NCBI GenBank assembly: GCA_051747585.1
Contig: JBNJGH010000018.1
Location: 1 to 45,267 of the forward strand
DNA: 45,267 bases
DNA from: Candidatus Rifleibacteriota bacterium
GTDB lineage: Bacteria; Muiribacteriota; Ozemobacteria; Ozemobacterales; Ozemobacteraceae
Reading direction: 5' to 3'
Shown: piece after piece, positions 1 through 45,267 of the stretch
Layout of the letters: the number at the start of each line of letters is the position of its first letter
How positions within the stretch are numbered: position 1 is the stretch's first letter
Program-made: the position numbers and the translations under genes
The notes under the pieces: generated by a model
The model's database searches: none
What the model was told of the DNA's origin: nothing
The model's input: only the letters and a program-made list of their open reading frames with translations

Positions 1-131
1 AATATTCCAGAGTTTGACAAGAAAGACGAAATAAGCTATTTATAAGCTGATTGTCAGGAATTGTGCCCGCCAATCAGGCAGACATTGAAAATCTTTGCCT
101 GCCGCCCTTTTATTTTACCACGGGGATGAAA

Positions 132-1409
132 ATGGAAAAAGTAACTATCGAAAAAATGACTTATGGAATTGATTCACTCACTCATATTGATGGCAAAGTT
201 GTGTTTGTACCTTATGGTGCCCCTGGCGACGAAGCCGAAATAGAAATTAACGACGAAAAAAAAGACTATTCAAGAGCCGAAATAACTAAACTTTTAAAAG
301 AATCGCCGGATAGAATGGAATCTCCCTGCCCGAACTTTCCCGAGTGCGGAGGTTGTCACTGGCTGCACCTTATGCCGGAGGCACAAAGAAGAGAAAAAGA
401 AGATATTCTGGCCTTTATTATCAAACCCCTGCGCCCCAGGCAGGTTTATCCTATGGAACCATTACCAACAACACATTATCGCAACAAAATGGAGCTGAAA
501 ATTGCTTTTGACGGCGACAAAGTGATTCTTGGAAATTATAAGTTCCGTTCGCATGATGTAGTACCCCTGCAAGGCTGTATAGTCCAATGCAGAGAAAACC
601 TCGCCATGCTGGATACTTTGCAAAAGTTTGCTGACAACCCTGAAAACCGTGAATTGATGGAAAGAAGCGAAACTATCACGGTAAGAACCCTTGGCGAACA
701 ACAACATTGCGTATTCAATCTCAAAGAAGCACCCACAGCCCCTGAATTAAAAAAGTTCAATTCCTTCTTTGACGAGAACGACACCTTGAGCAGGCTTGAA
801 GTGCAGTCTTTCCTTGGCAATCACCAAACCCTGCTGAGAGACAAACCCCCGTTCAGGTTTATGAAAAAAAACTGGCGCGTTTCAACCGGTTCATTTTTTC
901 AAAACAATATTGAAGGCGCCGAAGCTATTTTATATACTTTGATCTCTATTTATCGTTCCATGCCCCACAAAGGCAAGTTCATCGACCTTTATTGCGGCTG
1001 CGGAACCCAGACCTTTCTCCTGGAAAGTTTGTTTGATGAAGTCATCGGCGTCGAATCCAACCAGCCATCTTTTCAGGATGCAATCGCCTTTCAAAAAACC
1101 AGAAGCAACTCAAGAACAAAATTTATCTGCAGAAAAGCAGAAACAATTTTTAATTCGCCGATTACCAAAGGCGTAATTGCCGCCATACATGTGAATCCAC
1201 CCCGGACAGGTCTTTCAAACAGAGTATTGAAGGGCCTCACCGGAGTCAAACCTAAAGTTATAACCTATCTCTCATGCAACCCAACCACCTTTAGACGTGA
1301 TGCAAAATTTATCCGATCACTCGGATACAAACTCGAAAAGATTCATTCTTTTGATTTGTTTCCCGGAACTTTTCATATGGAGACTTTAAGTCTGTTTGTT
1401 AGGGGCTAG
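132..1409 (+). CDS. rlmD: 23S rRNA m5U methyltransferase, RlmD/TrmA family (TRAM + 4Fe-4S + SAM domain)
   Basis: N-terminal TRAM-like segment, CPNFPECGGC cluster motif, SFFQNN, DLYCGCG, NPPRTG, YLSCNP (catalytic Cys), FDLFPGTFHME. Start moved to ATG 132 (GGGGA upstream); ATG 126 also possible. Confidence 0.88.
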   Translation: MEKVTIEKMTYGIDSLTHIDGKVVFVPYGAPGDEAEIEINDEKKDYSRAEITKLLKESPDRMESPCPNFPECGGCHWLHLMPEAQRREKEDILAFIIKPLRPRQVYPMEPLPTTHYRNKMELKIAFDGDKVILGNYKFRSHDVVPLQGCIVQCRENLAMLDTLQKFADNPENRELMERSETITVRTLGEQQHCVFNLKEAPTAPELKKFNSFFDENDTLSRLEVQSFLGNHQTLLRDKPPFRFMKKNWRVSTGSFFQNNIEGAEAILYTLISIYRSMPHKGKFIDLYCGCGTQTFLLESLFDEVIGVESNQPSFQDAIAFQKTRSNSRTKFICRKAETIFNSPITKGVIAAIHVNPPRTGLSNRVLKGLTGVKPKVITYLSCNPTTFRRDAKFIRSLGYKLEKIHSFDLFPGTFHMETLSLFVRG

Positions 1410-1418
1410 CCTATTCTG

Positions 1419-2906
1419 ATGAATTCAACCGACAATGGAAATCTTCTTAACAAGATTCTCATAATCGAAGATGAGCCTGACATCAGCGATTATCTTTACG
1501 ATACGCTTGCCATGTCCGGCTATGAGGTTCGACAGGCCTATGACGGCATTGAAGGCCTTGAAAAGATCACAGAAGACAAACCGAACCTTGTTCTGTTGGA
1601 TATAATGATGCCCCGTCTTAACGGGCTTGAAGTTTGCCGCAAAATACGCGCCAATGCAGAGTCCAGGGCAACAAAAGTAATTTTTATTACAGCAAAGGGG
1701 TCACTTGAAGAAAAGCTGGAGGGATTCCAGGCCGGCGCAAATGATTTCATTGTTAAACCTTTTTCCAGCAGTGAACTTCTGGCTCGTATTGAATCGCATC
1801 TGCGAATCGATATGCTTACCAGAGATCTCGAAATCTCTGAACGTCGCTACAGGCAGTTAATCGAGCATTCTCCCGATGCGATAATGCTCTTTTCACCCGA
1901 TGAAAAACTTCTTTTCGTCAATCGCAGATTCGAATCTATTCTTCCCGGAAAAGTCAGCAATGTTCAAATCGGACAATCCCTCGAATCATTGAAATCCTCT
2001 TCGATGCTTTTTGTTGAAATTGCCACTCTGCTTGAAAAAGTAAAAACAACCGGCTTGATTGTCACTCGAACATTTTCATTTTCAACCCATAAGGGTCACA
2101 ACATAATTCTGGAAATTAGAGGAATCCCCTCTGAAAGCCCAAGTTCAAAGGGGTCTCTTTTTCAGGTCGTTATTCGCGATGTTACCGAGAAACACAATAT
2201 GGAAAAGGTAATTTCAAGAGCGGAAAAAATTAATTCCCTCGGCATCCTTACAGCCGGTATAGCTCATGAAATAAATAACCCGCTGGCGGGGATTTCCAAT
2301 GCCATACATATATTGAAAAAAGATTCTATTGATAAAAACAAAAAAGATGAATTATTGGAGCTCATCTTGAATAACATCAACAGAATATCTCGTATTATAG
2401 ATGATTTAAGGGTATTTTCACGCCAGGAACGTTATGAACAAGGTTCTTCTTTTGCGATTGTTCCCGTTATCGATGAAACTTTGAAATTACTTCGTTACCA
2501 GAGAGATAACGAACAAGTTGAGCTGAATTTTGAAACCAACAACCTCAATCCAAAAATAGAAGGCAGTAAAAATCAATTTCAACAACTTATTCTCAACCTG
2601 CTGCTCAATTCCTCTCAGGCAATCTCAGGAAGCGGCAGCATAAAAGTCGAACTTTCAGAAGTTGAAACCCCGAAATCTTCGTTAGCTATAAAAATTTCCG
2701 ATACGGGCTGCGGTATTCCCGAAGACCAGATCGAACAAATTTTCGATCCCTTTTTTACAACCAAAAGAGACTGGCATGGCACAGGGCTTGGCCTCGCAGT
2801 CTCTTACCGGATTGTTCAGCTTCTTAAAGGCTCGATTAGTGTTTCAAGCCAGGTAAACAAAGGTACAACCTTCAAAATTGTCTTCCCGATTAAAGATTCC
2901 AAATAA
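1419..2906 (+). CDS. Hybrid sensor histidine kinase (REC-PAS-HisKA-HATPase)
   Basis: ILIIEDE / LLDIMMP / FITAK / KPF receiver motifs, YRQLIEHSPDAI PAS start, AHEINNPL H-box, N-box, DTGCGI, FDPFFTTK, GTGLGL. No transmembrane segment apparent. Confidence 0.95.
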   Translation: MNSTDNGNLLNKILIIEDEPDISDYLYDTLAMSGYEVRQAYDGIEGLEKITEDKPNLVLLDIMMPRLNGLEVCRKIRANAESRATKVIFITAKGSLEEKLEGFQAGANDFIVKPFSSSELLARIESHLRIDMLTRDLEISERRYRQLIEHSPDAIMLFSPDEKLLFVNRRFESILPGKVSNVQIGQSLESLKSSSMLFVEIATLLEKVKTTGLIVTRTFSFSTHKGHNIILEIRGIPSESPSSKGSLFQVVIRDVTEKHNMEKVISRAEKINSLGILTAGIAHEINNPLAGISNAIHILKKDSIDKNKKDELLELILNNINRISRIIDDLRVFSRQERYEQGSSFAIVPVIDETLKLLRYQRDNEQVELNFETNNLNPKIEGSKNQFQQLILNLLLNSSQAISGSGSIKVELSEVETPKSSLAIKISDTGCGIPEDQIEQIFDPFFTTKRDWHGTGLGLAVSYRIVQLLKGSISVSSQVNKGTTFKIVFPIKDSK

Positions 2907-2924
2907 ATCAGAACAGTTGCCGCT

Positions 2925-3779
2925 CTACCCTTCTCTGTTTTTATACCACTCAATCAAACTCTCATACTGATAACGGTTAAGGCCGTATTTTCCCAGGCGG
3001 TTCCGGTGTTTTCCGTAGTCACCATGAAAATCGCTTCCGCCGGTTGATATCCATTTTTTTTCTCCAACAATTGCCTCAAATTTCTTTACCTGCGAATTTG
3101 AGTGTTCTGAATAATAAGTTTCAAAACCATCCCATGGCATATCTTTTATTTTTTCCCAGACCGGTTCCCAGTCAGGGATCAGACCTGGGTGAGCAAGAAT
3201 TGCTATTCCACCGGCTTTCTTGATAATCTCGATTCCCGATTCGGGATCGACATGATCTTTTGGCACATAAGCCGGGCAACCTCTGCCTAGATATTGTCCA
3301 AAAGCCTGCTGAAAATTATTAGTATAGCCTTTTTCGAGCAGGTATCTTGCGACATGAGGTCTGCCAAGAACTTTTTCCCGATTTGTTTCAAACTCATGCT
3401 TCAAATCAGACATATCAAGACCCTGACTCGTAAGCAGTTCGAGTATTTTTAAAGCCCTCAGATAGCGGAAATTTTTCTGGCGCTCGAGTAAAGCCAACAG
3501 CTCGGGTGAGGTGTCATCTATAAATAAACCCAGAACATGAATAGAAGCTTCTCTGCCTTCCCAGCCGCAAGAAAGCTCTATGCCGGCGACCACTTCACAC
3601 TCTTCATTTTCAGCTTGAATTCGAGCTCTTTTTACTCCGCTGATCGTATCGTGATCTGTAATTGCCAAAACCGGCAATCCCTCTTTTACTGACTTCTGGA
3701 CTAATTCTTCAGGGCTATAAGTTCCATCAGAAGCTGAACTGTGAACATGAAGATCTGCATATATACTGTTATTTTTCAC
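2925..3779 (-). CDS. PHP-domain metal-dependent phosphoesterase (TrpH/YciV-like)
   Basis: DLHVHSSASDG, AITDHDT, GIELS, GRPHVA, LAHPG, GGSDFHG. Confidence 0.93.
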   Translation of the reverse strand: MKNNSIYADLHVHSSASDGTYSPEELVQKSVKEGLPVLAITDHDTISGVKRARIQAENEECEVVAGIELSCGWEGREASIHVLGLFIDDTSPELLALLERQKNFRYLRALKILELLTSQGLDMSDLKHEFETNREKVLGRPHVARYLLEKGYTNNFQQAFGQYLGRGCPAYVPKDHVDPESGIEIIKKAGGIAILAHPGLIPDWEPVWEKIKDMPWDGFETYYSEHSNSQVKKFEAIVGEKKWISTGGSDFHGDYGKHRNRLGKYGLNRYQYESLIEWYKNREG

Positions 3780-3822
3780 GTCGACACCTTTCTATTTTTT
3801 CTATCTGAGTCATATTTTCAGC

Positions 3823-3908
3823 TATTCGGGTTTGGTATCTTAGTCGCTTATCGATTTGTCTTAAATCCTGGATGCGATAACCGATTCCGATTCCGATAGC
3901 GATACCGG
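3823..3908. repeat. Short hexamer-periodic repeat module (CGATTC/CGATAG/CGATAC)n, family C
   Basis: CGATTCCGATTCCGATAGCGA at ~3882-3902 is the reverse complement of TCGCTATCGGAATCGGAATCG at ~29443-29463. A degenerate copy lies at ~17808-17836. Confidence 0.65.
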
Positions 3909-3925
3909 GGTTATTTATCTTAACT

Positions 3926-3955
3926 TTGACATTTTCTCTATTTAACTAATATAAT
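3926..3955 (+). promoter_or_regulatory. Sigma70-type promoter for the 3993 gene
   Basis: TTGACA 3926-3931, 18 bp spacer, TATAAT 3950-3955; AGGAGG SD at ~3975-3980. Confidence 0.75.
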
Positions 3956-3992
3956 CTAACACACTGCAAAAAGCAGGAGGCTAAATTATTTT

Positions 3993-4802
3993 ATGAACAA
4001 GTTCTCAAATTTCTCTTTTAAGATATATCTTTTATTTACAATTTTATCTATTATTATCACCACCTCACAGGTCAACGCTGCCACCCGAAATATGCTCCCC
4101 AGGTTTCCCGAGATTATCCTCGAAAAAGGTTTTTCTTCCAATTTTATTGTTACCGATTGTAATGCATCTGCAAGAATTTACAACGACACTGCAGAAACAA
4201 ATATTAAGCTGAGTATTCGAAATCGTAGTGCAAAAACGATAAAAAGCTCCGTCAAATTTCGAGTTCTTTATCCAACTTCCAACAATCAGATCAGATTAAA
4301 AGTAAACGGTCGCTCGATTGGTTATAACCGCAAATCACCGAGACATAAATTTACCCTTGAAAGCGACAAAGAGATCTCTTTCGAAATCAGCGCAAAAACA
4401 AACATCAAATATAGTGTAGACAATATACGAAAGTCTTTGCGCGAAGAATACGACAACAGCAAGAAAAAGAAAAAAGGCAAAAAGTTTGACCTGAGCGGAT
4501 TAATGAAATTATTTGACCGGGAAAATTTTGGCCGCAGATTTATGGTTGGTCCAGTTGCGTCTAAGTGGGGTGTTTTCCCTCTTGAATTTGGCAAAGTGGC
4601 CATTAAGGTTGTGGTGCCCGATAACTTTACTCTTGTCGCTCAAAACAGCGAAAAATGGCAGATGCAAAAACACGGCGATGAGCATTCATATATTTTTAAC
4701 AACATAGAAGGTTTTGCCGGAAGCGTATTTTTGCCGGAAAGCGACAAAGAAGATTTCATTAAAACTCAGAAAATTATGACTTCAAATGAATTCATGCACT
4801 GA
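3993..4802 (+). CDS. Hypothetical exported protein
   Basis: 269 aa ORF with signal peptide (..SQVNA|A), own promoter and SD; no family recognised. Confidence 0.8.
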   Translation: MNKFSNFSFKIYLLFTILSIIITTSQVNAATRNMLPRFPEIILEKGFSSNFIVTDCNASARIYNDTAETNIKLSIRNRSAKTIKSSVKFRVLYPTSNNQIRLKVNGRSIGYNRKSPRHKFTLESDKEISFEISAKTNIKYSVDNIRKSLREEYDNSKKKKKGKKFDLSGLMKLFDRENFGRRFMVGPVASKWGVFPLEFGKVAIKVVVPDNFTLVAQNSEKWQMQKHGDEHSYIFNNIEGFAGSVFLPESDKEDFIKTQKIMTSNEFMH

Positions 4803-4804
4803 GT

Positions 4805-5165
4805 CAGCAATTATCCATTTAGTAATATTAGTAATTCTCGGTCAATCATTATTAGCTGGTTACAAAAAGTTCTGGTTTTATTTCTTTCTGTCAAATATAG
4901 AATTTAAACCACTGAGGCCACCGAGGGCACAGAGTTGATTTTTTAATCTTTTTCAGCCAGGATTTGTCCTGTGGACAAATAGCCGGCGGTTTCACCGCCC
5001 GGCTTTCTCTTCTATCTTTAATATTTTCTTTGGCTTGCTTTAATCTTTTTCTAATTTTTCTCTGCGCCCTTTGCGATCTTTGCGAGATTTCCTGCCTTCC
5101 TCTGTGGTTATTTTCTTTGTGGCTTTGCGACTTGGTGTGAGGAATTTTCTTTTCTGAAGCGGATT
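4805..5165 (+). repeat. Nested palindromic element A1 (family A, partial: lacks the 66-bp hairpin and right terminus), preceded by a 26-bp family-B terminus
   Basis: B end CAGCAATTATCCATTTAGTAATATTA 4805-4830, A terminus AGTAATTCTCGGT 4830-4842, AATCTTTTTCAGCC 4945-4958, hairpins ATTTGTCC-tgt-GGACAAAT and GCCGGCGGTTTCACCGCCCGGC; right flank matches A3/A5. Confidence 0.85.
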
Positions 5166-5181
5166 ACCTGGTTTTAAGCAT

Positions 5182-6489
5182 TCAGTCTGTTACGCTTAAA
5201 TCTTTGTTGGTTTGCAGCGTTCCTTTATATTCGGCTGTTAAAAGCACTATCAGCTGCACTGAAAAAGCTGCCGCCGCTGCATAACCAATTCCTCTGACCC
5301 CATATTTTTCAACCAGAGTGCGACCAAGATAAAATTGAGTGCATGCTGCTGTAAGCCCGGCAAAAAATGGAATAAAATATCGCCGGGCAGCAAAAAAACC
5401 ACGATTTAACAACATGCAAAGCGTTGTTGGCAAAAGTGCATAGGAATAACTTGCAAATAAGCCTGCAGCAACTGTTGTGTCTGCCTGAGAAAAGCTACCC
5501 CGCTTGAATACTACTGCAACTATTGCCTCTGAAAAAGTGTTCGCCGCCAACACAACCGGAACTATAACCAGAGTAGCCAACGATAAAGTCATTAGCAAAA
5601 ATTTCTGCCGTCTATCCCCTTCAAGTCGGCTTAGCTCAGGCAAAATAACCCTTGCCAGAGAAATCGATAAAATTCCAAGGGGAAGATTAAAAAGTTTCTC
5701 GATGTAATTTAACGCGGCAACCGACCCGACTGGCTCCATCGACAAAAGGTATCTCTCATAAATTGGAATAAAAGGTAATACAGATATCCATGCAGCAACC
5801 GGAAAAACCGATTTTAAAAATTTCAAAGCGATTTGTCCGCGAAAAGCTTTAAAAGAAAAAAGTGAAAGTTTGTATCCTTCTTTTTTAATGAGAAATATCA
5901 GCCAGCCAAGCTGCAAAAATGAGCCAACAACGACTGCCAACGCTATTTTTACAACTGCGCCGCCCTGAACAACAAAAATACCGGCTATAATCGAGGCATT
6001 AACCAGCAATGGTCCGACTGCGGGCAAAGCAAAAATGTTGCGGGCATTTAAAAATGAAGTAAGCACACCACCTAGAGTTCCGGTTACCAGATATATGGAA
6101 ATTATCTTCCAAAGCTGGGTCATTCGCTCCAGACTTCCCTGGCTGAATCCCGGGGTGAAAAACTGACAGCACTCTTGAGCGTAAAAAATCAGCAACAAAG
6201 AAACCAGCCCGCTGGCCGCCAAAGCAATAAAAAAAATGGTAGTTAATGAATCCTCCAGCTTTTTTTTCTGCTTGCCAAGCTCTACAAAAAGGGGTACTGA
6301 CGCACTTGAAACCAGGCCTTCACTTAAAAACCTGTAGAGTAAATCAGGCAGAATCATGACCGCAAGAAACATATCTGCTTCAGCCGACCGGCCGTAGAAC
6401 GCAGCAAAAGCGGCTACCTTAACGAAGCCGCTGATTCTCGACAAGATTGTTAACGACGAAAGTGAAAAAAAAGACCTGACTACACTCAT
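5182..6489 (-). CDS. murJ: Lipid II flippase MurJ (MviN)
   Basis: LSRISGFVK, ADMF..ILPDLLYRFLSEG, LFNLPLGI, ILPELSR, FKRGSFS; many hydrophobic helices. ATG 6489 preferred as start. Confidence 0.9.
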   Translation of the reverse strand: MSVVRSFFSLSSLTILSRISGFVKVAAFAAFYGRSAEADMFLAVMILPDLLYRFLSEGLVSSASVPLFVELGKQKKKLEDSLTTIFFIALAASGLVSLLLIFYAQECCQFFTPGFSQGSLERMTQLWKIISIYLVTGTLGGVLTSFLNARNIFALPAVGPLLVNASIIAGIFVVQGGAVVKIALAVVVGSFLQLGWLIFLIKKEGYKLSLFSFKAFRGQIALKFLKSVFPVAAWISVLPFIPIYERYLLSMEPVGSVAALNYIEKLFNLPLGILSISLARVILPELSRLEGDRRQKFLLMTLSLATLVIVPVVLAANTFSEAIVAVVFKRGSFSQADTTVAAGLFASYSYALLPTTLCMLLNRGFFAARRYFIPFFAGLTAACTQFYLGRTLVEKYGVRGIGYAAAAAFSVQLIVLLTAEYKGTLQTNKDLSVTD

Positions 6490-6498
6490 TATTAATTG

Positions 6499-6522
6499 AA
6501 AACCCCGGCATAAAAGCCGGGG
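6499..6522 (-). terminator. Probable intrinsic terminator after the small peptide gene
   Basis: Minus strand CCCCGGC-ttttat-GCCGGGG-TTTT. Confidence 0.55.
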
Positions 6523-6550
6523 CAAAATTTCATTTTATTTTTTATTGTAA

Positions 6551-6763
6551 TTAGATGTGGCAGGAATCGCCGTCGCATCCGCCATGACCATCATCATCAC
6601 CCTGATCACCGTCATCTGAGGGGCCGGCTTCGCCGTCATCGGCAGGACCTGAGCAGGTATCACCATCCGGGCAATTGCCGCAATCGTGATCACACGCCAT
6701 AGCTGGTGCTGAAACAAAGCCCAACATCATAAAGACAACCATTAAACTGATAAATAATTTCAT
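6551..6763 (-). CDS. Small secreted Cys/Asp/His/Gly-rich peptide (70 aa)
   Basis: AGGAGG SD at 6776-6771, ATG 6763, signal peptide ending APAMA, mature part CDHDCGNCPDGDTC...GHGGCDGDSCHI; own promoter and terminator. Confidence 0.85.
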   Translation of the reverse strand: MKLFISLMVVFMMLGFVSAPAMACDHDCGNCPDGDTCSGPADDGEAGPSDDGDQGDDDGHGGCDGDSCHI

Positions 6764-6813
6764 ACTCAATCCTCCTATACTTATTAACCTAATAATTGAG
6801 TTAGATTGAAATA

Positions 6814-6893
6814 ATAATAACAATAGAAATCAAACCTGTCAAATTTAAATACTAAATTCCTTTTTGACATGCCTTATGAACCGGTGATATAAT
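6814..6893. promoter_or_regulatory. Back-to-back divergent sigma70 promoters
   Basis: Minus: TTGACA 6842-6837, 17 bp, TG-n-TATTAT 6819-6814. Plus: TTGACA 6864-6869, 18 bp, TG-n-TATAAT 6888-6893. Confidence 0.75.
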
Positions 6894-6976
6894 CCACCAT
6901 CTCTGAGAACTAGTCTTTTTGTATTAACTTTAATTCTCAGCTGGATACTAAGAAAGATTGAAGAGGTGACGGCATA

Positions 6977-9922
6977 ATGGCCAAAGCAAGTTTCATGTCT
7001 ATGAGATGGCTCAGACTGCATATCAAAGAGATCATCTGGACAACTGTAATTCTATTTGTTAGTTCTATTTTCGTTATTGGCTACGGAACAAGCAGAGCGG
7101 TTTCGCGCCAGAAAGAAAGAGAAAAACTGGCAAAAGAAGCAGAAAAAAGAGCTGCAGCCCAGGAAAATGCTATTCCAAGCAACCTCCAGGGAAAATTGAA
7201 TTTACCGGTAGCTCATATCTCTTACCCAACCCGGACGGCATCTTTAACTACCACTATTGATGTTAAATCCCTATGGCAATCAGTCAAAGACTCGCCCCAG
7301 TATCAGCAGCTTGCCCAAATGCCTGAAGGCATTAAAGGGTTTTACAGCAAAATGATCAAAGAAAAAGCCCTTGAAACTCTTATAACTATGAATCTGGTAG
7401 ATTTATTCGCTCAAGCTAATAATATTAAACCCCAGACTACTGCACAAGCCATAGTTGAACGCGACATGCAGCAGATTTCTCCCACCGAGTTTCAAAGAGA
7501 ACTTAGACGCCAGGGCCTTACGCCACTTGAATGGGGACAGAAACGACTCAAGCAGGTCACAATGCAGGCAGTTGCTCAAACTGTTGTTAAGCCTGTGCCC
7601 CCGGCAAGTGCAACTGAAAACTTTCTAAAAAGTTACTATGAACAAAACAAGGCAAGATTTAAACTTGACGACCAGATATCCTTTAATCATCTCCTGATTT
7701 CTCCCGCTGATTTTACAGGTGAAATAAAAATCAGTGACGAAGAGGTGAAAGATTATTTTGATAATCATCGTCAGGATTTTGTCAGTTCAAAACGTCTTTC
7801 CGTATCCCATATCTATATAGATCCTCAAACACCGACTTACCTGAATGCTATTGAGGTTTCTGATCGAGAAATTCGACGCCGATACTCACAGAACCTTGAC
7901 AAGTACAAAGAGCCGGAAAAAGTTCGTGCCCGCCACATTTTGATTAAACCCCGTAACAGTTTTGACAAAGATCTCCCGGGTTTCAGCATAAATCTACGCA
8001 ATTTCGAAAAAGAAGTAATGGAAGACGCTCTTCTAGTAAGCTTCGAAGCCGGAATATCCAAGCTTAACACCTCTTCTGACATCGGCTATGACTCTTTTGC
8101 CATCGAAACTCAGAACGGGAAAATTTTCTATCCGACCACTGCTTCTCAGGAAAACACCGAAAATGCTCTCGAGCTACCTATTACCGGAGCAACCAAAGCA
8201 ACAGCTTCAGGCAAAGTTTCAATTCTGTTAGATAAAGATGCTATTCCACAGGAATTAATCGTTAAAAGTGGTAATGTATCGGCCAATTTCGCCATCGACT
8301 CTGCATTCAATGAAGAAGACGCTTTTGCCGCAGCAAAAAAAGAAAGCGAAGAGATTCTGGAAGAAATTAACAATGGAAAAGACTTTGCCAAAATGGCAGA
8401 AGCTCACTCACAAGACACCGGATCTGCCAAAAAAGGCGGCGACCTTGGAGCATTTGCCCGCGGAGCAATGGTAAAACCATTCGAAGAAGTTGCTTTTTCT
8501 ACTAATGTTGGTGAAATCACCGACCCGGTTAAATCACAATTTGGTTATCACATAATCAAAGTAGAAGAAAAAATACCTCAAAAAGTTAAAAAACTCGACG
8601 AAGTCAGACCTGAAATTGTTACTGAATATAAGCAGGAAATGGCTGATATTAAAGCAGAAAACGACTTAGGAAACGCTCGTCAAAAGCTTATCTATAAAAC
8701 CGACAATATTAAAAATCTGGTTAAACTTCATTCAATGGGAGCTTCACGTAAAAACGACGGGAAATTACCGGTTTTCTTCAAAGGCAAAATTACAGACGAC
8801 TATTCCGAATCTCAGAAAAAAATTCTCGCCGAAGAAATATCTGAAGATGGCGTCAGCATAGCTCCAGAAATAGAGGCAAGCCTGTTCACCATGCAGGAAG
8901 GTCAGGTATCAAAAGTAATTAGAACCGGCAAAGGTCTGCACCTGTTTGTTCTGCACGAAATTCTTGAACCAGTCCAACTAAGTCTGACGCCCAGCTTGAA
9001 GGCTAAAATTCACAATATCCTGGAAGAAGAAGCGCAAAGGGAACTCGCGAAGGAAACTGCGCAAAAGCTTAGAAGTAATTATCCCGATGCCGGAGTAGAG
9101 TTTCTTGCTCAAACCTATAAAGCCGGTGAAGAAAGCGAAGCCAAAGTAAGCTTTGAAGATTTACCGATCTCTGCAAATCCCGGTTTTTCCAGCTATGCTC
9201 TATCAGATGCAGCGGGAATGTTTTCCGAAGATGGAAGAACCTACCTGCCCGAAGTGCATAAAACACTTATGAAACTAGTTAAAAACAATGAATACGAAGG
9301 CAAGATAGCTGGTCCGGTTGGATCGGATATTGGTTACCATTTCATTGAAGTTACCGATTATCAAGGCAACAGATACGAAGAGTTCGAAGAAATCAAAGAC
9401 AAGCTGAAAAAATGGGTTACTCTACAGCCTTCTCAAAAAGATATCCAGGAATATTTCGAAGAAAACCGCGAACAATTTGCCAAACCTGCAAAAAGAGAAA
9501 TAAGACAAATTGTCTGCAGTGACAAAGCCACCGCTGAAGAAGTTTACCAGCGCCTCAAAAAAGGCGAAATCTTTGCTCTGCTGGCCAAGAAATTTTCTAT
9601 CGATTCCGGATCAGCACAACGCGGCGGTCTGATTCCACCAGTTAAGAAAGGTCAGCTCTCTAAGAACCTGGAAAAAGCTGTATGGCAACTCGAAAAAGGC
9701 GAATTTACCGAACCTGTAAAAACTCCTTATGGATTTGTAGTAGCCTATTTGAACTCTGAAGAAATTCCCGGTTCGAAAGCAGAATTAACTCCTCAGGTTG
9801 TTTCCACCATTAAGAAAGAATTAGGGCAGAAAATACAGGAAGAAGCATGGATGTCATTTATAAAAGGCCTTCAAAACAAAGCTTATGTAATAAGACACCC
9901 CCAGACCATAGAAGAAATCTAA
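6977..9922 (+). CDS. Membrane-anchored parvulin-type peptidyl-prolyl isomerase/chaperone (PpiD/SurA/PrsA-like), 981 aa
   Basis: N-terminal TM, SurA_N-like region, VRARHILIK...DFAKMAEAHSQD.GSAKKGGDLG.F.RG.MVKPFEE.AF...GYHIIKV and a second C-terminal rotamase (FALLAKKFSID.GSAQRGG). Confidence 0.92.
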   Translation: MAKASFMSMRWLRLHIKEIIWTTVILFVSSIFVIGYGTSRAVSRQKEREKLAKEAEKRAAAQENAIPSNLQGKLNLPVAHISYPTRTASLTTTIDVKSLWQSVKDSPQYQQLAQMPEGIKGFYSKMIKEKALETLITMNLVDLFAQANNIKPQTTAQAIVERDMQQISPTEFQRELRRQGLTPLEWGQKRLKQVTMQAVAQTVVKPVPPASATENFLKSYYEQNKARFKLDDQISFNHLLISPADFTGEIKISDEEVKDYFDNHRQDFVSSKRLSVSHIYIDPQTPTYLNAIEVSDREIRRRYSQNLDKYKEPEKVRARHILIKPRNSFDKDLPGFSINLRNFEKEVMEDALLVSFEAGISKLNTSSDIGYDSFAIETQNGKIFYPTTASQENTENALELPITGATKATASGKVSILLDKDAIPQELIVKSGNVSANFAIDSAFNEEDAFAAAKKESEEILEEINNGKDFAKMAEAHSQDTGSAKKGGDLGAFARGAMVKPFEEVAFSTNVGEITDPVKSQFGYHIIKVEEKIPQKVKKLDEVRPEIVTEYKQEMADIKAENDLGNARQKLIYKTDNIKNLVKLHSMGASRKNDGKLPVFFKGKITDDYSESQKKILAEEISEDGVSIAPEIEASLFTMQEGQVSKVIRTGKGLHLFVLHEILEPVQLSLTPSLKAKIHNILEEEAQRELAKETAQKLRSNYPDAGVEFLAQTYKAGEESEAKVSFEDLPISANPGFSSYALSDAAGMFSEDGRTYLPEVHKTLMKLVKNNEYEGKIAGPVGSDIGYHFIEVTDYQGNRYEEFEEIKDKLKKWVTLQPSQKDIQEYFEENREQFAKPAKREIRQIVCSDKATAEEVYQRLKKGEIFALLAKKFSIDSGSAQRGGLIPPVKKGQLSKNLEKAVWQLEKGEFTEPVKTPYGFVVAYLNSEEIPGSKAELTPQVVSTIKKELGQKIQEEAWMSFIKGLQNKAYVIRHPQTIEEI

Positions 9923-9943
9923 CTCTGGCAACTGCTAATAACT

Positions 9944-9975
9944 AAAAGAGGCTGTCCATCGGACAGCCTCTTTTT
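9944..9975 (+). terminator. Intrinsic terminator (symmetric)
   Basis: AAAAGAGGCTGTCC-atc-GGACAGCCTCTTTTT, about 20 bp after the PPIase stop. Confidence 0.85.
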
Positions 9976-10017
9976 AATTATGTTATAATGCGCCAGATTT
10001 ACTTTGGAGCAGAAAGC

Positions 10018-10326
10018 ATGAGACTTGATAAATATTTAAAAGTCACTGGAATAATTAAGCGCAGAACACTTGCTACAGAAGCTTGCCGCCGCGGCCTGGT
10101 AAAAATAAACAATTCCACGGCAAAAGTTACCAGCGAGGTAGCAGCAGGAGATATTATAGATATAAACCTCGCCCACCGCGCAATCCAGATTAAGGTCATC
10201 AAACCGGTTAGCGGTAATTCTTTAAAAAAAGCATTAAGACCCGAGTATTTTACCATTCTGAAAGATGAAAAAGTAAGTCGTGACTATGATTTTGACGACT
10301 TCTGGAAAGACAACCTTGATCAGTAA
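10018..10326 (+). CDS. RNA-binding S4-domain protein (YabO/RqcP/Hsp15 family)
   Basis: MRLDKYLKVTGIIKRRTLATEACRRGLVKIN; GGAG SD before ATG 10018; TGnTATAAT at ~9981-9989. Confidence 0.9.
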   Translation: MRLDKYLKVTGIIKRRTLATEACRRGLVKINNSTAKVTSEVAAGDIIDINLAHRAIQIKVIKPVSGNSLKKALRPEYFTILKDEKVSRDYDFDDFWKDNLDQ

Positions 10327-11107
10327 CAACAAACAACCAATAAAAGCAAAAAAATCTCTGGGCCAGAACTTTTGTATCGACGACAGAATCCCCGCTGAGA
10401 TGGTTCAGCTTCTCGACGCATCGAGTCAAAATGAAATCTGGGAAATCGGGCCAGGCACAGGCAAGCTTACCGAAAAACTTGCCGAAACCGAAGCAGACTT
10501 AACCCTTTTTGAAATTGACAAACGAATGAAGCCATTTCTGGAGGAACAATTTCCTCAGGCAAATATAATCTGGTCTGATTTTCTCAAGGTTTCTTCTACA
10601 AACCTTCCTGACGCAAAAGGGCCCCTGCTGATCTGCGGCAACCTTCCCTATTATTGCGGAACAGCTATCATAAAAAAAATACTTGAAAGCGGCCCCCAGG
10701 CAGAAAAGCTTGTTTTTCTCCTTCAGGAAGAAGTGGCTAAAAAAGCCGCTGCAAAAGTAAACGATAAAGATTACAGCTATATTTCGGTTTTTGTGAAATT
10801 ATTTGCCGAATCTTCAACCGGCTCGGTATTTTCGCCGGCATCTTTTGCTCCCCAACCAAAAGTAAACAGCCAGATACTCATTCTTGAGCCTCTGAAGCTT
10901 GACCAGCAACAAAAAAATAACCGCCTTACAGTTTTAAAGAAAATTTCTCTGCTTTTCTCTCAGCGTCGCAAAATGGTTTTACCCCTTCTGAAAAAGAAGT
11001 TTAACAATATCGACTGGCAGGCACGCTTTGCCAAACTGAAAATCGAAGAAAAAGCCAGGCCCCAGAACATACCTGCCGAGCTATTTTTACACCTTTTCAG
11101 CGATTAA
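10280..11107 (+). CDS. rsmA: 16S rRNA dimethyladenosine transferase RsmA/KsgA
   Basis: AKKSLGQNF, EIGPGTG, EID, GNLPY, LQEEVA, F.PQPKVNS, FSQRRK. Exact start uncertain. Confidence 0.95.
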   Translation: MTMILTTSGKTTLISNNKQPIKAKKSLGQNFCIDDRIPAEMVQLLDASSQNEIWEIGPGTGKLTEKLAETEADLTLFEIDKRMKPFLEEQFPQANIIWSDFLKVSSTNLPDAKGPLLICGNLPYYCGTAIIKKILESGPQAEKLVFLLQEEVAKKAAAKVNDKDYSYISVFVKLFAESSTGSVFSPASFAPQPKVNSQILILEPLKLDQQQKNNRLTVLKKISLLFSQRRKMVLPLLKKKFNNIDWQARFAKLKIEEKARPQNIPAELFLHLFSD

Positions 11108-11108
11108 C

Positions 11109-11933
11109 TCAGGCAAAATCGAAATAGCTGGTGCCTTTTTTTCTTTCTCCTGCCGGAGTTTGCCTGGCAGTTTCAAAGCCAGTCAGATGCTGTATTACCA
11201 TTCCCGCGAGAGTAAGCCCGAAAATAGCAGGCAAATGACTTATCGAAGATTGAATCATTCTTTCTCTTCCTCTTTTTAGAGAAAATTCCTTCATATCACT
11301 TTCGATGAGGTCAGGAGAAAAGGGTAAAACCGGTGGCTCGATCGAGTAAACTACTTTAAAACCGGTTGTTATATCGAAGGCCCTCAAGCGTTTTCTAACC
11401 CTCTTGGCCAGGGGGCAAATTGTAGACCTGGAAATATCGCCGGTTCGTATCATGCTCGGGTCAAGCTTTCCCGCAGCTCCCATGGCAGAGAACAAAGCAA
11501 GTTTCTTTCTAACCGACTCAACTATGAGATGAATTTTTGGGTTAAAAGAATCTATCGCATCTATTACCGCATCGAACTCAGTTTTCAATAGCTCTGCGCT
11601 GTTATCTTCGGAAAAAAATACCTTGCGAGCATCGATAGAGCATTCCGGATTAATCAGAGCGATCCGCTCAGACATTACCCTGGTTTTGTCTTCGCCTATC
11701 GTATTGGTTAAAGCTATATTCTGCCGGTTTATATTGGTAATGCCGACGCTGTCAAAATCAATTATGGTCAATTTACCCACACAGCTTCTGGCAAGGCTCT
11801 CGGCCGCATAAGACCCCACGCCCCCGAGCCCGAAAACTGCTACATGTGAATTTTTGAGTCGTTCCAGCCCCTCGTTTCCCAATAACAGGCCGGTGCGCTG
11901 AAATCTTTTATCCGATGAAAAGCTCATGTGCAT
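11109..11933 (-). CDS. tcdA: tRNA threonylcarbamoyladenosine dehydratase (ThiF family)
   Basis: GLGGVGSYAAESLARS, DFD.V.ITNINRQ, IDAID, SAMGAAGKLDP, T.ICPLAK.VRKRLR, VVYSIE. Confidence 0.92.
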   Translation of the reverse strand: MHMSFSSDKRFQRTGLLLGNEGLERLKNSHVAVFGLGGVGSYAAESLARSCVGKLTIIDFDSVGITNINRQNIALTNTIGEDKTRVMSERIALINPECSIDARKVFFSEDNSAELLKTEFDAVIDAIDSFNPKIHLIVESVRKKLALFSAMGAAGKLDPSMIRTGDISRSTICPLAKRVRKRLRAFDITTGFKVVYSIEPPVLPFSPDLIESDMKEFSLKRGRERMIQSSISHLPAIFGLTLAGMVIQHLTGFETARQTPAGERKKGTSYFDFA

Positions 11934-12678
11934 TTTTATATGTTATTTGACTCAGTTTTTCAACACTTATTGTTTTATATTCTGCAATTCTTGCTGCAAT
12001 TTCCTCGAGGCAGGCAGGTTCATTCAGCTTTCCCGGCCAGAAGGCCGGCTTTTGATCCGGGCTGTCGGTCTCTATAAGAAGTCGATTGTTCGGCACAAGA
12101 TTGACCAGCCGCTTTACTGTGTCTGCATTTTTACGAAAAATAGATCCGGAAAATGAGATATAGGCTCCAAGCTCTAAAAAGCGCTCAGCTAATTCAGGTG
12201 AAGCTGCAAACGAATGCATTACAATTGTTAAATCAGAAGCAGCTTCTTTTAACATTGCCAAAGCTTTTTCGTAATGGCCGACAAGATGTATGATCAAAGG
12301 CTTACCAGTATCTCTGGCAAGATCGATCTGCCATTGGAAAGCCGCTACCTGCTTGTCAAATTTAACCGGTGCTCTGCGATCAAGACCACACTCACCTATA
12401 ACCTTGCAAAAAGATTTTTTTAAGGCCTGCGCTATTTCATCGCAACAGTTCTCATAAAAGTTTTCTGAAAAAACCGGATGAACCCCCCAGCCTATTGTTA
12501 CCTGCGAGAACTCCGCCAGTTCAACTATTCGTGCCGGAAACCCGGTAACGCCGGGCACAAGAAAATTTTCAATGCCGGCATCTTCTGCTGCCGAAATCAA
12601 TCCCCCGATTTTTTCCTCTCCCGGGAATCTGTCTAAATGACAATGACTGTCAAATAATTTTATATCTTTATTTCCCAT
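11908..12678 (-). CDS. tatD: TatD family hydrolase/DNase
   Basis: FDSHCHLD, GVHP, IGECGLD, PLIIH, MHSF, ETDSPD, NEP. Confidence 0.93.
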   Translation of the reverse strand: MGNKDIKLFDSHCHLDRFPGEEKIGGLISAAEDAGIENFLVPGVTGFPARIVELAEFSQVTIGWGVHPVFSENFYENCCDEIAQALKKSFCKVIGECGLDRRAPVKFDKQVAAFQWQIDLARDTGKPLIIHLVGHYEKALAMLKEAASDLTIVMHSFAASPELAERFLELGAYISFSGSIFRKNADTVKRLVNLVPNNRLLIETDSPDQKPAFWPGKLNEPACLEEIAARIAEYKTISVEKLSQITYKNAHELFIG

Positions 12679-12765
12679 ACCTCATCAAATTTTACATTTT
12701 AATTTTTTATTTGCAAGTTACAATTTCACTTCATTCATTTTTTTTCCTAAAAACCTGGAAAATTT

Positions 12766-12978
12766 TAGTAATTATCCATTTAGTAATATTAGCGAGTTTC
12801 AAGACATTTTTGTATTTTTTGTTATGTACTAAATTTGAGCATATCAAAGATTGCTTCGCTCGCAATGACAGCCACAAATTGTCATTGCGAGGAGTTCTGC
12901 GTAGCTTTATGCGAAGCAGAACGACGAAGCAATCTAAATGTCTTGAAACGGTTTATACAAACAAATGGATAATTACTG
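12766..12978 (+). repeat. Nested palindromic element B1 (213 bp)
   Basis: Terminal IR TAGTAATTATCCATTT/AAATGGATAATTACTG; layer 2 GTTTCAAGACATTT/AAATGTCTTGAAAC; layer 3 AGATTGCTTCG/CGAAGCAATCT; inner hairpins TCGCAATGACA..TGTCATTGCGA and GTTCTGC..GCAGAAC. Confidence 0.9.
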
Positions 12979-12996
12979 GGGTAATTTTAATAATTG

Positions 12997-13025
12997 TTGA
13001 TAGTTTTTAAGTTGTACGATATAAT
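12997..13025 (+). promoter_or_regulatory. Sigma70 promoter for the yicC operon (probably leaderless)
   Basis: TTGATA 12997-13002, 17 bp, TATAAT 13020-13025, 8 nt to ATG 13034, no SD. Confidence 0.65.
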
Positions 13026-13033
13026 CACGGTCT

Positions 13034-13909
13034 ATGATTTCAAGTCTAACCGGTTTTGGACGTGCAGCATTTACTGATGAAGCTGGGCGCATCAGCGTCG
13101 AGCTGAAGTCGGTCAACAACCGATTTCTTAACATCGATCTCCATCTACCCTATGGTTTTAACTGGCTCGATGGACTGTTGCGCAAACAGATAAGCAATAA
13201 CGCCTCTCGTGGAAAAATCCACCTTTACCTTGAAGTGGTAGATTACAACCCAAGTCAAGATGTAATCATCAATCGTCCGCTGTTAGAAAGACTAATAAGT
13301 CTAAACACTGAACTTTCCGGCGAAAACAAAACGCCTTTGCCACTTCAACTCGATGGACTTCTTTCTTTACCCGGAGTCATGAAAGTAGATTCAAAAGTAA
13401 TCGACAATGACAGAATGTGGAAACGAATTCAGCCGGTCGTAAAAGAAGCACTGGAAAAATTTATCGATTCACGAAAACGTGAAGGGCAGAATCTTGCCGA
13501 TGACCTTAACCAGAGGTGTCAGAATCTTGCCCGAATTGTTGCAGAAATTGAAAAACAAATACCTGAATTCAAAAAGGTTTTTATTGAAAAGTTCACCCAG
13601 AGAATCACTGACCTGGCCCAGAAGGCCGATGTCGACGAAAATCGACTTAATACTGAAATTGCAATCTGGGTTGATAAAACAGATGTAAGCGAAGAGCTTA
13701 TAAGGCTGAACAGCCATCTTAAAGAATTTAACAATATACTTACGTCAGACAAGCCGGTAGGCAGACGTCTTGATTTTATTGTTCAGGAACTAAACCGTGA
13801 AGCCAACACTCTCAGCAGCAAGATTAGTGATGTGGGGGTTTCCCAACTGGCAATCGATATTAAATGTGAGCTTGAAAAGATTCGCGAACAAGCCCAGAAC
13901 ATTGAATAG
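13034..13909 (+). CDS. yicC: YicC/YloC family endoribonuclease
   Basis: MISSLTGFGR, ELKSVNNRFL, RGK, REG, DVSEELIRLNSH, GRRLDFIVQELNREANT, EKIREQAQNIE. Confidence 0.95.
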   Translation: MISSLTGFGRAAFTDEAGRISVELKSVNNRFLNIDLHLPYGFNWLDGLLRKQISNNASRGKIHLYLEVVDYNPSQDVIINRPLLERLISLNTELSGENKTPLPLQLDGLLSLPGVMKVDSKVIDNDRMWKRIQPVVKEALEKFIDSRKREGQNLADDLNQRCQNLARIVAEIEKQIPEFKKVFIEKFTQRITDLAQKADVDENRLNTEIAIWVDKTDVSEELIRLNSHLKEFNNILTSDKPVGRRLDFIVQELNREANTLSSKISDVGVSQLAIDIKCELEKIREQAQNIE

Positions 13910-13918
13910 GAGCAGAAA

Positions 13919-14221
13919 ATGAAATCCCAACTGCTGAATATTGGTTTTGGAAATGTGGTTGTATCTGAAAGAATAGTTGCAATCGTTGGCCCCGGTTCCG
14001 CACCAATAAAACGACTCAAAGAAGATGCCAAAGAACAGGGCCGCCTTATAGACGCCACCTATGGCAGAAAAACAAGAGCCATTGTTGTAACTGACTCAAA
14101 TCATGTTATTTTATCGGCGATCAATCCTGAAACCGCAGCAATGCGAATGCTTGGAAAAAAAGTGGTTCATGAAAGTCATGAAGATACTTCAGATATGGAC
14201 TCAACGGAGGTTGAAGAATGA
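13919..14221 (+). CDS. remA: Extracellular matrix/biofilm regulator RemA (DUF370)
   Basis: [10 protein letters not shown]...RIVAIV.P.SAPIKRL...[29 protein letters not shown]. Confidence 0.93.
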
Positions 14222-14424
14222 AATTTCGCTCTAGATCAGAAATTACCAACAAAATACCCAACAAATACGATGCCGTTCTCGCAATTTCTAACCGCGTCAA
14301 AATGCTGGTTGACGGCAAAAAACGTCTTGTAGAAGATTACGATGAAAATCAGGTAAAAATTGCAATGGAAGAAATTGCATCAGGAGCCCTTGAAGTTGAG
14401 GTCCAGGAAAAAGGCAAAAAATAA
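14218..14424 (+). CDS. rpoZ: RNA polymerase omega subunit
   Basis: [19 protein letters not shown]...[10 protein letters not shown]; position in the yloC-remA-(gmk)-rpoZ-coaBC-priA synteny. Confidence 0.85.
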
Positions 14425-15346
14425 AAGCCGCATACTGATAGTTACTTCAAAGAGCATTGCCAGTGCCATGTCTTGTGAACTGGCGATGCTTTTTCGTCAT
14501 GCCGGTTGCGATGTTTTTTTTGCTCTGCCTGATGCATCCGGCGAATGGGTTTCAACAACTCCAATCAAAGAAATCACCGGCCATCGCCCCTATTCAGAGA
14601 TCCCGCCCGGCTGGTGCAGATCAAAACATCCTTTTGATCTTACGGTTATGCTCGACCCTTCCTTTGAAAGCCTTGAAAAATTATTACAACAACAAGAGCT
14701 CAATGAGATTTACACTTTCATAAAAAAGAAAACCAGACTCTTTGCGGTAATTTCCTCGCAAAAGTCTGATAAATTTGACTATCAAAAGTTTCTTTTTAAT
14801 AATTTCCGCTTTTTTCACTTTTCTGAATTAAATCTCAAACCCGGCAAGGTTTTTCAAAAGTTTTTCTCAAACGCCTTGCGTATGCTTGCCGGAGTTAATA
14901 GCTTGAACAATGCAAAGTGCAATATTATAAACGATGCAACCATTGAAAACGAAACCATTCAAAAGCATTTAAATCTTTTTTACAACTTGCTAAGCCACAA
15001 TGGATTCACCCCCTCAATGGAAAAAGATGCCGCTCTGCAAATTAGATTGATAAACCATAATAATTACAAAAGCTTTTCTGTTCAGTCTCATAACGAAAAT
15101 GAAGAAAAAAACAGCAAATCTATTATAGTTAATTACTTTATCGATGTCCCCTGCAAAGAAAGTTGCCCGCCGAAAACCCGCAATTCACACAGAATAATTG
15201 CCTGGCCCTGCAAGGGCAACATATTTTTTGCCGATAAATACAGTCAAAGACTTTTACCCAACCTACCGGGGCAAAGCTCGTTACAAAGATTCTGCCAATA
15301 TCTTGCCGATAGCTGTTATTATAAACTGAATGAAAAATCCAATTAA
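14396..15346 (+). CDS. Degenerate CoaBC-like protein (flavoprotein-fold N-terminus only recognisable)
   Basis: RILIVTSKSIASAMSCELAMLFRHAGCDVFFALPDASGEWVSTTPIKEITGHRPY resembles the CoaC N-terminus; occupies the coaBC slot; catalytic motifs not seen. TTG 14396 follows AGGAG 14382-14386; TTG 14360 is an alternative start. Confidence 0.6.
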   Translation: MRSRKKAKNKSRILIVTSKSIASAMSCELAMLFRHAGCDVFFALPDASGEWVSTTPIKEITGHRPYSEIPPGWCRSKHPFDLTVMLDPSFESLEKLLQQQELNEIYTFIKKKTRLFAVISSQKSDKFDYQKFLFNNFRFFHFSELNLKPGKVFQKFFSNALRMLAGVNSLNNAKCNIINDATIENETIQKHLNLFYNLLSHNGFTPSMEKDAALQIRLINHNNYKSFSVQSHNENEEKNSKSIIVNYFIDVPCKESCPPKTRNSHRIIAWPCKGNIFFADKYSQRLLPNLPGQSSLQRFCQYLADSCYYKLNEKSN

Positions 15347-17742
15347 TGATTTACCTTGAAGTCTCTTTTTCACAACCTATTGGCGAAGGAACTCTGACCT
15401 ATCATCTTCCGAACGCTCAGGCCATGCCGGCAAGAGGCTGTAGAGTCGTCGTACCGGTCCAGGGAAGGCAACTGATAGGTTATATTACCGGCATTACCAC
15501 TGAAACACCACCATTTAAAACCCGCCCGATCAACCAACTCGTAGATCCCCTGCCCCTCTTTTCGCCTGAAATGCTCCAACTTGCCGAAGAAACAGCCGAA
15601 TCCTGTGTTGCCAATATTGGCGAAGTTTTGCACGCAATGCTTCCGGGCGGCATAAAAAAAAGAATTGTTCGTCATATTCGTATCGCCAAGCAAGATCAGA
15701 TAGCAAACAACTCTGAAGAACCCGCATTGAATTGGCTACTTGAAAAAGACTGGACAAATTATTCAACTTTCCTTGACCATTTTCCCAAAGCCGCCTCCAG
15801 AGTTTCGCAATGGCTCGAAGCCGGCATTATAGAAATAGCTCACAGTATCAGCAAGTCTGCCGGACCAAAAATTATAAAAGTACTTAAGCCCGCACCTGAC
15901 ATTCCAATTAATGTTGATCAGCTTACGGAAAAACAAAAGCTGGCAATGCAAACCCTGCTCAAACTTAACAACGCTCCAACCGCCAACATGCTGGCAAAAT
16001 TGTCCGGCGTCAGCACAGCCCCAATTAGCCAGCTCAAGAAAAAGGGGCTGGTTATCGAGGTTGAGGAAAGAATTATTCGTCAAGTTGCAACTGAAGACTA
16101 CTACAAAGGCCCCGGTGAAGACATTCCAACTTTAAGTACTGAACAGAAGACTGTCTTAAAAACCATTGAAGACTCATACAATTCAGAAAAACAGCCGGTA
16201 TTGGTTCGCGGGGTAACATGTTCGGGCAAGACTGAAGTTTATCTTCAATGGGTAAATGAAATTCTGGGCAAATCTAAAACCGCCATAGTTCTGGTGCCTG
16301 AGATTTCTTTAACTCCCCAGATGATGAAACGTTTCAAAGACAGATTCGGCAGCAGAGTAGCTATTTTGCACAGCAAACTGTCAACCGGTGAACGCTTTGA
16401 CCAGTGGGAAAAAATCCGCTGTGGGGAAACCCCCGTAGTAGTGGGTGCCCGATCTGCTGTTTTTGCTCCACTACCCCGGCTCGGCACCATAATCCTCGAC
16501 GAAGAAGGCGAACCTTCGTTTAAGCAGGGCGATTCACCCCGCTACCATGCTCGCGATGTTGCTCAAAGACGATGTAAAATTGAAGATGCGCTTCTGATAA
16601 TGGGCTCGGCAACCCCAACCATAGACTCTTTTAACAGCTGCCAGAACAAACATTTTAATCTTGTAGAAATGAATTCCAGAGTCAGCGACCGAAAACCGCC
16701 GGAAGTAGAAGTAGTTGACATGCGTTACGAACTGGTTACCCGCAAAAACCGCTCTATTTTTTCCGAGCCGCTCTCGAAGGCAATCAAAAATACACTGCAA
16801 AATAAAAAACAGGCAATCCTTTTTCTCAACCGCCGGGGTCACAGCAGTTTTGTTTTCTGTCGTGAATGTGGCGAACCCGTTCAATGCTCTCAATGCAAAG
16901 TTTCCCTGGTTTTTCACAAGGGTTCTAACATTCTACGCTGTCATTATTGTGGTGAAATCCAGAATATTCCCAAAACCTGCCCGAACTGTGGCAGCAATAT
17001 GATCAAGTTCTTTGGGGCAGGCACCCAGAGAGTCGAGTCAGAGGCGGCACGCTATTTTCCCGACGCAAAAATTGCCCGCCTCGATTCCGATACTGTCTCT
17101 ACCCGCGGAAGTATGGAAAAAATACTCGACAGCTTTGGAAAAGGCGATATAGATATTCTGGTCGGCACTCAGATGGTCGCCAAAGGGCTGGATTTTCCCA
17201 ATGTAACTCTCGTTGGCATTCTTGCAGCCGACAGTCTTCTGCGAATTCCGGACTTTCGCGCTTCAGAAAGAAATTTTTCGCTCCTGGCTCAGGTTTCCGG
17301 TCGTGCCGGACGTGGAGATTCACCCGGCAAAGTGATTTTGCAAACCTATTCACCGGACCATCATTCAATTAAATATGCCCTGACCGAAGACTATCACGGT
17401 TTTTTCAAAGAAGAAGCAAGACAAAGAAAAGAAGCCCTTTTTCCGCCTTTCATCGAACTGGCCTCGTTCATTATTTCATCGAAAGACAACGAAAAAGCCC
17501 AATCAACTTCTCAGCAGCTTTTTGAAAATCTGATAAGTTTCAGCGAAATCGATGAAGAAATGGTTTTTGGCCCTGCTCCAGCCGCCATAGAAAGATTACA
17601 TGGCCGCTTCAGATACCAGTTAATGCTCAAAATGAGTGACCAGAACGTGCTCACCACCCTGGTTAGAAAAGCGCTGTCCCAACTCAAAAAACCGGGCGAC
17701 ACAAGGGTAAGTGTAGACATCAACCCCTGGTTCATGCTCTAA
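15346..17742 (+). CDS. priA: Primosomal protein N' (replication restart helicase)
   Basis: GVTCSGKTEVY, LVPEISLTPQ, VVGARSAVFAP, DEEGE.SFKQ, GSATP, LNRRG, four CxxC, GTQMVAKGLDFP, QVSGRAGR, VDINP. Confidence 0.97.
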   Translation: MIYLEVSFSQPIGEGTLTYHLPNAQAMPARGCRVVVPVQGRQLIGYITGITTETPPFKTRPINQLVDPLPLFSPEMLQLAEETAESCVANIGEVLHAMLPGGIKKRIVRHIRIAKQDQIANNSEEPALNWLLEKDWTNYSTFLDHFPKAASRVSQWLEAGIIEIAHSISKSAGPKIIKVLKPAPDIPINVDQLTEKQKLAMQTLLKLNNAPTANMLAKLSGVSTAPISQLKKKGLVIEVEERIIRQVATEDYYKGPGEDIPTLSTEQKTVLKTIEDSYNSEKQPVLVRGVTCSGKTEVYLQWVNEILGKSKTAIVLVPEISLTPQMMKRFKDRFGSRVAILHSKLSTGERFDQWEKIRCGETPVVVGARSAVFAPLPRLGTIILDEEGEPSFKQGDSPRYHARDVAQRRCKIEDALLIMGSATPTIDSFNSCQNKHFNLVEMNSRVSDRKPPEVEVVDMRYELVTRKNRSIFSEPLSKAIKNTLQNKKQAILFLNRRGHSSFVFCRECGEPVQCSQCKVSLVFHKGSNILRCHYCGEIQNIPKTCPNCGSNMIKFFGAGTQRVESEAARYFPDAKIARLDSDTVSTRGSMEKILDSFGKGDIDILVGTQMVAKGLDFPNVTLVGILAADSLLRIPDFRASERNFSLLAQVSGRAGRGDSPGKVILQTYSPDHHSIKYALTEDYHGFFKEEARQRKEALFPPFIELASFIISSKDNEKAQSTSQQLFENLISFSEIDEEMVFGPAPAAIERLHGRFRYQLMLKMSDQNVLTTLVRKALSQLKKPGDTRVSVDINPWFML

Positions 17743-17840
17743 CAGATTAAGCATCACACAAAGCCACTGTAGACACTAAGAAAAATTAAAACAATTTCGG
17801 GTGTCCGCGTCGGTATCGAATTTCGCTTTTCGTAATTTTC
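17741..17840. repeat. Repeat fragments: family-A outer flank (inverted) and family-C module
   Basis: AACAGATTAAGCATCACACAAAGCC resembles A4 AACAGATTAAGCCTCACGACAAGCC (38021-38045). CGGTATCGAATTTCGCTTTTCGTAATT resembles CGGAATCGGAATCGCTTTTCGTCATT (29450-29475). Confidence 0.55.
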
Positions 17841-17854
17841 TAAAAATTAACTGA

Positions 17855-18225
17855 CAGAAATTCTCAGTGAACCGTTATTAGGTTTTCTTCAAAAGTTTTG
17901 TCTTGATTTATTACTGTCAAATATAGAATTTTAACCACTGAGATCGCTGAGGGCACCGAGACGATTTTAAAATCTTTTTCAGCCCTTGTTCCCGGCAACA
18001 GCAGACTCTCAGAAAAGCACCAGTGTTTTTCTGAGAGTCTGCTGTTGCCGGGAAAGCCGGGCGGTTAAACCGCCCGGCTGATTGTCCAAAGGACAATCCA
18101 CGGCTGAAAAAGATTCTCTGTGTAACTCTGTGAGCTCTGTGGTTTTTTTCTGGCTGATTTGAGGCCTGGTTTAAGGAAAATCCTTTTTCTTAAACGAGTT
18201 AATAATCGCTAACCGAGAATTACTG
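17855..18225 (+). repeat. Nested palindromic element A2 (371 bp, complete)
   Basis: Termini CAGAAATTCTCAGT/ACCGAGAATTACTG; inner IR AATCTTTTTCAGCC 17971-17984 / GGCTGAAAAAGATT 18102-18115; 66-bp hairpin 17989-18054 followed by two short hairpins. Confidence 0.92.
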
Positions 18226-18304
18226 TAAAACGCAATGGGTACTTTAAATTTTTTCGTATTATGATATATTATTAATGAATAATGTTAGTTTTCCGGAGGA
18301 AAAA

Positions 18305-18817
18305 ATGGTTTATCGAGTATTACACTATGGTGAATCTCCATTAAGAAAAGAATCAGAAGAAATAAGCGAAATCAACGAAGAAATCGAAAAACTTGTTGAA
18401 GATATGTTTGAAACCATGTATGACAGCAATGGTGTAGGCCTTGCCGCTCCCCAGGTTGGCAAAAACATCAGGCTTTGCGTTATAGATACCGGCGACGATC
18501 CGTTGATTTTCATAAATCCAGAGATTATAAAAAAATCTGGAAAAGAAGTTGATGATGAAGGCTGCCTTTCATTACCCGGCCTGAGCGAAAAAGTTGCCCG
18601 CGCAACCACAGTAGTCGCCAGAGCAACTGACATTGACGGCAGTGAATTCGAAATCGAAGCAGAAGGCCTGCTGGCCCGCGCCATTCAACATGAACTTGAT
18701 CACCTCGATGGAGTTCTCTTTATCGATAGAATTTCTAAAGCACGCCGGCTGCAGCTCAAAAATGAGCTCGAGCTTATCCAACAAGGTGAAACAATTCAAC
18801 AGGAAGCGGTTGCATGA
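18305..18817 (+). CDS. def: Peptide deformylase
   Basis: GVGLAAPQVG, EGCLSLPG, QHELDHLDG; GGAGG SD supports ATG 18305. Confidence 0.97.
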   Translation: MVYRVLHYGESPLRKESEEISEINEEIEKLVEDMFETMYDSNGVGLAAPQVGKNIRLCVIDTGDDPLIFINPEIIKKSGKEVDDEGCLSLPGLSEKVARATTVVARATDIDGSEFEIEAEGLLARAIQHELDHLDGVLFIDRISKARRLQLKNELELIQQGETIQQEAVA

Positions 18818-19755
18818 GTTTAAACAAATACAGGGTAGTATTTATGGGCTGCCCTGATTTTGCGGTTCCATCTCTGCAAGCGTTGGTTGAAGACGAAAAT
18901 TTTTCTGTAAATGCAGTTTATTGCATGCCTGACAAACCAAAGGGTAGAGGCAAAAAGTTAGCCCCTACCCCGGTTAAAGTCTGTGCACAAAAACTGGGAA
19001 TCGAAGTTAATACCCCCTCTTCCTTTAAAAAATTCCCCGAAGAAATAGAAAAACTGCGAAGCTATAAACCTGACTTTCTCGTAGTTGTTGCCTATGGTCT
19101 GATTCTCCCTCAGGCGGTTTTAGACATACCGGCCATCGCTTCGGTCAATGTCCATGCATCTCTTTTACCGCTTTATCGTGGTCCCGCTCCGATTCATCAT
19201 GCAATTATGAATGGCGACAAAGTTACCGGCAACACCCTGATGCTTATGAACAACCGAATGGATGAAGGCGATATTCTGGCCACCTCAAAAGTTGAAATTG
19301 GCCCGGGCGATAACCTTGAAAAGCTTCACGATCGCCTTAGTCTCGACGGGGCAAAACTTTTAATTCCTACTCTTAAAAATTTTGCTGCGGGTAAAATTGA
19401 GCCACAGCCACAAAACCATGAACTGGCAACCTATACCGGCAAAATTAACAAAGAATTGGCTGCAATTGACTGGAATAAGAGCGCACCTTCGCTCTACAAC
19501 CTCATTCGTGCGATGAACCCTTACCCCGGTGCCTGGTTCAAAGACGGGAAAGAAAAAATAAAAGTTTTTACGGCAGAAATCGGGCCATCGACGCAAGCTG
19601 CCCCCGGCACCCTTTTAAGCAAAGAAAAAAAGATACAGGTTGCCTGCGGAGAGAATACCAGTCTATTTCTCACCACTCTTCAGCGCCCCGGAAAATCACG
19701 TCTCGACAGCGAATCTTTTCTGCGCGGTTATCAATTTAAGACCCATATCCTTTAA
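18814..19755 (+). CDS. fmt: Methionyl-tRNA formyltransferase
   Basis: VFMGCPDFA, PDKPKGRG, VVAYGLILP, NVHASLLP.YRGPAPI, MDEGDIL. Confidence 0.97.
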   Translation: MSLNKYRVVFMGCPDFAVPSLQALVEDENFSVNAVYCMPDKPKGRGKKLAPTPVKVCAQKLGIEVNTPSSFKKFPEEIEKLRSYKPDFLVVVAYGLILPQAVLDIPAIASVNVHASLLPLYRGPAPIHHAIMNGDKVTGNTLMLMNNRMDEGDILATSKVEIGPGDNLEKLHDRLSLDGAKLLIPTLKNFAAGKIEPQPQNHELATYTGKINKELAAIDWNKSAPSLYNLIRAMNPYPGAWFKDGKEKIKVFTAEIGPSTQAAPGTLLSKEKKIQVACGENTSLFLTTLQRPGKSRLDSESFLRGYQFKTHIL

Positions 19756-19970
19756 TAGTAATTATCCATTTTGTAATATAAGTGGGTTTCAAGACATTTT
19801 TGTTTCTTTTAAACATTAAATTTTAGAATATCAAAGATTGCTTCTTCGTTCTGCTTCGCATAAAGCTACGCAGAACTCATCGCAATGACAATTTGGGGCT
19901 GTCATTGCGAGCGAAGCGAAGCAATCTAAATGTCTTGAAACCTTTATTATAAAAACATGTAGAATTGCTG
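19756..19970 (+). repeat. Nested palindromic element B2 (215 bp); inner cassette inverted relative to B1
   Basis: Outer flanks colinear with B1; 19845-19917 matches the reverse complement of B1 12858-12925; right end AGAATTGCTG is family-A-like. Confidence 0.9.
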
Positions 19971-19994
19971 AATACTTTAAAGCTTGCAAATACT

Positions 19995-20012
19995 TTGATA
20001 TTTTTTGCACAA
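19995..20012. promoter_or_regulatory. Candidate Rex operator upstream of rex
   Basis: 18-bp TTGATATTTTTTGCACAA resembles the TTGTGAA-N4-TTCACAA consensus and lies just upstream of a possible -35 TTGCAA (20017-20022). Confidence 0.45.
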
Positions 20013-20076
20013 ACTATTGCAAATTTCTTTTTTTCTGTGATATTAACTCTTATACCAGTTTCAAGGAGAAAGAAAG

Positions 20077-20754
20077 TTGCCAAAAAAATCCGTACCCCCG
20101 CAAGCCACGATTCGACGACTTTCTGTTTATCTTCGCTATTTAAGCAGCCTTGAAAACGACGGTATACAAGTAGTTTCTTCTCAATCCCTGGCCGAACGCC
20201 TCGGTTTGAACTCTGCTCAGGTAAGAAAAGATCTCGCTTATTTTGGCGAAATGGGAAAACGCGGAGTCGGTTATAAAGTTAAGAAGCTACGTGATCACAT
20301 AATTAAAATTCTCGGGCTGCAGCATCTACGCAAAGTTGGCATTATCGGTGCGGGCGGACGACTTGGCCGCGCTCTTGCTCTTTATACCGGTTTTGAAAAA
20401 AGAAATTTCAAGGTTTCTGCCCTTTTCGATGTTGACCAGGAAGTGGTTGGAACAATGCTTGCGAGGGAAGCCGGTGCAATAATGCATATCGACGAATTAC
20501 CCCGGGCAGTTAAAGAACGAGAGATTGAAATTCTTATATTAACTGTTCCTGCCGAGGCAATAAAGTCTGTTTATGATATTGTTATGCTTTCAGGGGTTAA
20601 GGCTGTATTGAACTTTGCTCCTTTCAAGCTGATTTCAACCGAAGATGTAGTTGTACACAATGTCGATTTGACTACCGAGCTCGAATCGTTGAGCTATCAC
20701 CTGCAACTGCATGAATCCAGATGCGATCTTTTTAGTGCAAACAACGAAGACTAA
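20077..20754 (+). CDS. rex: Redox-sensing transcriptional repressor Rex
   Basis: P.ATIRRLSVYLRYL, SSQSLA, SAQVRKDLAYFGEMGKRGVGY, IIGAGGRLGRAL, ILTVP, LNFAP; TTG start with AAGGAG SD. Confidence 0.96.
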   Translation: MPKKSVPPQATIRRLSVYLRYLSSLENDGIQVVSSQSLAERLGLNSAQVRKDLAYFGEMGKRGVGYKVKKLRDHIIKILGLQHLRKVGIIGAGGRLGRALALYTGFEKRNFKVSALFDVDQEVVGTMLAREAGAIMHIDELPRAVKEREIEILILTVPAEAIKSVYDIVMLSGVKAVLNFAPFKLISTEDVVVHNVDLTTELESLSYHLQLHESRCDLFSANNED

Positions 20755-20797
20755 AACTAACAACTTTCTTAATTGAATTTTTTCTGGCAACGGCTGC

Positions 20798-21165
20798 CAG
20801 GAATTCCCGGTGAACATTTATCAGATGCTTACAAAAAGTTCTGGTTTTATTTTTTTAGGGCAAATAAAGAATTTAAACCACTGAGGCCACCGAGGACACA
20901 GAGTTGATTTTTTAATCTTTTTCAGCAAGGATTGTCCTTTGGACAATCAGCCGGCGGTTTCACCGCCCGGCTTTCTCTTCTTCAACAAGCCTTCAGAAAA
21001 GCACTCGTGTTTTTCTGAAGGCTTGTTGAAGAAGAGAACAATGGCTGAAAAAGATTCTCTGTGTTCTCTGTGTGCTCGGTGGTTATTTTCTTTGTGGCTT
21101 TGAGGCTTTGTGTGAGGCATAGTCTTTTCTGTTACAAACTGATAATCATTAACTGAGAATTGCTG
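20798..21165 (+). repeat. Nested palindromic element A3 (368 bp, complete); inner cassette inverted relative to A2
   Basis: Termini CAGGAATTCCCGGT/ACTGAGAATTGCTG; inner IR 20914-20926 / 21043-21056; short hairpins come first, then the 66-bp hairpin 20973-21038. Confidence 0.92.
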
Positions 21166-21181
21166 CACAGTTGCTCGAACC

Positions 21182-21211
21182 TTGACAGATATTGAATTTG
21201 AGTGATATTTT
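21182..21211 (+). promoter_or_regulatory. Sigma70 promoter for STAS-rel-udg
   Basis: TTGACA 21182-21187, 18 bp, TG-n-TATTTT 21206-21211; AGGAG SD 21234-21238. Confidence 0.6.
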
Positions 21212-21243
21212 ATATTGTCCAATCCTAATTTTCAGGAGTTTTC

Positions 21244-21609
21244 ATGAGTCTCAATATTCAGTCTCAACAGCATGAAAACGATATTTTTGTCATTGAAGTT
21301 CAGGGCGAGATTACCTTCGACAATTCCGATGAACTCAAGACAGAAATTGACAAACATGTAGAACAGAACCATACCAGACTTATAATTGATCTTGCCGGTT
21401 TAAAGTATATGAGCTCTGCCGGAATGGGGGTTCTGGTTCATGGCATGAAAAAGACCAGAGCCAAAGAGGGTGACCTGCGCCTGATAAACCTTGGTGCCAA
21501 AATGAAAAGAGTTTTTATAATAACTCAGTTTACTCACCGGTTTAAAGTTTTCGACAACCTCGACCAAGCCTTGAATAGTTTTAAATCTGATGAAAAGCAG
21601 GTGACCTGA
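21244..21609 (+). CDS. STAS-domain anti-sigma factor antagonist (RsbV/SpoIIAA type)
   Basis: IEVQGEI, LIIDLAGLKYMSSAGMGVLV (phospho-Ser motif), GDLRLINL. Confidence 0.92.
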   Translation: MSLNIQSQQHENDIFVIEVQGEITFDNSDELKTEIDKHVEQNHTRLIIDLAGLKYMSSAGMGVLVHGMKKTRAKEGDLRLINLGAKMKRVFIITQFTHRFKVFDNLDQALNSFKSDEKQVT

Positions 21610-21610
21610 C

Positions 21611-23815
21611 ATTTCACTTTCAGACATTATCAATGCTGTAAAACAATATAATCCTGAAGCCGACTTCGATCGTATAAAGCAGGCTTATAATTTTGCAAAA
21701 GAATGCCATAAAGACCAGTTCAGGGCATCGGGAGAACCTTATTTTCTTCATCCCGAATCGGTAGCCATGATTGTTGCTACGGAGCTTCGCCTTGATTCAA
21801 CTTCTATATGCGCCGCACTGCTTCACGATGTAATTGAAGACACGCCTGTAACCGCAAATGATATAGAAGAAATGTTCGACCCTACCATGGCGCAACTGGT
21901 TGAAGGCGTAACAAAGTTGAACAAGATGTTCTTCAGCTCTGCTACAGCTGCTCAGGCTGCTAACTTCAGAAAAATGCTCTTTGCCATGACCAATGATGTC
22001 AGAGTTATTTTAATAAAGCTGGCAGATAGACTGCACAACATCAGAACCCTGCAATACCTGCCGCCGGTAAAGCAAAAGTATGTAGCCCGCGAAACCATAG
22101 AAATCTATGCTCCCCTCGCCCACCGGCTTGGGATCAACAAAGTTAAAAGCGAACTCGAAGAAACTTCTTTCAAGTTTATTCAGCCCGAAAAATATAAAGA
22201 AATTAATGAATTTTTAACCAAAGCAGGGCTTGAAGGCGAAAAAAAGCTTCAGGCCGCCATGCACAAAATTCAAGAACATCTTCGCGAATATCATATCAAA
22301 GCAAATATTTCAGGCCGCCCGAAACAAGCTTTCTCGATTTATAACAAGCTGGTTAAATATAATGCCGATCTTGAAGGATTATATGACTTTTTAGGCATTC
22401 GCATAATAACCAGGTCGGTAAAAGACTGTTATGCAGCCCTGGGAATGGTTCATAAAAACTGGAAACCCATACCAGGACGCTTTAAAGATTATATCGCCGT
22501 TCCAAAACCCAATATGTATCAGTCTCTGCATACTACGGTTATTTTTGACGGTCAACCGCTCGAGGTGCAGATCAGAACCGAAGAAATGCACCGCATTGCC
22601 GAAGAAGGCATCGCTGCGCACTGGGATTACAAAGAAGGCACTCACAAGAACGTAACCCCCGATTACAAAGAAAAGCTATCCTGGCTGCGCAATCTCATTG
22701 ACTGGTATCAAGAAGTTAAAGACGCCTCAGAATTCATGGAGACGGTCAAAGTTGAATTGTTTCAATATCATGTTTATGTTTTTACTCCAAAGGGTGAAGT
22801 AATAGAGTTACCCAGCGGAAGCACTCCGATTGATTTTGCTTACAGCATCCACACCGATGTCGGACATCGCTGCATGGGTGCCAAAGTCAACGGGAACATT
22901 GTTCCGCTCGAATATAAGTTACAAAACGGTGATATCGTCTCGATTATTACCAGCAAAAACCAGAAAGGCCCAAGCCGCGACTGGCTCAAAATAGTAGGCA
23001 GTGCCAGTGCCCGCCGCAAAATCAGAGTCTGGCTGCGAAAAGAATTCCGCGATGAATACATAATTTCTGGCGAGCGTGAATTTTTAGAAACTTTCAGCCG
23101 CATGGGCGGAGACCGGGAAACCGAAAAAACTTTTAAAACCAACGCTTTTACTGCCAGGGTTAAAGAGCTTGGCTTCCCTTCAAAAGAAGAACTCTATGCC
23201 GGAGTCGGCTCAGGCGAAGTCAGAGCTCAACAGGTTATTGGTAAACTGTTTCCTGATCTGGTAGTCAAATCAACTCCGAAAAAGAACAAACCGACTCGAA
23301 AACAGAAGCAGAAAGCCAAACAGCAAAAAGGGCCGAAAATTATAGTTGGTGGGCTCGAAGACACACTTATAAAAATATCCAAATGCTGCAACCCTATTCC
23401 CGGAGATGACATAATAGGCTATATTACCCGTGGCCGAGGTGTTACCGTTCATAAAAAGAACTGCCCTAACGCTCGCCATCTGGTATCAGACAACGAAAAC
23501 AGACTGATTGACGTTCGCTGGGATATGGGCATCGAAGACGAGAACGAACCCACAAGTGAATATCTTGCCAAAGTCAGAGTAGAAACAACCGACCGCAAGG
23601 GAATGCTCAATTCTGTCACCTCAGTAATAGCCAATCAGGGCGTTAATATCCATTCAGCGGCAGCAAAAACGACCAAACAAAAAACCGGTCTGCTCGACTT
23701 TTCGGTTGAAGTTCGCAACTCTACCTCGCTCGACAGTCTTATGCGCGCAATTTCGCGACTTATAGGCGTTACCAAAGTTTATCGACTCGAAAAACAGGGT
23801 AAAAAGAAGAAGTAA
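21611..23815 (+). CDS. rel: Bifunctional (p)ppGpp synthetase/hydrolase Rel (long RSH); probable ATT start
   Basis: In-frame region upstream of ATG 21767 encodes AYNFAKECHKDQFRASGEPYFLHPESVA; LLHDVIEDT, KLADRLHN, RFKDY, YQSLHT, EVQIRT, TGS, CCNPIPGD, ACT. Gene identity is firm, start position inferred. Confidence 0.95.
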   Translation: MSLSDIINAVKQYNPEADFDRIKQAYNFAKECHKDQFRASGEPYFLHPESVAMIVATELRLDSTSICAALLHDVIEDTPVTANDIEEMFDPTMAQLVEGVTKLNKMFFSSATAAQAANFRKMLFAMTNDVRVILIKLADRLHNIRTLQYLPPVKQKYVARETIEIYAPLAHRLGINKVKSELEETSFKFIQPEKYKEINEFLTKAGLEGEKKLQAAMHKIQEHLREYHIKANISGRPKQAFSIYNKLVKYNADLEGLYDFLGIRIITRSVKDCYAALGMVHKNWKPIPGRFKDYIAVPKPNMYQSLHTTVIFDGQPLEVQIRTEEMHRIAEEGIAAHWDYKEGTHKNVTPDYKEKLSWLRNLIDWYQEVKDASEFMETVKVELFQYHVYVFTPKGEVIELPSGSTPIDFAYSIHTDVGHRCMGAKVNGNIVPLEYKLQNGDIVSIITSKNQKGPSRDWLKIVGSASARRKIRVWLRKEFRDEYIISGEREFLETFSRMGGDRETEKTFKTNAFTARVKELGFPSKEELYAGVGSGEVRAQQVIGKLFPDLVVKSTPKKNKPTRKQKQKAKQQKGPKIIVGGLEDTLIKISKCCNPIPGDDIIGYITRGRGVTVHKKNCPNARHLVSDNENRLIDVRWDMGIEDENEPTSEYLAKVRVETTDRKGMLNSVTSVIANQGVNIHSAAAKTTKQKTGLLDFSVEVRNSTSLDSLMRAISRLIGVTKVYRLEKQGKKKK

Positions 23816-24744
23816 TGGCGGCACAAAGCAAAAAAAAGACTGATGAGAAAGAAATCGGATCTGTAGACCTTATCAGCACTCTGACCTGCCCGGGTATAGA
23901 AAGCTGTTACGAAGCTGAAATCGCCATCCCCGACGAAGAAGATTTCATTGAAGTAAGCAGCGAACCTGAGGTTCAAAAATCAAGTTTTTCCCCATCAGCG
24001 CCAGGTAAAAGGTTGCCGCAACCGCAAGCAAAGACGGCAGAGAAAAAATCCCACAAAGACGATCTGGAATCACTTACCAGTCTCATGGGCAAAAACGCCC
24101 GGCCCGGCAAACCGGCCCGAGACAAAGGCCAGCATGCAAAACAGGCTCTAACCGAAATCGAGCCGGTCGAAAATGACAGCCTAGAAAGAATTGCCGAAGA
24201 AATCAGCAAATGCGAAAAATGCGAGCTGTGCAAAACCCGCAACAAAACTGTTCCCGGTCATGGGCCTGCTAATGCACGCCTGGTTTTCATCGGCGAAGCA
24301 CCAGGTGCAGACGAAGATGCTTCAGGCATACCCTTTGTAGGCCGCGCCGGTCAACATTTCGACAAAATCCTGGCCGCTGCCGGCTTTGACAAAAGCGAAA
24401 TATTCATCTGCAATATTTTAAAGTGCCGTCCCCCCGGCAACCGCAACCCCGCCCTTTCGGAAATGGTAAGTTGCACACCCTTTCTTCAGCGTCAGCTCAA
24501 GCTTATAAAACCTGACCTTATTGCCTGTCTTGGCAATGTAGCCAATCGCTACGTAATAGGCCCCGACACCCCCGGCATAACACGCATACACGGTGAGTGG
24601 TTTCAGTCAATTTTCGCCATTCCCACTATGGCAATGTATCACCCGTCTTACCTGGTGCGTTCAGCCTCCCGTGCCAAAGGCAGCCCCAACTGGCAAATGT
24701 GGCAGGACATACAAAAACTGAAAAAACGCTTCGACTCAGTATAA
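23815..24744 (+). CDS. Family-4 uracil-DNA glycosylase with ~115 aa low-complexity N-terminal extension
   Basis: CEKCELC, FIGEAPG.DED.SG.PFVGRAG, NILKCRPPGNRNP, YHPSYL. Confidence 0.93.
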   Translation: MAAQSKKKTDEKEIGSVDLISTLTCPGIESCYEAEIAIPDEEDFIEVSSEPEVQKSSFSPSAPGKRLPQPQAKTAEKKSHKDDLESLTSLMGKNARPGKPARDKGQHAKQALTEIEPVENDSLERIAEEISKCEKCELCKTRNKTVPGHGPANARLVFIGEAPGADEDASGIPFVGRAGQHFDKILAAAGFDKSEIFICNILKCRPPGNRNPALSEMVSCTPFLQRQLKLIKPDLIACLGNVANRYVIGPDTPGITRIHGEWFQSIFAIPTMAMYHPSYLVRSASRAKGSPNWQMWQDIQKLKKRFDSV

Positions 24745-24797
24745 TTTTTTTTAATTTTATCCGGTAAAGTGAGTAAAGCTGCTTGGCAAGCATCCAT

Positions 24798-24848
24798 TGG
24801 GGGTTTCGACGCTTCGACTACGCTCAGCGCAAGCTTGCTCAACCACCA
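24798..24848. repeat. REP-like module TTCGAC..CTTCGACTACGCTCAG..GCTCAACC (single copy here)
   Basis: GGGGGTTTCGAC-GCTTCGACTACGCTCAGCGCAAGC-TTGCTCAACCACC; resembles TTCGAC(N)GCTCAG intergenic repeats I recall from other bacteria; looks like one module nested in another. Confidence 0.4.
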
Positions 24849-24889
24849 CTATGTGCGATAGAAAATCTTAGTAAATTTTGTATGCCTTA

Positions 24890-24918
24890 TTGCTATAGAG
24901 TTTTATACATGCTAAGAT
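24890..24918 (+). promoter_or_regulatory. Promoter for the 1490 aa lipoprotein (probably leaderless)
   Basis: TTGCTA 24890-24895, 17 bp, TG-n-TAAGAT 24913-24918, 7 nt to ATG 24926, no SD. Confidence 0.6.
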
Positions 24919-24925
24919 CCTTATT

Positions 24926-27900
24926 ATGAGGAATCTCCTGGTTATTTTTCTTATGTTCTGCCTGTGCATTTTCATTGGCTGTCTCGGTATGAGCGGTTCA
25001 AGTGAAACCGGCACCATTACCGGCCCTACCCAACAAGACAGTATTTCACTCATTTCAGGAAGGGCATACTTTTCTGACCGCCAGTTGTATGGCTACATTC
25101 CAATCGCAGCTGTTAATGCTGCCGACGAACAAAGCGAATTAGTTTTTACCGACAGCGCAGGCTATTATAATTTTTATGAGCTAAAACAGGGAATTTACGA
25201 TCTGGTTGCTATAACCGGAGAAAGTGAAGTTACCTTCGCCCGCGGAGTTCAAGTTGACGGATCTAAACCGGTTCAGGTTTCGCAAACCGCTCTTTTAGGA
25301 TTAAGCGAAATAATTGTAAGCAATATCAGTTCAACTTCTTTTAAACTTAGTTTTAAATCCAACCGCGCCGCAAGAGCTTCAGTGGAATATGGACCTGTAG
25401 GCAGTTTTCAGGAGATTGTAACAATTGGGCAGGCTGGTGCCACTTATCATGAAGTCACTCTTACCGGTCTGAAACCATTTACCAATTATGAAGTATCTAT
25501 CTACCTTACCGGTGATGACGGGCAAACCTTTATTATGCGCGGCCTCTCTGCTGCAACTACTTCCGGCACTGGACCCGAAAATCTTATGGTAGCAATAAAT
25601 GAAGGCTTCTATGAAACCGACTCCCATAATGTAACCCTTGATCTTAACGCAGATAATGCTGCCGAAATGCGAATTGGCGAATCTTATGACCTTTCTGACG
25701 CAAACTGGGTAAGTTACTCTCCAACCTACGATTACAGCTTCAAAAGCCTTTCCCCCGGCACCAAAAGAGTATATGTTCAATTTAAAGACTCCAATGGGCA
25801 AACCTCTTCAATTCAAAACGATTCTATACTTTTGAATCAGACTGGATATATCGGTGTCTGGATAAACGATGGGGATGCCCTTACAAATAACACTGATGCG
25901 ATATTAAGCATTGCTTACCCCGGTGCAACCGAAATGAAACTTTCAAATTCTTCAAGCTTTATAAATTCTTTCTGGGAACCTTACATTGAAGTAAAAAAAT
26001 GGAAATTTGATTCGGAAGACGGCCTTAAAACAGTTTATTGCAAATTCAAAGGTGGCCAGGCAAATCCTGATGAGACTTTTACGGCGTCGATTATAGTCGA
26101 TACTACTCCCCCTGAAGTAAAGATGGAAATTAACGGTGGAGATTCCTATACTGCCTCTACCACTGTTTACCTCTCATTTAACTTCACTACTTTACCAACC
26201 GAGATGAAAATTGCCAACAGCGAAGCTCCAACCAGTGAGCAAAGCTGGATTGACTTTGAAACCCCTTATGAGTGGGAAGTCTCGACAGACGATGAAGAAA
26301 AAACTATATATGCACTTTTCCGTGACGGGGCAGGCAATGAATATGGCCCGATTTCAGAAATAATTGAACTGGATACCGCTGCTCCGACCGGTAACAGCAT
26401 CTCAATCAAATATGACGATGATGCTACGGGAGAAGATATTGAATTTGCCTTGACTGCAAGCCTTCCGGTTTTCCTCCATTTTGACGTAGCCGACGAATCT
26501 ACACATGAAGCAAGATACGCAATAACAGAAGCTACTACTACTGAACCTTTAAACTTAACCAGCGTAAGCGCTCCCTTTCCTCCAGTTGCTCTATATGAGG
26601 AACAAATACCGGTTGGAGAACATAAAATCTGGACTCAGTTTGCAGACGAAGCCGGAAATACCGGTTATTTTCAATCGCAACAGCTGACAGTTGACGGTCC
26701 CCAGATTATTATTTCACCGGAAAGCAGCGAACTTTTGTCAGATGACGAACAGCAATTCACTGCAACTATTAAAAACATTGAAATGCAGGATGTTGGCTCT
26801 ATCAGATGGCGTGTTATCAATGGATCTGGAACAATAGATGATGATGGGCTATACACTGCACCTGCGCCAATATATAAAAATTCACAAGCTACAGTAAGAG
26901 CAGACTCTACCGAAATATCAACCCTTTACAAGCACGCCACAGTTAATTTGCAGACTTCGGTTGAAATGCTTTTTCAGCAAAGAGGCGACAGCTTCGATTA
27001 TGATGAAATAGAAGATCAGGTCGCACCCGACCAGGAGTTTAACCAGCAAATTCAAATTCTGCACAGCAATCAGGGCATTGAAGTCAGTAGCCAACCCTCA
27101 GCAGGAACGGTTGCAGTTTCTGCTCCCGCCAGTTTTAATTATGGAGTTGTAGCGACCCTTACTTATAATGCTCCTGACGTTGCTCCCAGCCCCAACGAGG
27201 TTTTTATTGGTGTTCGTTCGGTCGAAAAGCCACAAACAGTAGTAGGCACAATCAGTTTACTTATCTCAACCGGCCCTAATATCGCTCTTTCCGCATCAAA
27301 CGACAAGGTTCAAAGAAATTCTCCAATCGATGTGTCTGCAGATATTAAAGGCACAGATGAAACCGATGTTAACTGGACCCTCAGCCCGGCCAATTGGGCA
27401 AGCTTTGATCAGAACGACAATTCCGTTAACACAACAACATCCAGCCCCGATCACGATGTTTCCATTTATGCCGCAGAACCTTCGCAAATTAAACAGGCGT
27501 CATTAACTGCAACCATAGATGGCACAAGCAAAAGTTACAATTTCTCTGTTTATCCGCCAATCAGCTTTCAGATTAATCCTGTCGCAACCTCAGCCCTGCC
27601 TTTAATAGACCCCATTACTTTCAAGGCACAGAGTTTTGATTATATGCTTGATACGGCAACTGAATCCGTTACCTGGGAATTCAAAAACGCAAGCCGCCCC
27701 GACTTCATGCCTGCTGACGGTAAAACTTATATCGACAGAGGCTCTTTGACGGTTATAGACTCTACAACAGCCGAATATAGAAGGCCTACTAAATTACCCA
27801 GCGAAACAGATACTACGGCAGCAGATTACATAGTTATAAGGGCAACAGCCAAATCAGACCCGACCGCTTCTAATACTGCGATCGCAACAATTACCCCCAA

Positions 27901-29398
27901 TGTAGAGGTTAAAGTCTATAAAACAATCGAAAAAGACAACCCCATAACCGAAGCAGAGACCGTAGCAGAAGTAGGTAAGATTCAATTCTTTGCTGATGTA
28001 ACTCCCAGTGTTATTGGCAATACGGCTGTAAGCTGGACAGTAAACGGAGTAACAGAATCTGAGCAGTATGGCAGCATCGACCAGAACGGACTTTATACAG
28101 CACCTGATGAAATCGTTGTAAACGAAGTAACGGTAAGAGCTTCTTCTGATTATGACCCAACTGCTTTTGCATCTGTAGACGTCTCTTTAAGCCCTTTCTG
28201 GATGCCAAAAAGACAAAATATGACAGACTCAATAACTGATGAATTAATGCCAATAGAATCTCTACTGGTCAATCCTTACACTGCAAGTGGTACAGGCTTT
28301 GAAGTTTATGCCGGCACCATAAAATATGGTGTGTGGCGTGCGTTCTTTTCCGACACACCTGGCGACACCAGCGGTGGCGACTGGGAGCCCATACAAAATT
28401 TATCCAGTGACAACCAGGAAGCCACAGGGAAATACTTTATTGGCTCTCTTGTTATTTCGCCGGACGAATATATATATGCAGGCACTAAAGACGGTATCTG
28501 GTATATTCCAACTTCCGGTGCTGCCCAAAAGGTAACAGGGGATGAAGCAGCAAACAACCCACCAGATGAAAACTATTTAAAATTAGAATTTCATACCCAG
28601 CATTCCGAATACCTGTTCGCCACAACTCCCGGTGGGGTTTACCGTCTGGAACTACAAGACCCCCAAACCTGCTCGGGATGGCAAAAAATACTTAATACAA
28701 CTGATCCCTTTAAAGATTCAGAATTAGAATCCCGAACAGATGACACTGCTTCTCCACCTGTAACTGTTTCTGCCTACACCAACACCTATAACGACAATCC
28801 TATAGACGGTATTCTGAAAACTATCGCCTATGATGACTATAATAACCGTCTTTATGCCGGTGGCGAAGACGGAATTTTTCTTTATATGAAAAACACATCG
28901 GTTCCCAATCTTATAGAAACAACCGCTGATGCTTTTGTTGCCAATCCTCCCAGTGTTGCTACGACCTTATCAAATTTTTACCTTCTTTCTGGTAATCAAC
29001 CAGAGCAAAATACCCTCGCTGCACCGCCTTTAGATATGGCCCTGGATCAGATTAATCGAAGCACCATCTGGGCAGCCACTGTCGGAGGAGTATATAGATC
29101 TGTTGACAACGGAACAACATGGACTGCTAAAGGATTTGGGACTGGTAGCACAGTCAACACAAGAGCTATAATTGTCGATCCGACAAACACTATCAACGTT
29201 CTTGCAGGTAGTGAAGACGGGCTTTACCGCTCAACCGATGCCGGTGGCAGCTGGAAACGAATCCGCAGCGGTCTTGGTAACCATAAAACTATAACCTGCT
29301 TAATTCAAGCAGCCGGTAGAGCAGGTGAGAGAAGAAAAGTCTGGGTCGGCACCGCCGGCGGAGTTTTTATGGGCCGCCAGTCCCTCGATTTAGAGTAA
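24926..29398 (+). CDS. Large acidic surface lipoprotein: carboxypeptidase-regulatory-like, FN3 and Ig-like repeats, C-terminal BNR/Asp-box beta-propeller
   Basis: Lipobox FIG|C; HEVTLTGLKPFTNY (FN3); repeated IN.G...T....V.L / G.K.VY..F.D; G.ID..GLYTAP twice; YRSVDNGTTW and YRSTDAGGSW Asp-boxes. Confidence 0.85.
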   Translation: MRNLLVIFLMFCLCIFIGCLGMSGSSETGTITGPTQQDSISLISGRAYFSDRQLYGYIPIAAVNAADEQSELVFTDSAGYYNFYELKQGIYDLVAITGESEVTFARGVQVDGSKPVQVSQTALLGLSEIIVSNISSTSFKLSFKSNRAARASVEYGPVGSFQEIVTIGQAGATYHEVTLTGLKPFTNYEVSIYLTGDDGQTFIMRGLSAATTSGTGPENLMVAINEGFYETDSHNVTLDLNADNAAEMRIGESYDLSDANWVSYSPTYDYSFKSLSPGTKRVYVQFKDSNGQTSSIQNDSILLNQTGYIGVWINDGDALTNNTDAILSIAYPGATEMKLSNSSSFINSFWEPYIEVKKWKFDSEDGLKTVYCKFKGGQANPDETFTASIIVDTTPPEVKMEINGGDSYTASTTVYLSFNFTTLPTEMKIANSEAPTSEQSWIDFETPYEWEVSTDDEEKTIYALFRDGAGNEYGPISEIIELDTAAPTGNSISIKYDDDATGEDIEFALTASLPVFLHFDVADESTHEARYAITEATTTEPLNLTSVSAPFPPVALYEEQIPVGEHKIWTQFADEAGNTGYFQSQQLTVDGPQIIISPESSELLSDDEQQFTATIKNIEMQDVGSIRWRVINGSGTIDDDGLYTAPAPIYKNSQATVRADSTEISTLYKHATVNLQTSVEMLFQQRGDSFDYDEIEDQVAPDQEFNQQIQILHSNQGIEVSSQPSAGTVAVSAPASFNYGVVATLTYNAPDVAPSPNEVFIGVRSVEKPQTVVGTISLLISTGPNIALSASNDKVQRNSPIDVSADIKGTDETDVNWTLSPANWASFDQNDNSVNTTTSSPDHDVSIYAAEPSQIKQASLTATIDGTSKSYNFSVYPPISFQINPVATSALPLIDPITFKAQSFDYMLDTATESVTWEFKNASRPDFMPADGKTYIDRGSLTVIDSTTAEYRRPTKLPSETDTTAADYIVIRATAKSDPTASNTAIATITPNVEVKVYKTIEKDNPITEAETVAEVGKIQFFADVTPSVIGNTAVSWTVNGVTESEQYGSIDQNGLYTAPDEIVVNEVTVRASSDYDPTAFASVDVSLSPFWMPKRQNMTDSITDELMPIESLLVNPYTASGTGFEVYAGTIKYGVWRAFFSDTPGDTSGGDWEPIQNLSSDNQEATGKYFIGSLVISPDEYIYAGTKDGIWYIPTSGAAQKVTGDEAANNPPDENYLKLEFHTQHSEYLFATTPGGVYRLELQDPQTCSGWQKILNTTDPFKDSELESRTDDTASPPVTVSAYTNTYNDNPIDGILKTIAYDDYNNRLYAGGEDGIFLYMKNTSVPNLIETTADAFVANPPSVATTLSNFYLLSGNQPEQNTLAAPPLDMALDQINRSTIWAATVGGVYRSVDNGTTWTAKGFGTGSTVNTRAIIVDPTNTINVLAGSEDGLYRSTDAGGSWKRIRSGLGNHKTITCLIQAAGRAGERRKVWVGTAGGVFMGRQSLDLE

Positions 29399-29430
29399 GA
29401 AAATCTATCTTTCTTAAATTCAACCTGCCC

Positions 29431-29566
29431 CTGTATCTAAAGTCGCTATCGGAATCGGAATCGCTTTTCGTCATTGCGAGGAGTGCAGCAACGAAGCAAT
29501 CTTATTCTTATCAAGAAAAGATATTTTAACTGTGATTGCTTCACTCCGCTCGCAATGGCAGCCACA
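29431..29566. repeat. REP-like doublet B4 plus family-C hexamer module between convergent genes
   Basis: GTCATTGCGAGGAG..CGAAGCAATC (29470-29501) faces GATTGCTTC..CTCGCAATGGC (29534-29559); same modules as the B1-B3 cores but arranged outward. Confidence 0.8.
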
Positions 29567-29577
29567 TTCAGCAACTT

Positions 29578-32500
29578 CTACCAGTCGGTAAATCTTAATC
29601 TATGTATACAATTTCCCGATTTATCTACGATATAAAGATCATCTTCCATTATAGTTATACCCCATGGCTCGGTAAATTCGCCCATATGCGGTGTAGTACC
29701 AACATTACCGAAAGAATAAAGCAAAGTACCATCAGGTGCCACAACATGAACCTTCGGATCCCCGGCAGTCGGATCTGTTATATAAAGGTTGCCCGAAGGC
29801 CCCTGAACTATATAATGAGCATTGTTTACCGTACCGCTATTCCAGACAACTGTATTCAATGAGCTATTAAGCTTAAGCAAACGATTATTAGCTTGCTCTG
29901 CAACAAAAATATTGGTTGAATCAACATAATTAATTCCAACTGGTGTGGTTACCGACTCATTATCTGAGTAGAATTCACCGTTATCTCGATCGATTTTTTT
30001 AACCATATTGTTACCACTGTCTGAAATGTAAATAGCATTGGCATCTATATTTAACCCTAAAGGATTATCAAATTCCTCATCACCAGTACCATGGTCATAA
30101 GGGTAGTCTATAACACCCAGGGATCCAAGGTCGCCAGTGTTCCAGCTTTGAATACGATAATCAGCTCCTGCATTGTTTCCAAGACTTACCAAAGTGGTTC
30201 CATCAACCGATAGATCAATAAAATTATGGGTATGGGAAGCAACAGCGGTTTCAGTAGCAATTTCAGTTAAATCACCGTCGGTTGTGAGACCAGTATTCAT
30301 GCGGGTCAGTTTTACAATACGACTATTACCTTCATCGATTGCAAATGCTGTTGTATTATCACTATTAACAATAGTTGCGGGCAAATTTAAAGTTGTTGGA
30401 CCTCCATTTGGATTGGAAAAAATAGAGTATGTTTCGGGCTCCCAGGTCCAGAAAGTGATGGTTGTAGTAGCCGTCTGAGCAAATTCGTCTTCACAAACAA
30501 CAGTATAGGTAAAGCTACCCGGGTCTTCGAAATTCAGAGTAAAGGTTGCGGCATTTTGAATGTTGGTTGCGCCCTCATACCAATGTAAGCGATCGGGTGG
30601 AATTATAGTACCAACTTCATTTTGTGCTTCCACGCTGAAAGTTAATGGCGCACCGGGGCTGGCAAGATATACCGGAATATGATTACCCGGAGACATGTAT
30701 TCAGGGCCATCTGCATATTTTACAGGACTTACGACAAACGGGTCTAGGGTAAAAGTTGGCGGTGTATCTATTAGAACCATGATTCTATCAGAACGCATCG
30801 TTCCCTGCGAATCTGTACCTCTGTATTCAATTGTCTGCCAACCTCTGTTTGCGACTCCAAAAATATAAGAATCACTCGAACCGGAACCTATAACAGTTGC
30901 TCCTTCTACCCAATACCATTCCATGTTGCCGGTCAAGTCATTCGAGCCGGTAAAACTGACATTAGCATCACTATCAAATCTTGTTCCGGAAGCCGGGCTT
31001 GTTATTTCAGGTAGTTCCATTCCTGTTGTCATTGTTCTGCTGACACTGTTATTAACACCGTATTCATCTTCTACTTCAAGCGAAATATTATAAGTACCTG
31101 TTGGCAAATCAGCTACCGTCGCATCGAAAGTGTCAACACCGGTTCTTAAACCAGTGCCTCCCTGATACCAGGTAAAGGATGCCGGGCTGATACTGACATT
31201 TCCCGAATCTGTGGCCAATCCCTCAAACAGAATATCCTGGCCACCAAAATACATTCCTCCATCGATCGGATATTTAATACTCACATCAGGCGGGTCATCG
31301 ACAAGTATGTCTATAAAATCCTCGGCCACAAGTCCTTTGCTGTCTGTGCCCACATAGGTAATTCTTGTAATACCCCTTGAGGGACTATAATTAATATCTG
31401 AGCCTGTTCCCATCAAGCCACCCGGGTCTGCATACCATTCTAAGGGAATACTCGATAAAGGATCAGAATTACCGATGAAGTTTATTGAACCTATATTATG
31501 AATTGAACCGGAAGCCGGACTAATAATTTCCGGATGCGTTATACCCGTAGTAATGTTGCAAAGAGCCTGCCCAACCTCACCAAAGTTATCTTCTGCCTCA
31601 AGTTTGATTTCAATGGTTCCTGTACCTAAGTCTCCAATGGTTGCAATGTAAGAATCTGTTCCCGTTGTAAGTAAATTAGTATCTATATACCAGCTCAGGT
31701 TTGAAGGAGGAATAGATGCATTTGCAGAATCTGTAGCATTACCGGAAAAAGTCAGCGTCTGCCCACCAAAATACTGACCGCCATTTGTTGGCGTAGCAAT
31801 ACTCACTGACGGATCATCGTTAACCAGAATCTGTATTATACCTTCCCTTGTGGTGCCGGAATCATCGGTGCCACGATAATGAATAGTCTTCAGGCCTCTG
31901 GTAAAGGTTGTAATGCTTGCCGAGGGTCCTGCGCCAAAAGCAAAAGCATCTTCGACACAATACCATTCCATGTCAACCAGACCGGTTAAATCGTTACCGC
32001 TGAAATTCACAGAGCTACCAATGCCAAACTCAGTTCCTGATGCCGGAGAGGAAATGACCGGCAGGCTGATACCTGTCTGAATGCTGTGGGTCACATTATC
32101 GGTAGAACCAAGATCATCTGTAATTTCAAGCTTTATGTTGCGGCTGCCGGTACCAAGATCAGCAATGGTGGCAGTAAAATTGTCAGTACCGCTTTTCCAT
32201 GGTACGGTGTCGAGATACCATTCAAAATTAGCTGAATCAACTGCTCCACCGCCTGAATCTTCTCCATTTCCCGCAATATTAAGAGTCTGGCCGCCAAAAA
32301 ATTTATCAGAATCAAGAGGCGCAGTAATGCTTGCAGTTGGCGGGTCATTAATTGTGATTTGAATTTCACCTTCTCTTGCAGTGCCGGCATCATCGGTGCC
32401 ACGATAATTAATGGTTTTCAGACCACGGCTGAAAGTCGAAATACTTGCCGCAGGCCCGGTGCCGAAAACAAAAGCATCTTCGACACAATACCATTCCATG

Positions 32501-35500
32501 TCAACCAGACCGGTTAAATCGTTACCGCTGAAACTGATGTTATGAACAAGATTATAACTACTGCCATCTGCAGGTGAAGAAATTGATGGATTCGAAATTC
32601 CTGTTTGAACGACATGAGTTACGGAGCCGGTGGATCCCAGGTCATCAGTTACTTCAAGTTTAATATTTCGTGTGCCGGTGCCGAGCTCGCCAATTGTAGC
32701 GGTAAAATTTCCGATACCGCTTTTCCACGAAGCGCCGTCAATCAACCATTTAAAACTGGCGGAATCTATAGCACTTCCATCTGAATCTGTTCCATTGCCT
32801 GAAATACTCAAAGTCTGGCCGCCAAAAAATTTATCAGAATCAAGAGGCGCAGTAATGCTTGCAGTTGGCGGGTCATTAATTGTGATTTGAATTTCACCTT
32901 CTCTGGTTGTGCCGGCATCATCGGTGCCCTGATAATGGATTGTTTTCAGACCACGGCTAAAGGTAGAAATACTTGCCGCAGGCCCGGTGCCGAAAACAAA
33001 AGCATCTTCGACACAATACCATTCCATGTCAACCAGACCGGTTAAATCGTTACCGCTGAAACTGATATTATGAACAAGATTATAACTGCTGCCATCTGCA
33101 GGCGAAGAAATTAACGGATTTGAGATTCCGGTTTGAATTGAATTGGTTACGGCACCTGTGGTTCCAAGGTCATCGGTACCTTCAAGTCTTATACTTTTTG
33201 TTCCTGTGCCAAGTTCGTCTTTAGTTGCTGTGAAGTTGGCAATAGTGCTTTTCCACTCCGAACCATCCAGATACCAGATAAAATTAGCAGCATCAACCGG
33301 ATCACCATTTATATCTGTTCCAGAACCACTAACATCAAGTGATTGGCCACCGAAATAATTTCCGCCATCTACAGGGTTATTTATAACCATTGTTGGCTCT
33401 TCGTTTACTATAATTTGTATATCAGCTTGTTTTAAAACACCCGCGCTGTCAGTTGCAAGATAGGAAATTGTCTTCGTTCCTCTGGTGGCAAATGAATGAC
33501 TTATATTTGCGCCACTGCCAAGAAATGCTTCGCTTGCTGTTCCATATTCCAGATACCATGACATTGTTATTGGCGGGTCACTGTCGGGAGTTCCTGCAAA
33601 ATTAACATTGGTCGCCAAAGCAAATTCACTGCCATCTGCAGGCGAAGTTATTGAAGGAGCTGAGAAACCGTAGTCAAAGCTGTAGGTTATGGTGCCAACA
33701 ACTCCATACTGGTCTTCACCGGTTAGAGTCAAATTATTTGTGCCAGTTGTCAAATCAGCTGATAAAAAGGTAACATCCTTTACAGCACTGTGATCAGGTG
33801 CTGAAATTGCGTTCAGATACCATTTTTTATCAGCATCTAAAATTTCATAAGCAGCGATACTGCCGGTACCAACTCCGGTAAACTCCACATCTGTTCCTGC
33901 AAAGAATTTCGAGCCATTTCCGGGAGTAAAATCCATCGAAGGCGGATCATCCATAAGAATCATAATCGTATCAGTGCTGGTATTTCCGCCATCATCAACC
34001 CCTGAATATGAGATTGTATTCCAGCCAGCGGGTAAAACATCTGAATAATTTGTTCCTGTTACTCCAGTATTTACATCGTTTAGAAACCATGACATCGTAA
34101 TTGAAGGCGATGCAGTAGAGCCAGTAAAAGCAACATCAGTTCCAAGATCATACCTTGTCCCGGAAGCAGGGGTTAAAATCTCGGCGGGCGGATGGCCATA
34201 AAATATGTCATTGCTAATTTCATTTGTTACGCCAACAGTATTTTCGCCCTCTGCTTTTATCTGCCGCCAGCCAACGCCAACTTCGCCGGGATTAACGGTT
34301 TCAGGAGAACCGGTTTTAAACGGACTACCGTCGCCATCCAGATACCAGTTTACGGTTGAGGGCACTATAGGTCCGCCTACAACAAGATCAAAGGGTTTAT
34401 CAACAAAAATTACCGATCCATCAGAAGGAGTAAAAGTTATAGTCGGGCTGTCGCTGACAATTACTCTTATGGTAGCAGAGGCGGGAATACCGGCAGAATC
34501 GGTTCCTATATAGGTTAGATAATGTATGCCATCAGGCGCGGTATAATTTAATGAACTCCCTGCTCCCATATAGGTAGCAGTTGCAACTCCGTAATTAAGC
34601 CACCATTCCATAGTTATGGGTCCAGTGCTGTCAGGCAACCCGGTAAAGTTATATTCAGTTGCCGAGGGTAAAATTTCATCGTTAAGCGGAGAAGTAATAG
34701 TGGCAGTTTGCACACCAAGATAAATGTTTTTTATTTCTCTGCCGACTGCATTTGTTATATCACTATATCCTCGCAATTCTACTTTTTTATAGCCGGCGCC
34801 AATAACAGCAAGTTCATCTTGATCAACAGTATACTTAGAAAATGAAGCCAATCTTTTTGCATCGTCTACATACCATGCCATACGAGAGCCTGGTATTACG
34901 CTGTTATCAAGTGTATCTGTCCCAAGCCCGTTAAAGTCAACATCCTGGCTTTCAAAAAATGCCGTGACATCGGCAGGAGTAAAAGCCATTTCGGGGAATT
35001 GCCCCACACTGATGTTAATACTGTCAGAGCTTATATAGCCTGTGTCATCTACACCAAAATAGCTTATATTATAGTATCCATCGGGTAACAGGGATGTAGA
35101 AACGCTTGCGCCATCGTCAATCTTTTCCTGACTGGCGGCATCACCGTAATTTGCCCACCATTCCATCTGGATCGAACCTGTGCTATCAGGAACACCCTGA
35201 AATTTTATTTCTTCTCCGGTCGTAAAGGTTGAATTATCTGCGGGTGAATTAATCTGAGCTTCTTGAACTCCGGTATTTATAGTCTGAGTTCTTGAACCAA
35301 CTGTTCCGTATGGGCCGGTTGCTTCAACTGTAAACTGGTTGCTCCCTGCGGGGATTTCATCTGCCTGGGTACCTTGATAGGCGGTAAAATTGTCACCGGT
35401 TTGCCAGCCACTGCCGTTAAGTAACCAGCGAACCGCATCACCGCTAATTGGGTCACCGTTTGTATCTGTGCAATTTGCAGTAAAATCGATGCCGTGACCG

Positions 35501-37932
35501 TTAAAAACATATGCATTATCTGCTGGTGAAACGGTAATTACCGGAATCCTTTCTACTACTACTCTTATCTCTGAGCTACTCAGATTGCCCTGACTATCGG
35601 TGGCAATATAACTTATAATGTGCTCTCCATTTGCCGGAGAATAGTTCTCATTAGCGTTACTGCCAAAACTTTTCGGGTCGTTACTGCTGTACCATTCAAA
35701 TTGGAGGGTGCCGGTTGAAACCGGAACCGCTACAAAGGGGATACCGTCACCGGGATCGAATCTGGTGCCCGAAGCCGGACTGGTAATGCTGGCAACCGGC
35801 CAGCCGATCTGAACATTATGGGTGTCGCTGACAGCTGTACCAAGATTGGCGGGTCCTTCTACTCTTACCTGATAAAGCCCGGGAGTCATCGTTCCTGTTG
35901 CAATGGTAAAAGATGAGCCTTCTTTCCAGATTTCGGGAAGATTATTCAGATACCATTTGAATTGTGCTGCATCCAGTGTGGTTCCATCTGAATCTGTGCC
36001 ACTGGCAATAAATTCAATGGAATTGCCTTCGAAAATCACATCTCTGTCTGAAGGCAAAAAAGTAATTCTTGCCGGCATGTCATACCAGACACTTATAGTT
36101 GTCGACCCGACAAGATCAACTGAGTCGGTTCCGATCAGACTGATGGTATGCTTTGCAGAACTCAATGAAGGCACTGTCACAACTGTTCCACTTCCCAGAA
36201 AGCCATCAATATCGGAATACCATTTGAAGGCCGCATCTTCAGTTATAGCACCATCTTCGTAATCGTCGATTTGCCCTTTGAAGGTTACCGGGGTATTGGC
36301 AAGATAACTTGCTCCGTCTGCAGGCTCCAGAATAGAACATACCGGCTTTGCATTTATTATTGATATTACTTTGGTTCCAGTTCCAATTACCCCAAAACTG
36401 TCACGACACTCAAGAGCTACAGTATAACTACCATGGCTCGGAAAATTATACGAAAATGACGCGACTCCGCTTTTCATAAATTGCAATTGCTCTGAAGGCG
36501 AGGCCAGATACCAGGTAAAATCTCGTGCCGGAATAGCGGCATTCAAATAATCTTTTGCTTCGGCGGCAAACTCTACAATTCCCGGCTCAAAATCTGCTTT
36601 GGCAGGCTTTGTAAATGTTACGATCGGCGCAGCCGTAACTTTCACATCGATTTCAGTTCGAGCTTCCCCCACTCCATCAGAAACTTCGAGCGTTATTTTG
36701 GCATTAAAGGTTTCCCCCAGATCAAGAGCCGGCGACTGCCATAAAATTTCTGCGCCGTCTGTATCGCTTAAGATAGAGCCTCTCGAAGTGCTCCAGTTAT
36801 ATTCCAAAGTTAAGTCTTCTGGAAAATCTGTATCTGCAACATACCTTGCTACAACATTACCCGAAATCTGAGCGGTGGCAGTTCCGGTAATAGCAACAGA
36901 GCGATTGACCGGCTGAACATAAATTTCACCCGGAAAAGAAATCGCGCCGGAAGAAGCCACACTAATATCCAGCTGGACAAAGCTGGTCAGGCGGGGAAAT
37001 GTACTGCCAATTTCACTGGCAGAAAAAACAATTGTCTCAGAGGCAGCTTTTGCCGGAATCGCCCAGTCTGCATAAGTGTCCGTTAAATAAGAAAAAGTTC
37101 CTACCTCAGCTTTCCATTCTATTGAAAGAGGGGCGCCTTCAGGATCAATTGCTTGCCCATCTACACGCAGAAAAGCGCTGTTTGGACTGGGTGAGTTACT
37201 TATCATCAGATTAACTACAGGCGCCTTGTTATCTATACCCCTAGTTGGCAACGTAAATCCTAAGACTGAAAGATAATCCGGATCAAAAGAACCAGGAATC
37301 AGATAAAATTCCGATTCAGCCAGATTTTTTTCCGGCGGCGGCTCGATTTTCAAACTTCCTGCAGCTTTTTCAGGCATATAAGGTGAGACATAATAGCCCG
37401 AAGAATCAAGTGTAAACTCTTCTCCCCAGAATGTAACTTTACATCGCCCGACTGGAATTTCACTCAGGTTTTTAACCTGTATGCGAATTCTGCTGTCAGC
37501 AAGGTCTTCTTCCTCTATTTGCAAATTAGCCTGCTTATTTGGGCTATCATTAGTTAAAGTTACATCTGCACTTCTGATCTTATACTTTCTACCACTGAGC
37601 GAAGTAATTCTGGCGATAATCCTGTAAGAGCCTAAAGGCAAGTTCTCAAATTTGAAATTTCCATCTTCATCTGCCCTGGTAGAGTAAGAAGGCATCTCTT
37701 CAATAAAAATAAAAGAATCAATAAACCTCCTGCTCGCAATATAAGATCCTTTTGAATCTTCATTTTGCCGCATTGAGGCAACCGCGCTGTCTATTTGAAT
37801 AGAGCCGGTAATTTCGCCATTAACAATTGCAGGTCCGACAGGAACGGCAGAACCTCCACCGCCACCTCCACCGCCACAACCAATAAACAGCAGCAGACCG
37901 ATAACGCAAGCTACAAATATCCTCAATGCCAT
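29578..37932 (-). CDS. Giant acidic surface lipoprotein/adhesin (2784 aa): many Ig/PKD-like repeats, C-terminal NHL beta-propeller
   Basis: Lipobox FIG|C plus Gly8 linker; recurring I.SPA(S/D)G..F...F.G...MEWY...I.Y.GTD..G units; C-terminal FDNPLGL..IYISDSGNN / FTEPWGI..LYIVDKSGN NHL motifs. Confidence 0.9.
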   Translation of the reverse strand: MALRIFVACVIGLLLFIGCGGGGGGGGSAVPVGPAIVNGEITGSIQIDSAVASMRQNEDSKGSYIASRRFIDSFIFIEEMPSYSTRADEDGNFKFENLPLGSYRIIARITSLSGRKYKIRSADVTLTNDSPNKQANLQIEEEDLADSRIRIQVKNLSEIPVGRCKVTFWGEEFTLDSSGYYVSPYMPEKAAGSLKIEPPPEKNLAESEFYLIPGSFDPDYLSVLGFTLPTRGIDNKAPVVNLMISNSPSPNSAFLRVDGQAIDPEGAPLSIEWKAEVGTFSYLTDTYADWAIPAKAASETIVFSASEIGSTFPRLTSFVQLDISVASSGAISFPGEIYVQPVNRSVAITGTATAQISGNVVARYVADTDFPEDLTLEYNWSTSRGSILSDTDGAEILWQSPALDLGETFNAKITLEVSDGVGEARTEIDVKVTAAPIVTFTKPAKADFEPGIVEFAAEAKDYLNAAIPARDFTWYLASPSEQLQFMKSGVASFSYNFPSHGSYTVALECRDSFGVIGTGTKVISIINAKPVCSILEPADGASYLANTPVTFKGQIDDYEDGAITEDAAFKWYSDIDGFLGSGTVVTVPSLSSAKHTISLIGTDSVDLVGSTTISVWYDMPARITFLPSDRDVIFEGNSIEFIASGTDSDGTTLDAAQFKWYLNNLPEIWKEGSSFTIATGTMTPGLYQVRVEGPANLGTAVSDTHNVQIGWPVASITSPASGTRFDPGDGIPFVAVPVSTGTLQFEWYSSNDPKSFGSNANENYSPANGEHIISYIATDSQGNLSSSEIRVVVERIPVITVSPADNAYVFNGHGIDFTANCTDTNGDPISGDAVRWLLNGSGWQTGDNFTAYQGTQADEIPAGSNQFTVEATGPYGTVGSRTQTINTGVQEAQINSPADNSTFTTGEEIKFQGVPDSTGSIQMEWWANYGDAASQEKIDDGASVSTSLLPDGYYNISYFGVDDTGYISSDSINISVGQFPEMAFTPADVTAFFESQDVDFNGLGTDTLDNSVIPGSRMAWYVDDAKRLASFSKYTVDQDELAVIGAGYKKVELRGYSDITNAVGREIKNIYLGVQTATITSPLNDEILPSATEYNFTGLPDSTGPITMEWWLNYGVATATYMGAGSSLNYTAPDGIHYLTYIGTDSAGIPASATIRVIVSDSPTITFTPSDGSVIFVDKPFDLVVGGPIVPSTVNWYLDGDGSPFKTGSPETVNPGEVGVGWRQIKAEGENTVGVTNEISNDIFYGHPPAEILTPASGTRYDLGTDVAFTGSTASPSITMSWFLNDVNTGVTGTNYSDVLPAGWNTISYSGVDDGGNTSTDTIMILMDDPPSMDFTPGNGSKFFAGTDVEFTGVGTGSIAAYEILDADKKWYLNAISAPDHSAVKDVTFLSADLTTGTNNLTLTGEDQYGVVGTITYSFDYGFSAPSITSPADGSEFALATNVNFAGTPDSDPPITMSWYLEYGTASEAFLGSGANISHSFATRGTKTISYLATDSAGVLKQADIQIIVNEEPTMVINNPVDGGNYFGGQSLDVSGSGTDINGDPVDAANFIWYLDGSEWKSTIANFTATKDELGTGTKSIRLEGTDDLGTTGAVTNSIQTGISNPLISSPADGSSYNLVHNISFSGNDLTGLVDMEWYCVEDAFVFGTGPAASISTFSRGLKTIHYQGTDDAGTTREGEIQITINDPPTASITAPLDSDKFFGGQTLSISGNGTDSDGSAIDSASFKWLIDGASWKSGIGNFTATIGELGTGTRNIKLEVTDDLGSTGSVTHVVQTGISNPSISSPADGSSYNLVHNISFSGNDLTGLVDMEWYCVEDAFVFGTGPAASISTFSRGLKTINYRGTDDAGTAREGEIQITINDPPTASITAPLDSDKFFGGQTLNIAGNGEDSGGGAVDSANFEWYLDTVPWKSGTDNFTATIADLGTGSRNIKLEITDDLGSTDNVTHSIQTGISLPVISSPASGTEFGIGSSVNFSGNDLTGLVDMEWYCVEDAFAFGAGPSASITTFTRGLKTIHYRGTDDSGTTREGIIQILVNDDPSVSIATPTNGGQYFGGQTLTFSGNATDSANASIPPSNLSWYIDTNLLTTGTDSYIATIGDLGTGTIEIKLEAEDNFGEVGQALCNITTGITHPEIISPASGSIHNIGSINFIGNSDPLSSIPLEWYADPGGLMGTGSDINYSPSRGITRITYVGTDSKGLVAEDFIDILVDDPPDVSIKYPIDGGMYFGGQDILFEGLATDSGNVSISPASFTWYQGGTGLRTGVDTFDATVADLPTGTYNISLEVEDEYGVNNSVSRTMTTGMELPEITSPASGTRFDSDANVSFTGSNDLTGNMEWYWVEGATVIGSGSSDSYIFGVANRGWQTIEYRGTDSQGTMRSDRIMVLIDTPPTFTLDPFVVSPVKYADGPEYMSPGNHIPVYLASPGAPLTFSVEAQNEVGTIIPPDRLHWYEGATNIQNAATFTLNFEDPGSFTYTVVCEDEFAQTATTTITFWTWEPETYSIFSNPNGGPTTLNLPATIVNSDNTTAFAIDEGNSRIVKLTRMNTGLTTDGDLTEIATETAVASHTHNFIDLSVDGTTLVSLGNNAGADYRIQSWNTGDLGSLGVIDYPYDHGTGDEEFDNPLGLNIDANAIYISDSGNNMVKKIDRDNGEFYSDNESVTTPVGINYVDSTNIFVAEQANNRLLKLNSSLNTVVWNSGTVNNAHYIVQGPSGNLYITDPTAGDPKVHVVAPDGTLLYSFGNVGTTPHMGEFTEPWGITIMEDDLYIVDKSGNCIHRLRFTDW
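31700..33400 (-). repeat. Intragenic 528-bp tandem triplication
   Basis: An identical 65-bp block at 31941-32005, 32469-32533 and 32997-33061 (period 528 bp = 176 aa). Confidence 0.9.
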
Positions 37933-37984
37933 AGTCTGATGATACCCTAATTATCCTCTATTAATCAATACACAAGCAATTATT

Positions 37985-38354
37985 TAGCAATTCTCGGTAA
38001 GCGACTATCAGCTTTTTTGAAACAGATTAAGCCTCACGACAAGCCTCAAATCCCCCAAAGAAAATAACCACAGAGCTCTCAGAGAATCACGGAGAATCTT
38101 TTTCAGCCATGGATTGTCCGGATGGACAATCAGCCGGCGGTTTCACCGCCCGGCTTTCTCAGCCACAGCAAGGTCTAAGAAAAGCACAAGTGTTTTTTTG
38201 AGACCTTGCTGTGGCTGAGAACAAAGGCTGAAAAAGATTGGAAAATCAGCTCAGTGCACTCTGAGCCTCCGTGGTTAAAATTCTATATTTTACAGAAAGA
38301 AATAATACCGGAACTTTTGGTAACCAGCTAATAATAATTGACCGAGAATAGCTG
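37985..38354 (-). repeat. Nested palindromic element A4 (370 bp, complete, minus orientation)
   Basis: Termini TAGCAATTCTCGGT/ACCGAGAATAGCTG; inner IR 38095-38108 / 38226-38239; 66-bp hairpin 38156-38221; followed by a family-B end fragment GCAATTATCCATTT..CCGTTTCAAGA (~38367-38402). Confidence 0.92.
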
Positions 38355-38412
38355 GCCATTATTTGCCGCAATTATCCATTTCTTTTTGAAACCGTTTCAA
38401 GATATATTGAAA

Positions 38413-40635
38413 TTAAAAATCTTTGAATTCTGACTGGGCGGCTATATTGTCCTGCCAGCTGACTATAGTAAAGCCTGCAGGCATGTATGCAGGAAAATAA
38501 TCTCCGCCGCCTCTTACGTAGGTGCGGTCATAGATATTGCGCCTGACCACTGACTGGTCATCTCTTAGCGATCCGCTCAAGAATGGTTTTACCCGCTTTG
38601 TTCTTAAATGAATTACCGAACCCATGTGACGCAATATAAACCTGCTGTTACGATCTATAAAAGGAAATGAGTGCATTTCTTCGCTTTTTATGTTGCCCAG
38701 TTCGTTTTGCACTTTGCTTACCCCATCGCCGGGAGTCCAGCGAGCATTGAGTTCTGCAGAATCAATTAACAGAGCATTCACCGTCATTTCAGGAATTTTA
38801 AAACGGGTTTTGGGATATTTCATTGCAAGCTTAAACAGACGGTCAGCTGCGTTCCACGGCCCCAAGGCAGGGTCGGGATCCTTGAGCATTTCCTTGCGGG
38901 CCTGCTCAAAAATCTTTTTGATAAGCTTGTCCCGGGCACCGGGCAAAATAGTTCCAGTCATATATGACCTGCCTGCGATACCTTCGACAATAGCAATGCG
39001 CTTGAAATCACTTTTAATGCAAAATCTTTGTTTGTACTCTTCGGGATTGCTCGAGTGATTAAGATAATCTCTGAGTTTCTTCAAGGCCGGATGAGCGGCA
39101 ATGCCTGCCATAGTAACCGGAACCACCTCAGGAGGAGTTTTGGGCAATGAAGCCAGAGCATTTATCACATGAAAGTTTAAAGCAGTCATTGGAAGTCGTT
39201 TATCAAACGAATTGGTACTCATTTTAGGGGGAAAAACAATAGATCCCAATAAAATTTTGTTAAGGTCATCGCCTCCGAGAGCCATTGCTATCTCATAATC
39301 GAGTAAGGTCATCAGCTCATTTCTCAAAAAATTCAAAGGATTGGAATAATCGAACCAGATGCGCCCCATTGATAGAACCATAACACCATTTTTATCAGTG
39401 CCGTTTCTCGGGTCTTTTGTGTAGTCCTTGTAACCCAGAGTATAATTCTGGGGATTGTCAGGATTAGCATTAAAATCTCCGGCAATGTATACATCTTTTT
39501 CACTAAATATGGTCATACTTTTGTATGGTGGACAGCCCCATATTCTCAGGGGAACTTCAGAATAAAGTAGAACTTTATCGTCTTTCTTTTTGTATTCCCA
39601 GCCAAAAAACAAATCATAAACCACTTCGCCAGGTTTTCCGGGATTACGCCATTCCGACTTGGAAAAGCCGTCATATCCGCAGCCGGGGCGCAAAAATACC
39701 GGCGAAGGACGACTTGCTCTTTTCCAATATAGAGGGTTCAAAGGCGGCAACTGTTGAGGCCTGGCACCATGGTAACCATCCTGCAAAAAATAATCTATTA
39801 CCGTATCGCCATTTTTACGAACATAGTTGGCAAAGCTCTCAGGATCGGATGAATCATTTGAGCTTTTAATTCTTCCCTTGGGCCCATTGTTAAATTCGAC
39901 TGTAGCTGGAGATTTCGCCTTAATATGACCCGGTGTAGAAATTTTTTCGTTTTCTAAAAACTTCAACCCCCGATCTTTCATTCCCCTTCGACTGAAAATT
40001 ACCAACTCATGACCATACAGGCGTCCTGACTTCACTTCACCGGGAATAACCCTGTAAGGCCCAAATCCTCCTGTGTCTAGAACCTGCCCATCATAGAAAA
40101 CAAAGTTTCCCGGAACAATCTTTTCCACAACAGTTGAAATTTTTCGAAATGTATCATCAACCTGGCCAATGGCTTCAAGTTGAAAATAACGATGAGATTC
40201 ATCTACGGTCTTGGAATCGACGCTGTTTTTAGCCTTGATCAGTTTCAAACGAACCTTGAATTCGCCGGTTTGTTTCATTGATGGAATCTCGATCTTGCCG
40301 CTGTAAGTACCTCGATCATTTGAATCGAGCTTGAGCAGCTTATAGCTTTTGAGAATCGGATATTTATGTTTAGCGGGTGAGCCCCAGTTTTCGGTGGGAA
40401 TATACGGATTACCATGGGTAACAAACTGATAATCGGCTTTCATCTCGGCTAGAACGCAATGAATACCGGCTTCGGCAACACACAAAGCAATATAATCTCT
40501 TGCCGACTTGCTTAAAAGATTGATTTGCCCGCTTTGAAAGCGCAAAACCGCACCACCAAGAATTCCAAGTACCAGACATATCATCAAGATAACTATAAGT
40601 GCCTGACCATCTCTTAAACGGCTTAATTTTCTCAT
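38413..40635 (-). CDS. Large PilX/GspK-like minor pilin-type protein (740 aa)
   Basis: MRKLSRLRDG|QALIVILMICLVLGILGG hydrophobic N-terminus without Glu+5, A..VAEAGI motif; last gene of a three-pilin operon. Confidence 0.7.
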   Translation of the reverse strand: MRKLSRLRDGQALIVILMICLVLGILGGAVLRFQSGQINLLSKSARDYIALCVAEAGIHCVLAEMKADYQFVTHGNPYIPTENWGSPAKHKYPILKSYKLLKLDSNDRGTYSGKIEIPSMKQTGEFKVRLKLIKAKNSVDSKTVDESHRYFQLEAIGQVDDTFRKISTVVEKIVPGNFVFYDGQVLDTGGFGPYRVIPGEVKSGRLYGHELVIFSRRGMKDRGLKFLENEKISTPGHIKAKSPATVEFNNGPKGRIKSSNDSSDPESFANYVRKNGDTVIDYFLQDGYHGARPQQLPPLNPLYWKRASRPSPVFLRPGCGYDGFSKSEWRNPGKPGEVVYDLFFGWEYKKKDDKVLLYSEVPLRIWGCPPYKSMTIFSEKDVYIAGDFNANPDNPQNYTLGYKDYTKDPRNGTDKNGVMVLSMGRIWFDYSNPLNFLRNELMTLLDYEIAMALGGDDLNKILLGSIVFPPKMSTNSFDKRLPMTALNFHVINALASLPKTPPEVVPVTMAGIAAHPALKKLRDYLNHSSNPEEYKQRFCIKSDFKRIAIVEGIAGRSYMTGTILPGARDKLIKKIFEQARKEMLKDPDPALGPWNAADRLFKLAMKYPKTRFKIPEMTVNALLIDSAELNARWTPGDGVSKVQNELGNIKSEEMHSFPFIDRNSRFILRHMGSVIHLRTKRVKPFLSGSLRDDQSVVRRNIYDRTYVRGGGDYFPAYMPAGFTIVSWQDNIAAQSEFKDF

Positions 40636-41372
40636 GGATGCACCCCGTTAAGCTTTCCTCTTACGCAGAAACTGCTCTTAACCGCATGGGCAATGCCACG
40701 ATCGTCTTCATCACGACTTTTGCGAACAAATGTTGCTCTAACGTGAATCAGATATGGACCGGTACCATCAAGATCGTAAGGTTCATAGGTCAAAAGATTT
40801 TTAAACGGCAAACCGGCGGCAAACTTGGTTAAAGTTACAGGCTTGCGATTAGTTGTATAAACCAGCATTTCTTTTATGCCTTCACAAATTTTCTTTTTAT
40901 AAGTTCCTTTTTTCCCTGGTATATCAGAGCGGGAAATACGGTAAAGGTCGCTGGTATTGTCTTTACGCTTTTTCAGCCGATATTCTATAATTTCTTCACG
41001 CAGAAAAGCAGGATCCGGCGGCTTAACCGAAAAATCAAGAACCTGCCTGCGTAAAACACAGACCTTGCCTTCGTTAACAGGCATCAAAACCGATACAGTC
41101 TGCCGATTAGTCTGCTGCGGATACTCGACCCAGGAAGCATTGCGAACGTCATTTCCAAAATTTGCAAAAAAACGACGAGCGCTTTCATTTACTCCTATAT
41201 GCTCAAGAGCAACCTTTATAGAACGAACCTCGGCGAAAAACAATTTGTAAGCTGCAAGCATTAGCAAGGCAAACAAAGCGCCTGCAAGAACAATCTCAAC
41301 CAGAGTTATGGCTCTTTTATTCTTAAATAAAGTTAAAACTGATTTTTCATTAAAACTCATAGCTGCTACCAT
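40632..41372 (-). CDS. Prepilin-type N-terminal cleavage/methylation protein (PilW/GspJ-like)
   Basis: KNKRA|ITLVEIVLAGALFALLMLAAY with Glu+5; ..F.NDVRNA. Confidence 0.8.
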   Translation of the reverse strand: MVAAMSFNEKSVLTLFKNKRAITLVEIVLAGALFALLMLAAYKLFFAEVRSIKVALEHIGVNESARRFFANFGNDVRNASWVEYPQQTNRQTVSVLMPVNEGKVCVLRRQVLDFSVKPPDPAFLREEIIEYRLKKRKDNTSDLYRISRSDIPGKKGTYKKKICEGIKEMLVYTTNRKPVTLTKFAAGLPFKNLLTYEPYDLDGTGPYLIHVRATFVRKSRDEDDRGIAHAVKSSFCVRGKLNGVHP

Positions 41373-41869
41373 AAATCACAATGGGCGGTAACTGTCTCAA
41401 AAACAACCGGCTTACCATCTTTATCAGATTTCCACTCAACCTTCACTCTTATGAGTTTCAAACCTGAAGGAACATCTTTATTCGACGAAGGAACCTTTTC
41501 TACACTTATGGTGCGACGGTATTCAATCCCCGCTATTTCGACTACGGGAACAAAACCGCCTCCATTTGCTACGTCGAACTGATTGTCTGCAGAATGAAAA
41601 TCTGCAATCAAAGTATCTTTTCTGCCATCACCTGTTACGCCAATTTCTCGGCCCCGCGCAGCCCTTACAGCTTCAATTGCCTGATTGGCCAGGAATATGG
41701 CATTCTCGTAATTTCTGACTTTCCGCACTCCGGTGAAACTGGTTGAAATTGTCCAGCCAATTATAAAAACGACAACCATCAAAAGGCCGGCAATCATTAT
41801 TTCAACGAAAGTCATTGCCCGCCGTTTAGAATTTCCGGGGCTGTTTTGTAAACTTTTTTTATTAAGCAT
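41366..41869 (-). CDS. Prepilin-type protein (PilV/GspI-like)
   Basis: KRRA|MTFVEIMIAGLLMVVVFIIG with Glu+5; AIFLANQAIEAVRA; YRRTISV..LKLIRVKVEW. Confidence 0.8.
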   Translation of the reverse strand: MLNKKSLQNSPGNSKRRAMTFVEIMIAGLLMVVVFIIGWTISTSFTGVRKVRNYENAIFLANQAIEAVRAARGREIGVTGDGRKDTLIADFHSADNQFDVANGGGFVPVVEIAGIEYRRTISVEKVPSSNKDVPSGLKLIRVKVEWKSDKDGKPVVFETVTAHCDLW

Positions 41870-41948
41870 ATTTTCTTATTAAAGCAGACTATTGACTATA
41901 ATTGTAGCATATTTTTTTCCAGTAGTTTTCCCCAAAACTATTTAGCTT

Positions 41949-42136
41949 CAGTAATTATCCATTTGTTCATAATGACCGTTTTAAGACATTTAGATTGCTT
42001 CGCTCGCGCAGCGTGTCCGCTCGCAATGACAGCCCCAAATTGTCATTGCGATGAGCATCGCGAAGAAGCAATCTTTGATATTATAAAATTTAATGTTTAA
42101 TAAAAAATCAGCTCGGTGATCTCTGTGGTGAATTAC
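41949..42136 (-). repeat. Nested palindromic element B3 (minus orientation, chimeric far end)
   Basis: CAGTAATTATCCATTTG terminus, TTAAGACATTTAGATTGCTTCG, TCGCAATGACA-gccccaaat-TGTCATTGCGA, GAAGCAATCTTTGATA; ends in family-A-like AAAATCAGCTCGGTG..CTCTGTGG. Confidence 0.85.
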
Positions 42137-42141
42137 AGGGC

Positions 42142-42173
42142 AAAAAAAAAGCTGCCTTTCGGCAGCTCTTTTT
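42142..42173 (-). terminator. Intrinsic terminator of the transglutaminase operon
   Basis: Minus strand AGCTGCC-GAAA-GGCAGCT-TTTTTTTT. Confidence 0.85.
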
Positions 42174-42192
42174 ATTTCATTCTCAGTAAATT

Positions 42193-43173
42193 TTAAAACA
42201 GTTCGTCGGGGTCGAGGCCGGCTTCCATGATTACCATATCAGGAGTTTGAAATTCTGGTCCTGAGCGATAATCCTGATTTTCAGGCCCTTCGGTAATTTC
42301 TTTTACGAATTTTGGATCAAAACAGGGGTTTTCCTGATTTGTACCTTCCGGGTTCGGAGCATTGCCGGTAGGCACCCAGACAAAGTCAGGGTGATTTTTT
42401 TTCGAGCCCCAGGTCCATTCGCCGTCAATTATGTTTCCATTGCCATCGAGAAAAAGATTGTAGGTATAGGTTGTTTTAAACCATTTTGTTCCGATAAAAT
42501 CTGGCCTGACTCCATCATCAACATAATAAACAGTAGTTTTCACCTTGAGCTTAGAATCATCGAACCAACCGCTTGACCATTCGGATTCAAATTTGTAAAG
42601 AGGGAAATTCCAAACCTGTCGATCGTAGGCTGTATCACAGATCATTGCACTTTTTTCCGAAGATATATACTGCATAAGCAAACGATGAAACTCATCGGGA
42701 TAAATATCATCCGGATCGTCGCCGGGTCTTTCCCAGTTGCGGTTGCCATAAAATTTACAATAGGTATTCATGTAAACTTCTGAAAGAATCGCTTTCTGGT
42801 CGGCAGTTTCAAAAGTTATACCATTTCTGACCCGGGTTTTTCTCGGTTCAGGAGCAAGAATAGCTGCGGCAGCCCAACCATTACAATGGCCTTCCCAGTC
42901 TTCGGCGTTGGGATTGTAATGCCCATTACTGAGATTGCTTTCCCAAGCGTGTGCTCCGGGGTTGCTACCGGTTCTGGACTCAACGTAAGCATCATATCTT
43001 TCAAAGGGGCTGGGTTTGTGGCCTGGCCAACCTTTAATCATCAGGCCTTTTTTTCTTGACCACCAGTCACCGGACCATGGCGCAGGTCTCATTTCGCCGC
43101 GCGCTGAATCTGCAAGAAGTGAAACAGGAGCCAGAAGTGTAAATAATATAATTACAGATAGAATTTTTTTCAT
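42193..43173 (-). CDS. Secreted transglutaminase-elicitor (GP42-like) family protein
   Basis: Signal peptide; PWSGDWW, WEGHCNGWAAAAI (putative catalytic Cys), PDEFH, VWNFP, YTYNLFLDGNGNIIDGEW, HPDFVW. Confidence 0.8.
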   Translation of the reverse strand: MKKILSVIILFTLLAPVSLLADSARGEMRPAPWSGDWWSRKKGLMIKGWPGHKPSPFERYDAYVESRTGSNPGAHAWESNLSNGHYNPNAEDWEGHCNGWAAAAILAPEPRKTRVRNGITFETADQKAILSEVYMNTYCKFYGNRNWERPGDDPDDIYPDEFHRLLMQYISSEKSAMICDTAYDRQVWNFPLYKFESEWSSGWFDDSKLKVKTTVYYVDDGVRPDFIGTKWFKTTYTYNLFLDGNGNIIDGEWTWGSKKNHPDFVWVPTGNAPNPEGTNQENPCFDPKFVKEITEGPENQDYRSGPEFQTPDMVIMEAGLDPDELF

Positions 43174-43970
43174 TATTCTTCACCTCCATTGCCTGCCTCG
43201 GGAAGCGGTGTCGGTTCTGATGGCGGCAATAAACGGATTTTTCTTTCGCTGCTTTCAGATGATATGGCCCAGGGAGAACCTTCCTGCCAGAGTTGAATCA
43301 AGCTGGTATCTGATCTTGGTTCGGCCAGTTCCACCTGAAAAGTCTGCCCACCTGTGCGATAAGCCGCAAAAGTATCGGCATGCTGTTTGTCAGGCGCTTT
43401 GTTTTTCTGGCCGATGGTTCTTTTAAAGGAGAGTCCGCCGGCCTTTGTAATGCCGGAGTAATTTTTTTCTTCGGGCTCGCTTCTATATGCAGCAAAGCCA
43501 TCGGCATTCTGAACGTCAGAGCTTGCACGAATCAACGGAAAAACCGGAATATCATAAGGCACCAAAGTATCAAGTGCAATAAGAGGTTGCGGGTTAGCCG
43601 GATCGACAAACCTCTCTGAACTTTCTACGCCGTCCTGGCTCGGAGATATATCTATAACCTTTACCGGCCTTAAATCGTCGACACCAAGCCATAAAACAGC
43701 CTGAATCTTAAGACCGGGTTTCTGAGGATAGACATGAACAACATAGCAGTCATAGCCTGCGTGTTGTTTTATTGCACGCACTTTAAAAACCCATTGCAAA
43801 GGCGGCATCCAGACATCACCCGGCTCTCTCATGTCACGATAAGAGGCCTCTAACACCCAGCGATCGCCGACCTTCCATTCGGGAACGAACCCCTCGGCAG
43901 CAAAAGTGCCGACATTTATAAATAAAACCAGAATTACTGCGGCTAACCAATAAAAATAATTCTTATGCAT
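43173..43970 (-). CDS. Hypothetical exported protein, translationally coupled to the transglutaminase
   Basis: GGAGG SD before ATG 43970; signal peptide; PEWKVGDRW motif; TAATG stop/start overlap at 43173; promoter TTGACG 44035-44030, 17 bp, TAGAAT 44012-44007. Confidence 0.8.
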   Translation of the reverse strand: MHKNYFYWLAAVILVLFINVGTFAAEGFVPEWKVGDRWVLEASYRDMREPGDVWMPPLQWVFKVRAIKQHAGYDCYVVHVYPQKPGLKIQAVLWLGVDDLRPVKVIDISPSQDGVESSERFVDPANPQPLIALDTLVPYDIPVFPLIRASSDVQNADGFAAYRSEPEEKNYSGITKAGGLSFKRTIGQKNKAPDKQHADTFAAYRTGGQTFQVELAEPRSDTSLIQLWQEGSPWAISSESSERKIRLLPPSEPTPLPEAGNGGEE

Positions 43971-44051
43971 TCTTACCTCCGCCTTATAAAGGAGCAATAT
44001 TATCTAATTCTACTCAATACCGGCAAAAACGTCAATTCTTGCCCGCAATTC

Positions 44052-44447
44052 CAGCAATTCTTCTTAATTGCAAAACTAAGTGCCGGTTATACGGCACTTA
44101 GTCTTGCAAAATCTTTATTAGTGGGTTTATTTCTTTCTGTCAAATATAGAATTTAACCACGGAGAGCTCAGAGTACACCGAGCTGATTTTAAAATCTTTT
44201 TCAGCCAATGTTCCCAGCAACAACAAGCCCTCAGAAAAACACCAGTGTTTTTCTGAGGGCTTGTTGTTGCTGGGAAAGCCGGGCGGCAAAGCCGCCGGCG
44301 GATTGTCCATTCGGACAATCCATGGCTGAAAAAGATTCTCTGTGATTCTCTGTGAGCTCTGTGGTTATTTTCTTTGCGGCTTTGAGACTTAGTGTGAGGA
44401 ATATTCTTTTCTTATACGACTTGATAGTCGCTGATGGATAATTACTG
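44052..44447 (+). repeat. Nested palindromic element A5 (chimeric ends)
   Basis: Family-A body from ~44126; inner IR 44193-44206 / 44324-44337; perfect 66-bp hairpin 44211-44276; right end ATGGATAATTACTG is family-B type; extra hairpin TTGCAAAACTAAGTGCCG..CGGCACTTAGTCTTGCAA 44068-44109. Confidence 0.9.
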
Positions 44448-44524
44448 ATTGAGCCGGTGAATATTTTGCACTTTATAATAAAAAAGTTATAATAAAAAAA
44501 TAATATGATTTTGGAGAAGTAATT

Positions 44525-45267
44525 TTGAGAAAAACTGCCAAAGCCCTTTGCTTTTTCTGCTGTCTTTTTCTTGCATCAATTTCTTTTGCCGATGTTTCTG
44601 CCAACTCATCAGGTAAATTTGATTTTTCTTCTTTAATGGAGGAAACAGAGAAAATTTTTCCCGAAAAATATGATGAGAAGCTTGCCAAACTATATCGTCC
44701 TGAAGACAGGCTGGTTTTTATTTTTCGCGAAATGACCCTTGCCCACCACAATGAACAGCAGGAAAAAGATGCAGTCCTTAATGACTACCTCAGGAAAGCA
44801 TTGAACCGCTACTGGTTACTTGAAAGCAATGAATTTAAGCATGCTGTTGAATCTGATCCCAAATATTACCTGAAACGAATTGTTAAGTATTTAGAGAAAT
44901 TGCCCAACACTTATGATCAGGCTGCGTTTTCTTTTCTCTTTGCCTATCTTAAAGAAGACTTTCCAAAAACAATCCCATTGGCTGAATCAACATTTACCGC
45001 AGTAAATACCTTAAATGACGACAAGCATTTAAAGGCTTATTGCAAGGCAATTGCCAGAAGCCCTGATTTTTATAAAAGGATTCCGCTTTTTCTCAAGCCT
45101 TTTAAAAAAGTTGAAGACAAAGTTGATGCGCTTATTAACAGACTTCAACAGAAATTCATTCTCGAGAAAATGATTCTAGCACTTGATGCTGTTATTCCAC
45201 AAAAAACAAGTTCAATTCGTTCTGGTTTGCTTAAACTGAAAGAAAAATTATGCGAAAAACTGTTGCA
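44525..45267 (+). CDS. Hypothetical exported protein, truncated by the window end (not in ORF track)
   Basis: GGAG SD then TTG 44525; MRKTAKALCFFCCLFLASISFA|DVSANSSGKFDF...; frame open to the end of the window. Confidence 0.75.
   Translation, partial: MRKTAKALCFFCCLFLASISFADVSANSSGKFDFSSLMEETEKIFPEKYDEKLAKLYRPEDRLVFIFREMTLAHHNEQQEKDAVLNDYLRKALNRYWLLESNEFKHAVESDPKYYLKRIVKYLEKLPNTYDQAAFSFLFAYLKEDFPKTIPLAESTFTAVNTLNDDKHLKAYCKAIARSPDFYKRIPLFLKPFKKVEDKVDALINRLQQKFILEKMILALDAVIPQKTSSIRSGLLKLKEKLCEKLL

Follow-up and report, generated by a model that had tools for sequence, protein, structure and literature searches.

A nested MITE in a Riflebacteria genome whose inner hairpin cassette was turned several times, most likely by DNA-copying slips at inverted repeats

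Here, we describe family A, a nested, Russian-doll repeat in which a hairpin cassette lies within a pair of middle arms and these lie within a MITE shell, and in which the cassette was most likely turned several times by ordinary DNA-copying slips at mirror-image sequences, not by a programmed switch. The window is the whole analyzed stretch of 45,267 nucleotides (contig JBNJGH010000018.1, assembly GCA_051747585.1, Candidatus Rifleibacteriota bacterium); the host genome belongs to the Riflebacteria, is 93.6% complete and was assembled from short reads into 330 contigs, many of whose breaks fall in family-A repeats. The explanation that we consider probable is that a DDE transposase moved the shell, whereas the cassette and the tip of its long hairpin were inverted, rarely, by template switching together with recombination between copies. 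Neither a dedicated invertase nor a switch function is needed.

All five copies that an earlier, sequence-only reading had placed in the window were recovered at their positions. A2 (17855..18225, plus strand), a full MITE between priA and def, consists of a left middle arm of three phased CACNGAG-type units resembling a GxxExxY arm (17934..17960, plus), a left 14-bp inverted repeat that forms the cassette boundary (17971..17984, plus), the three-hairpin cassette (17985..18101, plus), with the long hairpin at 17989-18054 followed by two short ones, the right 14-bp repeat with the right middle arm (18102..18143, minus), and a right terminal inverted repeat (18211..18225, minus) with a weak -35-like hexamer from 18243. 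A3 (20798..21165, plus), a full MITE downstream of a Rex-like gene, carries its left middle arm, a T-rich spacer and the left 14-bp repeat at 20877..20927 (plus), the left arm having one mismatch at its end; its cassette (20928..21042, minus; long hairpin 20973-21038) is the reverse complement of that of A2, and is followed by the right 14-bp repeat with the right middle arm (21043..21083, minus) and the right terminal inverted repeat (21151..21165, minus). When the asymmetric outer flanks are taken as the reference, the cassette is long-hairpin-first in A2, in the full copy A4 (37985..38354, minus; cassette 38109-38225, minus strand) and in A5, which lacks the left end (44122..44447, plus; cassette 44207-44323), and short-hairpin-first in A3 and A1, exactly as had been claimed. 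A1 (4829..5165, plus), with a family-B-type end ahead of it at 4805, does keep both short hairpins, and has ~100 bp in place of the long hairpin and the right 14-bp arm, a replacement also present at C13:13863 and C126:8949. The tip flip holds as well: read in the frame of the cassette itself, the tip is G..T in A2 and its reverse complement, A..C, in A3 and A4; that of A5 is a symmetric A..T.

Genome-wide, family A comprises 215 BLAST loci, 108 cassettes and 42 copies with both ends, and no copy contains an ORF of 100 amino acids; with terminal inverted repeats, no coding content and many dispersed copies, it is a MITE. The hairpins of A2 and A3 and the 14-bp arm are not products of chance: the two elements fold with z-scores of about -14 (0 of 100 shuffles equally good), and the arm occurs 191 times in the host genome, against no occurrence of the reversed control and 0-2 in each of five same-genus genomes. 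An Rfam search of the window returned no match. The inner unit of ~215 bp, with its GxxExxY-type arms, also stands alone, without a target duplication.

Among the 106 cassettes of normal length, 66 are oriented one way and 40 the other; cassettes that are identical once the tip is masked occur in both orientations, and 4 of the 9 multi-copy cassette clusters hold both. The cassette tree needs 17 orientation changes, 6 of which are forced by well-supported branches, and the flank tree of 62 copies needs 11, with one-change trees in 0 of 200 bootstraps. The sequence-only reading had named two monophyletic subfamilies as the pattern that would argue against repeated inversion, and this pattern is contradicted by the flank tree, by the identical cassettes found both ways round and by the AU test, which rejects a single ancient inversion of the cassettes (p ~5e-75). 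Clustering of orientation on both trees, with as few changes in only 0-1 of 500 shuffles, is what one ancient inversion yielding two subfamilies would leave, and a short-read genome of 330 contigs, many broken in these very repeats, invites the suspicion of assembly artefacts; however, independent contigs hold both forms. Record 1 of the independent assembly X1 extends from unique DNA across the entire A2 cassette, showing 4 differences, and thus contains the A2 junction, and in X3 record 22 and X4 record 29 the left flank is joined to the short-first form. Only the presence of junctions is drawn from X2-X4, whose word shares are small, and none of the independent-assembly pieces listed spans A3; the 22 listed runs all consist of contigs. 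The 14-bp junction common to both forms is shorter than the assembly word length. Ancient inversion and assembly artefact are both largely refuted and can hardly be credited.

Flips are rare: in the youngest subfamily the cassette orientations stand at 39:5 (skew p 1e-7); tip orientations there stand at 29:9, and both ratios are far from 50:50. Inverted young cassettes keep young-type flanks in 3 of 3 testable cases (distance 11-13.5% versus 20-22%). The proposal that each nested layer inverts independently survives for the cassette and the long-hairpin tip, the flips of which are independent of each other (Fisher p 0.25), and extends to the loop of the third hairpin once, in 1 of 44 young copies. 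It fails for the second hairpin (0/44) and for the middle arm layer, which points the same way in each of the 67 copies that have both outer flanks (0/67 inverted), so that not every layer flips.

In the long hairpin, a stem mutation in one arm is carried over to the other. Across 88 distinct long hairpins, 511 stem changes are present in both arms and 63 are unpaired, and the corresponding counts in young copies (n = 43) are 13 and 4. At position 4, counted from the tip, 82 of 105 copies carry a mismatch, and no other position is mismatched in more than 4. There are 67 distinct stems among the 108 copies, and those specific to one copy are perfect palindromes without a donor anywhere else. 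According to the available part of PMC8604942, template switching yields both arm homogenization and spacer inversion, and does so repeatedly and reversibly, as in family A. Of the two mechanisms proposed at the outset, template switching fits, and site-specific inversion is unlikely. In the mechanism that we favor, the shell would owe its movement to a trans-acting DDE transposase of ISNCY type, such as relatives encode in elements with these ends, and a polymerase would switch template at the nested inverted repeats while DNA is replicated or repaired. With priming from the tip, fold-back copying would make the stem perfect, the tip mismatch staying inside the primer; a rarer switch to the other strand would invert the segment between two arms, and recombination among the many copies would shuffle flanks and cassettes.

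Several observations sit uneasily with this scheme. The spacer inversions described in the available part of PMC8604942 are of 2-5 bp, in yeast genes, whereas family A also inverts 116 bp between 14-bp arms, at several nested levels of a dispersed repeat; in young copies, the flips of the 116-bp cassette (5/44) are not much rarer than those of the 10-bp tip (9/38). Passive error leaves unexplained why, in older copies (n = 62), the tip, the two short hairpins and the 14-bp arms lie 3-10% from the consensus and the stem 35%. Counting against the preferred explanation as a whole, young cassettes are far more uniform than their flanks (47 pairs with identical cassettes differ by 9-11% in the flanks), the flank tree, when only its well-supported branches count, forces no more than one change, the cognate transposase was not found in the host genome, and the steps of the mechanism are ones that we infer.

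The flanks suggest exchange between copies, and one could suppose that the inversions are mainly gene conversion from other copies, with palindromic or repeat-bounded donors pairing in reverse during host recombination. When 27 young copies are compared at 43 flank sites, linkage falls from an r2 of 0.295 for sites 1-5 bp apart to 0.041 for sites more than 100 bp apart (permutation p 0.001), 73% of distant site pairs are incompatible, and in two chimeras, C52:1341 and C92:8219, the middle hairpin lies between two different long hairpins. Such patchwork at long range may, however, partly reflect assembly chimerism in a short-read genome, and long co-linear flank homology should favor pairing in the same direction. 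The donorless perfect stems require arm copying within a copy in any case, and we regard conversion as the main source of the inversions as quite unlikely. The outer terminal repeats show no within-copy covariation (p 0.62).

The middle arms match the inward-facing, phased CACNGAG-type arms that bracket GxxExxY nuclease genes: the motif lies on both sides of the gene in 9 of 19 GxxExxY relatives, compared with 12 of 540 control windows, and is matched by 99 and 103 of 106 family-A arms. This raises the possibility of protein-driven nick-and-copy, whereby the folded single strand is nicked by a nuclease that binds hairpins, GxxExxY proteins being the most plausible candidates, and repair copies arm from arm, flips the tip and moves the cassette to other copies either way round. 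Tip flipping of this kind would resemble hairpin transfer in rolling-hairpin replicons. The conserved tip, its retained strand-marking mismatch, the uniform cassette within patchwork flanks and the stand-alone cores, with target duplications in 3 of 18 against 19% in the control, would all be in keeping with it, and a single-strand nuclease with hairpin repeats of its own is known (Ssn, in the available part of PMC11893778). Yet no PF13366 gene was found in the host genome (93.6% complete) or in 5 of 5 same-genus genomes, one of the two GxxExxY queries in one host-genome search being out of frame and uninformative. A GxxExxY gene is present in 13 of the 41 genomes of the phylum that were searched, and the cassette motif was absent near GxxExxY genes at every locus examined. 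Moreover, family B flips without GxxExxY-type arms, obligate flip-flop predicts tips near 50:50 rather than 29:9, and nuclease activity of GxxExxY proteins is itself only putative. We therefore hold nick-and-copy to be possible at best and on balance doubtful. On a further notion, which is rather unlikely, the cassette exploits an element that is itself parasitic: the putative GxxExxY nuclease, acting on the middle arms or on the conserved mismatched tip, may trigger nick-and-copy, by which one arm is rewritten from the other, nested layers are flipped and one cassette allele homes into further copies, with a promoter-seeking ISNCY MITE taking the unit to new sites. If this were true, the GxxExxY family would gain a mechanism, and a new kind of non-coding mobility would come to light.

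A site-specific invertase that turns the cassette as a phase-variable switch before the neighboring promoter is what 14-bp perfect inverted repeats, in elements just upstream of promoters, might suggest, and Correia elements are reported to invert, which has been tied to phase variation (PMC10969869, available part). Against this, the host genome has no serine resolvase, and its two tyrosine recombinases have housekeeping settings, neither adjoining an element; the orientation of young copies is strongly skewed, that of A2 is unchanged in the ~1% divergent strain of X1, and an intact promoter lies more than 100 bp downstream of the cassette. The layers and families share no repeat sequence. 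Family B, a MITE with ends of the same kind and other hairpin cargo (19756..19970, plus; 12766..12978, plus, with the core in the opposite orientation to the former), has inner repeats unrelated to those of family A, and among its 48 oriented loci the core splits 29 versus 11 and the second layer 42 versus 2; flipping with unrelated arms argues against a dedicated invertase. We judge an invertase switch very improbable, and importance of the cassette flips as a regulatory switch unlikely.

The outer shell has terminal repeats starting with CAG and a 9-bp target duplication, which scores at least 8/9 in 23 of 42 family-A copies (control 0.5%), 8/9 in A4, and only 5/9 and 6/9 in A2 and A3. The comparison with relatives that the sequence-only reading had proposed does yield empty sites: the priA-def spacer lacks the element in G002, G003 and G005, all three of the same-genus genomes in which def is matched (G001 and G004 have no match), these sites being too diverged to fix the exact insertion point. 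The right end sits 16 bp before a -35 box, in fixed orientation to the promoter. TTG[AC] occurs at +15..+19 past the right end in 31 of 57 copies and past the left end in 4 of 58, and related insertion sequences (IS) show the -35 geometry at 7 of 9 ends versus 2 of 10. Past A3, a sigma-70-like promoter match (TTGACA; 21182..21211, plus) begins 16 bp from the right end and is the likely insertion target.

Complete IS bearing the family-A ends are found in relatives (L092/L112 in G006; L113, L123 and L129 in G024; L115 in G022). The L092 transposase has 485 amino acids; among 17 plasmid records with its homologues, 3 carry the annotation 'ISNCY family transposase', with ~31% identity over 82-87% of the query, and of the 8 homologue records fetched, 7 have CAG ends and 4 a perfect 9-bp duplication. 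The transposase with these ends weakly matches the DDE_Tnp_1, IS4 and IS701 models and matches no ISLre2, ISKra4 or IS256 model. By homology, the partner probably belongs to the CAG-ended group of ISNCY-type DDE transposases, differing from family A, with its hairpin cargo, in being coding. CAG-ended ISNCY IS with 9-bp repeats probably correspond to the ISMae2 group of ISfinder. That term does not occur in PMC9208149. No autonomous partner with family-A ends was found in the host genome, where the best transposase match shares 25% identity and does not have these ends. The genome's own IS1380, IS1182-like (our designation), Y1, GIY-YIG, group II and retron-like genes were rejected as partners, being without these ends or away from the elements.

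In the available part of PMC3942029, p-MULT 3 (ISLre2/TnGBS) and ISKra4 share with family A a terminal C, an 8-9 bp duplication and oriented insertion 15-17 bp upstream of -35 boxes, with the right end at 16 bp. They use a Mutator-like transposase, whereas the partner of family-A-type ends is not Mutator-like, so that assignment of the shell to ISLre2/ISKra4 by promoter position was ruled out; no Mutator-like transposase was found in the host genome, with silent controls in two of the searches. Since only Mutator-like enzymes are described with the 16-bp geometry (PMC3942029, same part), a convergent RNA polymerase landing guide is suggested, and promoter targeting by the ISNCY-type shell looks convergent. 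The literature searched contains no description of oriented insertion before -35 boxes for the ISNCY family. This apparent habit of an ISNCY-type transposase family, and the link that the family-A core draws between GxxExxY-type arms and a mobile, gene-less unit, may outweigh the flips as by-products; the ~100 copies are themselves a natural experiment on bacterial palindrome evolution, in which arm copying, 10- and 116-bp flips and a protected tip mismatch can be counted.

The sequence-only reading knew of no element behaving in this way. The behavior is known in principle, because template switching has been described to produce spacer inversion with arm homogenization (PMC8604942, available part), and the claim stands insofar as no report of a MITE with inner inversions was found in the literature searched, mostly without subscription papers. 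Correia elements resemble family A in being short and non-coding, with terminal repeats, a target duplication and many copies near promoters, but are reported to invert as a whole, whereas in family A the shell is fixed relative to the promoter and the inner layers flip; the available passages of PMC10969869 on inversion, nesting and hairpins offer no counterpart. Exact-pattern scans of other genomes for the cassette or its junction gave 0 loci, 2 unrelated loci and 1 unrelated metagenome locus, hence neither the full element in a second genome nor, X1 aside, any filled orthologous site; the 7 matches of a strict end pattern in a collection of genome contigs were all due to chance, and A3 as a DNA query matched 5 of 40 relatives weakly, in the arm part alone. 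REPINs (PMC3337134, available part) share the inverted-arm doublet, a copy-variable spacer that still forms a hairpin, and imperfect palindrome tips. Unlike REPINs, family A has arms matching GxxExxY-flanking repeats and is nested in a DDE-type MITE, and in contrast to the REPIN/RAYT pairing, the sole Y1 gene of the host genome, at a contig end, has other repeats on its one assembled side. In the Ssn system (PMC11893778, available part), a small nuclease gene is framed by SRM/NTS hairpin repeats that are also dispersed; the family-A arms are of another kind, and the host's short GIY-YIG gene has no such repeats beside it, whereas the family-B core has the same GTCATT start.

The window holds five copies of family A, a MITE of ~370 bp in which an outer shell with CAG ends encloses GxxExxY-type middle arms, 14-bp inverted repeats, a three-hairpin cassette of ~116 bp and, innermost, the asymmetric tip of its long hairpin. 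On re-examination, the sequence-only reading held for all five copies, for both orientations of the cassette and for the separate tip flip. A genome-wide BLAST search with these copies as queries yielded 215 loci in the host assembly (G000; 4.1 Mb, 330 contigs, 93.6% complete), and a finder requiring both 14-bp arms and the long-hairpin tip identified 108 cassettes. With the asymmetric spacer of the middle arms as reference, the orientation is short-hairpin-first in 66 cassettes and long-hairpin-first in 40 (n = 106, two cassettes with two long hairpins being excluded).

Rare inversion has occurred repeatedly at two levels. Division into two monophyletic orientation subfamilies derived from one old inversion fails: cassettes that differ at most in the tip are found in either orientation (C21:34060 and C314:283 vs C10:45141), as are members of 4 of the 9 multi-copy clusters, and grouping all 40 long-hairpin-first cassettes together is rejected (p = 5e-75). 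The cassette tree requires 17 orientation changes, 6 forced by well-supported branches; a tree of flanks only (62 copies with both flanks) requires 11, with single-change trees in 0 of 200 bootstraps, and its well-supported branches alone force just one. Inverted young-subfamily copies have young-type flanks in all three testable cases; replacement of the cassette in old copies thus does not account for them. Nor did assembly cause the two orientations, because the sequence common to both forms at the junction is only 14 bp and both are present in independent contigs. One such contig, from a strain with ~1% divergence, extends from unique DNA across the cassette of A2 (17855-18225, between priA and def) with orientation unchanged. 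An artefact or a single inversion event is therefore scarcely credible as the explanation.

In the youngest subfamily (44 copies, cassette ~2% from consensus), orientation ratios are 39:5 for the cassette and 29:9 for the tip, and the two states are independent (p = 0.25). The tip inverts as a block: among 32 modal-stem copies, 20 and 6 are exact reverse complements across mismatch and loop, and none shows a crossed combination. The loop of the third hairpin is flipped in one of the 44 young copies and the second hairpin in none, and the middle arms have a single orientation in each of the 67 copies that retain both outer flanks, so that independent inversion, earlier proposed for every nested layer, applies to the cassette and tip and not to the middle arms or second hairpin. 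If copies are independent, flips would arise at roughly 5-15 times the rate of per-site point change, far too slowly for phase variation.

Within copies, one arm is copied to the other. The long hairpin has 67 distinct stems among 108 copies, with 511 stem changes alike in both arms and 63 not (13 and 4, respectively, in 43 young copies, one register-shifted copy being excluded). Identical changes in both 14-bp arms, across the 116-bp cassette, at C115:5969 and C52:21141 extend arm copying to that layer. Of 105 copies (three register-shifted copies excluded), 82 have a mismatch at the fourth position counted from the loop, and no other position is mismatched in more than 4; read on one strand it is a G-T pair, and on the opposite strand an A-C pair. 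If the tip primed fold-back synthesis, the stem would become perfect and this mismatch would be spared, although a protein reading the mismatch would also explain its retention. In 62 older copies, distance from consensus is 35% for the stem, 5% for the tip, 10% for the short hairpins and 3% for the 14-bp arm; something thus conserves the scaffold while the stem drifts.

Polymerase template switching at inverted repeats would cause such flips and is probably responsible for them; an excerpt of PMC8604942 describes it as homogenising arms and inverting spacers, there of 2-5 bp. Nuclease-driven nick-and-copy is a less likely source, and reversed gene conversion is more doubtful still. Of the two mechanisms first offered, template switching is thus favoured and site-specific inversion has largely fallen away: a dedicated invertase is very improbable, since the only such recombinases found in G000 are two tyrosine recombinases of housekeeping type. 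A literature search of incomplete coverage, confined to main texts, turned up no description of a bacterial MITE with inner inversions.

Family B, a second MITE family (window copies at 12766-12978, 19756-19970 and 41949-42106; 139 BLAST loci genome-wide), has ends of the family-A kind and unrelated inner repeats. It also flips (core 29 vs 11, outer layer 42 vs 2; 48 oriented loci of 70 found), so inversion does not depend on one particular repeat sequence. Its cargo is a GTCATTGC-type hairpin resembling Ssn-related motifs, with modular insertions in the arms and two inverting layers. A lone family-A-type arm (42108-42129) is fused to the copy at 41949. MITEs of relatives share the ends and have other interiors (L093, L098, L099, L102, L104, L106, L110 and L111), which in several cases include GTCATT-type hairpin doublets; the shell has apparently acquired different hairpin repeats on repeated occasions.

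Copies also recombine. Among full-length young copies (n = 27), flanks and cassette have accumulated private changes to a similar extent (1.7, 1.3 and 0.9%), but shared minor variants amount to 4-5% for the flanks and 0.3% for the cassette, and linkage falls with distance (p = 0.001). Two chimeric cores (C52:1341 and C92:8219) combine different long hairpins around the middle hairpin and probably arose by crossing-over between copies of opposite orientation. The pattern reflects either import of older copies' variants into the flanks or the sweep of a single cassette through older shells. Assembly could account for part of the long-range patchwork; linkage decay within 100 bp is less easily attributed to it.

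Nearly all family-A middle arms match the type flanking GxxExxY genes, of which 9 of 19 have phased inward-facing arms on both sides (control windows, 12 of 540). No GxxExxY gene was found in G000 and five same-genus genomes, and the listings of our incomplete literature search contained no paper linking GxxExxY to repeats. Cores without the usual outer flanks (n = 18) show duplication not above control. The layout resembles that of REPINs, as far as the excerpted account goes (PMC3337134), with a spacer variable yet paired; unlike in REPIN/RAYT systems, no RAYT matching the family-A core was found in G000. The right flank (~21085-21120 and its equivalent in other copies) contains three more phased units of 9 bp, an unpaired run that looks like another GxxExxY-type arm, and a similar stretch occurs in an element of a related genome, G002 (L107).

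Family A bears MITE hallmarks and has related autonomous elements in relatives. A 9-bp duplication matches at 8 or 9 positions in 23 of 42 copies with both ends (mismatched-pair control, 0.5%), and three same-genus genomes have no element in the priA-def spacer. Beyond the right end, 31 of 57 copies have TTG[AC] starting at a distance of 15-19 bp (usually +17), and beyond the left end 4 of 58 do; the right end of A3 (20798-21165) lies 16 bp ahead of TTGACA at 21182. Similar oriented insertion before -35 is reported for p-MULT 3 and ISKra4 elements in the excerpted text of PMC3942029. Of 50 genomes from the same taxonomic family, 24 contain the end motif. In the related genome G006, a 1773-bp element (L092:231-2003 = G006:C55:48330-50102) has the motif at both ends, a 9-bp duplication without mismatch, TTGACA at +17 and a gene for a 485-aa protein weakly matching DDE_Tnp_1, IS4 and IS701 models. 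This same-ended transposase matches no Mutator-type model, and an initial assignment of the shell to the p-MULT 3/ISKra4 type was dropped. Among plasmid records of its homologues, 3 of 17 carry an ISNCY annotation, and the homologues mostly share CAG ends. Beside such genes in relatives, whose kinship makes counts non-independent, the -35 motif follows 7 of the 9 downstream ends, at 15-18 bp, and accompanies 2 of the 10 upstream ends; among eight plasmid copies, only two gammaproteobacterial ones have a clear motif. Loci showing or bearing on promoter targeting are L092, L113, L115, L123, L129, L141 and L142. This targeting is apparently convergent with that of ISLre2/ISKra4, and the main texts covered by our partial literature search gave no description of it for ISNCY. 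The closest G000 homologue has 25% identity and lacks these ends; fragmented assemblies of short-read type often miss collapsed IS copies.

A group II intron reverse transcriptase (C198:1369-2844), a below-cut-off retron-like reverse transcriptase (C43:22945-23802) and an IS1380 transposase (C47:3317-4618) occur in G000, none adjoining these elements. The gene survey confirmed that the window, which holds housekeeping genes, has no transposase or recombinase gene; an Rfam search of it gave no matches. Named homologues of its fmt gene come from Candidatus Riflebacteria. Two large surface-type proteins with Ig-like domains (2784 aa, 29578-37932, minus strand, with 528-bp internal repeats; 1490 aa, 24926-29398) are encoded by genes between which lies a small repeat of another type, containing a GTCATTGC hairpin (29446-29584).

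Follow-up and report, generated by a model that had tools for sequence, protein, structure and literature searches.

Prokaryotic MITEs include Nezha, whose partner is ISNpu3, and Chunjie (PMC3184786, PMC10969869, of which the available parts are used here). By anatomy these two are the closest MITEs to the element described below. Two other lines of published work bear on the same element. As far as the available text of three studies goes (PMC5941160, PMC8604942, PMC8794818), template switching homogenizes the arms of a palindrome, inverts its spacer reversibly and acts more strongly with longer arms. The Mutator-like ISLre2 and ISKra4 are described as inserting in one orientation, 15-17 bp upstream of -35 boxes (PMC3942029). 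Here we describe a locus in which such known parts occur in an unusual combination: a real and unusually clean self-correction of a palindrome inside a promoter-seeking MITE.

The window, i.e., the whole stretch of DNA analyzed, comprises 45,267 nucleotides and is contig C18 of the draft genome GCA_051747585.1 of a Candidatus Rifleibacteriota bacterium (4.14 Mb in 330 contigs). It holds four copies of a 66-bp hairpin, here named hairpin K, each with 32-bp arms and a 2-nt loop. A preliminary description had located these copies correctly and had counted their Watson-Crick mismatches correctly (1, 1, 3, and 0). It had overlooked the MITE around them: hairpin K is a passenger, an inner module of a non-coding, non-autonomous DNA transposon (MITE) of approximately 370 bp. 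The features of the window are as follows (strand is given where one is assigned).

17855..18225, plus strand: MITE copy 1, family 1, 371 bp, A end left and B end right; core in the opposite orientation to that of most copies; target duplication decayed, 5 of 9 positions being mismatched
17855..17868, plus strand: left 14-bp terminal inverted repeat of copy 1, A end
17972..18114, minus strand: invertible core of copy 1, 143 bp, containing hairpins K, H3, and H2 between the two arms (17972-17984 and 18102-18114) of a 13-bp inverted repeat
17989..18054: hairpin K of copy 1, 66 bp, arm positions 3-20 variable and 21-32 conserved; G·T at arm position 29; tip of 10 bp, invertible
18055..18079: GC-rich hairpin H3 of copy 1, perfected here and bulged in 93 of 106 copies
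18080..18098: short hairpin H2 of copy 1
18212..18225, minus strand: right 14-bp terminal inverted repeat of copy 1, B end, which is the promoter-side end
20798..21165, plus strand: MITE copy 2, 368 bp; core 20915-21055; target duplication with 3 of 9 mismatches
20973..21038: hairpin K of copy 2
21182..21211, plus strand: sigma-70-like promoter motif, its -35 box TTGACA starting 16 bp past the B end of copy 2
37985..38354, minus strand: MITE copy 3, 370 bp; core 38096-38238; target duplication of 9 bp, one position mismatched; a -35-like box lies 16 bp past the B end
38156..38221: hairpin K of copy 3
44052..44447, plus strand: MITE copy 4; core 44194-44336; left part atypical, left boundary uncertain
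44211..44276: hairpin K of copy 4, perfect
4829..5145, plus strand: fifth family-1 copy, without K; keeps H2 and H3, with other sequence standing where K would be; right end decayed, boundary approximate
12766..12978: family-2 MITE, 213 bp, same kind of terminal repeat, different core
19756..19970: family-2 MITE, 215 bp
41949..42110: family-2 MITE, right-truncated, boundary approximate

A further family-2 position lies at 29446-29560. Among the remaining contents of the window are two very large convergent ORFs (29578-37932 and 24926-29398; 2784 and 1490 amino acids), both with Ig-like/fibronectin-type repeats and the bigger one with 528-bp internal repeats. Three genes at 38413-41869 (167, 246, and 740 amino acids) have N-termini that look pilin-like by eye and are without a Pfam match, and the secreted-looking 326 amino acid protein encoded at 42193-43173 matches a transglutaminase-elicitor family (E-value 3e-27). 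A short stretch within the atypical left end of copy 4 (44062-44100) recurs in locus L022 near 3420-3400, upstream of an IS1380-like gene region, and possibly represents another repeat family.

The two arms of hairpin K change together. Between the copies at 17989 and 20973, the left arms differ at 10 of 32 positions and every difference is mirrored in the opposite arm; the preliminary description had reported exactly this for copies labelled A2 and A3, and the labels fit that pair. The copies at 20973 and 38156 show nine left-arm differences, eight of them mirrored. The G·T pair at arm position 29 is a mismatch common to three of the four copies. A swap in both arms of the short hairpin, also noted earlier, is real, and it may be one event inherited by a single subfamily.

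The same symmetry holds throughout the genome. The tip motif of hairpin K has 108 matches there (reversed-pattern controls: 0), and 107 cores were collected, of which one proved spurious, leaving 106. Arm statistics are based on 102 of these (four were dropped for indels) and on arm positions 1-28. Within copies there are 35 arm-arm mismatches, or 1.2% per site, while arms of different copies differ at 31% of sites, so that the two rates whose equality would have refuted the preliminary description are far apart. Shuffling the partners yields 865 ± 28 mismatches, with a minimum of 771 in 1000 shuffles. Relative to the majority sequence, 545 changes are mirrored and 35 are one-sided (80 distinct hairpins). 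When the dominant subfamily is left out, the values in 56 of the 102 copies are 1.8% within and 39% between copies. Counted pair by pair in a 20-copy alignment, a both-sided change occurs in 23 of 32 pairs and 97.8% of cells are paired, a level reached by none of 500 shuffles. Mirrored steps on a spanning tree of 71 distinct hairpins comprise 121 transversions and 106 transitions, although long branches may be saturated. Eight copies carry one extra base in both arms, compared with 68 of standard length.

The symmetry is not uniform along the arm. Positions 3-20 drift between copies yet match within a copy, whereas positions 21-32 are conserved across copies, and the position-29 mismatch is kept in 80 of 102 copies (39 of the 56 divergent ones), all other mismatches being erased. 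In 17 non-dominant copies, arm divergence (0.42-0.49) is about twice that of the flanks (0.22). In 28 dominant copies, core divergence is 0.05 and lies below that of the flanks (0.11) and of the target duplications, eight of which are exact. This uniformity points to exchange between copies or to smoothing by the assembler; its centre-peaked shape is given no weight as evidence, since smoothing would be expected to leave that shape as well. The idea that the arms are captured spacers or former target duplications found no support: compared with their own genome, 47 distinct arms match only other copies of the element, the remaining matches being at most 15 nt and at shuffle level.

Parts of the element also occur inverted. 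The central 10-bp tip is found as exact reverse complements, 28 with A·C and loop GA and 11 with G·T and loop TC, and the core is found in both orientations against its flanks. All four tip/core isomers are present among 35 near-identical copies, and opposite tips occur in 12 pairs that are identical in the H and K arms. Tip orientation is random on the copy tree, with 18 changes for 62 copies against a shuffle mean of 19; for core orientation, 16 changes among 77 copies compare with 23 in shuffles, both counts being rough since trees of recombining repeats are unreliable. The central loop of family 2 is likewise found in both orientations. Inversion is rare in short or bulged stems: bulged H3 is reversed in none of 106 copies, and the H2 loop reads ACA once and TGT 39 times.

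Each core of approximately 142 bp consists of K, H2, and H3 bounded by a 13-bp inverted repeat, and lies within an element having a 14-bp terminal inverted repeat at either end. The length is 365-375 bp in 37 of the 43 family-1 elements having both ends. A 9-bp target duplication is exact in 13 of 37 cases and within one mismatch in 21 of 37 (other lengths: at most 4; shuffled pairings: mean 0.05), and only one of the 106 cores lies inside a long ORF. Family 2 (approximately 200 bp) has the same kind of end and 9-bp duplications, with a different central hairpin. The two families are stacked end to end at several places (G000 C64:10228-10881 and 19509-19943, C125:6481-7003; window 4805-4842 and 38354-38379), as expected if insertions repeatedly land at one pre-promoter spot. 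Some mini-elements, 50-59 bp long, consist of a near-perfect palindrome of a single end type (G000 C1:62839-62897; L041:70-119 in G017), the one in L041 with a direct target duplication. A perfect inverted repeat with 52-bp arms at a contig start (G000 C236:1-116) is unrelated to the MITE and possibly an assembly fold-back. K arm positions 11-24 resemble the terminal repeat of the element itself, and CAGCAA starts both; judging by this resemblance, hairpin K may be derived from an IS end.

The element family is present in sequencing run X9, from a relative approximately 88% identical in genes, and thus is not unique to the GCA_051747585.1 assembly. Compared with window positions 12950-14231, 18216-19851, 19921-20919, and 21155-22000, X9 has elements at the same intergenic sites with different K arms. 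The shared positions (near 12950, 19851, and 20919) may be old insertions or independent promoter hits. In four runs no joint skipping a whole element, i.e., no empty site, was seen, the contigs mostly breaking in repeats.

Are insertion sites random with respect to genes? Of 101 distinct flanks read outward from the B end, 52 have a -35-like hexamer that begins at positions 15-19 (at position 17 in 38 of them), against a mean of 5.9 and a maximum of 13 in control windows; 45 of these flanks also have a -10-like hexamer at the right spacing, both boxes being called as motif matches and the promoters thus predicted. At the A end the count is at background (10 of 118; background 11). Family 2 shows the hexamer at one end in 21 of 70 cases and ends from other genomes show it in 27 of 117 (controls 6-12). 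Among intact elements elsewhere, the box lies at position 17 in L192 and at position 18 in L190, and L100 and L221 are without it. By these motif matches, the B end of the MITE sits approximately 16 bp upstream of -35-like boxes; the second MITE family and intact elements of relatives show the same placement. We did not find a promoter-upstream rule for ISNCY-type elements in the literature searched, a search whose coverage leaves out most subscription journals.

In other genomes, DDE transposase genes lie between the same ends. When species genomes were scanned for the end motif, the matches listed included 1736-bp elements with exact 9/9 duplications around a DDE transposase (L100 and L155). 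In the family of the host, a 9/9 duplication surrounds the 1773-bp element L192, and L190 carries family-1-type ends without a duplication; the partner protein is matched in nine of 50 other genomes of that family. The end motif is enriched in several same-family genomes (e.g., 62 and 50 matches), one of which contains a MITE of 278 bp that shares these ends, has 9-bp duplications, and differs in its nested-hairpin core. In the host assembly, a transposase with the MITE ends was not found; the only homologue, L196, is a distant DDE protein (26%) with an ORF upstream and without those ends. As the ends are shared elsewhere and none flanks a transposase in the host, we regard the element as a MITE with its transposase missing from this draft.

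Partner proteins match only PF01609 (DDE_Tnp_1) and PF13808 (DDE_Tnp_1_assoc) at E ≤ 0.1, with no Mutator family match at that threshold. Over more than 90% of its length the transposase is 33-38% identical to three plasmid proteins annotated as ISNCY, one of them on a Nostoc punctiforme plasmid, in an element with a similar terminal repeat and a 10-bp duplication (38% identity). Its subgroup may be the one named ISMae2. Curated NCBIfam models gave nothing at cut-off (weak scores for IS701, IS4, and IS1634), and a solved-structure search with the transposase found nothing. The available parts of PMC2779907, PMC7031236, and PMC9208149 were of no help in placing the partner IS. Other candidates were set aside: searches of the genome itself for RAYT, IS1380, IS1182, and Mutator genes gave three genes, all without the element ends, and 25 DDE_Tnp_1 loci from five relatives have no MITE-type end. 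As separate observations, L022 1300-2601 is a single IS1380 transposase without MITE ends, and L023 (G000 C194) is a frameshifted IS1182 remnant with short terminal repeats intact.

What keeps the arms matched? Since arm homogenization together with spacer inversion is the published signature of template switching, we read the symmetry as arm-to-arm copying, most likely by host replication. The preliminary description had offered two readings, arm copying and a strongly selected RNA structure. The first is supported by the near-absence of mismatches, by mirrored transversions about as frequent as transitions, by paired lengthening of the arms, and by inverted tips; the second is not supported (see below). 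We infer arm copying from paralogous copies within one draft assembly, and we think it probable that hairpin K is a MITE passenger whose arms are kept matched by template switching of the replicative polymerase, which sometimes inverts the loop. The whole-element fold-back palindromes at C1:62839-62897 and L041 also count in favor of template switching.

The course of events may have been as follows. The element has 14-bp ends and 9-bp duplications, and the same ends surround DDE transposases elsewhere; a transposase of this kind would have amplified it in trans and set its B end approximately 16 bp upstream of -35 boxes. Arm positions 3-20 are free to vary between copies and are matched within each; any new point mutation would be either removed or transferred to the opposite arm well ahead of the following one. 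Switches within a molecule would homogenize the arms, and those between molecules would also invert the tip or the whole core. The most speculative step concerns position 29, where the mismatch might persist by lying inside the short stem that primes fold-back and so being rarely overwritten. Passive switching does not explain the conservation of arm positions 21-32, nor fully the survival of the position-29 mismatch.

These two features are the starting point of an alternative that we consider possible but unlikely, namely programmed symmetrization. Here a nicking or resolving enzyme would recognize the conserved 26-bp tip, which the preliminary description had named as a possible recognition site, and cut beside it, and one arm would be re-synthesized from the other; the tip would flip as in rolling-hairpin transfer, and K and the core would move between MITE shells as cassettes. 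Conservation of positions 21-32 while positions 3-20 are free would then mark the recognized sequence, and the tip asymmetry is indeed kept in 80 of 102 copies. Cassette movement would agree with two elements in which a second K replaces H2 (K-H3-K; G000 C52:1328-1517 and C92:8206-8400), the two K arms being unrelated, with the same K beside different H2 types (C288, C305), and with a dominant-group core more uniform than its flanks. The K-H3-K elements and the dominant-core uniformity, like the conserved positions 21-32, the position-29 mismatch, and the high arm divergence of the 17 non-dominant copies, would be compatible with a dedicated activity or with inter-copy conversion. However, there is no candidate enzyme: the sole RAYT-like gene (L001 1174-1812) lies on a contig from which the motif cluster is absent, although the contig end truncates this gene on its 5′ side. 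Inversions are also seen in the family-2 loop and in the core between the 13-bp repeats, neither of which has sequence in common with the tip.

Hairpin K is, moreover, dispensable. K-less or K-truncated copies exist, one K-less type has multiplied to several copies, and a K-less joint was seen in run X1. The tip motif matches in one of 86 other genomes of the phylum, where it is not a hairpin, and an exact scan for the 26-base tip gave, in the records covered, no match in species genomes or viral contigs and 11 in metagenomes, none of these a full hairpin or matching this genome. Both the multiplication of K-less copies and the absence of the tip hairpin from the other phylum genomes argue against a programmed process. 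In its broadest form, the tip would be a putative nick or resolve site at which an arm is re-copied and the tip flipped, K and the core would be invertible cassettes spreading by conversion, and a promoter-guided transposase of a non-Mutator kind would beforehand have parked the shells 16 bp upstream of promoters; taken jointly, we find this doubtful.

Selection on an RNA structure, i.e., a small RNA, an RNase III substrate, or a terminator kept by compensatory mutation, would account for the strong covariation, for the fixed length, and for the very stable predicted RNA fold of K (z = -15), and MITE transcripts are known to fold and be processed according to the part of PMC10969869 available. 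A selected RNA should tolerate G·U pairs on the way from one pair to another, but one-sided G·U intermediates are almost absent. Read in core orientation, mismatches of the body comprise 14 G·T, 11 A·C, and 10 others. G·T is not favored on the transcribed strand: in copies located between tandem genes, the tip shows G·T 10 times and A·C 20 times, and the body has five G·T and seven A·C (strands called from simple longest-ORF genes, with 35 of 106 contexts unresolved). Tip and core invert freely, tip orientation is random, and the element lies upstream of the -35 box of the promoter motif. Rfam, which the preliminary description had recommended searching, contains no match at family threshold, the best being 54 bits against 90 among sub-threshold matches to miRNA hairpins. 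Assembled contigs of RNA run X3 show short, divergent, low-depth pieces over the element, which carry no weight either way. Altogether, the arm symmetry fits copying at the DNA level with loop inversion, not selection on RNA, which we judge very unlikely.

Little more can be said for the view that a cruciform or single-stranded DNA hairpin of fixed length aids transposition or a promoter and that its pairing is selected, not copied, and we give it equally low credence. The strand-neutral mismatches do fit a DNA-level structure, the whole element is predicted to fold as DNA (z = -13.8), and compensatory changes in REPIN spacers have been read as selection in the available text of PMC3116915. 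This view, however, needs hundreds of double mutations, transversions and paired indels included, almost without intermediates and on elements of neutral scale; selection by itself yields no inversions, and K-less copies and K-less relatives have the same ends. A short-read assembly artefact behind symmetry and flips is hardly credible: although the draft has 330 contigs and bubble removal can homogenize repeat middles and might account for the way uniformity peaks at the centre in the dominant group, the symmetry is present in 56 divergent copies without a high-coverage alternative path, arms of 28-32 bp with different flanks on each side should form no bubble at usual k-mer sizes, and an independent X1 contig bridges copy 1 (17135-18103; 13 differences in 969, no gaps).

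The genome offers one hairpin replicated naturally over 100 times, next to shorter stems within the same element, a set that allows arm copying and loop inversion to be measured against stem length in a wild bacterium. It also presents textbook-quality covariation (0 of 500 shuffles) in DNA without sign of a functional RNA, and covariation alone can mislead RNA-motif searches in repeats. As to insertion, a non-Mutator transposase group joins those that are apparently promoter-guided, and its intact copies make such guidance testable.

How does the element compare with the systems already described? It resembles Nezha and Chunjie, as their reviews portray them, in being short, non-coding, and present in many copies with a stable fold, and in having a target duplication (9 bp in Chunjie) and terminal repeats shared with IS in other genomes. 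It departs from them, within what those descriptions cover, in its interior, which consists of nested invertible modules and a hairpin with 32-bp arms that drifts symmetrically. Multi-copy hairpin repeats with compensatory changes are also found, by the text available, in the bcr1 repeats of Bacillus cereus (PMC3184786) and the REPINs of Pseudomonas (PMC3116915), both with a variable spacer of constant length. REPINs are tied to RAYT tyrosine transposases and bounded by REPs, whereas the unit mobilized here is bounded by IS terminal repeats of DDE type with 9-bp duplications, and no REP-flanked RAYT was found, the one RAYT-like gene being truncated on its 5′ side. The duplications of bcr1 are 5 bp and its covariation was read as acting at the RNA level. 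No copying mechanism is given in the portion of bioRxiv 10.1101/119743 available.

With the insertion pattern of TnGBS, ISLre2, and ISKra4, as far as PMC3942029 describes it, the element shares oriented insertion about 16 bp upstream of -35 boxes; the transposases there are Mutator-like, while the partner here has DDE_Tnp_1 and DDE_Tnp_1_assoc only, with homologues annotated as ISNCY. The quasi-palindromes ascribed to template switching (PMC5941160, PMC8604942, PMC8794818, in their available parts) share with hairpin K the homogenization, the spacer inversion, and the effect of arm length. The published cases are scattered single events, mostly with short arms; here there are more than 100 copies with the orientation of the tip randomized, and a conserved tip with a retained mismatch, present in hairpin K, does not appear in those descriptions.
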